A stretch of 64,000 nt of DNA. It comes from Clostridia bacterium (lineage in GTDB: Bacteria; Bacillota; Clostridia; Christensenellales; Borkfalkiaceae). Positions 1 to 64,000 of the stretch are shown here, one piece after another (within the stretch, counting starts at the first letter, position 1; the number at the start of each line of letters is the position of its first letter). Both the position numbers and the translations under genes were made by a program. The stretch spans positions 13,900-77,899 of the forward strand of contig JAFWBT010000019.1 in assembly GCA_017507005.1 (NCBI GenBank), in the 5' to 3' direction. The notes beneath the pieces are model-generated. The model worked only from the letters and a program-made list of their open reading frames with translations. It was not told the origin of the DNA and did not search any database.

Positions 1-196
1 GCACTTTTATAATCTGATTAACGGGATAAATCACGGCATTTCCAAGCGTCGCCGCGCGTAAAATCCCTGCAAAAATCACCGCGCCTATCAACGACAGCGC
101 AAGGGCAAGCGCAACCGCCTTAATCCCTTCTATTACGCCGTTTCCATACCCGTTCGTATCCTCGCCGTAAGAACCTTGAAAACTATCCTTTCGCAT
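1..196 (-). CDS. Small membrane protein, 5' part only (gene runs off the left edge)
   Basis: ATG at 196 with GGAGGTG 7 nt upstream. Reads MRKDSFQGSYGEDTNGYGNGVIEGIKAVALALALSLIGAVIFAGIL..., a Gly-rich head then a hydrophobic helix, open to position 1. Truncated, so absent from the ORF track. Confidence 0.5.
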   Translation of the reverse strand, partial: MRKDSFQGSYGEDTNGYGNGVIEGIKAVALALALSLIGAVIFAGILRAATLGNAVIYPVNQIIKV

Positions 197-228
197 AAAA
201 AACACCTCCGCAATATTCTATGCGGAGG
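197..228 (-). terminator. Intrinsic terminator after yajC; its 3' arm contains the SD of the next gene
   Basis: 8-bp stem CCTCCGCA (205-212) / TGCGGAGG (221-228) with an 8-nt loop. On the minus strand it is followed by TGTTTTTT and then the ATG at 196. Confidence 0.6.
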
Positions 229-345
229 CGTTCGTTATTTAGACGTATTTTCTACGCAATCGTCTTGTTTTTTCGCAATTCACAATAAATTTACAATCCT
301 TTTGCGTGCTAGTAAATCCTTAGGGAATCGTCCATTTTTTAGGGA

Positions 346-816
346 TTATTCAGCCTGATCGTTCGTTTCTTCTGCGGGCATTTCCGTCGTTTCTTCTACG
401 GTTTCTTCCACAGTTTCTTCCGTTGCCGCTGCGGGTTCTGCCTTTTCTTCTACGGGAGCCGATTTTGCCACAGCATCCGTCTGATATACCGCCTGCTTAT
501 CGAATTTGATATACGATTTACCGCTTGCATCCGTACCCGTCAACAAAACAAACGTGTTGTCCTCGGGACAAACCTCTACGACTACGCCGCAAATACCGCC
601 AATCGTCTTTACCTTATTGCCAGGCTGGATAGCGTTGAGCATATTCTCCGTTTCCTGCTGTCTCTTTTTCTGCGAACGTCTATTGAAAATAGAGAACACT
701 ACGAACACACCGATAAGCACGATAAGCATAATCAGCGAAGAGGAGTTTCCACAGCCACCCTGAGGCGCCGTGCTCGTGTTACCCGCGCCGCTTTCCGTCA
801 ATAAATTCCAAAACAT
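346..816 (-). CDS. yajC: Preprotein translocase subunit YajC with an acidic repetitive C-terminal tail
   Basis: Single TM followed by RRSQKKRQQETENMLNAIQPGNKVKTIGGICGVVVEV, the typical YajC core. The tail contains TEETVEETVEETTE. Confidence 0.85.
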   Translation of the reverse strand: MFWNLLTESGAGNTSTAPQGGCGNSSSLIMLIVLIGVFVVFSIFNRRSQKKRQQETENMLNAIQPGNKVKTIGGICGVVVEVCPEDNTFVLLTGTDASGKSYIKFDKQAVYQTDAVAKSAPVEEKAEPAAATEETVEETVEETTEMPAEETNDQAE

Positions 817-1028
817 AAACTTTTCTCCTTTTTCGCGCTCTTCCTCGTCTGCTACAACCTTTTACAAAGCCTGCAACACGCCAAACACGCGATAAATCAA
901 TTACTTAAGTATTACTATGATAGCCTTTTTTTTGCTTTTTTGCAAGCGATTTTTCCATATTTTTCATATTTTTTTATTTTTCACCCTCTTTTCACTCGAT
1001 TTTCGTTTTTATTTATTGCATAAAAAAA

Positions 1029-1061
1029 GGAGCAGATTTACGTTCAACGCGTACCTGCCCC
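1029..1061 (-). repeat. Dispersed repeat family, copy a (intergenic, terminator-like)
   Basis: Minus strand reads GGGGCAGGTACGCGTTGAACGTAAATCTGCTCC then TTTTTTT. GGGGCAG can pair with CTGCTCC (one G-U). Confidence 0.8.
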
Positions 1062-1088
1062 TATCCTTTTAAAAAATATTACGATTTT

Positions 1089-2711
1089 TTATAATCTTTC
1101 CCAAGCCTTTACGCCGCGCTTTTTCAGCCATACGGTTATCCCCGCCGTCGCTATCGCGTATACGCCCAAACATATCAAGAAATACCCCTTTGCCGTGCAT
1201 ACGGAGAGCAACGCGCCGTCTTTGATAAATAAGAGTATAATCGGCAACGCAAGCATACCAATAGAGGCAAACATAGACAGCATCGACGCTACGCTCTGTT
1301 TCACCGCCGCGGCTTCGCTCGTCCAGCGCAAGCTAGGGAATTTGAGATTGAGTGCCAAGCCCGACGTCGCCGTTAAACACACGAACACGAGTGAAAATAC
1401 GGGCAAAAGCAGGATATAAAAGAGTTCCAGCTCGAACACGTACGAGAACGTCGCGCAAACGAGCAAGGACGGAATCCCCGTGACGAGTACGTGCAACAAC
1501 GCTTTTGCGCGCAAAATTTGCCACGAGGTTGCGGGTAACGATTTCACTAACCACAGCGTTTCCCCTTCCAAGGACACGGACGCCGCGCTGATGATATTCA
1601 TCGTAGCAATCATACACGCCAACGCCGTCGCCAACAAACCCTTTATATCGGAATTTTCACCGCCAAGCATACCCATGTACGCGTCGAGCCCGAAAATATC
1701 TCCCTCGATAAGGGCATAACCGCACAAAACTAAGGCAAGCACCGCACCCAGAGATGCGTTGAGCAGGTATACGGGCGTTTTAAACAACCGCAACGCTTCT
1801 TTGCGTAATAATGCGTTCGTCGCAGACATGGTACGCGCATTTTTCTCTTTATACTTCATTTTCCGCTCGCCGCGGTTGGTCGTAGCCACACGCGCGTACG
1901 ATTTCGCCAAAAACAGATAACTGAGCGCAAACAGTCCGCCGAACATAAGCGTAAACACGAGCATAGGCAACGGCTCGCCTTTCGCCGCCAAGCCTAGCTG
2001 CGAAAAAGGATACAGCACCGTTTTCATCACGCTGCCTACCGCTTCGCCGTGCATCAACACGTAGTTTAAATAGTCGTTCACCTTTGAATACACGAAGAAG
2101 TACGCAATAAACACCACAATTGACAACGCGAGCGTAAAGATATTTTTTGCAGGCAATCTCGCCGTTATAACGGCAATCAGCCAACCCAAAAGACAGCAGA
2201 CCGCAACCGCAAACAGAGGCAAGATAAACAGTATTAACGCGCAGAACAACACGGAAAGCACCGAAACGCCTGCCACCGTGAAATAACAAATGGCGGTGGG
2301 GACAAACACCAACGCCTCGAAAAAGAAAGTGAGTACGTACAGCCCCAGCATACGGGTAAAGAGTATCATCCACGAAGGCACGGGCATAGCGAACAGCAGT
2401 TCGTTATCTTTTGCCTCGTACAGCTTTGATTTAGCCGCAAACACACCGCCGACGATTCCAAGCGACGTCGCTATCGCGCCCAGCAGCGCAAAATACGCCC
2501 AATCAAGCCCCACCGTTACGAGTGGCTCGCACAGTGTATCCGCTATCAGCCAAAAGGACGCGCCCACAGCCCCGAACGCATACACCATCAGCACCGCAAA
2601 TCCCAGCGCCGCCATGGGCGAACGGCGTTTGCCGTCTTTTCTATTCAAAAGGAAGAACGACGCCGTTGCTATCAGCTCTTTTTTTAATAACGCTTTCAGC
2701 ATACAAAACAC
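1089..2711 (-). CDS. Multi-pass ABC-2-type exporter permease
   Basis: 540 aa, highly hydrophobic with many predicted TM helices. Ends 4 nt before the start of the ABC ATPase gene upstream. Confidence 0.7.
   Translation of the reverse strand: MFCMLKALLKKELIATASFFLLNRKDGKRRSPMAALGFAVLMVYAFGAVGASFWLIADTLCEPLVTVGLDWAYFALLGAIATSLGIVGGVFAAKSKLYEAKDNELLFAMPVPSWMILFTRMLGLYVLTFFFEALVFVPTAICYFTVAGVSVLSVLFCALILFILPLFAVAVCCLLGWLIAVITARLPAKNIFTLALSIVVFIAYFFVYSKVNDYLNYVLMHGEAVGSVMKTVLYPFSQLGLAAKGEPLPMLVFTLMFGGLFALSYLFLAKSYARVATTNRGERKMKYKEKNARTMSATNALLRKEALRLFKTPVYLLNASLGAVLALVLCGYALIEGDIFGLDAYMGMLGGENSDIKGLLATALACMIATMNIISAASVSLEGETLWLVKSLPATSWQILRAKALLHVLVTGIPSLLVCATFSYVFELELFYILLLPVFSLVFVCLTATSGLALNLKFPSLRWTSEAAAVKQSVASMLSMFASIGMLALPIILLFIKDGALLSVCTAKGYFLICLGVYAIATAGITVWLKKRGVKAWERL
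1813..1844 (-). repeat. Dispersed repeat family, in-frame coding copy inside the permease
   Basis: 26 of 31 positions identical to intergenic copy f by hand alignment. Encodes ...NARTMSATNAL... in a predicted loop. Confidence 0.7.
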
Positions 2712-2714
2712 CCC

Positions 2715-3461
2715 TTATTCCGCCAGCTCCAAGAACACGTTTTCCAACGATGTATCCCCTTTCACCTCGTCCATGGTACCCGCCTTTATCAATTTTCCGT
2801 CCTTGATAATCGCCACTTTATCGCATAATTTTTCCGCCACCTCCAACACGTGCGTGGAGAAAAAGATTGCGCCGCCGCGCGCGCATACCTCACGCATCAT
2901 TTCCTTTAACGTATGCGCCGCTTTGGGATCTAGCCCAACGAACGGTTCGTCCATAATAATCAGCTTCGGTTCGTGCAGAAATGCCGAAATCACGGCGAGT
3001 TTTTGCCGCATACCGTGCGAATACGTCGCAATCGGCTGCGCCAAATCCCCCGTCAAGCCGAACATGTCGGCATATTTTGCAATGCGCGCTTTTCTATCCG
3101 CCGCCGATACCTTAAAAATATCCGCAACGAACTGTAAATATTGTATGCCCGTCATAAAGCCGTACAAATCGGGATTATCGGGAATATAGGCAATATTCGC
3201 CTTGCACCGCAACGGCTCTGTCCGCACCGACACACCGTCTACGTATATCTCCCCCTCTTCAAATTGCAAAATGCCGCAACACGCCTTAATCGTCGTAGTC
3301 TTACCCGCGCCGTTGTGACCGATAAAGCCGTAAATCTCTCCTTTTTGGATATGCAACGACAAACCGTCCACCGCGCTCTTTTCTCCGTATTTCTTCGTCA
3401 AATTCTCTATTTTTAACATTTCCCCTGCTCCTTTGGAAAATATTTTTTTATCCGATATCAA
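2715..3461 (-). CDS. ABC transporter ATP-binding protein
   Basis: Walker A GHNGAGKTT, signature YSHGMRQKL, Walker B LIIMDEP. Confidence 0.9.
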   Translation of the reverse strand: MISDKKIFSKGAGEMLKIENLTKKYGEKSAVDGLSLHIQKGEIYGFIGHNGAGKTTTIKACCGILQFEEGEIYVDGVSVRTEPLRCKANIAYIPDNPDLYGFMTGIQYLQFVADIFKVSAADRKARIAKYADMFGLTGDLAQPIATYSHGMRQKLAVISAFLHEPKLIIMDEPFVGLDPKAAHTLKEMMREVCARGGAIFFSTHVLEVAEKLCDKVAIIKDGKLIKAGTMDEVKGDTSLENVFLELAE

Positions 3462-3512
3462 AATGATATCATATCACAAACGCTTTGTCAAGACTTTTTA
3501 CTAAATTTCATA

Positions 3513-3549
3513 TAAAAAACGGGGCGGTATATCCAGCCGCTCCGTTTTA
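3513..3549 (-). terminator. Intrinsic terminator after tgt
   Basis: ACGGGGCGG / CCGCTCCGT stem (one G-U) flanked by an A-run and a T-run. Confidence 0.55.
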
Positions 3550-3612
3550 TACGCTTTTGTCGTAGCAAATTCATCCTTATTTATGACGGCACGAATTTAT
3601 GACGGCACGAAT

Positions 3613-4845
<1,233 letters not shown>

Positions 4846-4945
4846 CTATAAAATAATTTTATGCGTTATACACACGATTTTTATACATTTATGCAATAAA
4901 TATTAAAAATAAAATAAATTTTTGCATTTTTTGGATAAAAAACGG

Positions 4946-4974
4946 TTGACTTATACTAAAATAAGGTATACAAT
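4946..4974 (+). promoter_or_regulatory. Sigma-A-type promoter for the amino-acid ABC operon
   Basis: TTGACT, 17 nt spacer, TACAAT. Confidence 0.55.
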
Positions 4975-5008
4975 AGGCGCATAAACAATTATTTAAGGAG
5001 TTTTTATT

Positions 5009-5887
5009 ATGAGCATCAAGAAAATTTTGGCTACACTTTTAGCGGCAACGTCGGTATTTGCGACGGTTGGTATGGCGTCCTGCGGCGACGATAAAAAAGA
5101 CGCGGCTAGCGGCGCGCTCGTTAAGACGGTGGAAGTGAAACTGACGGAAGAAGAATACGCGTTCGTTACCAAAAAGACGAACACCGCACTCGTGGACGAT
5201 TTCAATGCGTTCCTCGACGATTTGAAAGCAGACGGCACGTTCAGCGCGCTCGTGGCGAAATATTTTGAAGGCAAAGGCGAAAAGGTTGGCTATAACGTCA
5301 CCACGACGGACGTTGCCAACACGGATAGCAACCTCGTCGTTGTTACCAACTGTCCTTTCGAGCCATTTGAATATATCGGCAACGACGGAAAAATCTACGG
5401 TCTTGATATCGAAATCGCAGCCGCTTACGCAGAGGCGAAAGAGCTCGACCTCGTTGTAAAAAATATCGGCTTTGACGATATCTTCACGCAGGTAGACGCA
5501 GGCTACGCGGATATCGGTATGGCTGGTATCACGGCAAGCGAAGACCGTAAAGAATTGTACGGCTTTACGCAGGAATACTATCAGGCTTCTCAAAAGCTGA
5601 TCGTTGCGGCTAGCAACAAGGATTTCGACGCCTGCACAACGAAAGAAGACGTAGAAGCTGTGTTGGCTGGTCTTAAAAATAAGAAAGTCGGCTATCAAAT
5701 CGGTACGACGGGCGGTATGTACGTAGTTGGCGACGCTGACTGGGACTACGACGGCTTTGCTAACTTGGAAGGCAAAGGCTACGCAACCGCGCAAGACGCC
5801 GTACTCGACCTTATCAACGGCAACCTCTACGCAGTAGTTGTGGACGAAGCGCCTGCAAACGCGTTGGTAAAGGCGGCAAACTCTTAA
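5009..5887 (+). CDS. Amino-acid ABC transporter substrate-binding lipoprotein
   Basis: Lipobox GMASCGDD. Family-3 SBP-like core (FEPFEY, GLDIEIA, DIGMAGIT). First gene of an SBP-permease-ATPase operon. Confidence 0.85.
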   Translation: MSIKKILATLLAATSVFATVGMASCGDDKKDAASGALVKTVEVKLTEEEYAFVTKKTNTALVDDFNAFLDDLKADGTFSALVAKYFEGKGEKVGYNVTTTDVANTDSNLVVVTNCPFEPFEYIGNDGKIYGLDIEIAAAYAEAKELDLVVKNIGFDDIFTQVDAGYADIGMAGITASEDRKELYGFTQEYYQASQKLIVAASNKDFDACTTKEDVEAVLAGLKNKKVGYQIGTTGGMYVVGDADWDYDGFANLEGKGYATAQDAVLDLINGNLYAVVVDEAPANALVKAANS

Positions 5888-5987
5888 TTTCGCGCAACGA
5901 AAAACTTGGTTTTTTAAGCAATTTTAAATAAACGGCAACACCCCCGCAACTTGTTTGCGGGTGGTTTTGCGTAAATAAGGAGAAACT

Positions 5988-6716
5988 ATGGATTGGTCTA
6001 CAAAGTGGGAAAAATTTGTCTCCACGATGGAAGGCGAATATTTTCAACAGCTATTGCTTGACGGCTTGCTGAATACTGACAAGGTGGCGGTGATGGGCTT
6101 GATTATCGGTATTATCATCGGTACGCTCATAGCCGTTGTAAAAGTCGCGCCGAAATACAAGCTGATTATGCGCATATTAGACAAAATATGTACGGTGTAC
6201 GTTGCCCTTTTCCGCGGCACGCCTATGACGGTACAGCTGTTGTTGGCGTATTACGTACTGCTCCCCTCGCTCGGCGTACGGAACGTCGATTCCCTCACCG
6301 TCGGTATCGTCGTGTTTGGTATGAACAGCGGCGCATACGTATCCGAAATCATGCGTGGCGGTATCAATTCCGTCGACAAAGGTCAAATGGAGGCAGGCAG
6401 AGCGGTTGGGCTTAGCTACAACGTTACAATGCTGCGTATCGTAATCCCGCAGGCGATTAAAAATATTTTGCCTACGCTCGGCAACGAATTTATCACCTTG
6501 ATTAAAGAAACCTCCGTACTTAGCTTTATCACGGTATACGACCTGTATACGGCGCTCAGCGCAATCGGCAGTAAAAATTACGAAAAAATGGTCCCCTATC
6601 TCGTAATGGCGGTCATTTATATCATCTTGGTATTGCTCATCACCTTGCTCGTGCGGTTGTTGGAAACGGCGCTCGCCAAGAGCGACAAATCAGCGCCCAA
6701 ACGTAAAAAGGCGTAA
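5988..6716 (+). CDS. Amino-acid ABC transporter permease (His/Glu/Gln/Arg type)
   Basis: [11 protein letters not shown] and the EAA-like loop [23 protein letters not shown]. Confidence 0.9.
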
Positions 6717-6727
6717 GGAGAAAAACC

Positions 6728-7567
6728 ATGCAAGAAAATTGTATTCTTAAAATAGAACATCTTAATAAAAAATTTGCCGACCACGAAGTGTTGAAAGACG
6801 TAAACCTTACGGTGAACAAAGGCGACGTCGTTGCGATTATCGGGCCGTCGGGCTGTGGTAAATCCACTTTTTTGCGCTGTTTAAACTGTATGGAAGACCC
6901 GACGGGCGGTACGATACTTTTCCGCGGTGAGAACCTCGCCGATTTTAAGGTGGATATCAATAAACACCGCCGCCATATCGGTATGGTGTTTCAGCAGTTT
7001 AATCTGTTCAATAATATGACTGTGCTGCAAAATATCACCCTCGCGCCTATTCTTGTCGGCTGTGCGGATTTACGCGCCAAAAAAAGAAAAACTCTGTTGA
7101 CAAAAATCGGCAACGTGTTCCGCAAGGAAAAGAAAGCCGTTGACGCCCCCACCGTGACGAAAGCGGATATAAAAACCGCGGCAAAAGAAAAAGCGATGGA
7201 GCTGCTCAAAAAAATCGGACTGGAAGATAAGGCAGACGCCTATCCCTCCACACTCTCAGGCGGTCAGAAACAGCGTATCGCCATTGTTCGCGCTCTGGCT
7301 ATGGAGCCGGACGTACTCCTTTTCGACGAACCGACCTCCGCGCTCGACCCTGAAATGGTGGGCGAAGTGTTGAATTTGATGACCGAGCTTGCCAACGAAG
7401 GCATGACCATGGTCGTGGTGACGCACGAAATGGGCTTTGCGAAAGAGGTGGCAAACCGCGTTATTTTCATTGACGAAGGCGTTATCAAAGAAGAAAACAC
7501 CCCACAGGAATTTTTCCACGCTCCTCAAAACGAACGTTTGAAAGAATTTCTTTCCAAGGTGCTGTAA
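6728..7567 (+). CDS. Amino-acid ABC transporter ATP-binding protein with a roughly 35-40 aa basic insertion
   Basis: [28 protein letters not shown]. Has an extra Lys-rich segment (aa about 111-150) between the Q-loop region and the signature motif. Confidence 0.9.
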
Positions 7568-7640
7568 AAGACAAATGAGTGATAAAAAAGCAAGACTGTT
7601 ACCGCTCTGCCCTTAGGAATTGAACTGAATAATTTATGAA

Positions 7641-7670
7641 ACTCGACTTACAAGAAGTCGAGTTTTCTTT
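7641..7670 (+). terminator. Intrinsic terminator of the amino-acid ABC operon
   Basis: ACTCGACTT / AAGTCGAGT 9-bp stem followed by TTTTCTTTT. Confidence 0.7.
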
Positions 7671-7687
7671 TACCCACGCAAATCCGC

Positions 7688-7716
7688 TTGAATTAAAATG
7701 GGTTTTTTGATATAAT
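7688..7716 (+). promoter_or_regulatory. Near-consensus sigma-A promoter for the orphan 67-aa gene
   Basis: TTGAAT, 17 nt spacer, TATAAT. Confidence 0.6.
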
Positions 7717-7757
7717 AAACGCACCGATAAATAAGAATTTGAAAGGAGGATAATACT

Positions 7758-7961
7758 ATGGCATTCTTTCCGCCAATCCCACTCATTAGAAGAAATGTAA
7801 TTGTAAAAAAGTTGAAGGCGTGCGGTGCGACTTCTGAGGAATCAGCCAAAACATTGGCAGAAGCAGGAGTAATTAATCCTAACGGATTTAAGCGTGTTAC
7901 GGAAAAGTTGGTTGAAACAAATATAATTCATAAAACCTCAGACGGTAAATATTATATTTGA
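7758..7961 (+). CDS. Hypothetical small protein (67 aa), AT-rich orphan
   Basis: AAAGGAGG RBS 8 nt upstream, with its own promoter and terminator. No motif I recognise. Confidence 0.45.
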   Translation: MAFFPPIPLIRRNVIVKKLKACGATSEESAKTLAEAGVINPNGFKRVTEKLVETNIIHKTSDGKYYI

Positions 7962-8070
7962 TTTGACAAATTCCAATTTATCGAACAGTTATCCTTGTAG
8001 AAAAACTTTCAAAAGTATAGCTCACTATACTTTGCGAGCAAAGTTGTGTGTTTTTACAAAGCAAAAAAGT

Positions 8071-8100
8071 AAAGAGTAGCAATTTTATTGCTACTCTTTT
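8071..8100. terminator. Bidirectional hairpin terminator
   Basis: AAAGAGTAGCAA / TTGCTACTCTTT 12-bp stem with a 5-nt loop, T-rich on both sides. Confidence 0.65.
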
Positions 8101-8160
8101 ATAACATGCTTAAAAATCCCTATGGGAAGACACCTTTGTTGCCTTGCCCTTATTTTTTCT

Positions 8161-8359
8161 CTCGTTTTCCGTAAAACGACGTAGTTGCGAGCAAGACAAG
8201 GAGGCTTTGAGGGAGCATACCGATAGTATGTGACCGAAAAACAACGCGGTTTCCTCTCTCGTTTCCCACCCTCTCGTTTTCCGTAAAAACGGCGTAGTTG
8301 CGAGCAAGACAAGGAGGCTTTGAGGGAGCATACCGATAGTATGTGACCGAAAAACAACG
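8161..8359. repeat. Tandem direct repeat, 2 x 86/87 nt separated by 26 nt
   Basis: Copies at 8161-8246 and 8273-8359 differ by one substitution and one 1-nt indel. The spacer contains a truncated repeat start (CTCTCGTTTCC). Confidence 0.95.
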
Positions 8360-8390
8360 AAGTATTGCGAAGTAAATACGTCGTTTTTTT
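8357..8390. terminator. Bidirectional terminator at the 3' end of the ABC exporter operon
   Basis: ACGAAGTATT / AATACGTCGT stem (one mismatch) with an 8-nt loop. T7 follows on the plus strand and TGTTTTT on the minus strand. Confidence 0.6.
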
Positions 8391-10374
8391 ATTCTAACTC
8401 GAACGCGCCCGTATACAACTGATAATACGTGCCTTTTTGCTCGATAAGCTGCTCGTGCGTGCCACGTTCGATAATACGGCCGTGGTCGAGCACCATAATG
8501 GCGTCGGAATTGCGGACTGTGGATAATCTATGCGCGATAACGAACACCGTTCTGCCGTGCATCAGTTTATCCATACCGTCGGAAACGAGCGCTTCCGTAC
8601 GCGTATCGATAGAGGACGTCGCCTCGTCCAAAATCATAGCAGGCGCATCCGCCACCGCCGCGCGCGCGATAGACAACAGCTGACGCTGACCTTGCGAGAG
8701 GTTTGCGCCGTTGTTTGTCAATACGGTGTCGTAGCCGTCGGGCAAACGCCGAATAAAATCGTCCGCGTTCGCAAGCCGCGCCGCCTCGATACATTCCTCG
8801 TCCGTCGCGTCCAGTCTGCCGTAACGGATATTCTCCATTACCGTACCCGTAAACAAATTCGTATCCTGCAAAACAATCCCCAACGAACGCCGCAAATCGT
8901 CCTTGCGGATTTTATTGATATTGATGCCGTCGTAACGGATTTTCCCGTCTGCGATATCGTAAAACCGATTGATAAGGTTTGTAATCGTCGTCTTACCTGC
9001 GCCCGTCGCGCCAACGAACGCAATCTTTTGCCCAGGCTTTGCGTACAGCGTAACGTCGGTGAGCACCTGCTTTTCAGGCACGTAGCCAAAATCCACCATA
9101 TCCATTACGATATCCCCACGAAGCGGAGTATACGTCGTCGTATCGTCGGCTTTGTGATAGTGTTTCCAAGCCCACTCGCCCGTGCGCTCCGTCGTTTCGA
9201 TAACGTTGCCGTTCTCGTCCGTTTTCGCATTGACGAGCGTAACGTACCCTTCGTCCGTTTCAGGCTGTTCGTCCATGAGCGTGAACACACGGCTCGCCCC
9301 TGCAAGCCCCATCGCTATCATAGAAATTTGTTGCGACATCTGGTTTACCGTCTGCGCGAAGTTTCGCGACATACCCAAGAACGCCACGATAACGCCTATC
9401 CCTATCGTAGACACGCCGTTAAAGATAGAGGAAAGCCCGATATTCGGCACGTGAAGCGCGTACATTGCGCCGCCGACAATCGAAAGAAGCACGTAGGAGA
9501 AATTGCCGATATTGCCCAAGATAGGTCCCAGCACGTTCCCGAAAATATTTGCCCGCTCGCTGTCTTTGAACAGCTGTTCGTTCAGCGCGTCAAAATCCTC
9601 TTTCGCCCGTTCCTCGTGCGTGAATACTTTGACGACCTTTTGCCCTTTCATCATTTCCTCGACAAAGCCCTCTTCACGAGCCAACGAGGTCTGTTGGGAT
9701 ACCATATATTTCGCGCTGTTACCGCCGATTTTTTTCACGACGAACGTCATCAAAACGCTGCACAGCGCCACCACGAACGACAGCCAAAGGCTGTACGTGA
9801 GCATAAGGAAAATAGAAACGATTAGCGTTAACGAGCTAGTGAGCAGCGTCGGCAAGCTCTGTCCAATGAGCTGCCTAGTTGCGTCCGTATCGTTCGTATA
9901 CGTACTCATAATATCGCCGTGTGCGTGCGTATCGAAATACTTAATGGGCAACGTTTGCATTTTTTCAAACATATCCGTACGCAAATGGTACAGCATACCC
10001 TGCGTCACCGTCGCCATAATCCGCGTGTATAAGAAAGACGTCAGGATAACAAGCCCATACACCGTCACCATCATCACAATCAGCCCCACGAGCATCGACT
10101 TCGCCTCCGCGAACGTCTTTTCTGCGCTCAGCACGGGCGTGATTACGTGGTCGACGAGCAGCTGCATATACACCGTGGAAACAAGACTGCCTACCGAGCT
10201 GATTAAAATACAAATTATTACGACAATCAGCTGCCATTTATAATATTTCACCAACGTCCCCAGCAAGCGTTTGAGCGTGCCTTTTTTAATCGCACCCTTG
10301 GGCACGGGCATACCCCGCCCTCGCATAGGACCTTTGGGCATCGTCGGTTTTCTTTCCGTTCTTACTTGTGCCAT
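8389..10374 (-). CDS. ABC exporter, fused permease/ATPase (heterodimer partner 2)
   Basis: N-terminal 6-TM domain. GATGAGKTT, LSQGQRQLL, MILDEATSSID. Confidence 0.9.
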   Translation of the reverse strand: MAQVRTERKPTMPKGPMRGRGMPVPKGAIKKGTLKRLLGTLVKYYKWQLIVVIICILISSVGSLVSTVYMQLLVDHVITPVLSAEKTFAEAKSMLVGLIVMMVTVYGLVILTSFLYTRIMATVTQGMLYHLRTDMFEKMQTLPIKYFDTHAHGDIMSTYTNDTDATRQLIGQSLPTLLTSSLTLIVSIFLMLTYSLWLSFVVALCSVLMTFVVKKIGGNSAKYMVSQQTSLAREEGFVEEMMKGQKVVKVFTHEERAKEDFDALNEQLFKDSERANIFGNVLGPILGNIGNFSYVLLSIVGGAMYALHVPNIGLSSIFNGVSTIGIGVIVAFLGMSRNFAQTVNQMSQQISMIAMGLAGASRVFTLMDEQPETDEGYVTLVNAKTDENGNVIETTERTGEWAWKHYHKADDTTTYTPLRGDIVMDMVDFGYVPEKQVLTDVTLYAKPGQKIAFVGATGAGKTTITNLINRFYDIADGKIRYDGININKIRKDDLRRSLGIVLQDTNLFTGTVMENIRYGRLDATDEECIEAARLANADDFIRRLPDGYDTVLTNNGANLSQGQRQLLSIARAAVADAPAMILDEATSSIDTRTEALVSDGMDKLMHGRTVFVIAHRLSTVRNSDAIMVLDHGRIIERGTHEQLIEQKGTYYQLYTGAFELE

Positions 10375-12197
10375 TACGCTTCACCTCCTTCTTTCGTTTC
10401 GTCAGAGGCTTTGCTCTTGGTTTGCGCTTCGTATATCTCGCGATAAATCTCACTGCTTGTCAGCAATTCGTCGTGATTTCCGCACGCCACAATCTTACCG
10501 CCGTCGAGAATAACAATCTTATCCGCGTGCTCCACCGAGGATACGCGCTGTGCGATAATAATCTTCGTCGTATCGGGGATTTCTTCCGCAAACGCGCGGC
10601 GAATCAGCGCGTCCGTCTTGGTATCCACCGCCGACGTCGAGTCGTCTAAAATCAATACTTTGGGCTTTCTAAGCAACGCGCGCGCTATACAAAGACGCTG
10701 TTTCTGACCGCCCGAAACGTTCGTACCGCCCTGCTCGATATAGGTATCGTAGCCGTCGGGGAACGAACGAATAAACTCGTCCGCCTGCGCTAATTGACAC
10801 ACGCGAATCAGTTCCTCGTCGCTCGCCTCCGCGTTACCCCAACGCAGGTTTTCCTTAATCGTGCCTGAAAACAGCACGTTCTTTTGCAATACGACGGCAA
10901 CTTCCTTTCTCAATACGTCCAAATCGTACTCCTTGACGTTGACGCCGCCCACGAGCACTTCGCCCTCCGTCGCGTCGTACAAGCGAGGAATCAGTTGAAT
11001 TAACGAGGTTTTAGATGAGCCTGTGCCACCTAAAATCCCCACTGTTTCGCCCGATTGTATCGCAAGGTCGATATCCGACAACGCATATTTGTTCGCTTTT
11101 GCCGAATATTTAAAGTTTACGTTTTTGAAAACCACCGAGCCGTCCTGCACCGTTGTAACGCCGTTTTCGGGGCTGACGATATCCGAGCCTTCGGTGAGCA
11201 CCTCGGAAATACGGCGCGCCGATTCCAACGACATCGACAGCATAACAAAAATCATAGAGAACATCATAAGGCAGGACAACATCTGAATCCCGTAGGAAAT
11301 CAGCGCGGACAGCTCGCCCTTGCCAAAGCCCTCGAACGCCGCCCAATGCGTCTTATCCACGATAGCGTACGCCGCGAACGCGGAAATGAGAATAGACGCG
11401 AAATTGATAAAAAACGTCATCATCGGGGTGTTGAGCGCGAGCACTTTTTCCGCTCTCGTGAAATCGTCGCGCACTTCCCCTGCCGCTTTTTTGAATTTTT
11501 CCGTTTCGTAGTCTTCACGCACGAAAGATTTCACAACGCGAATACCGCCCACGTTTTCCTGCACGGAATTGTTCAGCGCGTCGTATTTTTTAAAGATACG
11601 ACGGAAGAAGGGCATTACGAACCGCATAATCGAAATGATAACCGCGCCAAGGAAAGGTATGATTACGAGGAATATCCACGCAAGGCGCGGATTGATTGTA
11701 AAGCTCATCACGATGGCAAAAGCGAATTGCAAAATCGCGCGCACAACGATACGCAAGCACATTTGATAGGAGTGCTGTACGTTGGTGACATCGGTGGTCA
11801 ATCTCGTCACCAGCGAGGACGTAGAAAATTTGTCCACGTTGGAAAAGGAAAATTTTTGCACTCTATAAAAAAGGTCGTGACGGAGGTTTTTCGCAAAACC
11901 GCAGCTCGCCGTTGCCGCGAATTTCCCTGCAAATGCGCCGCTGAGCATTGACAACACGGCAAGCCCTAACAAAATTCCGCCGTATTTTAATATCTCGTTC
12001 ATTGCCGCGCCCGCGCTTATGCCTTGCACGTCGATTGCCGCAATCATTTTTGCCATAAAAAAGGGCAATAAACATTCGCAAAACGCCTCTAACGCCATAA
12101 AAAAGGGCGTGATTATCGACGGCTTTTTATATTCTCGCACGCTGGCAAGCAAGGGTTTTATCATCCCTACGCCTTTCTTTTTTTCCTTTTCTGCCAT
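10374..12197 (-). CDS. ABC exporter, fused permease/ATPase (heterodimer partner 1)
   Basis: GGTGSSKTS, VSGGQKQRL, LILDDSTSAVD. TAATG stop/start overlap with the downstream partner. Confidence 0.9.
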   Translation of the reverse strand: MAEKEKKKGVGMIKPLLASVREYKKPSIITPFFMALEAFCECLLPFFMAKMIAAIDVQGISAGAAMNEILKYGGILLGLAVLSMLSGAFAGKFAATASCGFAKNLRHDLFYRVQKFSFSNVDKFSTSSLVTRLTTDVTNVQHSYQMCLRIVVRAILQFAFAIVMSFTINPRLAWIFLVIIPFLGAVIISIMRFVMPFFRRIFKKYDALNNSVQENVGGIRVVKSFVREDYETEKFKKAAGEVRDDFTRAEKVLALNTPMMTFFINFASILISAFAAYAIVDKTHWAAFEGFGKGELSALISYGIQMLSCLMMFSMIFVMLSMSLESARRISEVLTEGSDIVSPENGVTTVQDGSVVFKNVNFKYSAKANKYALSDIDLAIQSGETVGILGGTGSSKTSLIQLIPRLYDATEGEVLVGGVNVKEYDLDVLRKEVAVVLQKNVLFSGTIKENLRWGNAEASDEELIRVCQLAQADEFIRSFPDGYDTYIEQGGTNVSGGQKQRLCIARALLRKPKVLILDDSTSAVDTKTDALIRRAFAEEIPDTTKIIIAQRVSSVEHADKIVILDGGKIVACGNHDELLTSSEIYREIYEAQTKSKASDETKEGGEA

Positions 12198-12385
12198 ACT
12201 CTTTTCTCTCCTCGTCGTTATACGTCTATATATAATGTAATTACGCTCTTTATTGTATTCCTTTCCAAAAATAAAGTCAATCGTTTGAAAGTCGCTTTTT
12301 CCGCTTTCACGAAAATTTCATTTTTCTTTTGTCGGGATTTTTAGCTATTTTTCGTGATTTTCTTCTATATTTTTCCCGCAAAAAC

Positions 12386-12414
12386 CCCCACGCGTTTTTC
12401 AAAAACGCGTGGGG
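12386..12414 (-). terminator. Terminator after the sbcC-like gene
   Basis: CCCCACGCG / CGCGTGGGG stem. On the minus strand it is followed by GTTTTTGCGG. Confidence 0.6.
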
Positions 12415-12432
12415 CAGGTATGCGTTGAACGC
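12401..12432 (+). repeat. Dispersed repeat family, copy b (intergenic, inverted orientation)
   Basis: AAAAACGCGTGGGGCAGGTATGCGTTGAACGC. Shares its GGGG with the adjacent terminator stem. Confidence 0.85.
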
Positions 12433-12437
12433 TATTT

Positions 12438-14654
12438 TTACACCTTTCTATCCGATTTGCAGGTGAGGTATACGATTTGATAGCGTTTGGATAATTCCTT
12501 GACGAATTTTTTGGCTTTTTCCGTCTTTTTGTCGTCAAAATTCGCAAACGGATCATCTAAGATTAGCGTCGGCAATTCTTTTTGATACAGCGCGTCCACC
12601 AGCGCAATACGCGTACAAAAATCTACCAGCTCCTTTTCACCGAGGCTGTAATAATCGAGCGAGCGCATTTGCCCCACCACCTCCATCAACGGCGCGCCGT
12701 CCGCTGAAAAACGCAACGGCTGGTATTTTTCGTCAAACTGTTTTAAATATTCCCGACAATTTTTCTCCACGGGCGCAAGATAGCGCGTCGCCATATTTTC
12801 CTGCGCGCGCAGTAGCATTTCCCGCGCCGTCCGCACGACGTACAAGCGGTGCTCTAAACGCTCTTTTTCCGCAAGCAGGCGTTCTTCCTCCGCCTCGATA
12901 TCCGCTTTGTCCGCGCGGTTTTCTTGGTTTTCCAGCTGCGCTTTCAAACGCGCGCGCTCGTCCACCAAGCCCTCTTTTTCGCGTTCTAAATCCTGTTTTT
13001 GGCGTTGTAGTGCGGAAATATCGTAACGGGTAGCGTTTTCCTCGCCGTCCTCTTTTAAGCCGGACAACTGCTTTTCATATTCCTGCATTGCCGCGCGATT
13101 TTTTTCGTATTTTACAATATTTTCCTTTATTGCCGACAGCGCCACGCGATAATCGTACAGCTCTTCAAAACGGAAATTATCCAAAAAGGCGCATATCGCG
13201 TTCTCCAAGCCCTGCAAACGGTTCTTTATCTCACCGTGTTGCTGTGTATATTGCTCGTGACAAAACTCTAAATCGGGCGCAAATTCTATCAGCCTTGCCT
13301 GTATCCTCGACACCTCTGCCTGCGTTTCGTTATAATGCAAGGATACGTCCGTATCGATATCGTCCTCGTTGTTCTTTTTGCCTCCCTTTGGCAATAATTT
13401 TACAAGCGAAATCAACAAACCCACGCCGCCAATTCCAAGCAAAATATACCCAAGCGCAGGCCGCGTAGGCATTTGCGTCGCGCCCAAAATCGCCATAAAC
13501 AAACACACGAACAGCCAAAATCCCGTCCGTTTCCCCTTGGGCGGATTTTTCTTACTGCTATGCGTTCGTCGCATACCTGCCCCGTCCATTTTGCTGTTTT
13601 TTTGCAAAACCAGCTCGTAGGAACGTTGCGCGTTTTCGCACGAAGCGAGCTGATTTTCCAAGGCTCTTTTTTCGCGAACGAGCGTTTCCGTTTCACGCAA
13701 TTTTTCCTCGACCGAGGCAAACTCCGCCTTTAACGCATAAAAATCCGTCACCGCTTTTTGCAGACCAACGACGTTGATTGTCGTTGGCTCGACTTTGCCA
13801 AAAAACGTCTGCAAAGCCGCTATTTCCGCGCTCGTTTCGTCCATACGAAGCTGTAAATTTCGCCGCGCCTCCGCGCGCGCCGCCGATTCGTTCAAACGGG
13901 AATACCGCTGTATTTCCCTTTCCACGACGTTGAGTTTTTCGCCCAAAGCCGCTATTTCTCTTTCCTTTTGCGCGATTTCCCCTTTCGTCTGCCGCGTTGC
14001 CGCCGCGTACTCGTCGCAAGCATTTTTCGCGCGTGCAAGCGTTTCCAAACGCTCGTCTATCTCATCCAGCTTTCCCTTAGACGGGCGACGTTTCGCGCGC
14101 AAATTACGCTCTGCGGCATCCAGCCGCTCTATCGCGCCTTTTGCGCCGTTTTCCCTGCCGTTATCTCCAAGCAATGCCAGCAGGCGACCTTTCATATCGT
14201 CGGGCAAGCCGTCCGTCACAATCTCGCTCTGCGGCACGTATACGCTACGCTGATAGCTCTCTCTATCCACCCCAAGCAATATCTCGCCCAGCCGTTCTAT
14301 CCTATCGCCAAAATCGTACGAGAGCATATTGTTCCCATCGTACAGCCTTACGACGTCCCCGCTCGGCGTTTTCCCAAACGTTCGCTCGATACGGTACGTC
14401 CGTCCTGCATACGAGAACACGAGCGAACCGCCAAACACGCCGCCTTGCCACGGCTCGTATTTAATACGGTCGTTCGCGCCAACGGATTTGCTGCGCCCAC
14501 CATCCATACCGTACAACATACATTTAATAAAATCAGCAAAAGTCGTCTTGCCCCAGCCGTTCTCCTCCTTGACGTTGGTAAGATCCGCCGACAAATCGAA
14601 CGAGCGATCGACAAACTTCCCAAAACCAGCAATATAACAGGATATCAGTCTCAT
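12438..14654 (-). CDS. SbcC/Rad50-like (YhaN-type) AAA ATPase with a central hydrophobic hairpin
   Basis: N-terminal P-loop ENGWGKTT, long coiled-coil-like Glu/Arg/Leu-rich arms, and C-terminal LILDDPFANFD (Walker B). Two hydrophobic helices lie at aa about 378-421. Confidence 0.8.
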   Translation of the reverse strand: MRLISCYIAGFGKFVDRSFDLSADLTNVKEENGWGKTTFADFIKCMLYGMDGGRSKSVGANDRIKYEPWQGGVFGGSLVFSYAGRTYRIERTFGKTPSGDVVRLYDGNNMLSYDFGDRIERLGEILLGVDRESYQRSVYVPQSEIVTDGLPDDMKGRLLALLGDNGRENGAKGAIERLDAAERNLRAKRRPSKGKLDEIDERLETLARAKNACDEYAAATRQTKGEIAQKEREIAALGEKLNVVEREIQRYSRLNESAARAEARRNLQLRMDETSAEIAALQTFFGKVEPTTINVVGLQKAVTDFYALKAEFASVEEKLRETETLVREKRALENQLASCENAQRSYELVLQKNSKMDGAGMRRTHSSKKNPPKGKRTGFWLFVCLFMAILGATQMPTRPALGYILLGIGGVGLLISLVKLLPKGGKKNNEDDIDTDVSLHYNETQAEVSRIQARLIEFAPDLEFCHEQYTQQHGEIKNRLQGLENAICAFLDNFRFEELYDYRVALSAIKENIVKYEKNRAAMQEYEKQLSGLKEDGEENATRYDISALQRQKQDLEREKEGLVDERARLKAQLENQENRADKADIEAEEERLLAEKERLEHRLYVVRTAREMLLRAQENMATRYLAPVEKNCREYLKQFDEKYQPLRFSADGAPLMEVVGQMRSLDYYSLGEKELVDFCTRIALVDALYQKELPTLILDDPFANFDDKKTEKAKKFVKELSKRYQIVYLTCKSDRKV
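13562..13603 (-). repeat. Dispersed repeat family, in-frame coding copy inside the sbcC-like gene
   Basis: Minus strand AAAAAAACAGCAAAATGGACGGGGCAGGTATGCGACGAACGC. 24 of 31 positions match copy d. Encodes QKNSKMDGAGMRRTH. Confidence 0.75.
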
Positions 14655-15742
14655 AAATCGATATCCTCCCCGATAAGTGCCTTGATGCCAACGTCGAGGA
14701 TTTCACCGCGCAAATCCTCGTTCATCTCGTACCTGCCTACCTCTCTCACAAATTCACCTAGCTCCGAAAGGTCGTTTTGATACACCGCAGGATCGACGTA
14801 CGTTGTCGATTCGTCCTCCACCCTCGCAAAGAAAAACGTTTCACAAAGCCGCGCGCTAAGCAACGGCAAATCCTTTCTCAGCCCTGCCTTATGCCGTCCG
14901 CACAGCGTCAGCCGCACAATATCGACGGGATTTGCGCCCGACAACGCCTCGAACGCCGTACGCTCCACGTCAAAATAACTGCCGCAAGCAGAAACGTCCG
15001 CGCGCGCCTCGCGCACCGTACGCTTTGCCACCGACAAAAATTCTTCCTTTATCAGCCTGCCGTCTACCACTTCCAACAAAAAGAAGCCCTTTTGACCGCA
15101 CTCGTCAAAGCCACGCCCTTCCAAACAACCGCAATAACGGTAATGTCCGCGCGAATCTAATTTCTCCGCCGTTAAGGTAGGTTTGTGGATATGTCCCAAA
15201 GCAAGATAGTCGATATGTTTATTTTGCAGACGCGCCAAAGCCAAACCGTCGGCGGTTTTCTCGCGCGAATCGCCTTTAGTCACGTCGCCGTGCAGCATCA
15301 CAATATTATAGCTATCGCGCCGCAAGGACAGCTCTTTATACCGCGCGTCCTCAACGTATTTGCTATCCAAACCCGTCAAAAGTACGTTATCGGACAGCTC
15401 GTAGCTCTGCCAGCCGTGATTTTTCGAGAACAGATACAAATTATTCGGCAGTTCGTCGTCAAAATCAAATTCGTCGTCGTGGTTGCCCGAAACGTAGAAA
15501 AACCGAACGGGTGCAGCCGCCGCAATCACGGCAAACACTTCCCTCTTTATGCGCCTTAAAACGCGGTTTTCGTCGAACAAATCGCCTGCAATCAGCACCG
15601 CCTCCACGCCGTTATTTTTCGCGAACGTAGCAAGACGGCGGAACGCATCTAACAGCTCCGCCTTTCTCAATTCCCCTTTATCGGGCGGCAGATTTTTCAT
15701 TGCCGCGCCTAAATGTATATCGCCCGTGTGGATAATTTTCAT
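14651..15742 (-). CDS. SbcD/Mre11-like (YhaO-type) metallophosphoesterase
   Basis: MKIIHTGDIHLG, GDLFD, GNHD, LHG, GHIH motifs. ATGA overlap with the ATPase gene. Confidence 0.85.
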   Translation of the reverse strand: MKIIHTGDIHLGAAMKNLPPDKGELRKAELLDAFRRLATFAKNNGVEAVLIAGDLFDENRVLRRIKREVFAVIAAAAPVRFFYVSGNHDDEFDFDDELPNNLYLFSKNHGWQSYELSDNVLLTGLDSKYVEDARYKELSLRRDSYNIVMLHGDVTKGDSREKTADGLALARLQNKHIDYLALGHIHKPTLTAEKLDSRGHYRYCGCLEGRGFDECGQKGFFLLEVVDGRLIKEEFLSVAKRTVREARADVSACGSYFDVERTAFEALSGANPVDIVRLTLCGRHKAGLRKDLPLLSARLCETFFFARVEDESTTYVDPAVYQNDLSELGEFVREVGRYEMNEDLRGEILDVGIKALIGEDIDL

Positions 15743-15760
15743 AAAAAATATCCCCTTTCC

Positions 15761-16180
15761 TTAGTTCTTGGAAAATTGCAGACAAACGAACACGATTAAA
15801 AACACCACCATCGCAACGCCCGTCACGATCAGCCGCACCTTATCGCGTTTTTCCTTGCTCATCGGCACGTAGATACGAAAACCGCACGTCGGGCATACGC
15901 CCTTTCCCATCAACGTCTTGCATCGCTTGCAATGCACCTTTTGTGGCATCGTTTCATCATAGCTGTGTTCGCTCTTTTGCTTTTTTATCTGTTCTCTCGA
16001 CGGCGTTTTCTTTCCCTCTGCACTCTCAACACCCTCGACGCTTTCCGCACAATCCATATTTTCCGCGCCGTCCGTTTGCTCTTTTATATCCTCCGCGCGC
16101 GCCGCCTCAAACTCCGCAATAATACGGCGCTCCTCTTCCCTTTTTTGTTGACGAGTCATCTTGCTCATATCTTTCTTCAC
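15761..16180 (-). CDS. Zinc-ribbon protein with a C-terminal TM anchor
   Basis: CKRCKTLMGKGVCPTCG followed by a single hydrophobic helix. The N-terminal half is charged and low-complexity. Confidence 0.55.
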   Translation of the reverse strand: MKKDMSKMTRQQKREEERRIIAEFEAARAEDIKEQTDGAENMDCAESVEGVESAEGKKTPSREQIKKQKSEHSYDETMPQKVHCKRCKTLMGKGVCPTCGFRIYVPMSKEKRDKVRLIVTGVAMVVFLIVFVCLQFSKN

Positions 16181-16246
16181 TTCTCCTTATCTTTCGCGCT
16201 TTTTTATAGTTTTCTCTTACACGGTTTCGTCTGCGCGACCAAACCC

Positions 16247-17848
16247 TTACATCAACGTTTCAAACACGCGCAGCACCGAATCGACCAATCGTCCAAAAAT
16301 CCCCTGCTTGGTGTTTTCGAGGGTGCATAATTTCGACACGGCGAACGTTTCCTCGCAGTCCCGCTTCAAATCCGCCACCGCTTTGCAATCGGAAAAATAC
16401 ACCGCGTTCTCAAAATGCAGGTACAGACTGCGATAATCGAGGTTAATCGTACCCACGACGGCGCTTTCGTCGTCGCACACCATACTCTTTGCGTGGATAA
16501 AGCCCGGCGTGTATTCGTATATCTTCACACCTGCTTTTAACAGCATTTGATAATTCGCGCGCGTAAGACGGAAGGTAACTTTTTTATCGGGAATCCCCGG
16601 CGTAACGATACGCACGTCCACACCGCGCATAGCCGCTTGACAGAGCGCCGCGCGTAAAAAATCGTTCAAAATCAGATAGGGCGTGAATACGTAAACGTAT
16701 TTGCTCGCGCGCGTAATCATATCCAGATATACCGTCTCGCCAACGCTCACCTTGTCCAACGGCGAATCGTCGTACGGCTGAATACGTAGCGACGTTTCTT
16801 GCGCCGTCGGCATAGGCAAGAGGGGTAGCAGGTATGCGTTCACGTCCTCTTTGTCCGTCCGAAAAGCGTTCCACATATAGAAAAACATTTCCGTAAACGA
16901 ACGCACCGCGTTCCCCGTTATTTTAATACCCGTATCTTTCCAATACCCAAATCGCACCTTTTCCGCGATATATTCGTCTGCAAGATTGATGCCGCCCGTA
17001 AACGCCACTTTGCCGTCCACGACAAGGATTTTTCTATGGTCACGGTTGTTCATACGCACGGCGAACAGCGGCACGACGTTGTTGAACGTCATACATTTGA
17101 TATTTTCGTGCAGGGATTCCAAATACCGCTCGTATTTAGGCGGTAACGTCATCATACACCCAAAATCGTCGTAAATGATACGCACCTGCACACCTTGCAT
17201 TGCTTTTTCTACGAGGATTTTTAAAATGGAATTCCACATCTTGCCGTGCGCGATAATGAAATATTCCACGAGAATAAATTTTTCTGCCTTTTTCAGCTCT
17301 AAAAGCATCTGCGGAAACATTTCCTCGCCGCTCTTATAATATTCCACGTCGCCGTCCGTATAGACGGGATATTCTGCGTAGCGTTGCAAATACGAGCATA
17401 CGGCGTCTTTACGCTCCGACGAAAGCGGCAATTCTTCTTTTCCGAATTTTTCCCGTATCTTCTCGTCGTTTTCTTTTTTTGCGCGCTGAATTTTCGCGTT
17501 TATTTTCCGCGCCGGTCTGCCCTCGCCATTGAAAAAGTACATCGGCACTCCAAAAAAGGGTACGAGCATAATAAGGATAATCCAATTCAACCGCGTCGAG
17601 GGGCGTTCGTGACGGCTAATGATATATAAAACGAATACGATTTCTAAAACGAGTACGATTATCTGCGCGATCATTGCCCATTTTGAATCGTACACCAGCG
17701 AAAACGAGAACACGATATACACCACCAGCTGCAACAACGCCGACAGCAAAAAAACAACGAAACGATTATACAAAAAGACCTTATAGCTTCTATCGTTCGC
17801 CACCGTTCTCTCTATCCATTTTTTCTTTCTTTCGCTCAGTTTTTTCAT
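16247..17848 (-). CDS. cls: Cardiolipin synthase
   Basis: Two N-terminal TM helices and two HKD motifs (HRKILVVDGKVAFTGGINL and HAKSMVCDDESAVVGTINL). Confidence 0.9.
   Translation of the reverse strand: MKKLSERKKKWIERTVANDRSYKVFLYNRFVVFLLSALLQLVVYIVFSFSLVYDSKWAMIAQIIVLVLEIVFVLYIISRHERPSTRLNWIILIMLVPFFGVPMYFFNGEGRPARKINAKIQRAKKENDEKIREKFGKEELPLSSERKDAVCSYLQRYAEYPVYTDGDVEYYKSGEEMFPQMLLELKKAEKFILVEYFIIAHGKMWNSILKILVEKAMQGVQVRIIYDDFGCMMTLPPKYERYLESLHENIKCMTFNNVVPLFAVRMNNRDHRKILVVDGKVAFTGGINLADEYIAEKVRFGYWKDTGIKITGNAVRSFTEMFFYMWNAFRTDKEDVNAYLLPLLPMPTAQETSLRIQPYDDSPLDKVSVGETVYLDMITRASKYVYVFTPYLILNDFLRAALCQAAMRGVDVRIVTPGIPDKKVTFRLTRANYQMLLKAGVKIYEYTPGFIHAKSMVCDDESAVVGTINLDYRSLYLHFENAVYFSDCKAVADLKRDCEETFAVSKLCTLENTKQGIFGRLVDSVLRVFETLM
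16822..16844 (+). repeat. Dispersed repeat family, probable coding copy in cls (antisense to the gene)
   Basis: GGGGTAGCAGGTATGCGTTCACG. The 13-mer GCAGGTATGCGTT is identical to copies b, c and d. Lies in the linker between the two PLD domains (VNAYLLPLL). Confidence 0.5.
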
Positions 17849-17903
17849 TTCCTTTCTTGCGCGTTCCGCCTCTTTTTACGCCGCGCCTACTCCTGTATAT
17901 AAT

Positions 17904-17946
17904 ATTGTAGCAGTTTTTTCCCTTTTTGTCAATGGGCTTGCCCATT
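17904..17946 (-). promoter_or_regulatory. cls promoter with an abutting 16-bp palindrome
   Basis: Minus strand TTGACA (17927-17932), 17 nt spacer, TACAAT (17904-17909). AATGGGCTTGCCCATT at 17931-17946 overlaps the -35. Confidence 0.55.
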
Positions 17947-18113
17947 TTCCTCTATCTTATTTACTATACCCACTTTTCGTGATAAAAAGAAGTTCACCTT
18001 GTAAAACGTGTGAAAAATCCCCTCCTATTTGCCCTTTTTCTACCACTTTTCCCCCTTCCCAACGCCCTTTGAAAAAAATTTTAAAAATTTTTAATTTTTT
18101 TTATAAAAAACTA

Positions 18114-18178
18114 TTGACAAATCCATTTTTTTATATTATACTATAAACAGTTAATGAAACTTAATCCTAATAAGTTTC
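18114..18178 (+). promoter_or_regulatory. Rubrerythrin promoter plus a downstream inverted repeat (candidate operator)
   Basis: TTGACA, 17 nt spacer, TATACT (18114-18142). GAAACTTA-N7-TAAGTTTC at 18156-18178 lies between the -10 and the start codon. Confidence 0.55.
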
Positions 18179-18210
18179 CAAAAATTGTAAAAAAGAATGA
18201 GGTAATCAGT

Positions 18211-18852
18211 ATGAAAAAATTTGAATGCATCGTATGTCATCACGTAGTAGAAGCAGATGTAGCACCCGAAGTATGCCCCGTATGCAAGCAGAGCGGCAAA
18301 TTTGTTGCAAAGCCTTGCCTGAAAGGCAGCAAGACAGAAGCGAATTTGCAGACGGCTTTTGCAGGCGAATCGCAGGCTAGAAACAAGTACACCTATTTTG
18401 CTAGCAAGGCAAGAAAGGAAGGCTTCGTACAAATCGCGGCTATCTTTGAAGAAACGGCAAAGAACGAACAAGAGCACGCTAAAATCTGGTTTAAGCTGTT
18501 GAACGGCGGCGACATCTCCTCCACGGCGGAAAATCTTCTTGCGGCAGCAGAAGGCGAAAACTACGAATGGACAGATATGTATGCAGAATTTGCCGTAGTG
18601 GCTCGTGAAGAAGGTTTTGAAGAAATCGCAAAACTTTTCGACGGCGTTGCAGCGATTGAAAAAGAACACGAAGAAAGATATAGAAAGTTGCTCGCAAACG
18701 TTAAGGGTGACCTTGTATTCTCCAAGGAAGGCGACGCTGTATGGCAGTGCTCGAACTGCGGCCATATCGTTGTTGGCAAGAAAGCGCCCGACGTATGCCC
18801 TATCTGCAACCATCCTCAGGCATATTTCCAGGTGAGAGCAGAAAACTACTAA
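18211..18852 (+). CDS. Rubrerythrin with rubredoxin-like CxxC pairs at both ends
   Basis: N-terminal CIVCHH...CPVCK, a ferritin-like di-iron core ([31 protein letters not shown]), and C-terminal CSNCG...CPICN. Start taken at the ATG at 18211 with a GAGG RBS. Confidence 0.9.
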
Positions 18853-18940
18853 TTCGCTTTTTACAGGGCGAGGAAAACCGCCTTGCATAAAGACCTCCCC
18901 TATCGCAAAGAAGTGATGGGAGAATAAACAATATAATAGA

Positions 18941-18977
18941 ACCCGACGGATGCCCCTATCCGTCGGGTTTCGTTTTT
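18941..18977 (+). terminator. Rubrerythrin terminator
   Basis: ACCCGACGGA / TCCGTCGGGT 10-bp stem followed by TTCGTTTTT. Confidence 0.7.
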
Positions 18978-19070
18978 GATTTTTCATCTTAAAAACGGCG
19001 TGTAAAAAGGCAAGCAAAAACGGCGTCACCTCGTACATGGGTGCGCCGTTTTGATTTTTTAAGCGTTTGA

Positions 19071-19394
19071 TTACAGATTTTTTTCTACGAATTTTTCCAA
19101 CGCTTCCGCAGGCACAAAACCGAGGTTATTATCCACGGGCGCGCCGTTTTTAAACGCGATAACGTTCGGGATAGAAGTGATGCCGTATTTCACAGCCGCC
19201 GCCTCGCTATCCTCCTCATCAACGTCAATCTTCACGAAAATCGCTTTTCCCTCGTATTTATCGGAAATTTCCTCATACACAGGCGCGAGCATTCTGCAAG
19301 GTCCGCACCAAGTCGCCCAAAAATCACAGAACACCGTCTTATCCGACGTCGCAATGAGTTCTTCCAAATCCTTACCGTTTACGTATTTAACCAT
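19071..19394 (-). CDS. trxA: Thioredoxin
   Basis: WATWCGPCRMLAP active site, 107 aa. Confidence 0.92.
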   Translation of the reverse strand: MVKYVNGKDLEELIATSDKTVFCDFWATWCGPCRMLAPVYEEISDKYEGKAIFVKIDVDEEDSEAAAVKYGITSIPNVIAFKNGAPVDNNLGFVPAEALEKFVEKNL

Positions 19395-19436
19395 ACATTT
19401 TTCCTCCTTTAAAAGGTCCTTTTCTAAAAGTTTGTC

Positions 19437-20687
19437 TTATTTATGTTGAAAATATGCCGCCATATCCGCAAAAGCAACGCTTTCGCTCTCGCCCGTTGCC
19501 ATGCACTTGACGTTGGCTTTACCCTCTGCCAGCTCGTTGCCGCCAATCACCGCTACGTATTTCGCGCCCAGCTTGTCCGCGTATTTAAACTGCGCCTTTA
19601 CCGAGCGTTCCATATGGTCGATTTCCACAAACAAACCGTTCTTTCTCAACGCCGCCGCTAACTCGAAAGCTTTTTTGCGGCAATCCGCGTCCATACCTGC
19701 GATATACACCGTCGGCACGGCAGGCGCAGGGATTTCCACGCCCGTTTGGTCCATTACGATTAGCAGTCTTTCAATACCTGCAGCAAAACCCACCGCAGGC
19801 ATAGGATTTCCGCCCAATTCCTCAATCAAGCCGTCGTATCTGCCGCCCGCGCACACCGTACCCTGCGCGCCAATGGACGTCGAAACAAATTCAAACACGC
19901 TACGCGTGTAATAATCCAAACCACGCACGATACGAGGATCGATTTCATAGTCAATCCTAGCCGACGTAAGACAATATTTCAGTTCTTCAAAATGCGCCTC
20001 GCACTCAGGGCAAAGGTATTGTAAAATGGACGGCGCACTCGCGTTAATCTTCTTGCACGCATCTTCCTTGCAATCCAACAACCGCAACGGGTTCTTTTCA
20101 AAACGCGTTTTGCAATCGTAACACAACCCGTCCAAATGCGGTGCAAAAAATTCTTTCAGTGCCTTGTTATACGCCGCGCGACAAGTGGGACAGCCGATAG
20201 AGTTGACGTACAATTTTACGTTCAAGCCCAACTTTTTGAGCAGCGTATCCGCCATCAAAATCGCTTCCGCGTCCGTCTGCGCGCCCTTTGCGCCGAAAAT
20301 TTCCACGCCGAACTGGTGAAATTCACGAAGTCGCCCCGCCTGCGGACGTTCATAACGGAACGCAGGAGTGATGTAGTACATCTTCGCAGGCAACACGCTG
20401 CTCGCCATACCGTTCTCGATAAACGAACGCACCGCGCCTGCCGTACCTTCGGGTTTTAAGGTAATCGAACGGTCGCCCTTGTCCTTAAAGGTATACATTT
20501 CCTTCGTAACGATATCCGTCGTGTCGCCCACGCCGCGCTGGAATAGCTCGGTATGCTCGAACACGGGCGTACGGATTTCTTTGAGGTTGAAAAGCTTTGC
20601 AATTTCACGCGCCGTACCCTCTACGTACTGCCATTTATAGGCGTCGGAGGGCAAAACGTCTTTCGTACCTTTGGGAATATTTATCAT
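19437..20687 (-). CDS. hisS: Histidine--tRNA ligase
   Basis: Class II motifs (FRYERPQAGRLREFHQ, GGGRYD-type GGRYDGL) and a C-terminal anticodon-binding domain. Confidence 0.95.
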   Translation of the reverse strand: MINIPKGTKDVLPSDAYKWQYVEGTAREIAKLFNLKEIRTPVFEHTELFQRGVGDTTDIVTKEMYTFKDKGDRSITLKPEGTAGAVRSFIENGMASSVLPAKMYYITPAFRYERPQAGRLREFHQFGVEIFGAKGAQTDAEAILMADTLLKKLGLNVKLYVNSIGCPTCRAAYNKALKEFFAPHLDGLCYDCKTRFEKNPLRLLDCKEDACKKINASAPSILQYLCPECEAHFEELKYCLTSARIDYEIDPRIVRGLDYYTRSVFEFVSTSIGAQGTVCAGGRYDGLIEELGGNPMPAVGFAAGIERLLIVMDQTGVEIPAPAVPTVYIAGMDADCRKKAFELAAALRKNGLFVEIDHMERSVKAQFKYADKLGAKYVAVIGGNELAEGKANVKCMATGESESVAFADMAAYFQHK

Positions 20688-20699
20688 AAAAACTCCTCT

Positions 20700-22007
20700 T
20701 TATAAAACGTATTTTTTCAAATTGCGATCACCCGTCAGCTTTTGCAGGTGCTCGTCCACGTATTTGCTGTCGATATTTAAGGTGAACATAGGATAATCCC
20801 CACCGGCGTTAAAGGAAATATCTTCCAACAGATATTCCATCACCGTATGCAACCGACGCGCGCCGATATCCTCGGACGTGAGGTTCAGCTCCACCGCCAC
20901 CTCCGCAATGCGCTCAATCGCGCCACGGTCGAATTGCAACTGAATATTATCCACTTCTAACAGTTTCCCGTATTGGAAAGTGAGCGAATTTTCCGTTTCC
21001 GTCAGGATACGCACAAAATCCTCTTTCGTAAGGCTGTTCAGCTCCACAGATACGGGGAAACGCCCTTGCAGCTCGGGAATCAAATCCTCAATCGCCGCCA
21101 CGTGGAACGCACCCGCCGCAATAAAGAGGATAAAGTCCGTCTTTACAGGCCCGTATTTCGTCACCACCGTGCTACCCTCGACGATAGGCAGGATATCCCT
21201 TTGCACGCCCTCGCGCGAAACGTCCGCGCCGCCGTGATTGTTCTTCCCTGCAATCTTATCGATTTCGTCAATGAACACGATACCGTCGTTTTCCGCGCGG
21301 TACACCGCCTCTTCCTTAATCGCGTCGTCGTCTACAAGCTTTGCCGATTCCTCTTCCAGCGCAATTTGGAACGCTTCGCGCACCGAAAAACGGCGTTTCT
21401 TTTTCTTTTGCTGGAACATATCGCCAAAAATACTGCCGATAGAAATCGCCGCACCGCCCGGCACCAACTCCATAGGCTGCGGCGCGTCCAACACTTCCAT
21501 TTCAATCATGAAATTGTCGTACTGACCTTTCCGCAAACCGTCCAAAAGATTCGCCTCGAACACTTCTTTCGCCGTGTCCCCTTTCTCTTCCTTTTTTGCC
21601 TCCGCGAGTGCGTGCACAATCCGCTTTTCCGCGGCAACGGTCGCTTTCGAGCGCACTTCTTCTTCCTTTTCCGCCTTTACCAGACGATAAGCGCACTCTG
21701 CAAGGTCGCGAATCATACCCTCGACGTCTTTACCAACGTAGCCGACCTCGGTGCATTTCGTCGCCTCCACCTTTACGAACGGCGCTTTTACGAGCTTTGC
21801 AAGTCGTCTTGCAATCTCCGTTTTACCAACGCCCGTAGGGCCTTTCATAATGATATTTTTCGGCGTGATTTCCTCACGGATTTCCGCAGGCAACTGCGCG
21901 CGGCGATAACGGTTTCTTAAAGCAATCGCCACCGCTTTTTTCGCGTCGTCCTGCCCGATAATGTATTTGTCCAGCCGATTGACGATTTGTTTGGGGGATA
22001 AATCCAT
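20700..22007 (-). CDS. hslU: ATP-dependent protease ATPase subunit HslU
   Basis: LDKYIIGQDDAKKAVAIALRNR, GPTGVGKTEIARRLA, IVFIDEIDKI. Confidence 0.95.
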   Translation of the reverse strand: MDLSPKQIVNRLDKYIIGQDDAKKAVAIALRNRYRRAQLPAEIREEITPKNIIMKGPTGVGKTEIARRLAKLVKAPFVKVEATKCTEVGYVGKDVEGMIRDLAECAYRLVKAEKEEEVRSKATVAAEKRIVHALAEAKKEEKGDTAKEVFEANLLDGLRKGQYDNFMIEMEVLDAPQPMELVPGGAAISIGSIFGDMFQQKKKKRRFSVREAFQIALEEESAKLVDDDAIKEEAVYRAENDGIVFIDEIDKIAGKNNHGGADVSREGVQRDILPIVEGSTVVTKYGPVKTDFILFIAAGAFHVAAIEDLIPELQGRFPVSVELNSLTKEDFVRILTETENSLTFQYGKLLEVDNIQLQFDRGAIERIAEVAVELNLTSEDIGARRLHTVMEYLLEDISFNAGGDYPMFTLNIDSKYVDEHLQKLTGDRNLKKYVL

Positions 22008-22010
22008 TTT

Positions 22011-22631
22011 TTAGTCCTCCTTCGCCTTTTTACGGCTCGTTTTCTTTATTGTTTTTTCCTCGTTCATAGGGGGCATGGTCGCGTTCACGACATTTTCGCC
22101 CACCACTTCACAACGAATATTATCGTTGGTGAATACGCATATCTCCGAGGCAATTTTCAACGCTTTTTTCGCAATCGTTTCCGCGTCGTAGTCCGTTTCC
22201 TGATACAGCGCACGCGCCGCCGCTAAGGCGTAATTGCCACCGCTGCCGATAGCGCAAACACCCTCGTCCGGCTCAATCACTTCGCCCGTACCCGACAAAA
22301 TCAACAGCGTGTTTTCATCTGCCGTAATCATCATAGCGTCCAGCTTTCTAGGCACTTTGTCGTTTCTCCAAAGTTCGGCAAGCTCCACGGCAGAGCGCAT
22401 AAGATTGCCGCCGAATTTATTCAGCATACCCTCAAAACGTTCGGTGAGCGCAAACGCGTCCGTCACCGAGCCTGCAAAGCCTAAAATGACTTTGCCACCA
22501 AAAATGCGGCGCACTTTCACCGCAGTATTTTTAAAAATAACCGATTCGCCCATCGTCACCTGACCGTCGCCGGCAATCGCCGTCACGCCGTTCTTTTTCA
22601 CCGCGCAAATCGTCGTTCCTCTAAATTCCAT
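22011..22631 (-). CDS. hslV: ATP-dependent protease subunit HslV with a Lys-rich C-terminal tail
   Basis: [11 protein letters not shown]...GDGQVT after a short propeptide, AGGAG RBS before the ATG at 22631. About 30 extra C-terminal residues ending [11 protein letters not shown]. Confidence 0.9.
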
Positions 22632-22664
22632 ATATACTCCTATTCCCACGCTAAAACGTAGGGT

Positions 22665-23972
22665 TTATTTCATTTCCTCAATGCAAGCAAGCGCGCGTTC
22701 CGCCAAAGCGCGATAGCGTTCCTTTTTGTCCTTGATACGCACGGGCAACGACGAAAGGATACCAAAATTCGCGTTCATAGGCTGAAAATCCTTGACGGGC
22801 GTGGAAATATGCGTTTCCAAAGCGCCGCAAACGGTGCGTTCATCAAATACATGGGTGCCTCGTCCGAGGATTTCGTCCGTGATATGAATCGCCGCCAACA
22901 GTCCGCTCGCCGCGCTCTCCACATACCCTTCAACGCCCGTAATTTGACCTGCAAAGAAGACGTTCTTATTATTCTTACACGAAAAATCGCGATTTAAAAC
23001 GTCAGGCGATTGAATATACGTATTTCTATGCATCACGCCATAGCGTAAATAGTCGGCGTTTTTTAGCGCAGGAATCATAGAAAACACCCGCTTTTGTTCA
23101 GGGAATTTCAAATTCGTCTGAAAGCCGACGAGGTTGTACGTCGTGCCCTCTTCGTTTTCTTTTCTAAGCTGCAACACCGCGTACGGACGCTTGCCGTCCT
23201 CGTCCGCTAAGCCCACGGGCTTTAACGTGCCGTAACGCAGGGTGTCCCTGCCGCGCGACGCCATCACCTCGATAGGCATACACCCCTCGAAGATTTCACC
23301 CTTTTCAAACTCGTGCAATTCCACACGCTCCGCCGCGAGCAACGCGTCTACAAAGGCGTAATATTCCTCTTTGTTCATAGGGCAGTTGATATAGTCCCCC
23401 GTGCCCTTGCCGTAACGGTCGCCCGTGAACGCGGACGTCATATCCACGCTTTCCGCCAATACGATGGGCGCGGACGCGTCGTAAAAATGCAAGCCGCCGC
23501 CCGTTTTTTGCAAAATGTCCTCGCTGAGCGACTCCGTCGTGAGCGGCCCCGTAGCGATAATCAAATACCTGCCCCCCTCCTTTTCAATTTCAGGGATACT
23601 TTTCACTTCTTCGTTGACAAGGGTAAGATTAGGGCAATTTTGTAATTTTTCCGTGATATACGCCGAAAATTTTTCCCGATCGACCGCCAAAGCCGCGCCT
23701 GCCGGCACCTTCGTTGCATCCGCCGCCTCGATAATCATCGAGCCAAGCTTACGCATTTCCTCTTTCAACAATCCGCAAGCGTTCGCGTATACGTCGTTGC
23801 TTTTGAGCGAGTTGGAACACACCAACTCGCCGTAATTCGCGCTCTCGTGCGCAGGGGTAAATTTTTTCGGTTTCATCTCCACGAGGGTGGTCTTAATCCC
23901 GTGCGAAGCGAGATAATACGCCGCCTCACTACCGGCAAGCCCACCGCCGATTACGATCACTTCTTTTTCCAT
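22665..23972 (-). CDS. trmFO: Methylenetetrahydrofolate--tRNA-(uracil-5)-methyltransferase TrmFO
   Basis: VIGGGLAGSEAA FAD motif, ELVCSNS, GQITGVEGYVESAASG. Confidence 0.95.
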   Translation of the reverse strand: MEKEVIVIGGGLAGSEAAYYLASHGIKTTLVEMKPKKFTPAHESANYGELVCSNSLKSNDVYANACGLLKEEMRKLGSMIIEAADATKVPAGAALAVDREKFSAYITEKLQNCPNLTLVNEEVKSIPEIEKEGGRYLIIATGPLTTESLSEDILQKTGGGLHFYDASAPIVLAESVDMTSAFTGDRYGKGTGDYINCPMNKEEYYAFVDALLAAERVELHEFEKGEIFEGCMPIEVMASRGRDTLRYGTLKPVGLADEDGKRPYAVLQLRKENEEGTTYNLVGFQTNLKFPEQKRVFSMIPALKNADYLRYGVMHRNTYIQSPDVLNRDFSCKNNKNVFFAGQITGVEGYVESAASGLLAAIHITDEILGRGTHVFDERTVCGALETHISTPVKDFQPMNANFGILSSLPVRIKDKKERYRALAERALACIEEMK

Positions 23973-24032
23973 TATCCTTTTCCTCTGCGCTTTCCGCCTT
24001 AAAAAACTGCTGTTAACGCCTTGGATACCGTC

Positions 24033-26372
24033 TTATTCCACGTCGTCAAAATCGAAATACTGCGGTTCGTCCATAAGAGGCGGGGGTGCAAATTCGTCGT
24101 CCGTCACGGGCGTCACTTTTTTTGTCTTGTCCGTCTTTTCCGTCTTGGGTTTTTCCGTCTTGATTTTGTACGAACAATCTTTATTGCTGCACTTCACGTT
24201 GCCACGCGCCGTCTGCACGAGCGCGCTCTGACAATCGGGACACTTATCCCCCGTCGGCACGTCCCAGCTCATAAATTTACAATCAGGATAGCCCAAACAG
24301 CTGTAATACACCTTACCTTTTTTCGATTTCCGCACCGTCATAGCCGAGCCGCATTCAGGGCATTTGCCTGCCAATTTTGGCTCTTCATCCGAGGGCATCG
24401 ACATTGTCGATTTACAGTCGGGATAGCTCGGACAAGCCAAGAATCTACCGAATTTACCGCTCTTTACCACCATATTTTCGCCGCATTTCGGGCAACGCAC
24501 CGCAGAGATTTCTTCCTTGGTTTCGCTGATGATATTCTGACATTCGGGATAGTTGGAACAAGCGAGATATTTCCCAAATTTCCCCATACGACGGAGCATA
24601 AAATGTCCGCACTTGCCGCACTCGATTTCCGTTCTCTCGTCGCCGTAAGAGGACGCCAAACGCAGGTTTTTCTCAAATCCGGGATAGAAATCCCCGATTA
24701 CCGCGCGCCAATCCGTGCCGCCGTCTTCAATATCGTCGAGACGGTTTTCCATGCCCGCCGTAAACCCAACGTCCATAACGTCGATAAAGCATTTCACGAG
24801 CATATCCACAACGTCGTACGCAATGGGCGTAGGTATCATATATTTGCCGTCCTTTTTTACGTATTTTTGCATCAATTTAGAAATAATCGTTGCATACGTA
24901 GACGGTCTGCCAATCCCCTTTTCTTCCATCGCTTTAACGAGCGACGCGTCCGTATACCGAAGCGGAGGTTTGGTGAATTTTTGTTCCTTTTGCATGGACA
25001 CGAGATCGAGTACGTCGCCCTCGTTCAAATCGGGCAACAGCTTTGCCGAGCTGATTTCGTCCTCGTCCTCTTTCTTTGCGTTCGCCGCGTCTTGATACAC
25101 CGCCGTAAAGCCTGCAAACAGCAACACTTTACCGCTCGCCTTAAACACGTAGCCGCTGTTGTCGATTTCCATTTGCATACTGTTGTATCTCGCCTCCGAC
25201 ATCTGCGATGCAAGGAAACGTTCATACACCAGCTTATACAGCGAATAGTGCTTTTTATCCAGCAATTTTTTTGCCTTTTCGGGCGTCATGGAAATATCGT
25301 TGGGACGGATCGCTTCGTGCGCGTCCTGCGCGCCTTTTTTAGAAGCGTAATAGTTGGGCTTTTCAGGCGCGTATTCTTCGCCGTACACCTCGCGGATACG
25401 CTCTAACGCCTTCGCCTGCGCCTCTTTGGACACGCGGACGGAGTCCGTACGCATGTACGTGATGAACGCAATATGGTCTCCGTTTTCCGTTTCAATACCT
25501 TCGTAAAGATGCTGTGCCAGCGTCATAGTTTCGGGCGCGGTAAAGCCGAGCTTCGTCGAAGCGTCCTGCTGTAAAGAGCTGGTCGTAAAGGGCGCGGGCG
25601 CGTGCGATTTCGCAATCGTCTTTTTCACCTTGGAAACGACGAATTTACCCTGCTCGATAGCAGCGAGCACCTGCGCGGTTTCTTCTGCGGATGCAGGCTT
25701 GTATTTCTTCGCGCCTTTCTTTTCAAGCATTGCCTTGAACGACGCGTATTTTTTGGGAATATCCTGCAATTCCGCCGTCAAATTCCAGTATTCTTCGGGC
25801 ACGAACGCCGTGATTTCACGTTCTCTTTCCACGACCAAACGCAACGCAACCGACTGCACTCTGCCGCCCGAAAGCGTACGCTTGCCGTTGCCGTTTTTAT
25901 CCTCGATTTTATGATTTAACAGCGTAGAGAGCTTATAGCCCACCAATCTGTCCAACACACGGCGCGCCTGCTGTGCGTCCACGAGGCTGTAATTGATTTG
26001 ACGGGGCGTCTTTAACGCCGCCTCAATCGCGCGTTGGGATACTTCGTTAAACTCGATACGGTTTTGCCCTGCCTCGTCCAAACCGAGCACCGTTTGCAAA
26101 TGCCAAGCAATCGCCTCACCTTCGCGGTCAGGGTCGGTTGCGAGATAAACACGATCGGCTTTTTTCGTCGCGTCTACCAAACGTCTAATAACGTCCTCTT
26201 TCCCTTCGGAATTGACGTACTTTGGCTCGAAATTGTTCTTCACGTCCACGCCGAGCGTATGCACGGGCAAATCGCGGATATGCCCTGCTGACGCGTCCAC
26301 ACGGTATTGCCCTTTGAGATACTTGGAGATGGTTTTCGCCTTGGAAGGCGACTCTACGATAATTAAATCCAT
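24033..26372 (-). CDS. topA: DNA topoisomerase I
   Basis: TOPRIM domain (LIIVESPSKAKTI, LATDPDREGE), active-site region ITYMRTDS, and several C-terminal CxxC zinc ribbons. Confidence 0.95.
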   Translation of the reverse strand: MDLIIVESPSKAKTISKYLKGQYRVDASAGHIRDLPVHTLGVDVKNNFEPKYVNSEGKEDVIRRLVDATKKADRVYLATDPDREGEAIAWHLQTVLGLDEAGQNRIEFNEVSQRAIEAALKTPRQINYSLVDAQQARRVLDRLVGYKLSTLLNHKIEDKNGNGKRTLSGGRVQSVALRLVVEREREITAFVPEEYWNLTAELQDIPKKYASFKAMLEKKGAKKYKPASAEETAQVLAAIEQGKFVVSKVKKTIAKSHAPAPFTTSSLQQDASTKLGFTAPETMTLAQHLYEGIETENGDHIAFITYMRTDSVRVSKEAQAKALERIREVYGEEYAPEKPNYYASKKGAQDAHEAIRPNDISMTPEKAKKLLDKKHYSLYKLVYERFLASQMSEARYNSMQMEIDNSGYVFKASGKVLLFAGFTAVYQDAANAKKEDEDEISSAKLLPDLNEGDVLDLVSMQKEQKFTKPPLRYTDASLVKAMEEKGIGRPSTYATIISKLMQKYVKKDGKYMIPTPIAYDVVDMLVKCFIDVMDVGFTAGMENRLDDIEDGGTDWRAVIGDFYPGFEKNLRLASSYGDERTEIECGKCGHFMLRRMGKFGKYLACSNYPECQNIISETKEEISAVRCPKCGENMVVKSGKFGRFLACPSYPDCKSTMSMPSDEEPKLAGKCPECGSAMTVRKSKKGKVYYSCLGYPDCKFMSWDVPTGDKCPDCQSALVQTARGNVKCSNKDCSYKIKTEKPKTEKTDKTKKVTPVTDDEFAPPPLMDEPQYFDFDDVE

Positions 26373-26480
26373 GCTATATTCCTTAAAAATATATTTTTTC
26401 TTTTTTACTGATTTTTGGGGCTGTCTTACAAAGGCTTTACCCTTGCGCCTTGCAAGAAACTATGTTTCTTGGCTTCCCTT

Positions 26481-27356
26481 TTATAGGGCTTTATAGCAGT
26501 TGCCGCCCAAGGCAACGACCAAGCCTTTTACTTCCAGCGCCGACAACAACGCGCGCGCCTTGAACGCAGGTACGCCCGACGCCGACGATAGCTCGCTCAC
26601 GTGTGCCTCTGCTTTGTCTTTTAACGCTACGTACAGCTTTTCCTCGTCCGCCGATAATACCACCGCCGCTTTCGTTTGCGTGCGTTCTACGCCGTATTTT
26701 TTCAGTACGTCCGTCGCGTTTTCCGTCAGATACGCGCCCTCTTTCAATAACGCGTTACAGCCCTCGCCCGCCGACGAGCCAGGCGCGTACGGCAATGCAA
26801 ACAAGGGAATATCAAAGGCTTTGGCGTGCTTTGCCGTAATCAACGCGCCGCTTTTTTGCGCCGCGCCCAACACCAACACCCCTACGCCAAGTTTTGCCAA
26901 TAATTTATTGCGGTATTCGTACGAGAACGCGCGCACGGTTGCGTCGAACTCGTGCGGGGAAAGCAACAAACCGTTTTCCGCCACGCGCTGTAAAAGGGAC
27001 AAATTCCCCTGCGGCATGGACGAGAAACCGCCTGCCAAAAGACAAATCACTCTACCGCCGCTACGTAGCGCACCCTCGATAGCCGCGCTGTCGCCGCCGT
27101 CTGCCGTACCCGTTGTAATCACGAACGTGTCCGACAAATCGCTCGCTATCTGCGCGCCGAGCTTTAACGCGTACGCAGGTGTCCTGCGCGAACCCACGAT
27201 AACGAATTTTCTGCCGTGTAAAAGGGAGATATCCCCCACGGCGTACAGCGTTTCGGGCGCGTCTTTAACGTCCAGCCACTCGGCAGGGTAATCCGCCGCG
27301 CCGCGCGGGATTGCGGCCATAGCGTTTTTTAATTGTGCCGTGGATAAAAACTGCAA
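26481..27356 (-). CDS. dprA: DNA processing protein DprA (Smf)
   Basis: VGSRRTPAYALK, TGTADGGDSAAIEGAL, and a C-terminal winged-helix-like tail. Located upstream of topA, as is usual in Firmicutes. Confidence 0.85.
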   Translation of the reverse strand: MQFLSTAQLKNAMAAIPRGAADYPAEWLDVKDAPETLYAVGDISLLHGRKFVIVGSRRTPAYALKLGAQIASDLSDTFVITTGTADGGDSAAIEGALRSGGRVICLLAGGFSSMPQGNLSLLQRVAENGLLLSPHEFDATVRAFSYEYRNKLLAKLGVGVLVLGAAQKSGALITAKHAKAFDIPLFALPYAPGSSAGEGCNALLKEGAYLTENATDVLKKYGVERTQTKAAVVLSADEEKLYVALKDKAEAHVSELSSASGVPAFKARALLSALEVKGLVVALGGNCYKAL

Positions 27357-27366
27357 TTTCGCTCCT

Positions 27367-27630
27367 TTATTTTAAAAGCAAAAAGATCAAAAGACCAATC
27401 TGCCACAAAACGCCCAACACGTTTACAACGTGGAAATACCAATGTTTGGTTTTATGCCGCGCCACGTGCATCGCCACGATACCGCCCACCGCGCCGCCCA
27501 AAAACGACATACCGAGCAGTGCCTTTTCACTCACACGCCAACGCCCTTTTTTTGCCTTACGTTTGTCCGCAAGATAAGTAAAAAACGTTATCACGGACGC
27601 CACCGCAAGATAGATAGCGTAATAATACAT
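27367..27630 (-). CDS. DUF1294-family small membrane protein
   Basis: DKRKAKKGRWRVSEKALL...GGAVGG...ARHKTKH pattern. Confidence 0.7.
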   Translation of the reverse strand: MYYYAIYLAVASVITFFTYLADKRKAKKGRWRVSEKALLGMSFLGGAVGGIVAMHVARHKTKHWYFHVVNVLGVLWQIGLLIFLLLK

Positions 27631-27642
27631 ACTACAATCCTT

Positions 27643-29232
27643 TTATTCAATATCCCCCAGCTCTGCGCCGTAGGTGCGATAGGAAATCGCCTCGTACAAA
27701 TGGTCGGGCTGGATATTTTCCGATAAATCCAAATCGGCAATCGTCCGCGCCACTTTCAAAATTCTCGACCGCGCACGCGCCGATAAATGCAAACTTTCAA
27801 ACGCCTCGCGCAAAACGTCCTCGCATTGCTTGCTCAAACGGCAATATTCGCGCGTTTCTTTCTCGCCCATTTCCGCGTTCGTCTTTACCCTGCTCCCCTC
27901 AAACCGCTCACGCTGTATCTTTCTCGCGCTGTCCGCGCGCTGTTTCACCACCGCACTGCTCTCCTCCACCGTTTCGGCAACCAGCGCGTCGTATTCCACG
28001 CCGTCCACTTCCACTTGGATATCGATACGGTCGAGCAGCGGCCCTGAAATCTTCGCGCGATACCGCCGAATATCGTTGGGCGTACACGTACAACGGCGTT
28101 TTTTACTGCCGTAATGTCCGCAGGGACAAGGATTCATACTCGCGCACAGCATAAAGGACGCGGGATAGGTCACCGTGCCGCCCGAACGGGAAATGGTGAT
28201 AACGCCGTCCTCCAAGGGCTGACGGAGCGCTTCGAGCGCCGAACGCTTGTATTCGGGCAATTCGTCCAAAAACAATACGCCGCCGTGCGAAAGACTAATT
28301 TCGCCAGGATGCACCGATTTATTACCGCCGCCGCATAAGGAAACGGTGGTCGCCGTATGATGAGGACTGCGGAACGGACGTTCCGTCACGATTCCGTCCT
28401 CGCCCAAAGTACCTGCTACCGAGTGTATTTTCGTAATTTCAAGCGCCTCGTCAAACGCCATATCGGGCATTACGGAGGGTATCGAACGGGCAAGCATCGT
28501 CTTGCCGCTCCCCGGAGGGCCTACGAACAGAATATTGTGTCCACCTGCCACCGCCACTTCCACGGCGCGTTTTGCCATATCCTGACCTTTAACAAACGCC
28601 AAATCGTACGCGCTCTTGCTCGCCTCTGCTTTTGCGGCAAAGGATGCCACGGGTACGATGGGCATGGGCGCAAAACCCGACAAATGGTCGACGACTTCGC
28701 GAAGATTTTTCGCTGCGTACACCGCTACGCCGTCGATATACCCTGCCTCTTTTTCGTTGTCCTTGGGAATAATGAATTTTTTATAGCCCTTATCGCGCGC
28801 GGAAATAATCGAGGGCAACACGCCCGTCACGGGGCGCAAATCGCCGTTCAAGGCAAGCTCGCCTAAAAACACCATACCCTCTACGTCCGCCTCTAAAACG
28901 CCGTAGGCAAGGAGCAAACTAATCGCCACGGGCAAATCGAAAGACGAGCCTTCCTTTTTCACGTACGCAGGCGCGAGATTGATTGTAATTCTGTGCGCGG
29001 GGAAATCGAGCGCGCTGTTTTTCACGGCGCTCTTGACGCGTTCTTTGGATTCTTTCACCGCGGTATCGGGCAACCCTACCATCTCGTAAGACGGCAAGCC
29101 CTTCGACACGTCCGCCTCCACCGTGACAGGCACGCCTTCAAGACCGGACAACGCGTAGCTTTGCACCCTTGCAATCACACTCTTTTCCTCCGTACGTATT
29201 TTTAGGATTTTTGCCGCTATATTTATCGGCAA
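27643..29232 (-). CDS. comM: YifB/ComM-family Mg-chelatase-like AAA+ ATPase
   Basis: GPPGSGKTMLA, VLFLDELPE, and a CxCxxxxxC segment. The true start may be the GTG at 29178 (GGAGG upstream). Confidence 0.9.
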   Translation of the reverse strand: MPINIAAKILKIRTEEKSVIARVQSYALSGLEGVPVTVEADVSKGLPSYEMVGLPDTAVKESKERVKSAVKNSALDFPAHRITINLAPAYVKKEGSSFDLPVAISLLLAYGVLEADVEGMVFLGELALNGDLRPVTGVLPSIISARDKGYKKFIIPKDNEKEAGYIDGVAVYAAKNLREVVDHLSGFAPMPIVPVASFAAKAEASKSAYDLAFVKGQDMAKRAVEVAVAGGHNILFVGPPGSGKTMLARSIPSVMPDMAFDEALEITKIHSVAGTLGEDGIVTERPFRSPHHTATTVSLCGGGNKSVHPGEISLSHGGVLFLDELPEYKRSALEALRQPLEDGVITISRSGGTVTYPASFMLCASMNPCPCGHYGSKKRRCTCTPNDIRRYRAKISGPLLDRIDIQVEVDGVEYDALVAETVEESSAVVKQRADSARKIQRERFEGSRVKTNAEMGEKETREYCRLSKQCEDVLREAFESLHLSARARSRILKVARTIADLDLSENIQPDHLYEAISYRTYGAELGDIE

Positions 29233-29339
29233 AAGGCAATTTTTCCCTACCTTATATATATGCCCTTATTATTGTACCCTAAAAAAGACAAAAAGTAAAC
29301 CGAATTTTATATATTTTTTTACGGAAAAGGAATTTTTTA

Positions 29340-30130
29340 TAATGTGAGTAAATATCCCCCACTAAAGTGGGGGCTTTATTTTGCGCACTAAAGTGCGTGA
29401 ATACTGGCGCAGGCGTCCCAACGCCATCTTAACTCGCCTACTGCACACAAGCAAGCGGTAATTTATTTTTTCTTATTCCGATTTGATTCCAACCATTTTT
29501 TGAACGGGTCGTATATTCCACCATACTTATTTGGTTGGATATCAAATCTTCTGTTTCTTGGTGTTGGATATACTTCTGTACCGCTTGCTTGTTAGCACCT
29601 ACGGTGCTTACGTAATATCCGCGACTCCAAAAGTGCCTATTCCCTATTTTGTACTTCATGTGAGCATATCGCTCGAAGATTATCATTGTACTCTTACCCT
29701 TGAGATACCCCATAAACGATGATACTTTCTCATTCGGCGGTATGCTCACTAACATATGTATGTGGTCGGGCATTGCGTGAGCTTCTATGATTTCCACTTC
29801 CTTACGTTGACATAGTTCTCTCAATATTTTCCCAATATCTTCACGCAATGCCCCATAAATTATTTTTCTATGGTATTTTGGCGTGAACACGATATGATAT
29901 TGACATTTCCATGTCGTATGTGCTAAACTGTATGTATCGTTATTTTGATTTTTCAATTTTAACATCCTCCTTTGTGCTTACTTGTGTACGGTTGCGAGCC
30001 TTACATACAGTTTAGCATAGAGGAGCTTTTTTGTATAGCAAATGATAGGCTTGAAGCTAAAGCTATTTGCCACCAGCATAGCTGGTGGTTTCTGACAACC
30101 GCGAGTTCCCACTCGCGGTTGTTGCTGTAT
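29340..30130 (-). mobile_element. IS200-type insertion sequence (IS200/IS605 family, tnpA only)
   Basis: Y1 transposase gene flanked by subterminal hairpins. These are CCCCCACTAAAGTGGGGG and GCGCACTAAAGTGCG on the 3' side, and CCACCAGCATAGCTGGTGG and CAACCGCGAGTTCCCACTCGCGGTTG on the 5' side. Exact ends not determined. Confidence 0.75.
29438..29965 (-). CDS. tnpA: IS200/IS605-family Y1 transposase TnpA
   Basis: YHIVFTPKYHRK and MPDHIHMLVSIPP (HUH motif), with the catalytic Tyr region RGYYVSTVG. Confidence 0.9.
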   Translation of the reverse strand: MLKLKNQNNDTYSLAHTTWKCQYHIVFTPKYHRKIIYGALREDIGKILRELCQRKEVEIIEAHAMPDHIHMLVSIPPNEKVSSFMGYLKGKSTMIIFERYAHMKYKIGNRHFWSRGYYVSTVGANKQAVQKYIQHQETEDLISNQISMVEYTTRSKNGWNQIGIRKNKLPLACVQ

Positions 30131-30166
30131 AAAAAAAATGAGTTCAAACACATTGAACTCATTTTC
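30130..30166. terminator. Bidirectional terminator between the lipoprotein islet and the IS
   Basis: ATGAGTTCAA / TTGAACTCAT 10-bp stem flanked by A8 and T4. Confidence 0.65.
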
Positions 30167-30216
30167 ATGTTTTAAATTTAATAATTAATTATTCTTTTGT
30201 TCAATTATACTATCTA

Positions 30217-30747
30217 TTACCAAACAATAATTTCATTATTCTTATCAAGGGCACCATCCAAGCAATACACCCCGTAATTTCCTGTTTTGTAATCCCAATT
30301 AGAAGCCCTCAAAATCTTCTTCCACTCCGCCATCGTCCCACTATATTTAATACTTACAAGCGTTGAACATTGAGCAAAAGCGCCATTTCCAAAACCTATA
30401 TCAGGGCAACCCATAGTAATAAAACTTAAATTAGAACATTTTCTAAATGCTTCTACTCCGATATGTTCCATCTTTTCAGAAAGAACCAATTCTTCCATAG
30501 TTAAACACCCGCTAAACCCCTTCTTCTCTACCGTTGAAACAATTCGCCCATTAAAAATAGCAGGCAACTCAACTACCCTAGGCACATTCTCAATATTTGT
30601 TGCTTTTACGCTATACGTTCCATCTGCCAATAAAGTATAAGTGTAATATTCATCCTTAACAGTTTCTGGCTTTGAACAATTCACTAAACTTGGTATCAAA
30701 AAAAATATTATTACCGCCAAAATAAATGATTTTATTTTCTTCAACAT
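30217..30747 (-). CDS. Lipoprotein with BspA-type leucine-rich repeats
   Basis: Signal peptide plus lipobox-like LVNC. Repeated F..C..L..I pattern (GFSGCLTMEELVL, EAFRKCSNLSFITM, GAFAQCSTLVSIKY). The gene is AT-rich. Confidence 0.65.
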   Translation of the reverse strand: MLKKIKSFILAVIIFFLIPSLVNCSKPETVKDEYYTYTLLADGTYSVKATNIENVPRVVELPAIFNGRIVSTVEKKGFSGCLTMEELVLSEKMEHIGVEAFRKCSNLSFITMGCPDIGFGNGAFAQCSTLVSIKYSGTMAEWKKILRASNWDYKTGNYGVYCLDGALDKNNEIIVW

Positions 30748-30761
30748 AAAAACCTCCTTAC

Positions 30762-31262
30762 TTAAATCCTTGATAAATTTAATTCTAATTTAATTTTTAT
30801 TTCTTCCCGTTTTGTATATATAAACGGAGCTAAATTTTTAAAGAAACAAACATCTTCAGCATATAAAACTATCTCATATATACCAGCCGACAATAACTCT
30901 GCGTCTTTTCCCATCGAACCTATCGTTTCTATATAGTTTTGACGCTTAAAATTCAATCCATTTATTTCTCCTACCCCCATTTCCCCTGTTAACTCTGCAT
31001 AATGAAAATCGTCTTTCGCTGTGAACGTCATTGTTATTTTTACATCAACATCTTCCGCTCTCTTATCATAATAATAGTCAATCATTTTAAAAACATCATC
31101 TTGATTCCAAATATTATCAGCCGTTTCATAAACAACTTCTTCAATAAAATAGTCAACATAATAAGTATTATCCATCTGCTCTTGCTTACACCCAGCAAAT
31201 AGTAACGTACAAAAACAAATTAAAACAGCTATTATTCCTTTCATTGCGATACCTTTCGACAT
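30762..31262 (-). CDS. Hypothetical lipoprotein
   Basis: Signal peptide with lipobox LFAGC. AT-rich, no recognisable domain. The start may be the ATG at 31244. Confidence 0.55.
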   Translation of the reverse strand: MSKGIAMKGIIAVLICFCTLLFAGCKQEQMDNTYYVDYFIEEVVYETADNIWNQDDVFKMIDYYYDKRAEDVDVKITMTFTAKDDFHYAELTGEMGVGEINGLNFKRQNYIETIGSMGKDAELLSAGIYEIVLYAEDVCFFKNLAPFIYTKREEIKIKLELNLSRI

Positions 31263-31409
31263 TATATTAATCGTTTACTAATGATTTATTAATGATAGAT
31301 TATCAAAAATAATTACGCATGTCAAGTATTTAATAGTTAAAACCGAAAAAAATAAACCCGCCGTTGACTTTGGGCGAGTTTATTCTTTTCGGTTTTTGTT
31401 TTATCCGAC

Positions 31410-31754
31410 TTAAATTCTTTCCTTGACCTTGGCTGCTTTGCCCGTCAAGCCGCGCAGATAATAAAGCTTTGCTCTTCTTACCTTACCCTTCTTAACGACC
31501 GTGATGTGCGCGATCTTCGGGGAGTGAAGAGGATATACCTTTTCTACGCCTACGCCATAAGAAATGTGGCGAACGGTGAAAGTTTCGGAAATGCCGCCGT
31601 TCTTCTTTGCGATTACGACGCCTTCGAAGTTCTGTACTCTTTCTTTGTTGCCTTCGATAATTCTGTAGCCGACCTTAACCGTATCGCCTACTTCGAATGC
31701 AGGAACTTCGGATTTCATGCTTTCAGCGTTGATAGCTTCGATGATTCCTTTCAT
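31410..31754 (-). CDS. rplS: 50S ribosomal protein L19
   Basis: [30 protein letters not shown]...FTVR...[11 protein letters not shown]. Confidence 0.95.
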
Positions 31755-31855
31755 TTTAGACTTTACCTCCGTTATTTACGAAACGTTCATAACCCGCTGC
31801 GTGATTCCTCATCACGCCCAATAAAAAGGCAGCGGAACGCTCGAAGTCAGCAATC
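31755..31855 (-). promoter_or_regulatory. Structured 5' leader of rplS (possible L19 autoregulatory leader)
   Basis: Roughly 100-nt leader between the promoter and the start. Contains nested hairpins CCGCTGC...GCAGCGG enclosing CGTGAT-GAGG-AATCACG. Assignment to the known Firmicute L19 leader is not verified. Confidence 0.35.
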
Positions 31856-31884
31856 ATTATATACGATTTTTTTATTCTTGGCAA
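31856..31884 (-). promoter_or_regulatory. Sigma-A promoter for rplS
   Basis: Minus strand TTGCCA, 17 nt spacer, TATAAT. Confidence 0.65.
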
Positions 31885-31963
31885 GCGTTTTTGACTATAT
31901 TTTTTAACTTTTTTTGCTTCTTTCGCATTTTCTTTTTCTTAATCCGTTTTTTATTGACAAATA

Positions 31964-31992
31964 AAAACTTTCGCCGTATAATAACCGTATAA
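31964..31992 (+). promoter_or_regulatory. Consensus sigma-A promoter for the CDF transporter gene
   Basis: TTGACA, 17 nt spacer, TATAAT. Confidence 0.65.
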
Positions 31993-32029
31993 CCAAAAAA
32001 ATCGCTAAATAAAGGAAATTTTCGGCGTT

Positions 32030-33196
32030 ATGACCAATCTACTCATTCGTTTATTCGTCGGCAAAAATAAAGACGCTAACGATCCCACTATCCGAGGTAA
32101 ACACGTGTCCTTGGCAGGCTTTACGGGCATTGTCGTCAATATTTTGCTGTTCATCGGAAAGCTCGTCGTCGGTATTTTATCGGCGTCCGTCGCTATCATT
32201 GCCGACGCTTTTAACAACATCTCCGACGCAGGCTCGTCCGTCGTCACCCTTATCGGCTATCGCCTCGCAAACAAGCCCGTCGATAAAGAACACCCCTTGG
32301 GGCACGGACGGCTGGAATACGTGTCGGGCTTTATCGTCGATATGCTGATTATCCTCGTCGGGTTCGAGCTGTTCAAAACTTCCATAAATAAAATAATCAC
32401 GCCCGCGCTCCCGCACGTAGGGACGATTACCCTCGTTCTCTTGGGCGTGGCGATTCTCGTAAAAGTGTGGCTGTTCGTTTTCTATCGCAAAATCGCGAGA
32501 ATCACGCAATCGTCCGCTGTTAAAGCGGCGTCTTTCGACAGCCTTACCGACTGTATCGCTACTTCGCTCGTCCTTATTTCCGCACTCGTCGCGAGATACG
32601 CAGGGCTTGCAATCGACGGCTGGGCAGGTATTTTCGTGGCGGCGTTTATCCTTTTCGCAGGCATCAAAGCGGCGAAAGAAACCATCGACCTTTTGCTCGG
32701 TTCGCCCCCCGATCCTGCGTTTATCGAGGACATTTACGAGTTTGTAAAAGACTATCCGCGCCTTGTCGGTATTCACGACGTTATGGTGCACGACTACGGT
32801 CCGGGCAGACAAATCGTATCTTTCCACGCCGAAGTCCCCTCCGATTCCGACATCAATATCGCGCACGAGGAAGTGGACACGTTAGAACGAGATATGCACG
32901 AAAAATTCGGCTGTATCGTGACGGTACACCTCGATCCTATCGTCGTCAACGATCCCCTCGTCAACGAACTGCGCGAGTTGGCGCAAAACGCGGCGAAAGA
33001 AGTCGATCCTGCGTTCTCGATACACGATTTTCGTATGACCATGGGCGAGACGAACGTAAATCTTATCTTCGATTTGTTGCTCCCTGCCGATTGTAAAATG
33101 AACGCGGAAGAGGCGGAAAACGCCGTTGCCGATAAGATTCGCCAACACCGCCCGAATTGTTTTTGCGTTATCCGCGCAGAACATCCCTTCATTTAA
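32030..33196 (+). CDS. Cation diffusion facilitator (CDF) family transporter
   Basis: Six TM helices with SVAIIADAFNNISD and DSLTD motifs, plus a C-terminal cytoplasmic domain (VHDVMVHDYGPGR..., VTVHLDP). Confidence 0.88.
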   Translation: MTNLLIRLFVGKNKDANDPTIRGKHVSLAGFTGIVVNILLFIGKLVVGILSASVAIIADAFNNISDAGSSVVTLIGYRLANKPVDKEHPLGHGRLEYVSGFIVDMLIILVGFELFKTSINKIITPALPHVGTITLVLLGVAILVKVWLFVFYRKIARITQSSAVKAASFDSLTDCIATSLVLISALVARYAGLAIDGWAGIFVAAFILFAGIKAAKETIDLLLGSPPDPAFIEDIYEFVKDYPRLVGIHDVMVHDYGPGRQIVSFHAEVPSDSDINIAHEEVDTLERDMHEKFGCIVTVHLDPIVVNDPLVNELRELAQNAAKEVDPAFSIHDFRMTMGETNVNLIFDLLLPADCKMNAEEAENAVADKIRQHRPNCFCVIRAEHPFI

Positions 33197-33260
33197 AAAT
33201 TTTTATAAAATCGTATGAAAAAAGCTCGGTTTTTTGCCGAGCTTTTTTTGTTTTTTGAGG

Positions 33261-33602
33261 TTACGAGTTCAAAATCTCGTCGCTGAGCGCGAGGATTTTT
33301 TTGCCGTATTTTTTCTTCTGTTTTTCCACGATAAATTTGTAGATAGAGTAGTTCACCGCGACCATGCCTATGCCCAACAGCCCGATTACAACGCCAAGGG
33401 GCATCATATTTCCAATCACTTTCATTGCCAAGCACATACCTGTGCCGAGCACCAAAGAGCCAACGACGCCAAAGGAGTAGGCAAAGATTTCCGCAGGGCG
33501 TTTCACCTTTCTATCCAATGCTACGAGCTCGTCAATTTTGTTTTTCTTTTTTTCTACGTATTGTTCGCGGATATTTTCCGCAATTTTTTGATTATTGTTC
33601 AT
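33261..33602 (-). CDS. Small two-TM protein, paralog 1
   Basis: 113 aa. Charged N-terminal helix, two Gly-rich TM helices, C-terminal KKKYGKKILALSDEIL. Clear paralog of 34913-35299. Confidence 0.6.
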   Translation of the reverse strand: MNNNQKIAENIREQYVEKKKNKIDELVALDRKVKRPAEIFAYSFGVVGSLVLGTGMCLAMKVIGNMMPLGVVIGLLGIGMVAVNYSIYKFIVEKQKKKYGKKILALSDEILNS

Positions 33603-33726
33603 AACAATATCTCCTTTTCGTTTTTATTTGTAATGGTATTATACGAAAAGGATATTGCCAAAAAAACAAAATTCCGTAAACGTTTTGAAAAGGTTTTGTT
33701 AATATTTTGTAAAAAACACGAAATAT

Positions 33727-33757
33727 AAAAAAACTGTCCCATTACGGGACAGTTTTC
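33727..33757. terminator. Bidirectional terminator
   Basis: ACTGTCCC / GGGACAGT stem flanked by A6 and T4. Confidence 0.65.
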
Positions 33758-33774
33758 TTTCCTTCCACAGCTAT

Positions 33775-34533
33775 TTATTTTTCTTCGACATCTTTCAAAA
33801 ATTCTTCCTTTTTCTTTTCGTACGTCTCTTCCGTAATGATGCCGCTTTCATATAATTCACGATATTTCAACAATTCGTCCGCCGAATCCACAGCCGTTTT
33901 CTGCTTAGCAAACATTTTCAGTTCAAACGTATCAGGGAGATATTTTTCCGCCGCGAAATATGCGATTTCAAAAATCAACAGGAATACAAAATACAAATAC
34001 GAGCTACTCTCTGCCGTCACGAACGTAATCTCGCCAGTTCCGTAAATATCCCCTTGTTCCTGCACGTACAAGGCAACGTCCGTACCCAAATTCCATTCCA
34101 AGACCGCTACGATAAGACAAGCCACAAACAAAACTTTCACCGTTATTTCCACGAATTTTTCATCCTTTTTCAATACGGCATAAATAAAAATTGCAATACC
34201 GCCAGCAACTACCAACACGTGAAGCCACGCTACGAGCTGCATCATATCAATCTTCCCATCTAAAATTTCATAATAAGTATCCGCAAAAGCACACTTAAAA
34301 GCATTCGTCGAACCCGTTTCGCCCGTAATCAAAAAGTTCATTTCCACGTAATTAAAAAACAAGGAAATAAACCCGATAAACAACATACCTGCGGCAATCG
34401 CGCATAAAATCCAACGCTTTGAATTAAATTCTTTATACGATTGAACGTACGTCTTTTGTTTCTTGCCCTTCACAACTCCTTGATTTTCTCTTTTGTCTTC
34501 CATTTTCAACCTCGCTTTATTTATTTTTGACAT
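33775..34533 (-). CDS. Four-TM membrane protein with a C-terminal SHOCT domain
   Basis: C-terminal ELLKYRELYESGIITEETYEKKKEEFL fits the SHOCT pattern. The more likely start is the ATG at 34503 (GAGG upstream). Confidence 0.65.
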   Translation of the reverse strand: MSKINKARLKMEDKRENQGVVKGKKQKTYVQSYKEFNSKRWILCAIAAGMLFIGFISLFFNYVEMNFLITGETGSTNAFKCAFADTYYEILDGKIDMMQLVAWLHVLVVAGGIAIFIYAVLKKDEKFVEITVKVLFVACLIVAVLEWNLGTDVALYVQEQGDIYGTGEITFVTAESSSYLYFVFLLIFEIAYFAAEKYLPDTFELKMFAKQKTAVDSADELLKYRELYESGIITEETYEKKKEEFLKDVEEK

Positions 34534-34546
34534 TTAGTAAATGTCA
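34528..34546. promoter_or_regulatory. Perfect palindrome in the divergent XRE/SHOCT intergenic region (candidate operator)
   Basis: TGACATTT-AGT-AAATGTCA. The half-site AGTAAATGTCA recurs at 34587-34597. Confidence 0.55.
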
Positions 34547-34621
34547 TTTTGTTTATTTTAACATACTATAATATAATTTGTCAAGCAGTAAATGTCAAAA
34601 AATTATATTAGTGAGGAAAAA

Positions 34622-34867
34622 ATGTTTAAAAATCGAGCTATTGATGGAAAAAACAATCTTTGTGGCGAAAAAATATTTATTTTAAGGAAAAATGCAAATC
34701 CAAAAATGTCCCAAAGGATTTTAGCAGAAAAATGTCAGTTGTTGGGAATCGATTTAGACAAAAATGCTATTCAACGGATAGAAAGTGGACAGCGATTCGT
34801 TACAGATATCGAAATCGTCTGCTTATGCAAAATATTCAAAATTTCTGTTGACGAACTATTATCTTAA
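34622..34867 (+). CDS. XRE-family helix-turn-helix transcriptional regulator
   Basis: MSQRILAEKCQLLGIDLDKNAIQRIESGQR...ICKIFKISVDELL. GAGG RBS before the ATG at 34622; the ORF-track ATG at 34592 lacks an RBS. Confidence 0.75.
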   Translation: MFKNRAIDGKNNLCGEKIFILRKNANPKMSQRILAEKCQLLGIDLDKNAIQRIESGQRFVTDIEIVCLCKIFKISVDELLS

Positions 34868-34912
34868 AATATTACCCCCTCGGCGCGTGGTCGTTCGCCG
34901 AGGGGGATTTGT

Positions 34913-35299
34913 TTATTCCTCTTTTTCTTTTAATATATCTTCGGACAATTTTAAAATTTCTTTGCCGTATTTTTTCTTGCCCCGCGCAAACAAACGCAGG
35001 TACGCGGGATAGGCAAGCCCTACGGGTATCAGCCCGATTGCCGATATTAAAACGCCCCACTCCATCTTCCCAAATTCGAGCGTCAATGCCAAGCCCAATC
35101 CAAAAATCAGCGTACCGACAATCCCAAGACTAAGGCTCGTGATAATAGCAGGCTGTTTCGCTTTTTTATCCAATTCTTTCAGCCGTTGCAGCTTGTCCTT
35201 AGCGTTATCCGTCGGCAAATACCGTTTACGGATTTCCTCCGCTTCTTTGCGCTCCGCTTTCGTCGGCGCAGCGTAGGTATATTCAAATTTTTCGTTCAT
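34913..35299 (-). CDS. Small two-TM protein, paralog 2
   Basis: 128 aa with the same architecture and C-terminal KKKYGKEILKLSEDIL as 33261-33602. Overlaps the upstream gene by 17 nt. Confidence 0.6.
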   Translation of the reverse strand: MNEKFEYTYAAPTKAERKEAEEIRKRYLPTDNAKDKLQRLKELDKKAKQPAIITSLSLGIVGTLIFGLGLALTLEFGKMEWGVLISAIGLIPVGLAYPAYLRLFARGKKKYGKEILKLSEDILKEKEE

Positions 35300-36224
35300 T
35301 TTCTCGTTCTCCGTTCCGTATTTTTCGTTTTTTCAACAGCGTCGTCGCACGTATCACCATATACAAGCCTAGTGTGAACACCACCGCGCACACCGCCGCG
35401 CCCGTCAAGGCGTTGGCAAAGCCCGTGTCCGCGCCCTCAGAAAAAGCTGCGAACATTGCCGTTTGCAGGGCGAGCACCGACACCGTTGCGTCGGCAAGAT
35501 TGACGTTACGTATCGCTTGGATACTGAAATCGCGATAGTGTTTCGCCTTTACCATATTGATAATCGCCATCGTTATCTTATAAAAGGTGTACGTCGCCGC
35601 CACGTATATCATCAAACCAGGTTTTTCAAAGCCTGCGCCCAGCTTCACCATTTGCAGAATCGCCGCCGACAGCGCCATAATCGTAATCATCAACAAAACG
35701 CCGCTCGTGCGGTATTTCCTTAAATCGGTGTCCAACTGTCTTTCCTTGCCACGGTGCTTGCCGTGGTAGAGCAAAATTCCGCCGCGCATACACGCAAGGA
35801 AGATATAATACGTCGCGAGCGCGCCATACCACACCGAGCTAGGTGAGCGGAACACCACCGCAATCACGCCGTTATATACGCCGTACAGCACCGTTAACGC
35901 CAGCGAGCCGATAGAAAACAGCAGCGTACGAAAGCCGTAATTTTTTAAAAGCTTGCTCGTCAACGGTCTGCTGAGCAATCGCTCAGTAATCCAACCTTTC
36001 CACCGCGGAACGTACAGGATAAGCCCGTACACGGTATACCCAAGCGACACCGCCGACAAACCAAACAGCGCATACACAAGGACGGCTATCGCCGTAGCCT
36101 CGTAATCGATTAAAAGCATCAAAAGTGAGCCTGACGCGAGCAAAAGAGTGAGCACGCACGACAGCGCAAAAAGCCCTGCGCTTGGTCTTTTCAGTTTTTC
36201 AAAAATTCTTTGCCAAAAAACCAT
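35283..36224 (-). CDS. Polytopic membrane protein of unknown function
   Basis: 313 aa with 6-7 hydrophobic helices. Starts 2 nt after the histidine kinase stop. Confidence 0.6.
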   Translation of the reverse strand: MVFWQRIFEKLKRPSAGLFALSCVLTLLLASGSLLMLLIDYEATAIAVLVYALFGLSAVSLGYTVYGLILYVPRWKGWITERLLSRPLTSKLLKNYGFRTLLFSIGSLALTVLYGVYNGVIAVVFRSPSSVWYGALATYYIFLACMRGGILLYHGKHRGKERQLDTDLRKYRTSGVLLMITIMALSAAILQMVKLGAGFEKPGLMIYVAATYTFYKITMAIINMVKAKHYRDFSIQAIRNVNLADATVSVLALQTAMFAAFSEGADTGFANALTGAAVCAVVFTLGLYMVIRATTLLKKRKIRNGERENERKI

Positions 36225-36225
36225 T

Positions 36226-37272
36226 TTACACCACTGCGTCCTTTAACACGACGGTAAACGCACTGCCCTTGCCCTCTTCACTTTGCACGGAAATCTCACC
36301 GCCTAAAACGTCGATGACTTTTTTCACGAGCGCAAGCCCCAGCCCGTTTCCTTCTTTTGCGTGCGAGGTGTCCCCTTGATAAAATTTATCAAAGATATGC
36401 TTCCCCGTTTCCGCGGAAATTCCACAGCCGTTATCCTCTACGCAAACGACGGCGTTTTTACCCTCTTTTTTACACGTCAACGCAACCCTGCCCCCCTCGT
36501 TTGTGAATTTTATCGCGTTGGAAAGCAGGTTGGAAAAAACAATTTCTAAATAACTTTTCGACGAATACACCTCCATTTCGTCGAGGGACACGTCGAGCGT
36601 CAACGCCTTTTTTTCAATCAGTTCTTCCAAGGCGATTACGCGCTCTGCCAAGCACTCGTCCAAGCTAAATTTGGACAGCTCAGGTAAGAGTTTTTGATTT
36701 TCCAGCTTGTTGAGTTTTAAGATATTCGTGACGAGGTCGCTCAGGCGTTTGGACGCCTGCACGAGGATATCGCAATATTTTTTCCGCAATTCCTCATCCA
36801 AATCTTCCTTTTTCAACAGCTCGGCATAGCTGTGGATAATGGACAACGGCGTTTTCAATTCATGCGAGACATTGGAGATAAAATCACTCTTTAACACTTC
36901 CGATTTCCGCAGCTCCGCCGCCATTAGGTTGATATTTTCCTTGATTTCGTCGTACTGGTCGTAATTTTCATAATGGTGCTCCGTTTGCAAGCGCACCGAA
37001 AAGTCCCCTGCCGCGATGCGCTCGGTTGCCGACAAAATCTGTTCGGTGGGCTTGTCCACCGTGATACGCCGACGAATTACGTCCGCTATCGTGAATATGA
37101 TTGCCAAAAACACGACGACGAGCAACATCACGAGCGCAATTGTGCCAAGCGACGCGCCTCGCTGTTCCAACCGCCCGTACGCGAACAAGGCAAACGTTAC
37201 CGACACCGCACTGGTGAGCAAAAATAATAAAAATCCCGTCGCCACCGTCATCACTGCATTCTTGCGTTTCAT
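36226..37272 (-). CDS. Sensor histidine kinase
   Basis: Two N-terminal TM helices, H-box SHELKTPL, N box SNAIKFT, G boxes DNGCGI and GNGLGL. Confidence 0.9.
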   Translation of the reverse strand: MKRKNAVMTVATGFLLFLLTSAVSVTFALFAYGRLEQRGASLGTIALVMLLVVVFLAIIFTIADVIRRRITVDKPTEQILSATERIAAGDFSVRLQTEHHYENYDQYDEIKENINLMAAELRKSEVLKSDFISNVSHELKTPLSIIHSYAELLKKEDLDEELRKKYCDILVQASKRLSDLVTNILKLNKLENQKLLPELSKFSLDECLAERVIALEELIEKKALTLDVSLDEMEVYSSKSYLEIVFSNLLSNAIKFTNEGGRVALTCKKEGKNAVVCVEDNGCGISAETGKHIFDKFYQGDTSHAKEGNGLGLALVKKVIDVLGGEISVQSEEGKGSAFTVVLKDAVV

Positions 37273-37940
37273 TTCAGCACCGCCTTATACCCAAGCCCGT
37301 GCACGGTGACGATTTCAAAGCCGTCGCAGGCGGACGTTTTTTCACGCAGTTTCGCCATATACACGTCCACCGTACGCGACGTTGCCGACGAATCGTAGTC
37401 CCAAAATTCCGCCATCAATGCCGAGCGGGTGAACGTCTTTTTTGGATAGGAAAGCAACTTAAACAATAGGTCGAATTCACGCACCGTCAAAGGCAATTCC
37501 TCACCTGAAAGGTACGCCGTGTGTTCTTCCTCATTCATAGTAAGATTGCCCACGACGAGCCGTTTACTCTCGGCAATCCCCGCGCGACGGAGCAAAGCCG
37601 CCACTTTCAGCATAAACACGTCCATATCGAAAGGCTTGACAACGTAATCGTCCACACCCAGCTTATAGGCGTACATTTTCGAGGGCTTGTCGTCCTTTGC
37701 CGTCATAAACAAAATAGGCGTTTGCACGTCCGTCGTCCGCACCGCTTCCGCCAGTGCAAAACCGTCCACGTTCGGCATCATAATATCGCTGATAATCATG
37801 GCAAAGCTATCGTTTTCGAGCGCGCGCAACGCCTCCGCGCCGTCACAGCACGCCGTCGGAGCATAGCCGTTGTCCCGAAGATAGGTGCATACTAGCCCGT
37901 TAATTGCCTTATCGTCTTCCACCACCAATATTTTTTGCAT
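37269..37940 (-). CDS. OmpR-family response regulator
   Basis: Receiver domain (ILVVEDD, ISDIMMP, KP) plus a winged-helix output domain (LTVREFDLL...VHGLGYK). 4-nt overlap with the kinase gene. Confidence 0.9.
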   Translation of the reverse strand: MQKILVVEDDKAINGLVCTYLRDNGYAPTACCDGAEALRALENDSFAMIISDIMMPNVDGFALAEAVRTTDVQTPILFMTAKDDKPSKMYAYKLGVDDYVVKPFDMDVFMLKVAALLRRAGIAESKRLVVGNLTMNEEEHTAYLSGEELPLTVREFDLLFKLLSYPKKTFTRSALMAEFWDYDSSATSRTVDVYMAKLREKTSACDGFEIVTVHGLGYKAVLK

Positions 37941-38148
37941 GACTTTACCTGCCCTTTCGTCCTTTCTACTATTATTTATACCACGTTACTGTTGAAAAAT
38001 CGTTGAGAATTTGTTAAATTTTTGTAAAAGTACGCGTTTTTTATGTCCTTCCCGCTGATAACAACGCTATTGAACGTCAACGACGGAGAAAATCGTCGAT
38101 AACGGAAAGAAACGCCCCGAAGTCAACTCGGAGCGTTTTTCCATACGT

Positions 38149-38730
38149 TTATTCTTTAATGCCCACGTGGCGCAAGGTGTAGCGATCGACGTATTTATCG
38201 AGCAACGCAATCGCTTCCTCGGCGCTCTCCACGCCGTACACTTTATCTTCGGGGATATCGGGATAGCGAATATCGCTAGCAATGCGCGTATCCGCTAATT
38301 TTTCGCTCCAACCGCCCGTGTTTTTAAAGGCGATAATCAGCCGTTTAAACGACCAAGCAAAGGCGTATTCGCACAACGTACCAGCGCCGCCACCCACGCC
38401 GATTACCGCGTACGCGTTGGCAACGATAGCGTTACGCATAGCGTCCAAGCCCGTCGGAATAACGACGTCGGCGTATTCGTTCGCCATTTCCGAATCAAAG
38501 GACGGGATAATCGCCACGGTATCCCCCTCGCGGTAGTTTTTCGAGGCGCGCGCGCCTTCCATTGCCGCTTCCATAACGCCGTAAACGCCACCCGTCAATA
38601 CGCGATAGCCGTTATCGACGAGTGCTTTGCCGATTTCGTACGCCATTTGATAGCGCACACTGCCTTTTTCAATCTTTTTGTTACCGATTACGGCAACGAT
38701 TTTTCTTCTTTCTACTTTTTTATTTTCCAT
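38149..38730 (-). CDS. TIGR00725/LOG-like (SLOG fold) protein
   Basis: VIGNKK..., GGVYGVMEAAMEGA, VIGVGGGAGTLCE pattern. Confidence 0.75.
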   Translation of the reverse strand: MENKKVERRKIVAVIGNKKIEKGSVRYQMAYEIGKALVDNGYRVLTGGVYGVMEAAMEGARASKNYREGDTVAIIPSFDSEMANEYADVVIPTGLDAMRNAIVANAYAVIGVGGGAGTLCEYAFAWSFKRLIIAFKNTGGWSEKLADTRIASDIRYPDIPEDKVYGVESAEEAIALLDKYVDRYTLRHVGIKE

Positions 38731-38876
38731 ATTTTCCCTCCTCTCGTCCGCCTTTCCAACGAACGACGCGTTAAAAATTATTTCTCTTATATACTATACG
38801 CTTTTTTATAAAAAACGTACCTCGTATTCCTCGATAAAACGCGTGTTTTTGGGAAAGCTATTGCCTATATGCCGCC

Positions 38877-39494
38877 TCAACGAATAAAATTCGTCATAAT
38901 CTTGCGTTCTCTTTCCGGCGCAAGCCCCGCGTCTTTACCCATTTGAATACATTTTATCAGCCAAGCCATATTGTTGCCCAAAATACGCATAGTTTGCAAG
39001 CCCTCTTCGTCCTGCAACACTTCTTCCGCGCTGTTTCCGTGCACTTCGTTCCAATAATTCGAGCCGACGATTTGCATATTATTTATCGTGAAATATTTAT
39101 TGATGACGTCAAACGTCGTGCTTGCGCCTGCGCGACGACAGCTCACCACCGCCGCAGCCGGTTTGTAGGCAAGATTTTTGCCGCCGCTATAAAATACTCT
39201 ATCCATAAAGCTGACCAGCGCGCCCGACGCCGACGCGTAATACACGGGAGAACCGAATACGTAGCCGTCAAATTCCGCCGCTTTTTCCACAAACTCGTTC
39301 ACGCCGTCGTCCATAACGCATTTTTTCAGTTTTTTACAAGCCCAACAACCCTTGCAGCCGCTCACTTGATTTTGTCCAATCCAATAAATTTCCGTTTCAA
39401 TGCCGTTGGCTTGCAGAGCCTTTTCCACCTCGCAAAGCGCCGTGTACGTACAGCCTTTTTCGTGCAAACTGCCGTTGACAAGTAATACCTTCAT
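38877..39494 (-). CDS. Flavodoxin-like NAD(P)H-dependent FMN reductase / iron-sulfur flavoprotein family
   Basis: MKVLLVNGSLHEKGCTY, CxxCxxC-like CKGCWACKKLKKC, GSPVYYASASG. Confidence 0.8.
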   Translation of the reverse strand: MKVLLVNGSLHEKGCTYTALCEVEKALQANGIETEIYWIGQNQVSGCKGCWACKKLKKCVMDDGVNEFVEKAAEFDGYVFGSPVYYASASGALVSFMDRVFYSGGKNLAYKPAAAVVSCRRAGASTTFDVINKYFTINNMQIVGSNYWNEVHGNSAEEVLQDEEGLQTMRILGNNMAWLIKCIQMGKDAGLAPERERKIMTNFIR

Positions 39495-39558
39495 ATTCCG
39501 TTCTCCTTTGAGATTTTTTCTTGATTTTATTGATTTTTTTGATAATTTATTCGATTTC

Positions 39559-40008
39559 TTATTTTAAAACGATACCGAATTTGTCTTGCAGCCAGCGGAT
39601 ATCCGTCACCCAGCCTTCCACCTTGTTCCGCCTTAAATATTCCTCGTTCGCGCAAGAAAGCGCCGCGTGGAAATCCATTTGCGAACAGCGGTTCACTTTC
39701 ATAAACCACTCCATCGCTTCCATACCTCTGCCCATAAGCTGCGTGCGGCTGATATGTTTTACTTCGTGACAGCTATGACACAGCGCCACCACGTCCTCTA
39801 ACGTTTGCAACGCCCGTTCGTCGTCGTAGATCCATTTTTCGTGCGCCTCTAATCGCGCCGCTCTGCCGCATATCGTACACCTGCCGCCTGCGCGCGCGTA
39901 CGCGTCACGGCGAACCTTGTCCCAATCGCTCGGTTTTAATACGCTGCGAAGGTTGGAATACCAACACTCTTCGGGGACCATTTCAAAATTCAGCCTATAT
40001 TCTTTCAT
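39559..40008 (-). CDS. HNH-like zinc-finger nuclease-fold protein
   Basis: CTICG...AHEKW...LCHSCHEVKH arrangement. Its ATG overlaps the mutY stop (ATGA). Confidence 0.55.
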   Translation of the reverse strand: MKEYRLNFEMVPEECWYSNLRSVLKPSDWDKVRRDAYARAGGRCTICGRAARLEAHEKWIYDDERALQTLEDVVALCHSCHEVKHISRTQLMGRGMEAMEWFMKVNRCSQMDFHAALSCANEEYLRRNKVEGWVTDIRWLQDKFGIVLK

Positions 40009-41081
40009 ACGTCTATTCTCAATTGTTCGTCTTGTTTGGTGTCCTTTAACGCACCAAGGCATTGTCTAAACGCCGTCGGCAGGGATACCGTTTCCGTAAT
40101 CTCCCCCACCGTGTACGCGTCGAACGGCGCTACGTCCGTTTTTACCCACACACAGGTCATATTCCAACGGATATGGGTGAAAATATGGGTGTATTTTTGC
40201 CGTTTTACCTCGGTGAACTCGTACATGCCCCACTCGTTTAAGATATTTTCCGCCGTTTCGCCGTTTTTTATAACGTGCGAGGGAAATTCGTTCATACCCT
40301 TCAAAACACCCTCTTCGCGGCGTCTAATACAAAACCCTTGCGGCGTTTCGATTAGGAATACGAATACGTCCTCGTTTCTCTTGGGCGGCTTTTGCGGCAG
40401 AACGGGGAAATCCCTTTGCGTGCCGTGTAAATACGCGCCGCACAGCTCTTTTAACGGGCACACCGCACATTCAGGCGATTGCGGCTTGCAAAGCAACGCG
40501 CCCACTTCAAAAAGGCTCTGCGTAAACGCCGAACAAGCCTCTTTGGTGTTTGGGTACACCGCCGAGAGTTCTTTTTCAAGATATTTACGATAAGAGGGGT
40601 CGGAAATCACCGTCGGGTTTTCTTCCAAGCGCGCCGCAACGCGGAAAACGTTGCCGTCCACCGCCGCCGTCGGCTGACCGAACGCAATCGACGCGATTGC
40701 GCCTGCCGTATAGCTGCCGATACCGGGGAGTTTTTTCAATAGCGCGATATCTTGCGGAAATTCCCCGCCGTACTCGTTGACGAGGATTTTTGCCGTCTTT
40801 TGCATATTTCGCACACGGCTATAATACCCCAGCCCTTCCCACAGCTTTAACAGTTTTTCTTCTGCACAGACTGCCAAATCCTCCACTGTCGGGAGAGCGG
40901 ACATAAACCGCGCGTAGTATTCTTTCACCGCTTCCACACGCGTTTGCTGTAACATAATTTCGGACACCCACACCCGATACGGCGTTGGATTTTCTCGCCA
41001 AGGCAAGTCGCGTTTATGCTGTTGATACCACGAAAGCAAGGGGGCAGGTATGCGTTGAAAGGAAAATTCACTCTTTTTCAT
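40005..41081 (-). CDS. mutY: A/G-specific adenine DNA glycosylase MutY
   Basis: PYRVWVSEIMLQQTRVE, HhH-GPD (LPGIGSYTAGAI), a 4Cys cluster (C..C..C.....C), and a C-terminal NUDIX-like domain. Start at the ATG at 41081 with AGGAG upstream. Confidence 0.9.
   Translation of the reverse strand: MKKSEFSFQRIPAPLLSWYQQHKRDLPWRENPTPYRVWVSEIMLQQTRVEAVKEYYARFMSALPTVEDLAVCAEEKLLKLWEGLGYYSRVRNMQKTAKILVNEYGGEFPQDIALLKKLPGIGSYTAGAIASIAFGQPTAAVDGNVFRVAARLEENPTVISDPSYRKYLEKELSAVYPNTKEACSAFTQSLFEVGALLCKPQSPECAVCPLKELCGAYLHGTQRDFPVLPQKPPKRNEDVFVFLIETPQGFCIRRREEGVLKGMNEFPSHVIKNGETAENILNEWGMYEFTEVKRQKYTHIFTHIRWNMTCVWVKTDVAPFDAYTVGEITETVSLPTAFRQCLGALKDTKQDEQLRIDV
41040..41059 (+). repeat. Dispersed repeat family, copy c inside the mutY N-terminus (antisense to the gene)
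   Basis: GGGGGCAGGTATGCGTTGAA. 19 nt identical to copy b. Supplies codons for FQRIPAP. Confidence 0.8.
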
Positions 41082-41135
41082 TAAAAATTTTCTCCTAAAT
41101 CCCGTCAACGCCTAACGCCGACAAAACGGAACATT

Positions 41136-41873
41136 TTATTCCCCTTTTTGCAACGAGTTTAAGAAAATAATCGTTTCGGTGAACGAGGGCGCGTCGGGGA
41201 AATCCATAGGCGTGGGCAATGACATCAGCGTATCGTCGCCAACGTACGTAACGTCCGCCTTACCCTCTTCGCGCGTGCTGACAAGGCAGTTTCCTATGCC
41301 AACGAACGTGCCGGGATAGCCGCTGAATACGCTCTTCATTAAATCGACGCCGCAAATAATATGTACGTCCTCTTTCCGCGATACAATGTCGATAATCTCG
41401 CGGTATTCTTCAAAATCGCCGTTCGCGTTACAGCCGTCCAGCTCGTCCAAGCCGTCGAGAATCACGAACAATCTCGGATACCCCTTGCCCGTTTCACGCA
41501 TCCGCAACAGCTCGCTGATAGTGTCCTTTGCCTGCGCGAGCTCTTCTTTCGTAGACAAATACGGCACGGTGGCGTCGATATTTTTCAAGCGTAACAGCTC
41601 GCCGTACTCCGCGCGCGGTGACAACACCAAAAAGCACGCCTCGTCCTTTTCGTACAGGCAGGACAGCGTAATCATCAAACGCCGAATAAAGGACGTACGT
41701 TTTACGCCCGTGACGCAGGTATGCCGAAACACGATAGGGCCTTGACGGCGTTGCGACAGCACGATATTGTCCGCCGCGTCCGTGCCCAAAGGGATCCCTT
41801 TACGCAATTCTTCAAATTTGTCGTTGTCTTTACTAAGCTGGGATATCTTCGTAATAAATTCTTCCGAGCGCAT
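41136..41873 (-). CDS. FtsK/SpoIIIE-like P-loop-fold protein with a degenerate Walker A
   Basis: GIPLGTD...PIVFRHTCVTGVKRTSF in place of GxxGSGKS, and a Walker-B-like LFVILDGLDEL. 245 aa, no TM. Confidence 0.45.
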   Translation of the reverse strand: MRSEEFITKISQLSKDNDKFEELRKGIPLGTDAADNIVLSQRRQGPIVFRHTCVTGVKRTSFIRRLMITLSCLYEKDEACFLVLSPRAEYGELLRLKNIDATVPYLSTKEELAQAKDTISELLRMRETGKGYPRLFVILDGLDELDGCNANGDFEEYREIIDIVSRKEDVHIICGVDLMKSVFSGYPGTFVGIGNCLVSTREEGKADVTYVGDDTLMSLPTPMDFPDAPSFTETIIFLNSLQKGE

Positions 41874-42014
41874 ACCCTTGTTCTCCTTTTTCCCTATCCT
41901 TTTATTTGCCTCGCCCTTTCCGCCGCCTTTCCAGCGACAGATAAAACGTTCTTTCTCTTTTTAGTATACTATAAAAACGCGAAAATGTCAAGGGGTGAGA
42001 TAGGGAAAAGACAA

Positions 42015-42048
42015 CGGAAAAGACGCGTTTCATAAAGAAACGCGCCCT
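42015..42048 (-). terminator. Terminator after the serine protease gene
   Basis: GACGCGTTTC / GAAACGCGC stem. On the minus strand it is followed by CTTTTCC. Confidence 0.55.
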
Positions 42049-42186
42049 TTCACAAAAAAACATAAAAGAGAAGTTTTTGGATGGTCATCATTATTCCGCC
42101 CTTAAAAGAACGTTCGTTACAGCCAAGCCGCGTGATTGCGCGCAAAGCCGTTTTCGTATCTTTTCCTATATTTCGCTTAACTTGCG

Positions 42187-43629
42187 TTAATTATATTCCA
42201 CGAAATAGGAATCCTTATCGTACACAATCGTAACGTTCACTTCACTGCCGTCGCGGATAACGCCGAGCACCACCGTGTCCCCTTTGCGTACTTTCAGCAG
42301 CAAATCGTTCAGCTGGAAACGGCGAGAAAGCGTGTGCTTTACCCCCTCCGTTTCCCCTTGGGGAATAATCGTAAGCGATTGAATTTGGTCTTTATAGTTC
42401 AATTTATGATAAGCCGCCGCCGTCGATTCAATCTTTGCCGAATCCACCTCAAAGGATTCTTGAATACTTACTCTGCCGTCTTTATACACCGCCGTCGAAT
42501 CCGTTTGACGCACCATAACGCCGAGCATTGCGCGTTGCAATACGCCGCCGTTGTCCAAAATGTTATCGCAAAGATATTTCACCTGCGTAATCGGCAGGGC
42601 ATAGCCCATATTATCCACTTCGTCGTCCACGTTCTTTGCGTTGGTAATCCCGATGAGTTCACCCTCCGCATTGAACAGCGCGCCGCCCGAATTACCGTGG
42701 TTGATTGCGGCGTCCGTACGCATTACTCGATAGTCCACTAACGTACCCGAACCGTCCGTCGAGGACATTTGGATATATTCCGATTCCACGGAAATTACGC
42801 CGTTCGTTACGGCGATACCCGCGCCGTCGGGATTACCGATTGCAAACACTTTCTCGCCCGGCTGAATACTATCCGAATCGCCAATGGTTGCCTTCCGCAC
42901 CTCTGCGTTCTTGATATATTCGCTACCTTCCACCTTTAATACGGCGATATCGTAATCCATTGCGCCGCCGACGTACGTTGCGAGCATTCCCTCGCCGCCC
43001 TCGTCCTTGCCCGTTTCCGAGCTGAACATATTAAAAGCGCCGTAGCCGTACAAATAAATACTGTCCGAGATATGATTTTTCGTTTCGCACTCGTTATCGT
43101 ATATCACATGATAGTTGGTAACAATCAACGCGTTGCCTGCTTCTTTATTCAGGTCGATAATCACGCCGCTACCAGCCGACGCGTAATATTCCGTTTCCTT
43201 TTTCGTATTATACTGCGGCCAGCCCGTACTCGTCGTCACCGTCTTATAAAAACCGCAATAAATGCTGACGACGGAGAGCATATTCTCCGCAATCGTTTTC
43301 GTGTCGTTGTCTTCCTGCACGTCCACGTCGAGGTATTCGGTCAAAAATTCCAAGAACGTACCCGTATACCCTTCCTCTTTCGCCGCGTTATAAATATCTT
43401 TAATATCCAAATCGGCAGCATTTTCGCCGTCCTTACCTCTAAGGCTGGACAACCATTCTTCTTCCGTGCCGACAAAACCGTTCTTCACTGCGATATCGTA
43501 CGCGTTGATGATTTCCTTTTCCTCGTTGCAGGCAACCATACCCGTCGCTAGTATTGCCGCGCAAGAAATCGCCGTCAATGTTTTGAATATTTTTTTCATA
43601 CCTTCCGTCTTCCTTTTCATCTCAATCAA
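42187..43629 (-). CDS. Trypsin-like (S1C) serine protease lipoprotein
   Basis: Lipobox GMVAC. His (TNYHV), Asp (DIAVLKV) and Ser (GNSGGALF) triad context. The N-terminus carries two copies of a Y..A...G(F/Y).GT..E(W/F)L motif. Confidence 0.85.
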   Translation of the reverse strand: MIEMKRKTEGMKKIFKTLTAISCAAILATGMVACNEEKEIINAYDIAVKNGFVGTEEEWLSSLRGKDGENAADLDIKDIYNAAKEEGYTGTFLEFLTEYLDVDVQEDNDTKTIAENMLSVVSIYCGFYKTVTTSTGWPQYNTKKETEYYASAGSGVIIDLNKEAGNALIVTNYHVIYDNECETKNHISDSIYLYGYGAFNMFSSETGKDEGGEGMLATYVGGAMDYDIAVLKVEGSEYIKNAEVRKATIGDSDSIQPGEKVFAIGNPDGAGIAVTNGVISVESEYIQMSSTDGSGTLVDYRVMRTDAAINHGNSGGALFNAEGELIGITNAKNVDDEVDNMGYALPITQVKYLCDNILDNGGVLQRAMLGVMVRQTDSTAVYKDGRVSIQESFEVDSAKIESTAAAYHKLNYKDQIQSLTIIPQGETEGVKHTLSRRFQLNDLLLKVRKGDTVVLGVIRDGSEVNVTIVYDKDSYFVEYN

Positions 43630-43773
43630 CCGATTTTTACGCGATTATTTACCTTTATCGGTTTTATTATACCGCACTTTTTCGTTGATTGTTTTAAAAC
43701 TGTTTGAAAATTGTGTGATAATTCTTAATTTTATTAACTATTTTCGCCTGAACTCAGCCCTAACGGCTTTGGC

Positions 43774-44358
43774 TTAAAAGCCTTCCAAATCGTCCAAGGT
43801 CAGCTCGAACGAAGGGATAAAATGCTCGAAAAAATATTCCACTTCAGGCATATTTCTGCTGTGCAAATCTTCTTCTATGCTCTTTTTCGCCTTGGTAAAT
43901 TCGCTGTTACCCGAACGCAGTTCTTCCAAGCATTTGATATACGCCGCAAGGCGGTCAGCCGCCTTTACGAGGCGGTATTCCACGCTATCCTCGTCTGCAA
44001 TGACGTACGGAGCAATCTCGCCGCGCATAGCGTCAGGCAGCGTTTGCACGATTTTTTCGCAAGCGCTCTTTTCCAGCTCTTTATACGCGCCGTGGATACT
44101 GCGATTGTAATATTTAATGGGCGTGGGCAAATCCCCCGTCATTACCTCGCTCGTTTCGTGATACATAGCGTACAGCACCGTTTTCAAAACGTCTGCGTTA
44201 CCGCCGTACACGCCGTTATGAATCGTGACGAGCGCGTGCGACAACAGCGCAACCGACTGCGAGTGCTCCATAATATTCTCTTCGCGTACCGAACGCATAA
44301 GCTGCCAGCGTTTGATATATTTCATTCTATCGAGATAGGCGTAAAAATCGTGCCGCAT
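43774..44358 (-). CDS. yfbR: HD-domain 5'-deoxynucleotidase (YfbR family)
   Basis: RMKYIKRWQLMRSVREENIMEHS...YHETSEVMTGDLPTPIKY..., collinear with E. coli YfbR as I recall it. Confidence 0.85.
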   Translation of the reverse strand: MRHDFYAYLDRMKYIKRWQLMRSVREENIMEHSQSVALLSHALVTIHNGVYGGNADVLKTVLYAMYHETSEVMTGDLPTPIKYYNRSIHGAYKELEKSACEKIVQTLPDAMRGEIAPYVIADEDSVEYRLVKAADRLAAYIKCLEELRSGNSEFTKAKKSIEEDLHSRNMPEVEYFFEHFIPSFELTLDDLEGF

Positions 44359-44396
44359 ATTTTTTCCTCTTTTTTATTTTTTTGTGTGCGTGACGC

Positions 44397-44425
44397 TTGA
44401 CAAACGCCACGCTTTGTTTTATACT
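44397..44425 (+). promoter_or_regulatory. Sigma-A promoter driving the TPP riboswitch and thiT
   Basis: TTGACA, 17 nt spacer, TATACT. Confidence 0.6.
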
Positions 44426-44439
44426 GTTATTACAAAATT

Positions 44440-44540
44440 TATAAACGTATCCGTCGTGGGTGCCTTACAAAGGCTGAGATTATACCATTGGAATCGGCAG
44501 GGTAATACCTGAGCGAGAGATTGATAACCGTTTTTCGGCG
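44440..44540 (+). promoter_or_regulatory. TPP (THI-box) riboswitch
   Basis: GGGUGCC...GCUGAGA..UACC....CAGGGUAAUACCUGAGCGAGAGA matches the conserved THI-box elements. Located upstream of a ThiT-like gene. Boundaries approximate. Confidence 0.7.
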
Positions 44541-44609
44541 TACGTTTTGTTAGCGGTATTCGGCTACGAATACTATCGCGACGCAAACGTTATGAGCGAA
44601 ACAGGATTT

Positions 44610-44646
44610 CACCCACGAGCTATTTGGCGCGATGGGTGTTTTTTTG
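44610..44646 (+). terminator. Riboswitch expression-platform terminator
   Basis: CACCCA...TGGGTG hairpin followed by T7. CACCCAC can alternatively pair with GTGGGTG of the aptamer 5' side. Confidence 0.5.
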
Positions 44647-44693
44647 TCGTAAAACCGATAAAAAACGCAGCGGCGGTACAAAAGGAGGTTTTT

Positions 44694-45392
44694 ATGTTTC
44701 TCTTTTCCCTTTTGGAAGTCAGCGAAAAGGCGACTAACGTCGTCAAATGGATTTCCGTTGCCGCCGTGGTGTTATTGCTCGGCGTAATCGCCCTACTCGG
44801 GCTGACGAACAAAAAAAGCTTTGACGGGCGCAGACTCGCCTTTGCAGGCATTTGCGTCGCTATGTCGTTCGTCTTGGCTATGATTAAGGTGAAACCCGTT
44901 CAATACGGCGGCTCTATCACCCTCGCGTCGTTTGTTCCCGTGCTTATCTACGCCTATGCGTACGGACCGATTGACGGGCTGATTGTCGGGCTGGTGCACG
45001 GCTTGCTCAATTTCATTGAATCGCCGTACATTTTAACGCCCGCCACCTTCGTTCTCGATTATCTGTTGCCCTTTGCCAGCGTTGCGCTGATGGGCTTTTT
45101 CGGAAAATCCCAGAAAAACGAAAAATCGGTGCTGCCCGTACTTTTGGGTTGTATTTGCGTTTTTGGCGCAAGATTTTTCTTCCACTTATTATCGGGTACT
45201 ATCTTTTTCTTGCAGGACGCCGTGTGGGTATCCTTCCCCGATTGGGCAACGCAAAACGCCTTTATCTATTCTTTCATTTATCAATGTGTCTACGTCCCCG
45301 CAGACGCGCTCATCGCGACCATGGTATTGCTCTTTTTCAAAAAGTCGGGCGTTTTAGACCGCCTCGTCGATTTGATGAAACGCAAAAAATAA
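44694..45392 (+). CDS. thiT: ECF-type thiamine transporter S component (ThiT-like)
   Basis: AAAGGAGG RBS. Six-TM protein resembling ThiT (YLLPFASVALMGFFGK...FFFHLLSGTIFF). The ORF-track extension to 44547 covers the riboswitch platform. Confidence 0.75.
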   Translation: MFLFSLLEVSEKATNVVKWISVAAVVLLLGVIALLGLTNKKSFDGRRLAFAGICVAMSFVLAMIKVKPVQYGGSITLASFVPVLIYAYAYGPIDGLIVGLVHGLLNFIESPYILTPATFVLDYLLPFASVALMGFFGKSQKNEKSVLPVLLGCICVFGARFFFHLLSGTIFFLQDAVWVSFPDWATQNAFIYSFIYQCVYVPADALIATMVLLFFKKSGVLDRLVDLMKRKK

Positions 45393-45409
45393 CCGTCTTT
45401 TTAGGTTTG

Positions 45410-45446
45410 AAAACTCTTCCGAATTCTTCGGGAGAGTTTTTATTTT
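45410..45446. terminator. Bidirectional terminator between thiT and rimM
   Basis: AAACTCTTCCGAA / TTCGGGAGAGTTT stem (one mismatch) followed by TTTTTATTTTTT. Confidence 0.7.
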
Positions 45447-45488
45447 TTCACTCGTCTATCGCCCTATTGTATCGCCTTACTTATAGCC

Positions 45489-45989
45489 TTAATATACGGC
45501 GACCTCGTCAAAGCGCGTCTTGTTGACGACGAGCTTTCCGTTTTCGATATCCACCTTAACAACGACGCCTTTGATAGCAGGGAACAAGATGTTTTTGCCG
45601 TCCTTTTCAAGTGTGTAGATATCCGACGAAAGGTTGGTGACGTCTTTCACCGTACCCAAAAATTCGCCCTCTTCCGTCTCGCAGGAAAGCCCTAAAATAT
45701 CCACGATATAATATTGCCCCTCTTCCAAGGCAGGCGCGTCCGAACGTTCGCCTTCCAGCTTTTTGCCCCTGAACAGCTCTGCCGCGTTACGGTCGGGAAT
45801 ACCGCGCAAGCCCATATACGCCGCGCCGTCCGTTCCCACGCGGAAAGAAAGTATTTTATACGGCGTATCGTCGATATACACCGTCTTAAACGCCTTTACG
45901 TCCTCGGGAAAATCGGTGAACGTTTTCACCTTTAATTCTCCGCGAATCCCCTGCGGCTTTAATACCTCTCCAATGATCAGTCGACTCAT
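45489..45989 (-). CDS. rimM: 16S rRNA processing protein RimM
   Basis: IGEVLKPQGIRGELKV N-terminus and a PRC-barrel-like C-terminus. Confidence 0.9.
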   Translation of the reverse strand: MSRLIIGEVLKPQGIRGELKVKTFTDFPEDVKAFKTVYIDDTPYKILSFRVGTDGAAYMGLRGIPDRNAAELFRGKKLEGERSDAPALEEGQYYIVDILGLSCETEEGEFLGTVKDVTNLSSDIYTLEKDGKNILFPAIKGVVVKVDIENGKLVVNKTRFDEVAVY

Positions 45990-46030
45990 AGTTCTCCTCT
46001 TTTTTCTTCTTTGCTTTTCCCAACGAGCGT

Positions 46031-46075
46031 GGGCAGAAAAACGCGTTCAACGCATACCTGCCCTCGTCGTTTTTT
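46031..46075 (-). repeat. Dispersed repeat family, copy d (intergenic, between the KH gene and rimM)
   Basis: Minus strand AAAAAACGACGAGGGCAGGTATGCGTTGAACGCGTTTTTCTGCCC. GGGCAG and CTGCCC form a perfect 6-bp closing stem. Confidence 0.9.
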
Positions 46076-46142
46076 AAAATGGCAAAAAAAGGCTTTGTTA
46101 AAAAAGCCTTTTTTGTTTTTCGGTTTTTGCGGTGTTACGCAA

Positions 46143-46418
46143 TTATTCCTCGTCCGTAGCCACGTCGCTGTCCACAGCGTCGCCGCCACGTTCGCGAATC
46201 TCGATAAGGTATTTTTTACTGCTTGCAGGCGTAGCCGCGCGAACGATGGTACGCATCGCTTTTGCGATTTTACCCTGTTTACCGATTACCTTGCCCATAT
46301 CCGAGGGCGAAAGGACTACGACAACGTCGATAACGCGGTCTTTTTCTTTCACCTGATATTCAACGTTTTCTTTATCCTCCGCAAACTGTCCGACAATGTA
46401 TTTAATTAAATCCAGCAT
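46143..46418 (-). CDS. KH-domain RNA-binding protein (YlqC-like)
   Basis: VIGKQGKIAKAMRTIV (GxxG KH motif). GGAGG RBS before the ATG at 46418. Confidence 0.85.
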   Translation of the reverse strand: MLDLIKYIVGQFAEDKENVEYQVKEKDRVIDVVVVLSPSDMGKVIGKQGKIAKAMRTIVRAATPASSKKYLIEIRERGGDAVDSDVATDEE

Positions 46419-46488
46419 ATACAATGCCTCCTGTTTTCTGTACTTACCTCGCGCCCATTTTTCGCGACGTATATTATATTACGTTCGC

Positions 46489-46779
46489 TTATTTAGATTT
46501 CTTCGTCTTGGTCTTGGAAGGGCTGAGTTTCGCGCTCTTTTCCATAGCGCCCGTCTTAACGAGAAGGTTCTTCACCGTTTCCGTGGGCTGAACGCCTTTT
46601 GCAATCCAATCCTTTGCCTTTTCAACGTCCACCGTGAGTTCTACGGGTTCGCAGGTAGGTCTGTAATGACCAACGCAATCGATGTATTCGCCCGTTGCAG
46701 CCTTTCTGCTGTCAACAACTACGATACGATAGATAGGGTTTCTCTTGTCGCCCATTCTGAAAAGTCTCATTTTTACCAT
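46489..46779 (-). CDS. rpsP: 30S ribosomal protein S16
   Basis: MVKMRLFRMGDKRNPIYRIVVVDSR. GGAGG RBS before the ATG at 46779. Confidence 0.95.
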   Translation of the reverse strand: MVKMRLFRMGDKRNPIYRIVVVDSRKAATGEYIDCVGHYRPTCEPVELTVDVEKAKDWIAKGVQPTETVKNLLVKTGAMEKSAKLSPSKTKTKKSK

Positions 46780-46859
46780 AATAATACCTCCAAAGTATAT
46801 CAAAAATTTTTTCTTATTTTTTCGGCTATTCGCCGTTTTTATCTTTTGTTTTTCCTTAT

Positions 46860-48179
46860 TTAGAAAGGCATACGGAACTTGCCTTTGTTGCCTTTGAGCT
46901 GTTTCATCAAAAGCTTCGTTTGCTCAAACTGTTTCAACAGCTGATTCACCTCTTGCACGCTCGTGCCGGAGCCCGCCGCGATACGGCGTTTTCTCTTGCT
47001 GTCGATAATCGAGGGATTGTCACGCTCTTGCATCGTCATAGAAAGAATAATCGCCTTCGTACGCTCGATACGCTTTTCGTCGATGTCCCCGTCGCTTACC
47101 TTCAGCTTGCCAGCCCCGGGCAACATCGAGAGCATTGCCGATGCGCCGCCCATCTTTTTCATCATCGAAAACTGTTCGAGATAATCGTTGAGGGTAAAGC
47201 TGTTCGCCAGCATTTTCTTTTGCATTTTTTTTGCGTCTTCTTCGGTGATTGCCTGCTGTGCCTTTTCAATCAGCGACAGCACGTCGCCCATACCGAGAAT
47301 TCTCGACGCCATACGCTCGGGATAGAACGGCTCGAGGTCGGTCAATTTTTCACCGACACCTATAAACTTGATAGGTTTCCCCGTCACCGCCTTAATCGAA
47401 AGACAAGCGCCGCCACGCGTATCGCCGTCCAGCTTCGTCAAGATGACGCCCGTCACGTCCAAACGTGTATTGAAAGTTTCCGCGACGTTCACCGCTTCCT
47501 GCCCCGTCATGGCGTCCACGACGAGCAACGTTTCCGTTACGTCCACTTCTTTTTTGATATTTTCCAGCTCTTGCATCAGCGTTTCGTCAATCTGCAACCG
47601 ACCTGCCGTATCCAAAACAACCGTGTCGTAATTTCTCGAACGTGCGTATTCAATCGCCTCTTTCGCCGTCTTTACGGGGCTTTGCGTGCCACGCTCGAAC
47701 ACCTCGACCTTGGCGTTGTTGCCCACCACTTGCAGCTGGGTAATCGCCGCAGGGCGGTAGATATCCCCTGCCACCAGCAAGGGGCGTTTGCCTTGTTTTT
47801 GCAGTTGCAAAGCAAGCTTTCCGCACAGCGTCGTTTTACCTGCGCCTTGCAGACCGCACATCATTATCACTGTCGGCAGCTTTGGCGATACCTCTAATTT
47901 CGCGTTCTTCGCACCCATGAGGTTGATCAGCTCTTCGTTGACGATTTTGATAACCTGCTGCGCCGGATTGAGCGAGGACAAAATCTCTTGCCCTACCGCC
48001 TTTTCCGAAACGTCCGCAATGAACTGTTTTGCCACCTTCAAGTTGACGTCTGCTTCCAGCAAAGCCACGCGCACCTCGCGCATCGCCGTACGAATTTCTA
48101 ATTCCGTCAGCTTGCCGCGTTTCGTCAGCTTTGAAAATATATGATTCAATCTTTCCGATAATCCACCGAATAAAGCCAT
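46860..48179 (-). CDS. ffh: Signal recognition particle protein Ffh
   Basis: MALFGGLSERL, GLQGAGKTT, DTAGR, and a Met-rich M domain. Confidence 0.95.
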   Translation of the reverse strand: MALFGGLSERLNHIFSKLTKRGKLTELEIRTAMREVRVALLEADVNLKVAKQFIADVSEKAVGQEILSSLNPAQQVIKIVNEELINLMGAKNAKLEVSPKLPTVIMMCGLQGAGKTTLCGKLALQLQKQGKRPLLVAGDIYRPAAITQLQVVGNNAKVEVFERGTQSPVKTAKEAIEYARSRNYDTVVLDTAGRLQIDETLMQELENIKKEVDVTETLLVVDAMTGQEAVNVAETFNTRLDVTGVILTKLDGDTRGGACLSIKAVTGKPIKFIGVGEKLTDLEPFYPERMASRILGMGDVLSLIEKAQQAITEEDAKKMQKKMLANSFTLNDYLEQFSMMKKMGGASAMLSMLPGAGKLKVSDGDIDEKRIERTKAIILSMTMQERDNPSIIDSKRKRRIAAGSGTSVQEVNQLLKQFEQTKLLMKQLKGNKGKFRMPF

Positions 48180-48202
48180 TGACTACTCCTTATTCCCCAT
48201 CG

Positions 48203-48637
48203 TCAGTCCTCGTCGCGAAACGCCTTGCCGACAATCTCTCCGCCGTCCACGTACGTACGCTCTGCACCTGCGCTATCCTGCGCCTCGTTCAACTTTGTTT
48301 TTAGCTCGTCCAAGCTCGCCAAAGCCGTCGGATTGTTCGCATTGCTTTCACGTTGCTGTTCTATCCAACGCCCGACGATGGTCATATACTGTGAATATTC
48401 ACGCGATACGTCGTCCAAAGCCTTTAAAAAACGGAGCTTTTCCTCGTACGTTTCCAGCTGTTTTCTGCATTTGTGCAGGCAATCGGAAACGCTCTGACGG
48501 GAAACGCCTTTCTGTTCGGCTATCTCACCCAAAGAAAGGTCGTAATTGAAATACAGGTCGGTAATCTCTCGTTGCGTCGCCGTAAGCAGAGGCGAATACA
48601 AATCCCAGAGCCGAAGAAACTGCAAATCGTCTTTCAT
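48203..48637 (-). CDS. ylxM: YlxM-like (UPF0122) putative DNA-binding protein with a C-terminal extension
   Basis: LYSPLLTATQREITDLYFNYDLSLGEIAE..GVSRQSVSD. Lies upstream of ffh as is usual. About 35 extra C-terminal residues. Confidence 0.8.
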   Translation of the reverse strand: MKDDLQFLRLWDLYSPLLTATQREITDLYFNYDLSLGEIAEQKGVSRQSVSDCLHKCRKQLETYEEKLRFLKALDDVSREYSQYMTIVGRWIEQQRESNANNPTALASLDELKTKLNEAQDSAGAERTYVDGGEIVGKAFRDED

Positions 48638-48667
48638 TTCTCCCCTCCTACCCATTTTCCGTACTCC

Positions 48668-48715
48668 ATTATACACGTAAAAAATAGGAGTGTCAAGCAA
48701 AAATACTTGACACTC
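48668..48715 (-). promoter_or_regulatory. Consensus promoter of the ylxM-ffh-rpsP operon, interlocked with the rseP terminator hairpin
   Basis: Minus strand TTGACA (48691-48696), 17 nt spacer, TATAAT (48668-48673). The -35 lies in the 3' arm of the 10-bp hairpin GAGTGTCAAG / CTTGACACTC (48688-48715). Confidence 0.65.
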
Positions 48716-48780
48716 TGAAATTTTTTTATATTTTTTGCATTTTTTTCGGGATATTTTTTATGAGGCTACATAATAAGGCA

Positions 48781-50088
48781 TTATAAAATGAAATGCAAAA
48801 CGTCGACGAGGATTGCAAACCCGAACAGCGCGATAATCCCGATAAAGTGAATCATTGTTTCCACCTTGCGATTGACGGGCTTTTTCCGTATCCACTCGAT
48901 AATGCAGAAAATCACCTTACAGCCGTCGAGGGCAGGGATAGGCAACAAATTAAACACGGCGAGGTTTACGCCGATAAACGCGGCAATATTGAGGAAGGAA
49001 TACACGCTCATCGTTGCCGCCTGCGACGTCACTTGTATCGTCGTAACGGGGCCGCCCATTGACGTAATCGCCATTTTACCCGTCAACAGCTCGCCCAAGC
49101 TACGCAGCACCGTGCCACCGATTTTCCACGAATACACGAACGCCGAGCCTATCGTATCGAAAAAGCTTTCCTTTACCAAAATGCCGCCGAACACGTAGTT
49201 TTGCGAATCCAAGCCAAGCGCCTGATAAGCAGGGGCAAGGTCGGTCATATTCTTAAAATTGCAATCGACGGAAAGAACGATATCCAACGTTTTCGTCTGC
49301 CAACCGTTTTCCTCTTTCCGCAAGATTTCCACGCGCACGCTTTCGCCTGCTTTTTTACCCGACAGGATATCCACGTAATCAGTGGACATATAGATATCTT
49401 TATCGTTGATAGAAAGGACGATATCGTTCGCCGAAAGCATCGTTTCCGACGTAATCGGCGGCGCGCCCTCGCCTACGTACGCCACGTACGAGTGGATACT
49501 GCCGTAACAGCCGAACATAATCAAAAGCAACAACAGCGCTAAAAGATAGTTCATCGTCGCGCCCGCAATCAATACGATAATGCGTTTCCAAGGCGGCTGA
49601 TCGTTAAAACGCTCGCCTTTCGGCTCGGGATATTCCGTCTCTTCTTTTTTTGTTTTTTTCTCGTGTTCTTTGCTCGCGTCCACAGCGACGTTTTCATCGT
49701 TCGTCGCGGACATGCCCCCGTCGTTTTGCGTTTTTTCGTTCGCATTAGGGTATTCGGAAAACGGCTCTTCCTCGTCCGTTTCTTCTTCCTTTTTTACGGC
49801 ATTTTCGTCCGTTTCGTCCTCGTATTCGTCCTCGCCGTCAAAGGCGCAATAGCCGCCCAAAGGAATACAGCGCAAAGCGAACAATTCGCCCGTTTTCTTA
49901 CTGCGTTTTTTAAAAATCGCAGGCCCGAAACCAACGGCAAATTCGTTGATTTTAAAACCGAGCGCTTTGCCTGCGACGTAATGCCCAAATTCGTGTATCG
50001 TTACCATAGCGAGCAATATCGCCACGGCAAGCACGATGCCGCCTATGCTCCGTAATATTCCCGATGCTAATATATTCGTCAAAACCAA
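48781..50088 (-). CDS. rseP: RIP site-2 metalloprotease RseP/RasP with a long acidic loop insertion
   Basis: HEFGHY, PDZ-like middle, C-terminal NLLPIPALDG. Roughly 75-aa Asp/Glu/Lys-rich segment after IPLGGY. Confidence 0.9.
   Translation of the reverse strand: MVLTNILASGILRSIGGIVLAVAILLAMVTIHEFGHYVAGKALGFKINEFAVGFGPAIFKKRSKKTGELFALRCIPLGGYCAFDGEDEYEDETDENAVKKEEETDEEEPFSEYPNANEKTQNDGGMSATNDENVAVDASKEHEKKTKKEETEYPEPKGERFNDQPPWKRIIVLIAGATMNYLLALLLLLIMFGCYGSIHSYVAYVGEGAPPITSETMLSANDIVLSINDKDIYMSTDYVDILSGKKAGESVRVEILRKEENGWQTKTLDIVLSVDCNFKNMTDLAPAYQALGLDSQNYVFGGILVKESFFDTIGSAFVYSWKIGGTVLRSLGELLTGKMAITSMGGPVTTIQVTSQAATMSVYSFLNIAAFIGVNLAVFNLLPIPALDGCKVIFCIIEWIRKKPVNRKVETMIHFIGIIALFGFAILVDVLHFIL
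49691..49736 (-). repeat. Dispersed repeat family, full-length in-frame copy inside rseP
   Basis: Minus strand AAAACGACGGGGGCATGTCCGCGACGAACGATGAAAA. The 5' arm matches copy d at 15 of 17 positions and the core matches the permease copy at 16 of 17. Encodes QNDGGMSATNDEN. Confidence 0.75.
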
Positions 50089-50176
50089 CTCTTTCTACCC
50101 TCTCGTTATTTATTCCGCATTGCCGCGCCATTCCGATATTTCGACGTTTCGTTGTTTCGTGTTCGTCCGCGCGGGA

Positions 50177-51322
50177 TTATTTGCCCTGAATATACTCGTT
50201 CGCCAAGGCGCGCGCACGCAAATCCGTCGCCAGCAACGTTTCGTAATCGCGCACGGGCGCGCGTTCCGTCTTTTTGAGCGCCTCTTCGATAGTGTTCGCA
50301 ATCTCGGTGAAAGCTATCCGTTCTTCCAAAAAGGCGCGCACCGCCACTTCTCCCGCGCCGTTGAGCGCACAGGCGTAATTGTCGCCAAGCTCCGCCGCGT
50401 ACAGCGCCATATCGTAGCAAGGGAAACGTTTTCGCTCCAACGGCAAAAACCGTATCGAGCCAAGCGTTTCAAAATCCATAGGCTTCAAGCCGCAATCGTA
50501 TCTATCGGGATAGGTGAGCGCGAGCTGGATAGGCAGCTCCATCGACGGATAGCTCATCTGCGCCAAAACACAGCCGTCGTCAAATTCCACCATAGAGTGG
50601 ATAATGCTCTCGGGTTGTACGAGGGTGTGGATTTTAGACAAGGGCGCGTCGTACAGCCATTTCGCCTCAATCACCTCAAAACCCTTATTCAACAGCGTCG
50701 CGCTATCAATCGTAATCTTTGCGCCCATCTGCCACGTAGGATGTTTCAACGCGGACATGGGTGTCACGTTTTGTAATTGTTCCGCCGTATACGAATAGAA
50801 AGGACCACCGCTCGCCGTGATAATCAGCCGCCGAAAAGGCGCGTCCGCACGGAAATGCAACGCCTGCCAAAGCGCGGAATGCTCACTATCCACGGGCATT
50901 AAATCGAGCTGTTTTTCTTTGATTTTGCCCATAACAAGCTCGCCGCCGCAAACGAGCGTTTCCTTATTCGCCAGCGCAATCGGTTTATTTTCTTCAATCG
51001 CCCTAAGGGAATATTTCAAGCCCGCAAAGCCCGTCGCCGCCACGAACGCGATATCGCCGTAGGAAATCGCTTCTTCCGCCGCTTTTTCACCGTAGGCAAA
51101 TTTTACACCGTCGGGAATCTCCCCTGCGATACGTTTCCCTACGCTTTCGTCAACGAGCGCCGCGTACTCGGGGCGAAACTCGTTCACCTGCTGTAAAAAA
51201 ACTTCCGCAGAAGAATTTGCCACAAGGCTGCGTATTTTAAATTTATCGGGGTGTCGACGCGCCACCGAACAGACCTGCCGTCCAATCGAGCCCGTCGAGC
51301 CGATAAGAGCTATATTTTTCAT
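50177..51322 (-). CDS. dxr: 1-deoxy-D-xylulose 5-phosphate reductoisomerase
   Basis: GSTGSIG, LANKE, ALKHPTWQMGAKITIDSATLLNKG. Confidence 0.95.
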   Translation of the reverse strand: MKNIALIGSTGSIGRQVCSVARRHPDKFKIRSLVANSSAEVFLQQVNEFRPEYAALVDESVGKRIAGEIPDGVKFAYGEKAAEEAISYGDIAFVAATGFAGLKYSLRAIEENKPIALANKETLVCGGELVMGKIKEKQLDLMPVDSEHSALWQALHFRADAPFRRLIITASGGPFYSYTAEQLQNVTPMSALKHPTWQMGAKITIDSATLLNKGFEVIEAKWLYDAPLSKIHTLVQPESIIHSMVEFDDGCVLAQMSYPSMELPIQLALTYPDRYDCGLKPMDFETLGSIRFLPLERKRFPCYDMALYAAELGDNYACALNGAGEVAVRAFLEERIAFTEIANTIEEALKKTERAPVRDYETLLATDLRARALANEYIQGK

Positions 51323-51425
51323 GTGTTATCCTCGTAAACTCCGCGTCAAATCCCGCGCGTTTTCACCTTGCGTTTTTAGCCTTGCGTATAATTCGTAGCA
51401 TACGAATATCCCACGCAGCAAGGTA

Positions 51426-52313
51426 TTATATCATCATATATACTAGCGTAAACGCCGCGTACGTCACAATTGTCGCAAACAGCGTACCGTCAATACGGTC
51501 GAGCACGCCGCCGTGCCCGGGCATAATCTTGCCCATGTCTTTAATGCCGACTTTGCGTTTGATACAGCTTTCGATAAGGTCGCCAAACTCCGTCGCCACC
51601 GCGCCGAGCAGACCGATATTGATATACACCGTCAGCCAAATACCCATATTTTCGTACGAGCCAACCGTCGCGCCGTAGATAAAATACAACGCTACCGCGC
51701 CGAGCACGCCGCCCACCAAGCCGCCAACGCCGCCAATCACCGTTTTGTTGGGGCTAATCGTAGGCGCCATTTTAGCAGGCAGGTATTTTTTAAACGAGCA
51801 ACCGAACACGTATGCAATGGAATCGGCGCAAGGCGATACCACGAATACGAATAAAATCAACAGTCTTGAATCGAACGCTACGTTTTCCAACGCAGGCGGA
51901 CAAACAAGATGATTGCCTAAAACGAGCAACGTCAACAACAGCGTCGGGTACACTGCCGCCAATAAAGCCGAGCCGATACTCTCCAACGTCGTGTTTTCGT
52001 GGTCGGCAACCAGCAATGCCAACAACGCAATCGCCAACAAGAACGTACAGCCCCACGTCGCCTCAACGCCCCAACTGCGGTAATATTGCAACAGCGCGCA
52101 GGCAGGTATACAAACGATAGCGAACGCATACACCACGCCGCGCTCCGCTTTCGTCACTCTCTCACCCAACGCGCGCAACATTTCGTACGTGCCAATCAGC
52201 GCGAACGCGTACACGAGCACGTCAAAACAAAAATCGTGCACGAACGCCTTTAAACAATAGAACGCTATCAAAATCGCTACGTAGCAAGACCCTGATATCA
52301 ATCGAATTTTCAT
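51426..52313 (-). CDS. cdsA: Phosphatidate cytidylyltransferase
   Basis: C-terminal signature SCIKRKVGIKDMGKIMPGHGGVLDRIDG. Start chosen at the ATG at 52313 (MKIRLISG); the ORF-track start at 52400 is less likely. Confidence 0.85.
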   Translation of the reverse strand: MKIRLISGSCYVAILIAFYCLKAFVHDFCFDVLVYAFALIGTYEMLRALGERVTKAERGVVYAFAIVCIPACALLQYYRSWGVEATWGCTFLLAIALLALLVADHENTTLESIGSALLAAVYPTLLLTLLVLGNHLVCPPALENVAFDSRLLILFVFVVSPCADSIAYVFGCSFKKYLPAKMAPTISPNKTVIGGVGGLVGGVLGAVALYFIYGATVGSYENMGIWLTVYINIGLLGAVATEFGDLIESCIKRKVGIKDMGKIMPGHGGVLDRIDGTLFATIVTYAAFTLVYMMI

Positions 52314-52460
52314 AGCCGTATAATCCTTTTTCTTTAATAAACGTAGTATAATAAACGTCAAAAACACAAAAACGCGCCGATACGCATAAAAAACCGACAC
52401 ACCGTTTTTTTCTTTCGTGCAACGATTCTTTTCGTACGTTCGCGTTCATGCGCTACGAGC

Positions 52461-52510
52461 GGAAGAAAACGCCGTCAACGCAGACATGCCCCTTCCATTT
52501 CTCGTTTTTT
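52461..52510 (-). repeat. Dispersed repeat family, copy e (starts at the uppS stop codon)
   Basis: Minus strand TAAAAAAACGAGAAATGGAAGGGGCATGTCTGCGTTGACGGCGTTTTCTTCC. GGAAG and CTTCC can close a stem. Confidence 0.85.
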
Positions 52511-53232
52511 TATAATTGTTCGTCCGTTTTTCCAAAACGACGCGTGCGCTTGGAAAACCACAAAATTGCCCTGTCAAGCTCCTTATCCGAAAAATCGGGA
52601 AACATTTTCTCGGAAAAATACAGCTCGGCATACGCCGCTTGATACAACAAAAAGTTTGAAAGGCGCACCTCTTTGCCCGTACGGATAATGAGGTCGGGAT
52701 CTGGCTGACCGCTTGTATACAGCAAAGCCGACAAACCGTTCTCGTCCACCTTTTCGCCCTTTTCCACGGCAATATTCACCGCCCGAACAAGCTCGTCACG
52801 CGCACCGTAGCACACCGCGACGTTGATGCCCTTGCCCTCGTATTGCAGCGTCGATTCTTCCGCTTCGTGTAAAATTTGTTGCAAATCCTCAGGCAATAAG
52901 GAGATATCACCGATTGCGCGGAGCCGCACTCCTCTCTCGCACACCCGTCCAAAATACTGTTTGAAATGGTTGCGAAAGAGATTGAACAAGCCGTCTAGCT
53001 CCTCTTTCGGGCGTTTGAGATTTTCGGTGGAGAGCGCGTAGACGGTGATATATTCCACACCCAGCTCGAAAGCGCGCTCCATCAGCCCTATCATACGCTC
53101 CATGCCCATTTTATGGCCGTAGGAGCGGGGCATCATACGTTTTTTCGCCCAACGCCCGTTCCCGTCCATAATGATTGCGATATGGCGGGGAATTTTACCC
53201 TCCGCTTTTTTAATGAGAGCCTCTTTTTGCAT
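52510..53232 (-). CDS. uppS: Isoprenyl transferase (undecaprenyl diphosphate synthase)
   Basis: HIAIIMDGNGRWA, YALSTENLKRP, RTGKEVRLSNFLLYQAAYAELYF. Confidence 0.95.
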   Translation of the reverse strand: MQKEALIKKAEGKIPRHIAIIMDGNGRWAKKRMMPRSYGHKMGMERMIGLMERAFELGVEYITVYALSTENLKRPKEELDGLFNLFRNHFKQYFGRVCERGVRLRAIGDISLLPEDLQQILHEAEESTLQYEGKGINVAVCYGARDELVRAVNIAVEKGEKVDENGLSALLYTSGQPDPDLIIRTGKEVRLSNFLLYQAAYAELYFSEKMFPDFSDKELDRAILWFSKRTRRFGKTDEQL

Positions 53233-53235
53233 AAT

Positions 53236-53808
53236 TTATACGGACATCAAATCCTTTTCTTTAGCTGCAATAATGCTTTCCAACTTGCTCATATAGCCCG
53301 ACACCGCTTTTTCAACGTCTGCTTCGCAGCTTGCGATTTCGTCTTCGGACAATTCTTTCGCCGTCTTCATCTTCTTCAAAAGGTCCATAGCGTCGCGGCG
53401 GTGATTACGGATTGCCACCTTGGAATCCTCGCCCATTTTCTTCGCCTGCTTTACCAGTTCTTTTCTGCGTTCTTCCGTCATTACGGGGAACACAAGACGA
53501 ATCACCTGACCGTCGTTCGTAGGCGTAATACCGATATTCGATTGCAAAATCGCCTTTTCTACCGCTTTGAGCAGCGATTTGTCCCAAAGGGAAATCTGCA
53601 AACAACGCGCGTCGAGCGCAGAAATGTTACCCAACTCAATCAGCTTGCTCATGCCGCCGTAAGCTTCCACCTCGATACGGTCGAGAATACGAGGGTTTGC
53701 TCTGCCCGTACGCAATGCGCCGTATTCGTTATCCAATGCGTTAATCGTCTTTTCGGATTTTTCTTCCAATTCCAACATCATTTCTTCAATCTTTTCGTTT
53801 TCAATCAT
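53236..53808 (-). CDS. frr: Ribosome recycling factor
   Basis: LRTGRANPRILDRIEVEAYG...PVMTEERRKELVK. Confidence 0.95.
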   Translation of the reverse strand: MIENEKIEEMMLELEEKSEKTINALDNEYGALRTGRANPRILDRIEVEAYGGMSKLIELGNISALDARCLQISLWDKSLLKAVEKAILQSNIGITPTNDGQVIRLVFPVMTEERRKELVKQAKKMGEDSKVAIRNHRRDAMDLLKKMKTAKELSEDEIASCEADVEKAVSGYMSKLESIIAAKEKDLMSV

Positions 53809-53922
53809 TATTGTATTCTCCTACTGCTATTTTTATTTGATTTTATCTGAAATTTCCACGCGAACCATAGCCGCGTTTTTCTTTGACTATTTTTAGCCTA
53901 TCTTTTGCCTATTTTAAGGCTA

Positions 53923-54630
53923 TTAAACGGTGATAATCGTGCCCAATTCTTCACCGCACACCGCGCGCACGATAGAATTTTCTTCGTTAAGCCCAAATGC
54001 GAGCGTCGGCACGTCGTTTTCCATACACATCGTCGCCGCCGTAAAGTCGATCACTTTCAAGCCGCGGTTGATAATGTCGGCGTATTTGAGGCTCTCGTAT
54101 TTCTTTGCAAAAGGGTTGGTTTTGGGGTCGGAATCGTAAATGCCGTCCACGTTCTTTGCCATCAGCAGGATATCCGCGTCGATTTCACACGCGCGAAGCG
54201 CCGCCGCCGTATCTGTCGAGCAATAGGGATTGCCCGTACCACAAGCGAAAATAACGATTCTGCCCTGCTCGAAATGGCGAATAGCTTTACGCAGAATAAA
54301 AGGCTCTGCCAAAGACACCATACTCAACGCCGTCTGCACGCGTACGGGTACGCCGCGCTGTTCAATAGCGTCCATCATCGCAAGCGAATTCATTACCGTT
54401 GCCAACATACCCATATGGTCTGCCGTCGTGCGGTCCATATTCGTGCCCTGTCTGCCACGCCAGAAATTGCCGCCGCCGATTACAAGCCCGACCTGCACAC
54501 CCATGTTATGGATTTGTACGATTTGTTCCACAACCGGCTCGATTACCTCGTGATTAAGACCAAAACGCTGATCGCCTGCCAACGCTTCACCCGAAAGCTT
54601 GAGCAGCACTCTTTTGTATTTAGGCTCCAT
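53923..54630 (-). CDS. pyrH: UMP kinase
   Basis: YKRVLLKLSGEAL, VIGGGNFWRG, TDTAAALRA. Confidence 0.95.
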   Translation of the reverse strand: MEPKYKRVLLKLSGEALAGDQRFGLNHEVIEPVVEQIVQIHNMGVQVGLVIGGGNFWRGRQGTNMDRTTADHMGMLATVMNSLAMMDAIEQRGVPVRVQTALSMVSLAEPFILRKAIRHFEQGRIVIFACGTGNPYCSTDTAAALRACEIDADILLMAKNVDGIYDSDPKTNPFAKKYESLKYADIINRGLKVIDFTAATMCMENDVPTLAFGLNEENSIVRAVCGEELGTIITV

Positions 54631-54886
54631 AATTTTCCTCCGTTAGAACATTTTTTATCTATTTTACCTATTATAGCATATTTCTCAAAAGAAAGCTATA
54701 CTATTTAGAAAAAAAGTCGGTAAAATTGCAGAATTTTTTTCCAAAAAACGGATATTTTTCTTCCCAAAAATCCTTTTTAGCTTTTTTCGAGCCTTTTCGA
54801 CGTATTTTTCGTCCTATTTTTAATCCCTTTATTCCTCTTTTGCCCTTTTCTTTTCTATATATTTTCAGCCGAATATGCCTTTAACC

Positions 54887-54930
54887 AAAAAAACGCCCTC
54901 TTGCAAGCCAAAACGCCTTGCAAGAGGGGG
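54887..54930 (-). terminator. uvrA intrinsic terminator
   Basis: CCCTCTTGCAAG / CTTGCAAGAGGG 12-bp stem. On the minus strand it is followed by CGTTTTTTT. Confidence 0.75.
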
Positions 54931-54945
54931 TTCATTTTTCTTTAT

Positions 54946-54990
54946 AAAACGCGTTCAACGCAGACATGGTAGCCCCATTTTACGTTTTTT
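54946..54990 (-). repeat. Dispersed repeat family, copy f (between the uvrA stop and its terminator)
   Basis: Minus strand AAAAAAACGTAAAATGGGGCTACCATGTCTGCGTTGAACGCGTTTT. Confidence 0.9.
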
Positions 54991-54996
54991 TGTTCG

Positions 54997-57813
54997 TTAC
55001 AGCACTTTTTTCAAGAATTGTCCCGTATAGCTATTTCCCACCTGCGCCACTTCTTCGGGCGTGCCTTGGCAAACGATTTCACCGCCGCCATTGCCGCCCT
55101 CTGGGCCAAGGTCGATGACGTAATCCGCCGTTTTGATAACGTCCAAATTATGCTCGATAACGAGTACGGTATTGCCGCCCTCGCGTAGCTGTAACAATAT
55201 CTTAATCAGCTTGTCCACGTCGTAGGTATGCAAGCCCGTCGTCGGCTCGTCCAAGATATAAAACGTCTTGCCCGTGGAACGTTTGGAAAGCTCCGTCGCC
55301 AGCTTTACGCGCTGCGCCTCGCCGCCAGAAAGCGTCGTGGAGCTTTGCCCAAGCTTGATATACCCCAAGCCCACTTCGTTCAAGGTCTTTATCTTATTAT
55401 AAATCGTCGGTACGGGCGCGAAAAATTCGCACGCCTCTTCCACCGTCATATCCAGTACGTCCGCAATACTCTTGCCCTTGTATTTTACTTCCAACGTTTC
55501 GCGATTGTAGCGTTTTCCGCCGCACACCTCGCAAGGCACGAAAATATCGGGTAAGAAATGCATTTCTATCTTGATAATCCCGTCGCCAAAACAATGCTCG
55601 CACCTGCCGCCCGAGATATTGAACGAGAACCTGCCCGCCTTATACCCACGCTCTTTCGCGTCGGGCGTCATAGAAAACAAATCGCGGATAGCATTGAACA
55701 CGCCCGTATACGTCGCAGGATTACTGCGCGGCGTTCTGCCGATAGGCGACTGGTCGATAGCGATTACTTTATCAAAATATTCCACGCCGTCCGCGCGCGC
55801 GTATTTCCCAAGCGCGTGTTTCGCGCCGTTGTGCGTGTTCGCGAGCATAGGATACACGATTTCGTTGACAAAGCTCGATTTACCGCTCCCCGAAACGCCC
55901 GTCACCGCCGTAATCAAGCCCACGGGTACGCTGACGTCGATATTTTTCAAATTGTTCTGTTTACAGCCGTACACGCGCAACCACTTATTCGACGGCGTCG
56001 CCCGCACGAGCGGCGTTTCGATTTTCCGTCTGCCCGCCAAATAATCGCCCGTAATCGAGCGCGGCTCGTTCATAATCGCTTCCTGCGTACCGCACGCCAC
56101 CACTTCACCGCCGTGCACGCCCGCTTTCGGACCGATATCGACGATATAATCCGCCGCACGCATCGTGTCCTCGTCGTGCTCTACGACGATGAGCGTATTG
56201 CCTAAATCACGCAAACCCTTTAAGGAATTGAGCAATTTTTCATTGTCGCGCTGGTGCAAGCCGATACTCGGCTCGTCCAAAATATACAGTACGCCCGTCA
56301 GCGCGCTACCTATCTGCGTTGCCAAACGGATACGCTGACTCTCGCCGCCCGACAGTGTCACCGCCGTACGGGTGAGCGTGAGATAGTTCAAGCCGACGTT
56401 GCGTAAAAAGCCCAAACGACTGTTGATTTCTTTGATAATGGCGTCTGCAATAAGGTGTTGCGTCGGCGTGAGCGTCGTAGACAGCTCGTCCATAAAATCG
56501 CACAGTTTGTCCACGGACATTTCGCACAAATCCCAAATATTTTTGCCGCCGACATACACGGACAACGCTTCTTTTTTCAGACGTTTGCCGTTACAGCCAT
56601 CACACGGCGCGTTACGCATCAAGCGTTCGATATCGCTCTTCACGCCGTCCGACGTCGTCGTGCCATACCGACGCTGCATATTGTTGACGTAGCCCTCCCA
56701 TGTCTTTTTGAAACTCCCCGAAAACGAGCGCGTTTGATACGCCATACTCACTTTTTCGTCACTGCCGTACATCAGAATTTCGTAGATACCGTCGGGCAAA
56801 TCTTGCACGGGCACATCCAACGAAAAGCCGTACGCCTTGGACAGTGCCGTCAGCTCCATAAGCGCCATAGAATTAGAACCCAAATTCCAGCCCGTCACTT
56901 TCATTGCGCCTTCGCGCAACGTTTTCGTCTTGTCGGGACAAATCAAATCGGGATCGACAAACTGCTTAAAGCCCAAACCCGAACAAGTGGGACATGCGCC
57001 GTATACGGTGTTGAACGAGAACATTCTCGGCTCGATTTCTTCCAGCGACACGCCGCAATCGGGGCAGGCGTAATTCACCGAATACAAATCCTCGTCCCCC
57101 TCGCAATCGATTACAACTAGCCCTTCCGCGAGCTTTAACGCCGCTTCGAGGCTGTCCGTCAAACGTTTTTGCACGGTGGGCTTTACCACCAGTCTATCCA
57201 CAACGACGGAAATGTTGTGTTTGATGTTCTTTTCGAGCTTGATTTCCTCTTGTAAATCGTACACGATTCCGTCGATTTTCACTCTGCCGTAGCCACTCTT
57301 TTTAAAGCCGTTCAGCTCTTTCACGTACTCGCCTTTTCTGCCGCGCACGACGGGCGCGTTGACGAGGATTTTACTGCCCTCGGGCATCGCCATTACCTTA
57401 TCGCAGATCTCGTCCACCGTTTGCCGACGGATTTCCCTGCCGCACTTTGGACAATGCGGCGTACCTATTCTCGCGAATAACAAACGGAAATAATCGTAAA
57501 TTTCCGTCACCGTACCCACCGTTGAACGGGGGTTACGAGAGGTCGTTTTCTGGTCGATAGAAATGGCAGGGGACAGCCCTTCAATGCTCTCCACGTCAGG
57601 CTTTTCCATCTGTCCTAAAAATTGACGTGCGTAGGAAGAAAGGCTCTCGACGTACCGTCTTTGCCCCTCTGCGAATATCGTATCGAACGCAAGCGTCGAT
57701 TTACCGCTCCCCGACAGCCCCGTGAATACGGTGAGTTTGTTGCGGGGAATCGTGACGTTTACGTCCTTTAAATTGTTCTCTTTTGCGCCTTTTACAACGA
57801 TTTCTTCTTTCAT
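54997..57813 (-). CDS. uvrA: Excinuclease ABC subunit UvrA
   Basis: Two ABC modules (GLSGSGKST and GVSGSGKSS) and zinc-finger CxxC pairs. 938 aa. Confidence 0.97.
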   Translation of the reverse strand: MKEEIVVKGAKENNLKDVNVTIPRNKLTVFTGLSGSGKSTLAFDTIFAEGQRRYVESLSSYARQFLGQMEKPDVESIEGLSPAISIDQKTTSRNPRSTVGTVTEIYDYFRLLFARIGTPHCPKCGREIRRQTVDEICDKVMAMPEGSKILVNAPVVRGRKGEYVKELNGFKKSGYGRVKIDGIVYDLQEEIKLEKNIKHNISVVVDRLVVKPTVQKRLTDSLEAALKLAEGLVVIDCEGDEDLYSVNYACPDCGVSLEEIEPRMFSFNTVYGACPTCSGLGFKQFVDPDLICPDKTKTLREGAMKVTGWNLGSNSMALMELTALSKAYGFSLDVPVQDLPDGIYEILMYGSDEKVSMAYQTRSFSGSFKKTWEGYVNNMQRRYGTTTSDGVKSDIERLMRNAPCDGCNGKRLKKEALSVYVGGKNIWDLCEMSVDKLCDFMDELSTTLTPTQHLIADAIIKEINSRLGFLRNVGLNYLTLTRTAVTLSGGESQRIRLATQIGSALTGVLYILDEPSIGLHQRDNEKLLNSLKGLRDLGNTLIVVEHDEDTMRAADYIVDIGPKAGVHGGEVVACGTQEAIMNEPRSITGDYLAGRRKIETPLVRATPSNKWLRVYGCKQNNLKNIDVSVPVGLITAVTGVSGSGKSSFVNEIVYPMLANTHNGAKHALGKYARADGVEYFDKVIAIDQSPIGRTPRSNPATYTGVFNAIRDLFSMTPDAKERGYKAGRFSFNISGGRCEHCFGDGIIKIEMHFLPDIFVPCEVCGGKRYNRETLEVKYKGKSIADVLDMTVEEACEFFAPVPTIYNKIKTLNEVGLGYIKLGQSSTTLSGGEAQRVKLATELSKRSTGKTFYILDEPTTGLHTYDVDKLIKILLQLREGGNTVLVIEHNLDVIKTADYVIDLGPEGGNGGGEIVCQGTPEEVAQVGNSYTGQFLKKVL

Positions 57814-57860
57814 ACTTTTATCCTTTCAACTCGTACCTGGTATAGGCGTACGGCATTTTT

Positions 57861-59822
57861 TTACTTCCCTGCCTTACGCAATTTCATCTTCAACTGCGCT
57901 ATCTTTTCCCGAATCTCAATCGCGCGTTCAAAATCGAGCTGTCCACTCGCTACTTTCATCAACGCTTTCAGCTTTTCAATCTCGTCGGGAATATCCTGCA
58001 TCTTGATATCGTCGTCCGTTTTCTTCTTCGTGATGTTCAAAGTCGATTTCACTTCCTTGATAATCGTCTTAGGCACGATACCGTGCGCTTTGTTGTATTC
58101 GTCCTGAATTTTACGGCGGCGTTCCGTCTCGCCTATCGCGCGTTTCATACTGTCCGTAATCGTGTCCGCGTACATAATCACGCGTCCTTCGCTGTTACGC
58201 GCCGCGCGCCCTATCGTCTGAATCAGCGCCGTATCGCTACGCAAAAAGCCTTCCTTGTCAGCGTCTAATATCGCTACCAGCTTCACCTCGGGCAAGTCCA
58301 ACCCCTCGCGGAGCAGGTTGATACCGCACAGCACGTCGAATTCGCCAAGACGCAGTCCGTTGACGATATCGATACGCTCCAACGTGTCCACGTCGCTGTG
58401 CATATATTTCACCTTAATCGTGTGTTCTTTCAAAAAGTCCGTCAGTTCCTCCGCCATACGTTTCGTCAGCGTGGTGATGAGCACTCTGCCGCCGTCGTTT
58501 ATCACGCCGCGGATTTCGGAGAGCAGGTCGTCGATTTGCCCTTTCGTCGGCTTTACGGTGATGATAGGATCGAGCAAGCCCGTCGGACGGATCAGCTGTT
58601 CCACTTTTTGCCCTGCCTGCTGTAATTCGTACGGTGCAGGCGTTGCCGACACGCACACAAGCTGCGGCACGCGCGCGTCAAATTCGTCGAACGTCAACGG
58701 CCGATTATCATACGCCGCGCGCATTCTAAACCCGTAATCGACAAGGTTTTTCTTTCTCGATAAATCGCCGTGGTACATAGCGCGGATTTGCGGTATCGTC
58801 ATATGGCTCTCGTCAATGAACACCAAAAATTCCCCCGACGGAAAATAATCGAGCAACGTAAAGGACGGCTGTCCAGGCTGACGTCCGTCAAAATATCGGC
58901 TGTAATTTTCAATGCCGCTGCAATACCCGATTTCGCGCATCATTTCCAAATCGTGTTCGGTGCGCTGTTTCAAACGCTGCGCTTCGAGGATTTTGCCCTC
59001 CTCCTCAAACGCGCGCACTTCACCGCGCAAATCCTCCTCAATCATCGCGAGCGCGCCGCGTAATTTTTCCGTGCCCACCGCGTACTGGCTGGCAGGGAAT
59101 ATCGCCACGTGCGACAGCTCGTTCAGCTTGTTGCCCGTCAGCGCCTCCACTTCGTATATCTTTTCAATCTCGTCGCCCCAAAACTCCAAACGAATCGCCA
59201 CTTCGGAATTGGAAGCAGGGAAAATTTCCAACGAATCCCCGCGCACGCGGAAAGTCGAACGCTTGAAATCCATATCGTTGCGCGAATACTGCAATTCGAT
59301 AAGCTTTCGCATCAATTCGTTGCGTTCCCACTCCATACCCGGGCGCAAGGACAGCGACAAACGGAAATATTCCTCAGGCGCGCCCAGCCCGTAAATGCAG
59401 GACACCGACGCCACCACCAGCACGTCTTTGCGTTCCATCAACGAACCCGTCGCGCTGTTGCGAAGCTTATCGATTTCGTCGTTCATACTCAGGTCTTTTT
59501 CAATGTACGTATCCGTAGAGGGAATATAGCTCTCGGGTTGATAATAATCGTAATACGAAACGAAATATTCCACGCGATTTTCGGGGAAAAATTCGCGGAA
59601 CTCGTTACAAAGTTGCGCCGCCAGCGTCTTGTTGTGCGCGATAACGAGGGTGGGACGATTGATATTTTTAATGACGTTCGCCATCGTGAACGTCTTACCG
59701 CTGCCCGTCACCCCGACGAGCACCTGCGTGCGAATCCCGTCTAAAATCCCCTCCGTCAGCTTTTCAATCGCCTGTGGCTGATCCCCCGTCGGAAGATAGG
59801 ACGAACGTAACTTAAATTCCAT
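57861..59822 (-). CDS. uvrB: Excinuclease ABC subunit UvrB
   Basis: [12 protein letters not shown], a beta-hairpin region, and the C-terminal UVR domain ([11 protein letters not shown]). Confidence 0.97.
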
Positions 59823-59970
59823 TGTATTTTCCTCCTAAAAAGAACTTGCCGCGCGGCGCTTTTTTATGTTCGGCGCATACTTTTCAGTCCCTGCGCCTCG
59901 CCTCGTAAACATTTGTTTGTATTATAGCATATTCCTTGAAAAAAGTAAAGGGTATCACGCAAACTTTTTT

Positions 59971-60327
59971 TTAAAATATCCATTTTAAAATGACACCGAC
60001 GAGAAAGGCGATGACGGCGGAGGTGATTGCCCAACCCAGCTTTAACGCTACGTCCCTCCGTTGTTGCGTGGAACAGCGTTTGTACGCGTAGCCGTTTGCG
60101 CGCAGAGAGATAACGTACATTTTCTCCCCTTTCCGCTCGGAAGATAGCAGCTCGAAATAATCGTCCAAAGTGAGCGCAGACAATATCTTTTCCAGCTCTT
60201 CCTCGGTGTAGTTTCGACGGGGCGGCAGCTGTGCCAACAGCTCGGCAGGGCAAATCAGCCCTATCCCCTTTTCGTGACAAAGCGCGTATACTGCATTCAT
60301 CACTTCACTTTCCCGTTTGCTAAGCAT
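59971..60327 (-). CDS. Small winged-helix-like protein with a C-terminal TM anchor
   Basis: 118 aa. LSKRESEVMNAVYAL... N-terminal half, C-terminal WAITSAVIAFLVGVILKWIF. AAGGAGG RBS. Confidence 0.5.
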   Translation of the reverse strand: MLSKRESEVMNAVYALCHEKGIGLICPAELLAQLPPRRNYTEEELEKILSALTLDDYFELLSSERKGEKMYVISLRANGYAYKRCSTQQRRDVALKLGWAITSAVIAFLVGVILKWIF

Positions 60328-60337
60328 TCCCCCCTCC

Positions 60338-60400
60338 TTTTCAACGCGTACACGGTAGCCTCGTTCTTAATTCAACGCATACCTGCCCTATCCGTTTTCA
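60338..60400 (-). repeat. Dispersed repeat family, two tandem copies (g1, g2) abutting an RBS
   Basis: Minus strand AAAACGGATAGGGCAGGTATGCGTTGAA TTAAGAACGA GGCTACCGTGTACGCGTTGAA AAGGAGGGGGA ATG. Confidence 0.85.
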
Positions 60401-60587
60401 ATAATATAGTATCGTCGAAAAAGTTTTCTTTCATGCGTTTTTAGAGACCTTCCAGCTCGAATATAGCGCGAAAAATGGAAAATCGTGTACTTTTTTCAAT
60501 TATTTTCTTTTGAACACTATCTTTTTTACGGAAAATATGGTATAATATACGCAGAAATTGAAAAACGTTATCCGAAAGGAGGTTTTT

Positions 60588-61430
60588 ATGCCGGCTTTTT
60601 ACGCGCATAAACGTTTCGGCGAGGCGGTAATCGCAACCCTGCCCCCTGCGTTTCAAGAAAATATCCAAAAATATATCGACGCTTTTCGGCTGGGCACGCA
60701 AGGGCCTGATATCCTGTTTTATCACCACCCTATCCGCGCCAATGCCGTGCGGCAAAAGGGCGTTGATTTACACCACCAAAGCGCGGAAGAATTTTTTCTC
60801 ACCCAAGCGCAACGTCTGTTAGAGAGCGACCACGTAAAAGAGCAGGACGGTAATTTAGTGCCTGCATCCGCTTACGCGACGTATATCGCAGGATTTATCT
60901 GTCATTTCACGTTGGACGTTTTCGTGCATCCGCACGTATACGAACGGCAAGCGACAGGCGTATCCCACGGGAAAATTGAATCGGAATTTGATAAATATAT
61001 TTTCCGCAAGGACAATCTGCCTATACGTGGCCATCACGTCGCCAAACAGCTGACAATAGAAAACGGCACGGATACCGCTTGCGCCCTTGCCTTGGACGTC
61101 AGCGCGGATGAGGCGCAGCTCGCGATAAAGACTATGCGAAAAATCAACGAGATGTTTGCCTGCAAGTGCGAGGCTTTTCACGCGCTCGCGCACGCAATAT
61201 TAAAGATTGCGAAAATGGACGAAAAATTCGGGGATATGTTCCTGCATAAAAAGGACGATCCTCGTTGTGACGATTTAAACCCCGTCCTCTATCAAGACCT
61301 CGAGGCGGCGATTCCAAAAGCGGCGGCATTGATTGAAGACTACTTCACACGCCTCCACGAACACGTTGAAAAAGGAAAACTCGACGAGTTTTTCCGTCAT
61401 ATGTATACAGGAGAAAAATGTCATGACTGA
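60588..61430 (+). CDS. Zinc-dependent phospholipase C-like family protein
   Basis: MPAFYAHKRFG... with several His-rich metal-site-like motifs (FYHHP, DLHH, HPH). AAAGGAGG RBS before the ATG at 60588. Confidence 0.6.
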   Translation: MPAFYAHKRFGEAVIATLPPAFQENIQKYIDAFRLGTQGPDILFYHHPIRANAVRQKGVDLHHQSAEEFFLTQAQRLLESDHVKEQDGNLVPASAYATYIAGFICHFTLDVFVHPHVYERQATGVSHGKIESEFDKYIFRKDNLPIRGHHVAKQLTIENGTDTACALALDVSADEAQLAIKTMRKINEMFACKCEAFHALAHAILKIAKMDEKFGDMFLHKKDDPRCDDLNPVLYQDLEAAIPKAAALIEDYFTRLHEHVEKGKLDEFFRHMYTGEKCHD

Positions 61431-62736
61431 AAAGAAGAACAAACTGAACAAGCTGGAAAAGCAATGGATTTTGTACGACGTAGCAAACTCCGCATACACG
61501 CTGCTCGCAACGGCGTTGCTTGCTTTTTATTTCGACTTCCTTTCCCCCTCGAACAGCCTTACCTCGGCGTGGGGCGCGGTGAACGTAATCGTCACGATTA
61601 TCGCCGTAATCCTCTGCCCGATTATGGGTACGTACGCCGATTTTAGTAAAAAGGGCACGATATTCCTGCTCTTTGCACAGATAGGCTTTGTCGGTTGCGC
61701 CGTGATGTCTATTTTCGGCGCGTTCCCCGATTGGAAATATTCCGGCGCGCTCTTCCTCATAACGTACATCATTACGGAAGTAGGCTATACGTCCGCTAAC
61801 GTCTTTTACGATTCTATGCTCTCCGACGTCACGACGGACGAGAATATGCACAAGGTATCCGCAAACGGCTATGCGTGGGGCTATATCGGCAGCTGCGCGC
61901 CCTTTATCCTCTGCCTCGTCGTTTACGTACTCGGCTGGTTGGTATTCCCTGAATACCTCGGGCTTGCGTTCTCGGCTTGCTGTATGATTACGGCGCTTTG
62001 GTGGATCATCTTCACTATGCCGCTCGTGAAAAATTATCAGCAAAAGCATTTCTTACCCAAACCCAAGCACCCGATTAAGGAAACGTTCTCCCGTCTTAGC
62101 AAAATCTTCAAGGAGCTTGCGAAAAACAAGAAAGCGCTGTTCTTCCTCTTTGCGTATTTCTTCTATATCGACGGCGTGCATACCATTATTAAAATGGCAA
62201 TGAGTATCGGCAACGACTTGCAGTTTGAAAACTTTGGCACAATCAAGCTCGTTATTGCATTGTTCGTAACGCAAATCGTCGCTTTCCCCTTTGCGATTTT
62301 GTTCGGCAAGCTCGCCTCCAAGTACAAATCGACCAGTCTTTTAATCGTATGCATTTTGGCGTACACGGCAATCGGTGTACTCGCGGTGTTCCTCCGTCAA
62401 GAATGGCAATTCTGGGCAATGGCTGTCGGCGTGGGTATGTTCCAAGGCGGTATTCAAGCCATGTCCCGTTCGTACTTCACGAAGATTATCCCTGCGGAAA
62501 AATCGGGTGAATTTTTCGGTATTTACGACATTTTCGGCAAGAGCGCGGCTATCCTTGGCGTAGGGCTTATCTCTATCCTTAGTGCCATCTTCCCTCTTGC
62601 GGAAGGCACGTGGATTAACATCAGCTTGATTCCTCTGCCTATCCTCTTTGGACTTGGCCTTGTATTCTTCCTCCTTTCGATGAAGATTCCCGCAAGCGCC
62701 GATTCCCCCGAAGGCGGAAAAATCAAGAAAAACTAA
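61423..62736 (+). CDS. MFS transporter (UMF1/Atg22-like family)
   Basis: WILYDVANSAYT N-terminus and 12 predicted TM helices. 8-nt overlap with the upstream gene. Confidence 0.8.
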   Translation: MTEKKNKLNKLEKQWILYDVANSAYTLLATALLAFYFDFLSPSNSLTSAWGAVNVIVTIIAVILCPIMGTYADFSKKGTIFLLFAQIGFVGCAVMSIFGAFPDWKYSGALFLITYIITEVGYTSANVFYDSMLSDVTTDENMHKVSANGYAWGYIGSCAPFILCLVVYVLGWLVFPEYLGLAFSACCMITALWWIIFTMPLVKNYQQKHFLPKPKHPIKETFSRLSKIFKELAKNKKALFFLFAYFFYIDGVHTIIKMAMSIGNDLQFENFGTIKLVIALFVTQIVAFPFAILFGKLASKYKSTSLLIVCILAYTAIGVLAVFLRQEWQFWAMAVGVGMFQGGIQAMSRSYFTKIIPAEKSGEFFGIYDIFGKSAAILGVGLISILSAIFPLAEGTWINISLIPLPILFGLGLVFFLLSMKIPASADSPEGGKIKKN

Positions 62737-62750
62737 ATATTATTAGCGTC

Positions 62751-62792
62751 AAAAAAAATCAGCGGTGGAGTTAATTCTCCACCGCTTTTTTA
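62751..62792. terminator. Bidirectional terminator
   Basis: AGCGGTGGAG / CTCCACCGCT 10-bp stem flanked by A8 and T6. Confidence 0.75.
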
Positions 62793-62885
62793 TACGTTTT
62801 ATTTGCGTTGTTGCGTTATTTTTCACGCCGCATTTTACAACGCCACTCTTTTATTTCAGCGTTGCCTTATTACAATGTTGCCATT

Positions 62886-63266
62886 TTACAGCGTTGCGAT
62901 AACTTCCACCTCAACGAGCACGTTTTTGGGCAACGTTTTTACAGCTACACAGCTACGCGCAGGGCAAGTCGTAAAATACTTAGCATACACGCCGTTGAAC
63001 GCCGCAAAATCTTCCATATTTGCCAAAAAACAAGTCGTTTTCACAGCTTTTTCATAGCTACTACCAGCGGCTTTCAGCACTTCGCCAAGATTTTTCATCA
63101 CCTGCTCCGCCTGCGCCTCGATCGTCTTTGCTTCCACGTTACCGCTCGCGGGATTGATAGGGATTTGTCCTGACGTGAACACCATATCGCCACAGACAAT
63201 CGCCTGCGAATACGGTCCAATTGCCGCAGGAGCCGTCGCTGTGGATACTTTTTTAATTTCTGCCAT
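62886..63266 (-). CDS. ridA: RidA-family reactive-intermediate deaminase (YjgF/L-PSP)
   Basis: APAAIGPYSQA...FTSGQIP...PARSCVAVKTLP. Confidence 0.9.
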   Translation of the reverse strand: MAEIKKVSTATAPAAIGPYSQAIVCGDMVFTSGQIPINPASGNVEAKTIEAQAEQVMKNLGEVLKAAGSSYEKAVKTTCFLANMEDFAAFNGVYAKYFTTCPARSCVAVKTLPKNVLVEVEVIATL

Positions 63267-63302
63267 TTTTCGTCTCTCCTTTACGATAATTCTAATCTAA
63301 TT

Positions 63303-64000
63303 TTAATCTATCAATTTAAAACCGAAATCGCGAAGCGCTTTTTTAATCTCAGCGATATGCTCGTAATTTCTCGTTTCCAAAACGATACGCAAATAACAGC
63401 CGTTGACGTCCGAGCCTTCGTGCGCTCTTTCGTGATGCACCGAGGTGACGTTGCCGCCAAGATCGGCAATGATACGGGACACGTTTTTCAGCTGACCGGG
63501 CTTGTCCATCAGCTCAATCATCAGCTGGCAATTTCTGCCCGACATCAAAAGCCCGCGCTTGATGACGCGAGAGAGAATCGTCACGTCGATATTGCCGCCC
63601 GAGAGCACACACACCGCTTTTTTGCCTTTCAAATCGATTTTGCCGAACATTGCCGCCGCGACAGCCACCGCGCCTGCGCCTTCCGTTACCAGCTTGTGCT
63701 GTTCCATCAACGCAAGAATCGCCGCCGAAATTTCGTCGTCCGTCACCGTCACTATCTCGTCTACGTATTTTTGGCAAAGCTCAAAGGTAAGCTGACCGGA
63801 TTTTTTCACGGCGATACCGTCTGCAATCGTCGAAACCGCTTTCAATTCCTCAATTTCGCCCTTTTCAACGGCGTTTTTCATCGAGGGCGCACCTGCCGCC
63901 TGCACGCCGTACACTTTCACGTGCGGATTCAAGGTCTTTATCGTATACGCGATACCTGAAATAAAGCCGCCACCGCCAATCGGCACGAGCACTGCGTCCA
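63303..64000 (-). CDS. Threonine ammonia-lyase (dehydratase), 3' part only; continues past the right edge
   Basis: PLP-fold C-terminal half (VPIGGGGFISGIA) and a C-terminal ACT-like regulatory domain. The frame is open to the window end. Confidence 0.85.
   Translation of the reverse strand, partial: DAVLVPIGGGGFISGIAYTIKTLNPHVKVYGVQAAGAPSMKNAVEKGEIEELKAVSTIADGIAVKKSGQLTFELCQKYVDEIVTVTDDEISAAILALMEQHKLVTEGAGAVAVAAAMFGKIDLKGKKAVCVLSGGNIDVTILSRVIKRGLLMSGRNCQLMIELMDKPGQLKNVSRIIADLGGNVTSVHHERAHEGSDVNGCYLRIVLETRNYEHIAEIKKALRDFGFKLID

Follow-up and report, generated by a model that had tools for sequence, protein, structure and literature searches.

We find that a DNA word of about 30-45 nt, built on the core GGGGCAGGTATGCGTTGAACGC behind short A-tracts, recurs in the window (by which we mean the whole 64,000-nt stretch of Clostridia bacterium DNA that was analyzed), and that its core is also present, among the matches listed, in dozens of gut MAGs that each represent a species. 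The word is sharply defined, has not been described before and marks a gut clade about which little is known; it belongs among the genome-wide DNA signal words. Judged by sequence comparison, the constraint that keeps it acts on the DNA, and the word is neither a mobile insertion nor primarily an RNA element. By analogy we tentatively favor, at somewhat less than an even chance, the reading that it is a lineage-specific recognition word in double-stranded DNA that may work like the USS and DUS uptake signals. In a searchable literature of 8 million papers the string GGGCAGGTATGCG was not found, and literature searches gave no description of the motif.

The unit is asymmetric: a weak A/T tract is followed by AAA-n-G-a-n-GG, and this in turn by GGGCAGGTATGCGTTGAAC(GC). 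A logo made from 93 copies from related genomes and a second, less biased set (n = 33) agree on this unit, placing the weak A/T tract at -19 to -13, AAA at -9 to -7 (67-88% of copies), G at -5 and GG at -2/-1, followed by the 19-nt core and then a G. The conserved stretch of the core is 19-22 nt, and its 3′ part is the 11-nt palindrome GCGTTGAACGC. The sequence-only reading had described two sub-types, a palindrome and inverted ends. The sub-types, AGGTATGCG and ATGTCTGCG, of which the second may or may not carry TACC, are genuine and occur in the window as well as in other genomes, and GCGTTGAACGC is indeed palindromic, but the inverted ends AAAACG...CGTTTT are present in only three copies.

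Copies were counted on both strands with the 19-mer core GGGCAGGTATGCGTTGAAC. At 0, 1, 2, 3, 4 and 5 mismatches the window holds 2, 3, 1, 0, 3 and 10 matches, where a third-order Markov model of the window expects 0, 0, 0, 0.02, 0.21 and 1.64; at four or fewer mismatches this amounts to 9 matches against 0.23 expected. The dispersed family of 30-45 nt units that had been proposed is thus genuine, and the comparison with a Markov expectation that had been suggested as a check gave, for the window, a count far above the expected one. The 27-mer first used to describe the family matches only twice at three or fewer mismatches and the shorter 19-mer core recurs, which shows that the family is looser than that string. 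Once the flanks are considered there are about 16 copies in the window, 9 of the 16 in coding sequence. In the curated set 14 of 16 lie on the minus strand, a count that replaces the earlier one of 9 in 13; the minus strand is the G-rich leading strand by GC skew and carries 50 of 63 crude gene calls. In the window and the related loci together, the density is about 1 per 4-8 kb, and near-perfect copies occur once per 10-20 kb. The copies are, with their mismatches to the core:

1022-1076, minus strand: intergenic copy, core 1042-1060, 1 mismatch, between the stop of a permease-like gene (1089) and yajC
1813-1850, minus strand: coding copy of the TACCATGTCTGCG sub-type in a 540-aa permease-like ORF
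12386-12432, plus strand: intergenic copy, core 12412-12430, 0 mismatches; the stop codon of the AAA ATPase gene is 6 nt away
13562-13606, minus strand: coding copy in the YhaN-like AAA ATPase, at its linker; core 13564-13582, 2 mismatches, both A-tracts present
14720-14738, minus strand: marginal copy with 4 mismatches, in the sequence that codes for the SbcD-like C-terminus
16822-16844, plus strand: marginal copy, 5 mismatches, antisense in cls
23556-23586, minus strand: degenerate coding copy in trmFO, AAAAGGAGGGGGGCAGGTAT...
36475-36505, minus strand: degenerate coding copy, 4 mismatches, with the correct AAACGAGGGG flank, in a histidine kinase gene
40212-40240, minus strand: doubtful copy, 5 mismatches, in mutY
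41033-41060, plus strand: antisense copy at the mutY N-terminus, core 41042-41060, 1 mismatch; the gene strand reads FQRIPAP
46031-46079, minus strand: the intergenic copy originally flagged, core 46045-46063, 0 mismatches, with a GGGCAG/CTGCCC stem
49691-49737, minus strand: coding copy in the RseP linker, of the GGGCATGTC sub-type; two A-tracts
52461-52512, minus strand: intergenic copy, core 52473-52491, 4 mismatches, with a GGAAG/CTTCC stem
54946-54992, minus strand: intergenic copy of the TACCATGTCTGCG sub-type, 5 nt past the uvrA stop (54999-54997), without a significant hairpin
60338-60400, minus strand: intergenic copy, core 60370-60388, 1 mismatch, plus a partial second copy at 60338-60366; no hairpin
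60626-60656, minus strand: degenerate antisense copy, 5 mismatches, with the correct flank, at the N-terminus of a plus-strand phospholipase-C-like gene

Most of the copies reported from the letters alone were recovered, namely those at 1029-1061, 1813-1844, 12401-12432, 13562-13603, 41040-41059, 46031-46075, 49691-49736, 52461-52510, 54946-54990 and the pair 60338-60366 / 60371-60400, and the sequence of the flagged copy at 46031-46075, which reads AAAAAACGACGAGGGCAGGTATGCGTTGAACGCGTTTTTCTGCCC on the minus strand, is as it had been given. The one at 16822-16844 is weak, at 5 mismatches; 40103-40130 is a loose resemblance only, and 37945-37955 is an 11-nt match that is not significant by itself. 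Five copies had been missed, at 23556-23574, 36475-36493, 60626-60644, 14720-14738 and 40212-40230, of which the last is doubtful since its orthologues vary at synonymous sites, so that conservation there is probably at the protein level. That two copies start at or near the stop codons of uppS and uvrA is confirmed by the coordinates, and the uppS stop codon (52512-52510) continues straight into the distal A-tract of its copy. The flagged copy is bordered by a terminator hairpin (46085-46114) on one side and by rimM on the other, and an orthologous copy exists in locus L081, and the partial copy at 60338-60366 abuts the ribosome-binding site of the downstream gene. The permease-like ORF is supported by a 532-aa orthologue adjoining an ABC ATPase in L146, and the SbcD-like site at 14720-14738 is also occupied in L144 and L145. 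We also observed the 8-mer GCAGGTAT eight times on the plus strand of the window, where about one is expected; as this exceeds the two or three full plus-strand copies, further short or decayed copies may exist.

Contigs identical to the window were found only in metagenomes. When one genome of each species was scanned for GGGCAKGTMTGCGWYGAAC, at least 117 loci were obtained, 97 of which are of moderate G+C (688 kb in total) and were kept for the counts. Among the matches listed, the moderate-G+C loci come from Ca. Scatosoma and from ‘Clostridia bacterium’ gut MAGs of many species; the other 20 loci are single matches in high-G+C genomes and look like chance. The 97 related loci contain 184 matches at four or fewer mismatches in 688 kb, for which the chance level is about 2.5 when derived from the window's 0.23 per 64 kb. 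Three 22-kb loci that were picked by protein, independently of the motif, from relatives 45-51% identical in that protein, hold 2-5 copies each. Relatives with a MutY 38-58% identical gave no match in 58 kb, and the 2.9 million viral contigs of IMG/VR gave only three matches, all without the flank and at chance level. Over-representation and clade limitation thus hold for the window and for the 8-22-kb loci examined.

The behavior of the word inside genes is what points to the DNA as the level of constraint. Coding sequence holds 96 of the 184 matches in the related loci, with 41 of these 96 antisense, and the two stop-free sense frames are used about equally. The 29-nt sequence AAAATGGACGGGGCAGGTATGCGAYGAACG is found near the C-terminus of Dus in four species, where it is in one frame and read as KWTGQVCDER, and in the window it is found in the linker of an unrelated YhaN-like AAA ATPase, where a different frame reads KMDGAGMRRT (the copy at 13562-13606). 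Antisense copies in verified genes for TatD, an ABC-F ATPase, an S41 peptidase and MutY are read as VQRIPAP or FQRIPAP. A conserved peptide as the cause was considered and rejected on the ground that the same nucleotides are read in different frames and on different strands in unrelated proteins. Orientation follows the replication or skew strand and not transcription, since in the related loci leading-strand genes carry 47 sense and 19 antisense copies and lagging-strand genes 8 sense and 22 antisense copies. The excess on the leading strand noticed by the sequence-only reading is real, at about 72% or roughly 2.6:1 in the related loci, but an excess of 2-3:1 on the G-rich strand is already expected from base composition, and we therefore do not take the strand skew as evidence for a polar function.

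Where this was checked, copies also arise and disappear in place. Dus aligns with a Thermotoga structure across the motif with no gap, neither of the two MutY sites shows an insertion relative to Geobacillus MutY, and the ATPase in the window, at 738 aa, is at the short end of homologues of 730-770 aa. An insertion of MITE or RPE type was looked for and not found in Dus or MutY, where there is no length change and orthologues differ by substitutions, and gain and loss of copies between relatives is by substitution. At the MutY N-terminus 23 nt are identical in three lineages whose proteins share about 71% identity, with differing codons adjacent to the motif, and in a fourth lineage the motif has been lost through four substitutions; the window's copy (41033-41060) has been kept without synonymous change in two of the three orthologues covering the site. 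The degenerate copy at 60626-60656 is absent from the orthologue in L043, again with substitutions only. The RseP copy lies in a linker of about 60 aa that solved homologues are without, which fits tolerance of the word at unconstrained positions, and the TrmFO copy sits in a loop 6 aa longer than that of Thermus TrmFO. Between genes, L043 (about 79% nucleotide identity) retains the intergenic copies 54953 and 60370 amid unalignable spacers; the 60370-60388 core is identical there while its flanks are unalignable, and the copy at 54946-54992 is orthologous but diverged.

ATPase homologues of 41-52% identity share a ‘GAG[TM]RR’ island at precisely the place of the DNA motif, in a basic linker that varies elsewhere, and this alignment suggests that the DNA motif shapes the protein sequence of the ATPase over long times. 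With the recurring peptides VQRIPAP, GQVC[VD]E and GAGMRR, we have a clear case of a DNA-level constraint shaping proteins. The ATPase is one half of a conserved pair, an SbcD-like phosphoesterase and the YhaN-like AAA ATPase (12438-15742, minus strand; L144-L146, ~8920-12270), and in both the window and L144-L146 the ATPase has a central hydrophobic hairpin.

The earlier description of the repeat as REP-like leads to the alternative of a REP/BIME- or MITE-like palindrome spread by a transposase (RAYT or similar), whose half copies, those in genes included, would be decayed or would be in-frame insertions like the RPEs of Rickettsia. The size of 30-45 nt, the imperfect palindromes that many intergenic copies form right after stop codons, and a density like that of E. 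coli REPs are all shared with REP/BIME elements, and the window does contain a Y1-family transposase gene. This gene (29438-29965, minus strand) is the only Y1 gene in the window; its product scores 148 bits against the IS200/IS605 model (cut-off 55) and 42.9 bits against the RAYT model (cut-off 80), resembles the IS608- and ISDra2-type TnpA structures, and belongs to an IS200/IS605-type element (29267-30130) that has its own hairpins (30095-30122, 30070-30088 and 29356-29373), unrelated to the motif. No motif copy at five or fewer mismatches lies within about 2.5 kb of the Y1 gene, a match at about 2.5 kb probably being due to chance, and the nearest curated copy, at 23556, is about 6-6.5 kb off. 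Since the Y1 protein scores as IS200 and fails the RAYT model, and the motif does not flank its gene, the REP/RAYT model is not supported in the window, and for the window the association with a RAYT that had been raised falls away. REP/BIMEs are moreover exclusively extragenic hairpin units served by a RAYT, whereas the unit described here is asymmetric, is half intragenic, in both orientations and without insertion where checked, and is conserved across species also in copies that have no hairpin; a single word kept over dozens of species is likewise unlike typical REP families. The Dus and MutY copies without change in length, the short ATPase and the turnover of copies through substitution also speak against a mobile palindrome, which we regard as improbable. 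The RPEs of Rickettsia resemble the word in being repeats found within genes, but they are 100-150-nt insertions that lengthen proteins, which the motif copies do not, and the word indeed stands outside the named repeats (REP/BIME, ERIC, BOX, RUP, RPE), as had been thought.

Two apparent signs of mobility, a length difference in RseP (417 vs 435 aa) and a contig break at ~51294, were rejected as artefacts of assembly and gene calling. In two metagenome contigs, L001 (8744-8788) and L004 (5011-5044), an identical but unrelated 40-nt tail is found where dxr begins, at ~51294 of the window, and N's follow it in L001; the shared tail is no variant but a scaffolding or assembly artefact, which explains the differing dxr and RseP gene calls. 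The IS element itself sits in a low-G+C stretch (28-36 kb) without a motif copy, and a sub-threshold match to Rfam STnc490 (IS200 leader RNA) was seen at 29963-30090.

Some intergenic copies can form hairpins, as had been proposed: copies 1042, 12412 and 46045 fold well (z of -3.4 to -5.3 against shuffles). Copies 54953 and 60370 fold no better than shuffles (z -0.3 to -0.5), and several well-conserved copies are without a hairpin. At 1022-1076 the head pairs with a degenerate right arm followed by T7 (MFE -20.2 kcal/mol, z = -3.4), and in this folding model the copy looks like a terminator-like hairpin; at 12386-12432 the A-tract and GGGG head form a 13-bp hairpin with 12386-12399, which is the best terminator-like site on the minus strand within 1-20000. 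Overlapping inverted pairs, GGGCAGGTATGCGTTGAACGCATACCTGCCC, make up 16 of 94 strict copies (17%), usually lie between an A-run and a T-run, and have T-rich tails in 14 of the 16 cases; by their sequence the pairs between genes look like bidirectional intrinsic terminators. A role at the RNA level, either as intrinsic terminator or 3′-end stabiliser, or as a translation-initiation cassette in which GGCAGGT would be Shine-Dalgarno-like, ATG-CGT-TGA a mini-ORF and [AT]TG-AAC a start, would account for the hairpins followed by T-runs at gene ends, for the long ORF that begins at the motif's ATG or TTG in L037, L062, L053 and L119, and for the sense-strand location of most copies in the window. 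We nevertheless hold it to be very improbable. As described above, 41 of 96 coding copies are antisense, several of them conserved in verified genes, and this orientation is preferred in lagging-strand genes; copies deep in Dus, the ATPase, TrmFO and RseP can neither terminate nor start anything, several conserved intergenic copies fold no better than shuffles, and the Rfam covariance models gave no match at any copy at the gathering or the E<=1 threshold. As a general role, the initiation cassette or mini-ORF was rejected in view of the conserved antisense and deep intragenic copies. Sigma-54 and ECF promoters were rejected because the spacing is wrong and copies lie inside genes and after stop codons. 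A palindromic copy in L061 (~4104-4135) has a G-to-T variant in both arms (GGGCATGTATGCGTTGAACGCATACATGCCC); that the arms change together would mean either that the hairpin is under selection or that paired copies evolve in concert.

We rank the uptake-signal reading first because a clade-limited word is found in genes and spacers in both orientations, originates in place and is paired in terminators. USS/DUS had been a candidate already in the sequence-only reading, and by this analogy it is now our leading one, although we would not yet call it probable. We suggest that the competence machinery of the clade would prefer to bind or take up DNA bearing the word; through recombination of the fragments, better-matching variants would then accumulate in place by point substitution wherever the protein tolerates them. 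Two intergenic copies that overlap via GCGTTGAACGC would give a perfect hairpin between A- and T-runs, which may have been co-opted as a bidirectional intrinsic terminator. Over-representation, the confinement of the word to one clade, the sense and antisense coding copies that arose in place and the frozen synonymous sites in MutY support this, as do the copies at the RseP linker, the MutY N-terminus, the TrmFO loop and the ATPase linker, and the intergenic copies that stand as islands of identity in unalignable spacers. On the analogy with known systems we infer that DNA uptake would be the agent of selection or drive. In genomes with known USS/DUS, paired uptake sequences often make up terminator hairpins (PMC1852404; PMC13020248), with up to 22-37% of terminators built in this way (PMC13020248), and ORFs contain 34.5-65% of the uptake sequences, with a preference for residues of low conservation (PMC2817400).

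The motif is closely like the USS of Pasteurellaceae (AAGTGCGGT with phased AT tracts), which is likewise an over-represented, clade-specific word in genes and spacers in both orientations, has a G+C-rich core beside A/T tracts about 8-10 nt apart, originates in place at poorly conserved residues and forms terminators as inverted pairs. The DUS of Neisseriaceae (GCCGTCTGAA and dialects) shares the frequent inverted pairs in terminators, the absence from unrelated genomes and the conservation throughout a family with variants, to which the AGGTATGCG and ATGTCTGCG sub-types would correspond. The fit is imperfect, as known USS/DUS words are 9-12 nt long and occur about once per kb, and the motif conserves 19-22 nt at about one per 4-8 kb; it is about 4-10 times sparser than the Pasteurellaceae USS, whose core is 9 nt against about 19-22 nt here, and much longer than the DUS. 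The 3′ part of its core is itself palindromic, unlike the USS, and its strand distribution is skewed to the leading strand, unlike that of the DUS. Its host is a Gram-positive-type Clostridia lineage, again unlike the USS. Sequence-specific uptake is documented in two proteobacterial families only (PMC13020248), and our search of the literature on uptake sequences in Clostridia, Firmicutes or Bacillota found only Pasteurellaceae and Neisseriaceae named. This lack of precedent in a Gram-positive lineage counts against the uptake reading. The competence systems of model Gram-positive bacteria are not known to prefer particular sequences in the DNA that they take up. The narrower proposal, that this is the first DNA uptake signal sequence outside Proteobacteria, a word of about 20 nt with A-tracts by which Ca. 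Scatosoma and relatives favor the DNA of their kin, is on the same analogy possible but leans to the unlikely side.

The window contains dprA and a comM-like gene, to which we give little weight for uptake because both are widespread in non-competent bacteria. They are part of a cluster of a comM-like ATPase gene, dprA, topA, trmFO, hslV and hslU (20700-29232, minus strand), in which dprA is below the TIGR00732 cut-off and passes Pfam DNA_processg_A; the order topA-trmFO-hslVU resembles the Bacillus order.

As the main rival we see a word bound by an abundant chromosomal DNA-binding protein that has nothing to do with uptake, each site being kept by selection; among the candidates are a factor for nucleoid organisation or segregation, a strong gyrase site and a long polar signal of the Chi/KOPS kind. 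By analogy this seems to us rather unlikely. The persistence of individual sites across deep divergence suits it at least as well as it suits the uptake reading, and persistence across proteins of 45-50% identity, in particular, suits another selected function equally or better than uptake. Constraint at the DNA level in both orientations is what such a site would show, and the 11-nt palindromic center would suit a dimer. With Chi, KOPS and SRS the word shares action at the DNA level, tolerance in coding sequence and an excess on the leading strand, which carries 14 of the window's 16 copies and about 72% of those in the related loci; its density of about 1 per 4-5 kb resembles that of E. coli Chi, and its G-rich head (GGGCAGGT/G), GGGCAGG(G/T), resembles the KOPS word GGGNAGGG. 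On the other hand, the known Chi, KOPS and SRS words are only 5-8 nt long, whereas the motif conserves about 20 or more, and a search for a shorter Chi/KOPS-like sub-word found none over-represented beyond the full copies. The skew of Chi and KOPS exceeds composition, whereas that of the motif, at about 2.6:1 in related loci where 2-3:1 is predicted, does not, so that polarity is not clearly selected. Sites of the parS, NBS and matS type are known in tens per genome and not in hundreds, and the frequent inverted pairs at gene ends are left unexplained. HIP1 of cyanobacteria is also a DNA-level word kept in coding sequence across species, but it is an 8-nt palindrome and far denser than the motif.

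If the uptake-signal reading is correct, abundant uncultured gut Clostridia would exchange DNA by transformation with a preference for their own kind, which would matter for how genes flow and strains change in gut microbiomes. Uptake sequences would then no longer be confined, as they long have been, to Pasteurellaceae and Neisseriaceae; sequence-specific transformation in a Gram-positive-type gut lineage would call for a new kind of receptor, for which the word would be a handle, and the word would also be a practical sequence tag for introducing DNA into members of the clade. Whatever its function, the motif is a sharp genomic signature for binning and classifying the clade.

Two further features of the window may be pointed out. 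The segment 44446-44535 (plus strand) is TPP riboswitch-like, at 46.6 bits against a gathering threshold of 54.3 (E = 5.7e-6), and lies directly upstream of a gene for a ThiT/YuaJ-type thiamine transporter (44547-45392); from its sequence it is probably a genuine but divergent TPP riboswitch. In the 820-nt gap (7568-8388) between two ABC-transporter operons, which has no ORF of 90 aa or more and holds a 67-aa ORF at 7758-7961 together with shorter ones, two 74-nt direct repeats (8173-8246 and 8286-8359) with no Rfam match are 99% identical and lie 113 nt apart.

What the first reader, a model, noticed from the sequence alone, without database searches (positions are those of the whole stretch)
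49609..49839. Full-length repeat copy embedded in frame in an acidic loop insertion of RseP
RseP carries a roughly 75-aa Asp/Glu/Lys-rich insertion between IPLGGY and the next TM segment. From what I recall, this loop is variable between homologues.

Inside the insertion, at 49691-49736, the minus strand reads AAAACGACGGGGGCATGTCCGCGACGAACGATGAAAA. The 5' arm matches intergenic copy d at 15 of 17 positions. The core matches the permease copy at 16 of 17. It is translated as QNDGGMSATNDEN.

The TT-to-AC variant of the core (GCGACGAACG rather than GCGTTGAACG) is shared by all three sense-orientation coding copies. This resembles the in-frame residence of Rickettsia palindromic elements in ORFs.
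Basis: partly seen in the sequence, partly recalled or inferred. Interest (0 to 1): 0.62.

Follow-up and report, generated by a model that had tools for sequence, protein, structure and literature searches.

The report
Old repeat copy translated inside RseP loop
A 37-base copy of a DNA word that occurs about 350 times in this uncultured gut bacterium really does lie in frame in a floppy loop of the RseP protease, but it is an old copy kept at the DNA level across the genus, not a recent jumping-element insertion.

Summary
rseP (48781-50088, minus) encodes an intact M50/PDZ site-2 protease. Its cytoplasmic loop after IPLGGY is about 65 aa longer than in solved RsePs and in other families of the order.

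Nt 49691-49727 is a statistically secure copy (23 bits, E 6e-5, profile trained without it) of a dispersed DNA word with about 346 copies (core CAKGTAYGCGTTGAA). The word is restricted to Candidatus Scatosoma. Here it is translated as QNDGGMSATNDEN in a predicted disordered stretch.

The RPE-like reading is only partly right:
- **The element did not make the loop.** It supplies about 12 of about 65 extra residues. All 81 Scatosoma sequences have the expansion, but only about 35 show the element.
- **It is not a fresh insertion.** Orthologues carry it at the same spot, with near-invariant GGG-GGC codons, in two reading frames and in all four family subtypes.
- **Copies elsewhere have no indel.** Copies in dxr and an ABC ATPase overlie conserved segments, and the in-frame TGA is always edited out.

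So copies are made and kept at the DNA level by substitution or templated replacement, not transposition. The genus lacks RAYT transposases and type IV pilus genes, so neither REP nor classical uptake-signal membership fits. The maintaining agent is unknown.

The parts
48781..50088 (-). rseP: intact site-2 protease, 435 aa, with HEFGH, one PDZ domain and NLLPIPALDG
   Evidence: ORF. Pfam Peptidase_M50 4.8e-57 plus PDZ_2. PDB RseP 7W6Y 1.5e-37. AF2 mean pLDDT 84.7.
49609..49839 (-). Asp/Glu/Lys-rich loop (aa 84-160) between the IPLGGY beta-strand and TM2. Residues 91-159 have no counterpart in solved RsePs.
   Evidence: 105 aa against 40 aa. pLDDT is below 50 for residues 90-147. The loop is expanded in all 81 Scatosoma sequences, 54-146 aa.
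49698..49718 (-). 21-nt core of the repeat copy, GGGGCATGTCCGCGACGAACG (subtype C with the ACGA variant)
   Evidence: 23.3 bits, E 5.7e-5.
49719..49727 (-). 5' arm AAAACGACG (family A-tract plus G at position -4)
49690..49728 (-). Passenger peptide Q121-N133, QNDGGMSATNDEN (sense frame 1, the commonest coding configuration)
   Evidence: 77 of 180 coding copies use this frame.
50743..50763 (-). Family copy inside dxr, encoding TPMSALKHP in a conserved segment
   Evidence: 14.3 bits. Protein context.
52472..52492 (-). Intergenic copy between uppS and cdsA, positionally conserved in many species
   Evidence: Folds as a hairpin, z -2.76.
46044..46064 (-). Intergenic copy d downstream of the rpsP/KH genes, positionally conserved in many species
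   Evidence: 36.3 bits. Folds as a hairpin, z -2.44.
1814..1834 (-). Permease coding copy encoding RTMSATNAL, with the ACGA variant
13563..13583 (-). Coding copy in the 738-aa ATPase, sense frame 0 (DGAGMRRT). The ACGA variant removes the in-frame TGA.

Best explanation
The segment is a genuine, vertically inherited copy of a Scatosoma-specific dispersed DNA word: A-tract, then (GGGG or YACC), then CAKGTAYGCGTTGAA, then an A/T-rich tail. There are about 346 copies in 1.56 Mb.

**Role in RseP.** The copy lies in a disordered, cytoplasm-facing acidic loop that tolerates almost any hydrophilic sequence. It is read through as a passenger peptide with no role of its own in the protease.

**Shown here.**
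- The word is conserved as DNA, not as peptide.
- It sits at the same loop position in many species, in two reading frames.
- Different species carry different family subtypes at this site.
- Family copies elsewhere overlie conserved protein segments without any indel.
- Protein-level selection then edits them: no TGA in frame 0, and Leu-to-Thr (TTG to ACG) in frame 1, as in RseP.

**Inferred.** Copies are created and refreshed by a motif-favouring DNA-level process. This would be short-patch templated replacement or gene conversion from other copies, and/or biased fixation of motif-improving substitutions. The shared consensus across species points to recognition by a conserved sequence-specific factor, most likely a DNA-binding protein.

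My split for the agent:
- about 45%: a DNA-binding factor with conversion or selection;
- about 20%: uptake-type drive;
- about 10%: RNA-level function;
- the rest unknown.

The element did not create the loop. At most it added a roughly 12-aa unit, and two units 42 nt apart in some species.
For: **Membership.** 23 bits, E 6e-5, with a profile trained without the copy. No decoy hit reaches 12 bits.

**Genus restriction.** 17 of 18 sampled genus genomes carry the word. None of 12 genomes from other families do, and none in the sister genus.

**Orthology at the loop site.** 18 of 81 orthologues score at least 12 bits at nt 308-416 of rseP, and 17 more show weaker remnants. They are scattered over the RseP tree, with at least 16 state changes.

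**DNA-level rather than peptide-level constraint.**
- The Gly-Gly pair is GGGGGC in 25 of 32 loop cases. It is 10 of 341 elsewhere in rseP, and 2.4% genome-wide (p 9e-25).
- L064 and L066 carry the same DNA in frame 0 (DGAGTS) instead of frame 1.
- Subtypes A, B, C and D all occur at this one site. Genome-wide these subtypes are tightly linked haplotypes (odds ratio 17.7, p 1.6e-30).

**Indel-free copies.**
- dxr KIKGAGTRLMP: the ANKE-to-DSEH distance is 27 in all compared sequences.
- ABC exporter FYDVSGGQVRVDGQNV aligns without gaps to paralogues.
- Window dxr copy TPMSALKHP.

**Editing by coding constraint.** TTGA occurs in 0 of 22 frame-0 copies, against 103 of 142 intergenic copies. ACGA is enriched 6-fold in sense coding copies.

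**Loop tolerance.** pLDDT is below 50 for residues 90-147. Loop length ranges from 54 to 146 aa.

**Fixed spacing suggests a protein-recognised DNA face.** Same-strand neighbours sit 31-32 nt or 42-44 nt apart with unrelated spacers. The two-copy RseP loops (L043, L064) are 42 nt apart.
Against: - The agent is not identified.
- Linked subtypes and copy numbers from 0 to 92 within the genus are also what an amplifying selfish element would give.
- For the RseP site itself, the loop is too variable to prove substitution rather than an ancient insertion.
- Weak remnants (3-10 bits) are near noise and rest on position plus the AAAACGAnGGGGG arm.
- Gene calls used for coding and intergenic counts are my own rough ORF calls.
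- The genome is a 71%-complete MAG.
- About 75% of copies lie on the leading, sense strand. The G-rich composition of the word can explain this, but an RNA-level role would explain it too.
Confidence: 0.62

Rival explanations
1. RPE/MITE-like event. A small mobile element inserted in frame into the rseP loop in an ancestor of the motif-bearing Scatosoma. It has since been inherited and decayed.
For: - The copy is in frame and lies in a loop that varies in length.
- Some loops hold two units.
- The family has linked subtypes and very uneven copy numbers among species, as amplifying elements do.
- Eight overlapping inverted pairs form perfect hairpins.
Against: - No empty site exists for exactly this segment.
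- Copies in dxr and the ABC ATPase have no indel.
- Copies use five reading frames.
- Y1/RAYT transposase is found in 1 of 16 genus genomes.
- Pure decay cannot keep 17-19 of 21 matches and invariant synonymous sites across species that are only 49-69% identical in RseP.
- Pure decay also cannot switch a site between family subtypes.
Confidence: 0.12
2. Uptake-signal (USS/DUS-like) drive. The word is preferred by a DNA-uptake receptor, so motif-improving alleles spread by transformation. The RseP loop is simply a tolerant place for it to accumulate.
For: - The word is clade-wide with hundreds of copies.
- About half the copies are in genes, at poorly conserved positions, with frame bias and stop avoidance. 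This matches what is described for USS/DUS (PMC2817400).
- Copies are positionally stable between species.
- Copies are enriched at convergent gene ends and occur as inverted pairs.
- ComEC is present in 15 of 16 and DprA in 16 of 16 genus genomes.
Against: - The T2SSE ATPase (ComGA/PilB/TadA class) and the prepilin peptidase are each present in only 1 of 16 genus genomes, on one contig of G002. The same searches ring in 12-13 of 14 control genomes.
- Linked subtypes within one genome, and fixed 32/42-nt arrays with unrelated spacers, are not USS traits.
- Density is about 1 per 4.5 kb, lower than USS/DUS.
- Two genus genomes have 0-1 copies yet keep ComEC.
Confidence: 0.2
3. RNA-level element. 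The word acts in transcripts as a terminator or processing hairpin, or as a binding site for an RNA-binding factor. The rseP copy would be an intragenic functional RNA site.
For: - About 70-75% of copies are in sense orientation.
- Many intergenic copies sit just after stop codons and fold with a downstream complement plus a U-run.
Against: - The RseP copy has no structure (z +0.28).
- 25-30% of copies are antisense but equally conserved.
- In lagging-strand genes, sense copies are not favoured: 12 sense against 16 antisense.
- There is no Rfam match.
- A closing helix is present in only 15 of 142 intergenic copies by a 6-mer test.
Confidence: 0.08
4. The conserved NDGG(R/M)xAxN peptide is a functional RseP motif, and its likeness to the repeat is secondary.
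For: The peptide recurs at the same loop position in many orthologues.
Against: - Synonymous sites are fixed: GGGGGC in 25 of 32 cases.
- The same DNA is read in another frame in L064 and L066.
- More than half of the orthologues lack it.
- The residues are predicted to be disordered.
- The same DNA occurs about 350 times elsewhere in the genome.
Confidence: 0.03

Closest known systems
Uptake signal sequences (USS of Pasteurellaceae, DUS of Neisseriaceae)
   Same: - A short DNA word with hundreds of copies, shared by related species.
- About half the copies lie in genes, arise by substitution at weakly constrained positions, and show frame bias.
- Copies are positionally stable.
- Some copies form inverted pairs at gene ends.
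   Different: - The conserved core is longer (15-21 nt) and the density lower (about 1 per 4.5 kb).
- Subtypes are discrete and linked.
- Direct arrays occur at fixed 32/42-nt spacing.
- The host is a Gram-positive-type Clostridia lineage.
- The genus lacks the pilus ATPase and prepilin peptidase that all known uptake systems of this kind need.
- Uptake itself is untested.
Rickettsia palindromic elements (RPE) and other intragenic MITEs
   Same: A repeat copy lies in frame inside an essential-type gene, is read through, and sits at a structurally tolerant place.
   Different: - RPEs are about 100-150 bp palindromic insertions that add a conserved peptide in one frame (PMC10969869).
- This word is 37-48 nt and not palindromic in rseP.
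- It is used in five frames.
- It is found without indels in conserved segments.
- It is far older than a single insertion followed by decay would allow.
REP/BIME and REPIN-RAYT systems
   Same: - Short dispersed word with subtypes.
- Mosaic arrays of subtypes.
- Some hairpin-forming inverted pairs.
- Enrichment at 3' ends of genes.
- Long-term vertical persistence.
   Different: - REPs are extragenic, whereas 52% of copies here are genic.
- No RAYT/Y1 transposase in 15 of 16 genus genomes.
- Arrays here are direct repeats, not alternating in orientation.

Membership tests
RPE / intragenic MITE insertion | Element presence equals extra residues relative to orthologues that lack it (an empty site) | tested here: not met
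   No orthologue lacks exactly the segment. The dxr and ABC ATPase copies have no indel. The RseP site alone is inconclusive, because the loop cannot be aligned.
RPE / intragenic MITE insertion | Palindromic element of about 100-150 bp with terminal inverted repeats | tested here: not met
   The element is 37-48 nt. The RseP copy folds no better than shuffled sequence (z +0.28).
RPE / intragenic MITE insertion | One conserved encoded peptide or frame | tested here: not met
   Sense frames hold 22, 77 and 25 copies. Antisense frames hold 36 and 19. Frame 0 is used at the RseP site in L064 and L066.
USS/DUS uptake signals | Over-represented word shared by related species, in genes and between them | tested here: met
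USS/DUS uptake signals | Type IV pilus or pseudopilus uptake machinery, plus ComEC and DprA | tested here: not met
   ComEC is in 15 of 16 and DprA in 16 of 16 genus genomes. T2SSE is in 1 of 16 and Peptidase_A24 in 1 of 16. Controls are positive.
USS/DUS uptake signals | Preferential uptake of DNA carrying the word | not testable with these tools
   The organism is uncultured.
REP/REPIN-RAYT | Extragenic location | tested here: not met
   180 of 346 copies lie inside called CDS.
REP/REPIN-RAYT | Cognate RAYT (Y1 transposase) in the genome | tested here: not met
   PF01797 is found only in G000, as an IS200 in the window. It is absent from 14 motif-bearing relatives.
RseP / site-2 protease (host gene) | HExxH in TM1, PDZ domain, NxxPxxxLDG in TM3 | tested here: met
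   HEFGH and NLLPIPALDG are present. Pfam M50 plus PDZ. PDB RseP matches.
Known RNA families (Rfam) | Match at the gathering score | tested here: not met
   There are no Rfam matches in the window.

The most novel reading that the evidence does not exclude
The word belongs to a so-far undescribed kind of genome-wide DNA-level drive in a pilus-less gut Clostridia genus. A conserved factor recognises a 15-21-nt word. Copies are written over existing sequence, including conserved coding segments, by short templated replacement. As a result, one orthologous site such as the RseP loop cycles among family subtypes over evolutionary time.
Probability: 0.3. Interest if true: 0.8.

Novelty: new variant of a known kind. 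Interest (0 to 1): 0.52.

Why it matters
Taken alone, the RseP copy is harmless passenger sequence in a tolerant loop. Its value is as a natural experiment. One hypervariable coding site was followed across 81 species. A 21-nt word is held at the DNA level while the surrounding codons randomise, is read in two frames, and swaps between family subtypes.

Together with indel-free copies in conserved enzymes, this separates "repeat written into genes by substitution or conversion" from "repeat inserted into genes". It also shows that the uptake-signal label is not safe for this family, because the pilus genes are missing.

If the maintaining agent is found, it would be either the first uptake-type signal outside Proteobacteria or a new drive or recognition system.

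Tried and rejected
- **Rfam scan of the window:** nothing.
- **RAYT/IS200 as mobiliser:** only one genome of 16 has a Y1 transposase.
- **Recent recombination to explain why WIN and distant L024 share an identical 21-mer:** loop identity is 0.66 against 0.68 for the rest of the gene, so there is no signal.
- **Regular chromosomal spacing of copies:** CV 0.89 against 0.95 +/- 0.06 for random placement, P 0.18, not significant.
- **Helical-period test of array spacings:** it cannot distinguish periods of 9.5-11.5 nt. Only the two preferred distances, 32 and 42 nt, are solid.
- **Orientation bias as evidence of function:** a word with 10 G and 3 C on a G-skewed leading strand is expected to be biased anyway.
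- **Sigma-54, ECF -35 and cre readings of the core:** considered by eye and dropped, because spacing or consensus did not fit.
- **Mini-ORF (ATG CGT TGA) reading:** dropped because the T of the ATG (core position 10) is C in more than half of the copies (59% of 346), which removes that start codon.
- **RNA sequencing runs for transcription evidence:** only DNA metagenomes were found.

Full report
**The observation.** The minus strand of 49691-49727 reads AAAACGACGGGGGCATGTCCGCGACGAACGATGAAAA, once in the window. It lies in frame in the 435-aa ORF 48781-50088(-) and encodes Q121-NDGGMSATNDE-N133.

The ORF is a complete site-2 protease. It has HEFGH, one PDZ domain and NLLPIPALDG, and matches Pfam Peptidase_M50 at 4.8e-57 and PDZ_2. 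It also matches the solved RsePs 7W6Y, 9J82 and 7W6X. In those alignments, query residues 14-90 and 160-192 face chain residues that are only 5-8 positions apart. Residues 91-159 are therefore an insertion.

Across the order, the P(L/I)GG..N stretch is 40 aa in most families and in the sister genus, but 105 aa here. An AlphaFold2 model built on 60 orthologues is confident overall (pLDDT 84.7) but falls below 50 for residues 90-147. The strand before the loop is the membrane-reentrant beta-loop, which enters from the cytoplasmic side (PMC4597795). The insert is therefore inferred to be a disordered cytoplasmic loop.

**Is it a repeat copy?** The genome (1.56 Mb, 33 contigs) holds a dispersed family. 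Its consensus is aAAA.Ga.g-GGGG-CA(G/T)GTA(C/T)GCGTTGAAcg followed by an A/T-rich tail.
- With a profile built from 53 close copies, the RseP copy is marginal (12.5 bits, E 0.14). At that score there are 187 real hits against 1 in a reversed-genome decoy.
- With an iterated profile from which the RseP copy was withheld, it scores 21-23 bits (E 2e-4 to 6e-5). No decoy hit reaches 12 bits.

The family has 346 copies at 12 bits or more, about one per 4.5 kb. By my own ORF calls (87% coding), 180 copies lie inside CDS, 142 are intergenic and 24 straddle gene ends. The same rseP sequence recurs with 0-3 differences in independent gut metagenomes, so it is not an assembly artefact.

**Orthologues.** Eighty rseP orthologues were fetched, all from Candidatus Scatosoma or unnamed Clostridia MAGs and 49-69% identical.
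- All have an expanded acidic loop (54-146 aa between IPLGGY and PPWKRII). The blocks PF(E/A)E and EYPEPKGERF are conserved and are not part of the repeat. The element therefore did not create the loop.
- At nt 308-416 of rseP, always between those two blocks, 18 of 81 sequences carry a copy at 12 bits or more. A further 17 carry weaker remnants that keep the AAAACGAnGGGGG arm.
- On an RseP tree built without the loop columns, these are scattered through both major clades, with at least 16 state changes.
- Clades without the loop copy also lack the flanking copies, and some genus genomes have 0-1 copies in total.
- Loops without the element carry unrelated sequence of similar length. There is no empty site lacking exactly this segment.

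**DNA or peptide?** Three results show that the DNA is what is conserved.
1. The Gly-Gly of the motif is encoded GGG-GGC in 25 of 32 loop cases. The figure is 10 of 341 for Gly-Gly elsewhere in the same genes, and 2.4% genome-wide (p 9e-25).
2. In L064 (two copies) and L066 the same DNA is read in another frame, as DGAGTS.
3. Genome-wide, the variable positions are tightly linked into subtypes (position 6 against position 10: odds ratio 17.7, p 1.6e-30):
   - A: GGGG-CAGGTATGCG
   - B: YACC-CRTGTACGCG
   - C: CATGTCYGCG, the RseP type
   - D: CAGGGTTGCG

   At the single RseP site, different species carry A, B, C or D. This holds even within the window's own clade: WIN has C, L001 has A and L003 has D. 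Drift from one insertion does not predict a site hopping among the family's discrete haplotypes. Templated replacement does.

**How copies arise in genes.** Just upstream in dxr, 31 orthologues encode K-I-K-G-A-G-(T/I)-(R/D)-L-M-P with aaaatcaagGGGGCAGGTACGCGTTTAATG, scoring up to 29 bits.
- The ANKE-to-DSEH distance is 27 residues in these, in the window's own dxr (which lacks this copy) and in nearly all outgroup families. The word therefore overlies a conserved segment without any indel.
- Species show graded states (ATCGAT, ATTCGT, ACGCGT), and TTGA is replaced by TTTA where TGA would be in frame.
- An ABC exporter ATPase carries the word across FYDVSGGQVRVDGQNV and aligns without gaps to its paralogues.
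- The window's dxr has another copy across TPMSALKHP.

Genome-wide, TTGA is present in 103 of 142 intergenic copies but in 0 of 22 sense frame-0 copies. In frame 0 it removes the stop. In frame 1, as in RseP and the permease, it turns Leu into Thr. The word is therefore written at the DNA level and then trimmed by protein-level selection.

**What the family is not.**
- There is no Rfam match.
- A Y1/RAYT transposase exists only in this genome's IS200 and in none of 14 motif-bearing relatives. More than half the copies are genic. REP/REPIN membership therefore fails.
- The closest behavioural analogue is the uptake signal. It too is clade-wide, substitutional in genes, frame-biased, placed at weakly conserved positions (PMC2817400) and stable in position.
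- However, while ComEC and DprA are present, the T2SSE ATPase and the prepilin peptidase are each found in only 1 of 16 genus genomes, on one contig. Both searches ring in 12-13 of 14 control genomes.
- Linked subtypes are also not uptake-signal traits. Nor are direct arrays at fixed 31-32 nt (12 of 35) or 42-44 nt (10 of 35) spacing with unrelated spacers. The two-copy RseP loops (L043, L064) obey the same 42-nt rule. Fixed spacing with free spacers points to a protein reading one face of the DNA.

**Verdict.** The copy is translated in a tolerant loop, but it is an old, DNA-level-maintained member of a genus-specific word family. It is not an RPE-like insertion that built the loop. The process that keeps the word, whether conversion among copies, selection for a binding site or an unconventional uptake bias, remains inferred. 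I favour a DNA-binding factor with templated replacement, at moderate confidence. No paper in the searchable library contains the core 15-mer, and Scatosoma appears only in MAG catalogues.

Noticed in passing
G000 contigs C19, C32, C17, C30, C2, C23 (outside the window): Copy density is very uneven between contigs, from 0-0.2 per 10 kb on these to 4-6 per 10 kb on C1, C11 and C13. The poor contigs may be mis-binned, recently acquired, or a distinct chromosomal region.
   Followed up: no
genome-wide; window 60338-60389: Same-strand neighbouring copies prefer 31-32 nt or 42-44 nt centre-to-centre spacing, with unrelated spacers. Arrays often mix subtype B with subtype A and reach up to four units.
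   Followed up: partly
G002 contig C73 (same genus): This is the only T2SSE ATPase and prepilin peptidase found in 16 genus genomes. They sit about 2 kb apart on one contig, which may be a mobile island or a binning contaminant.
   Followed up: no
window 29340-31300 (C7:43457-43813): The IS200-type Y1 transposase here is the only one found in 16 genus genomes, so it is a recent arrival unrelated to the repeat family.
   Followed up: partly
L024 nt 356-376 of rseP, against window 49698-49718: WIN and the phylogenetically distant L024 share an identical 21-mer (GGGGCATGTCCGCGACGAACG). Closer relatives carry other subtypes, and overall loop identity gives no sign of recent transfer.
   Followed up: partly
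G004 and G013 (same genus): These two larger genomes (1.9-2.0 Mb, 89-96% complete) have 0-1 copies of the core 15-mer, against 92 exact copies in G000. Both keep ComEC and DprA.
   Followed up: partly
L083 (G046) and L086 (G058), other families of the order: Acidic expansions of the same RseP loop (75-77 aa against 40) arose independently in lineages without the repeat family. The loop is therefore expansion-prone in its own right.
   Followed up: no
window 49694-49729, in metagenome contig depth: The summed depth of contigs at 80% identity or more drops over the variable loop. It rises again exactly over the element, because other copies and other species' loops match it.
   Followed up: no
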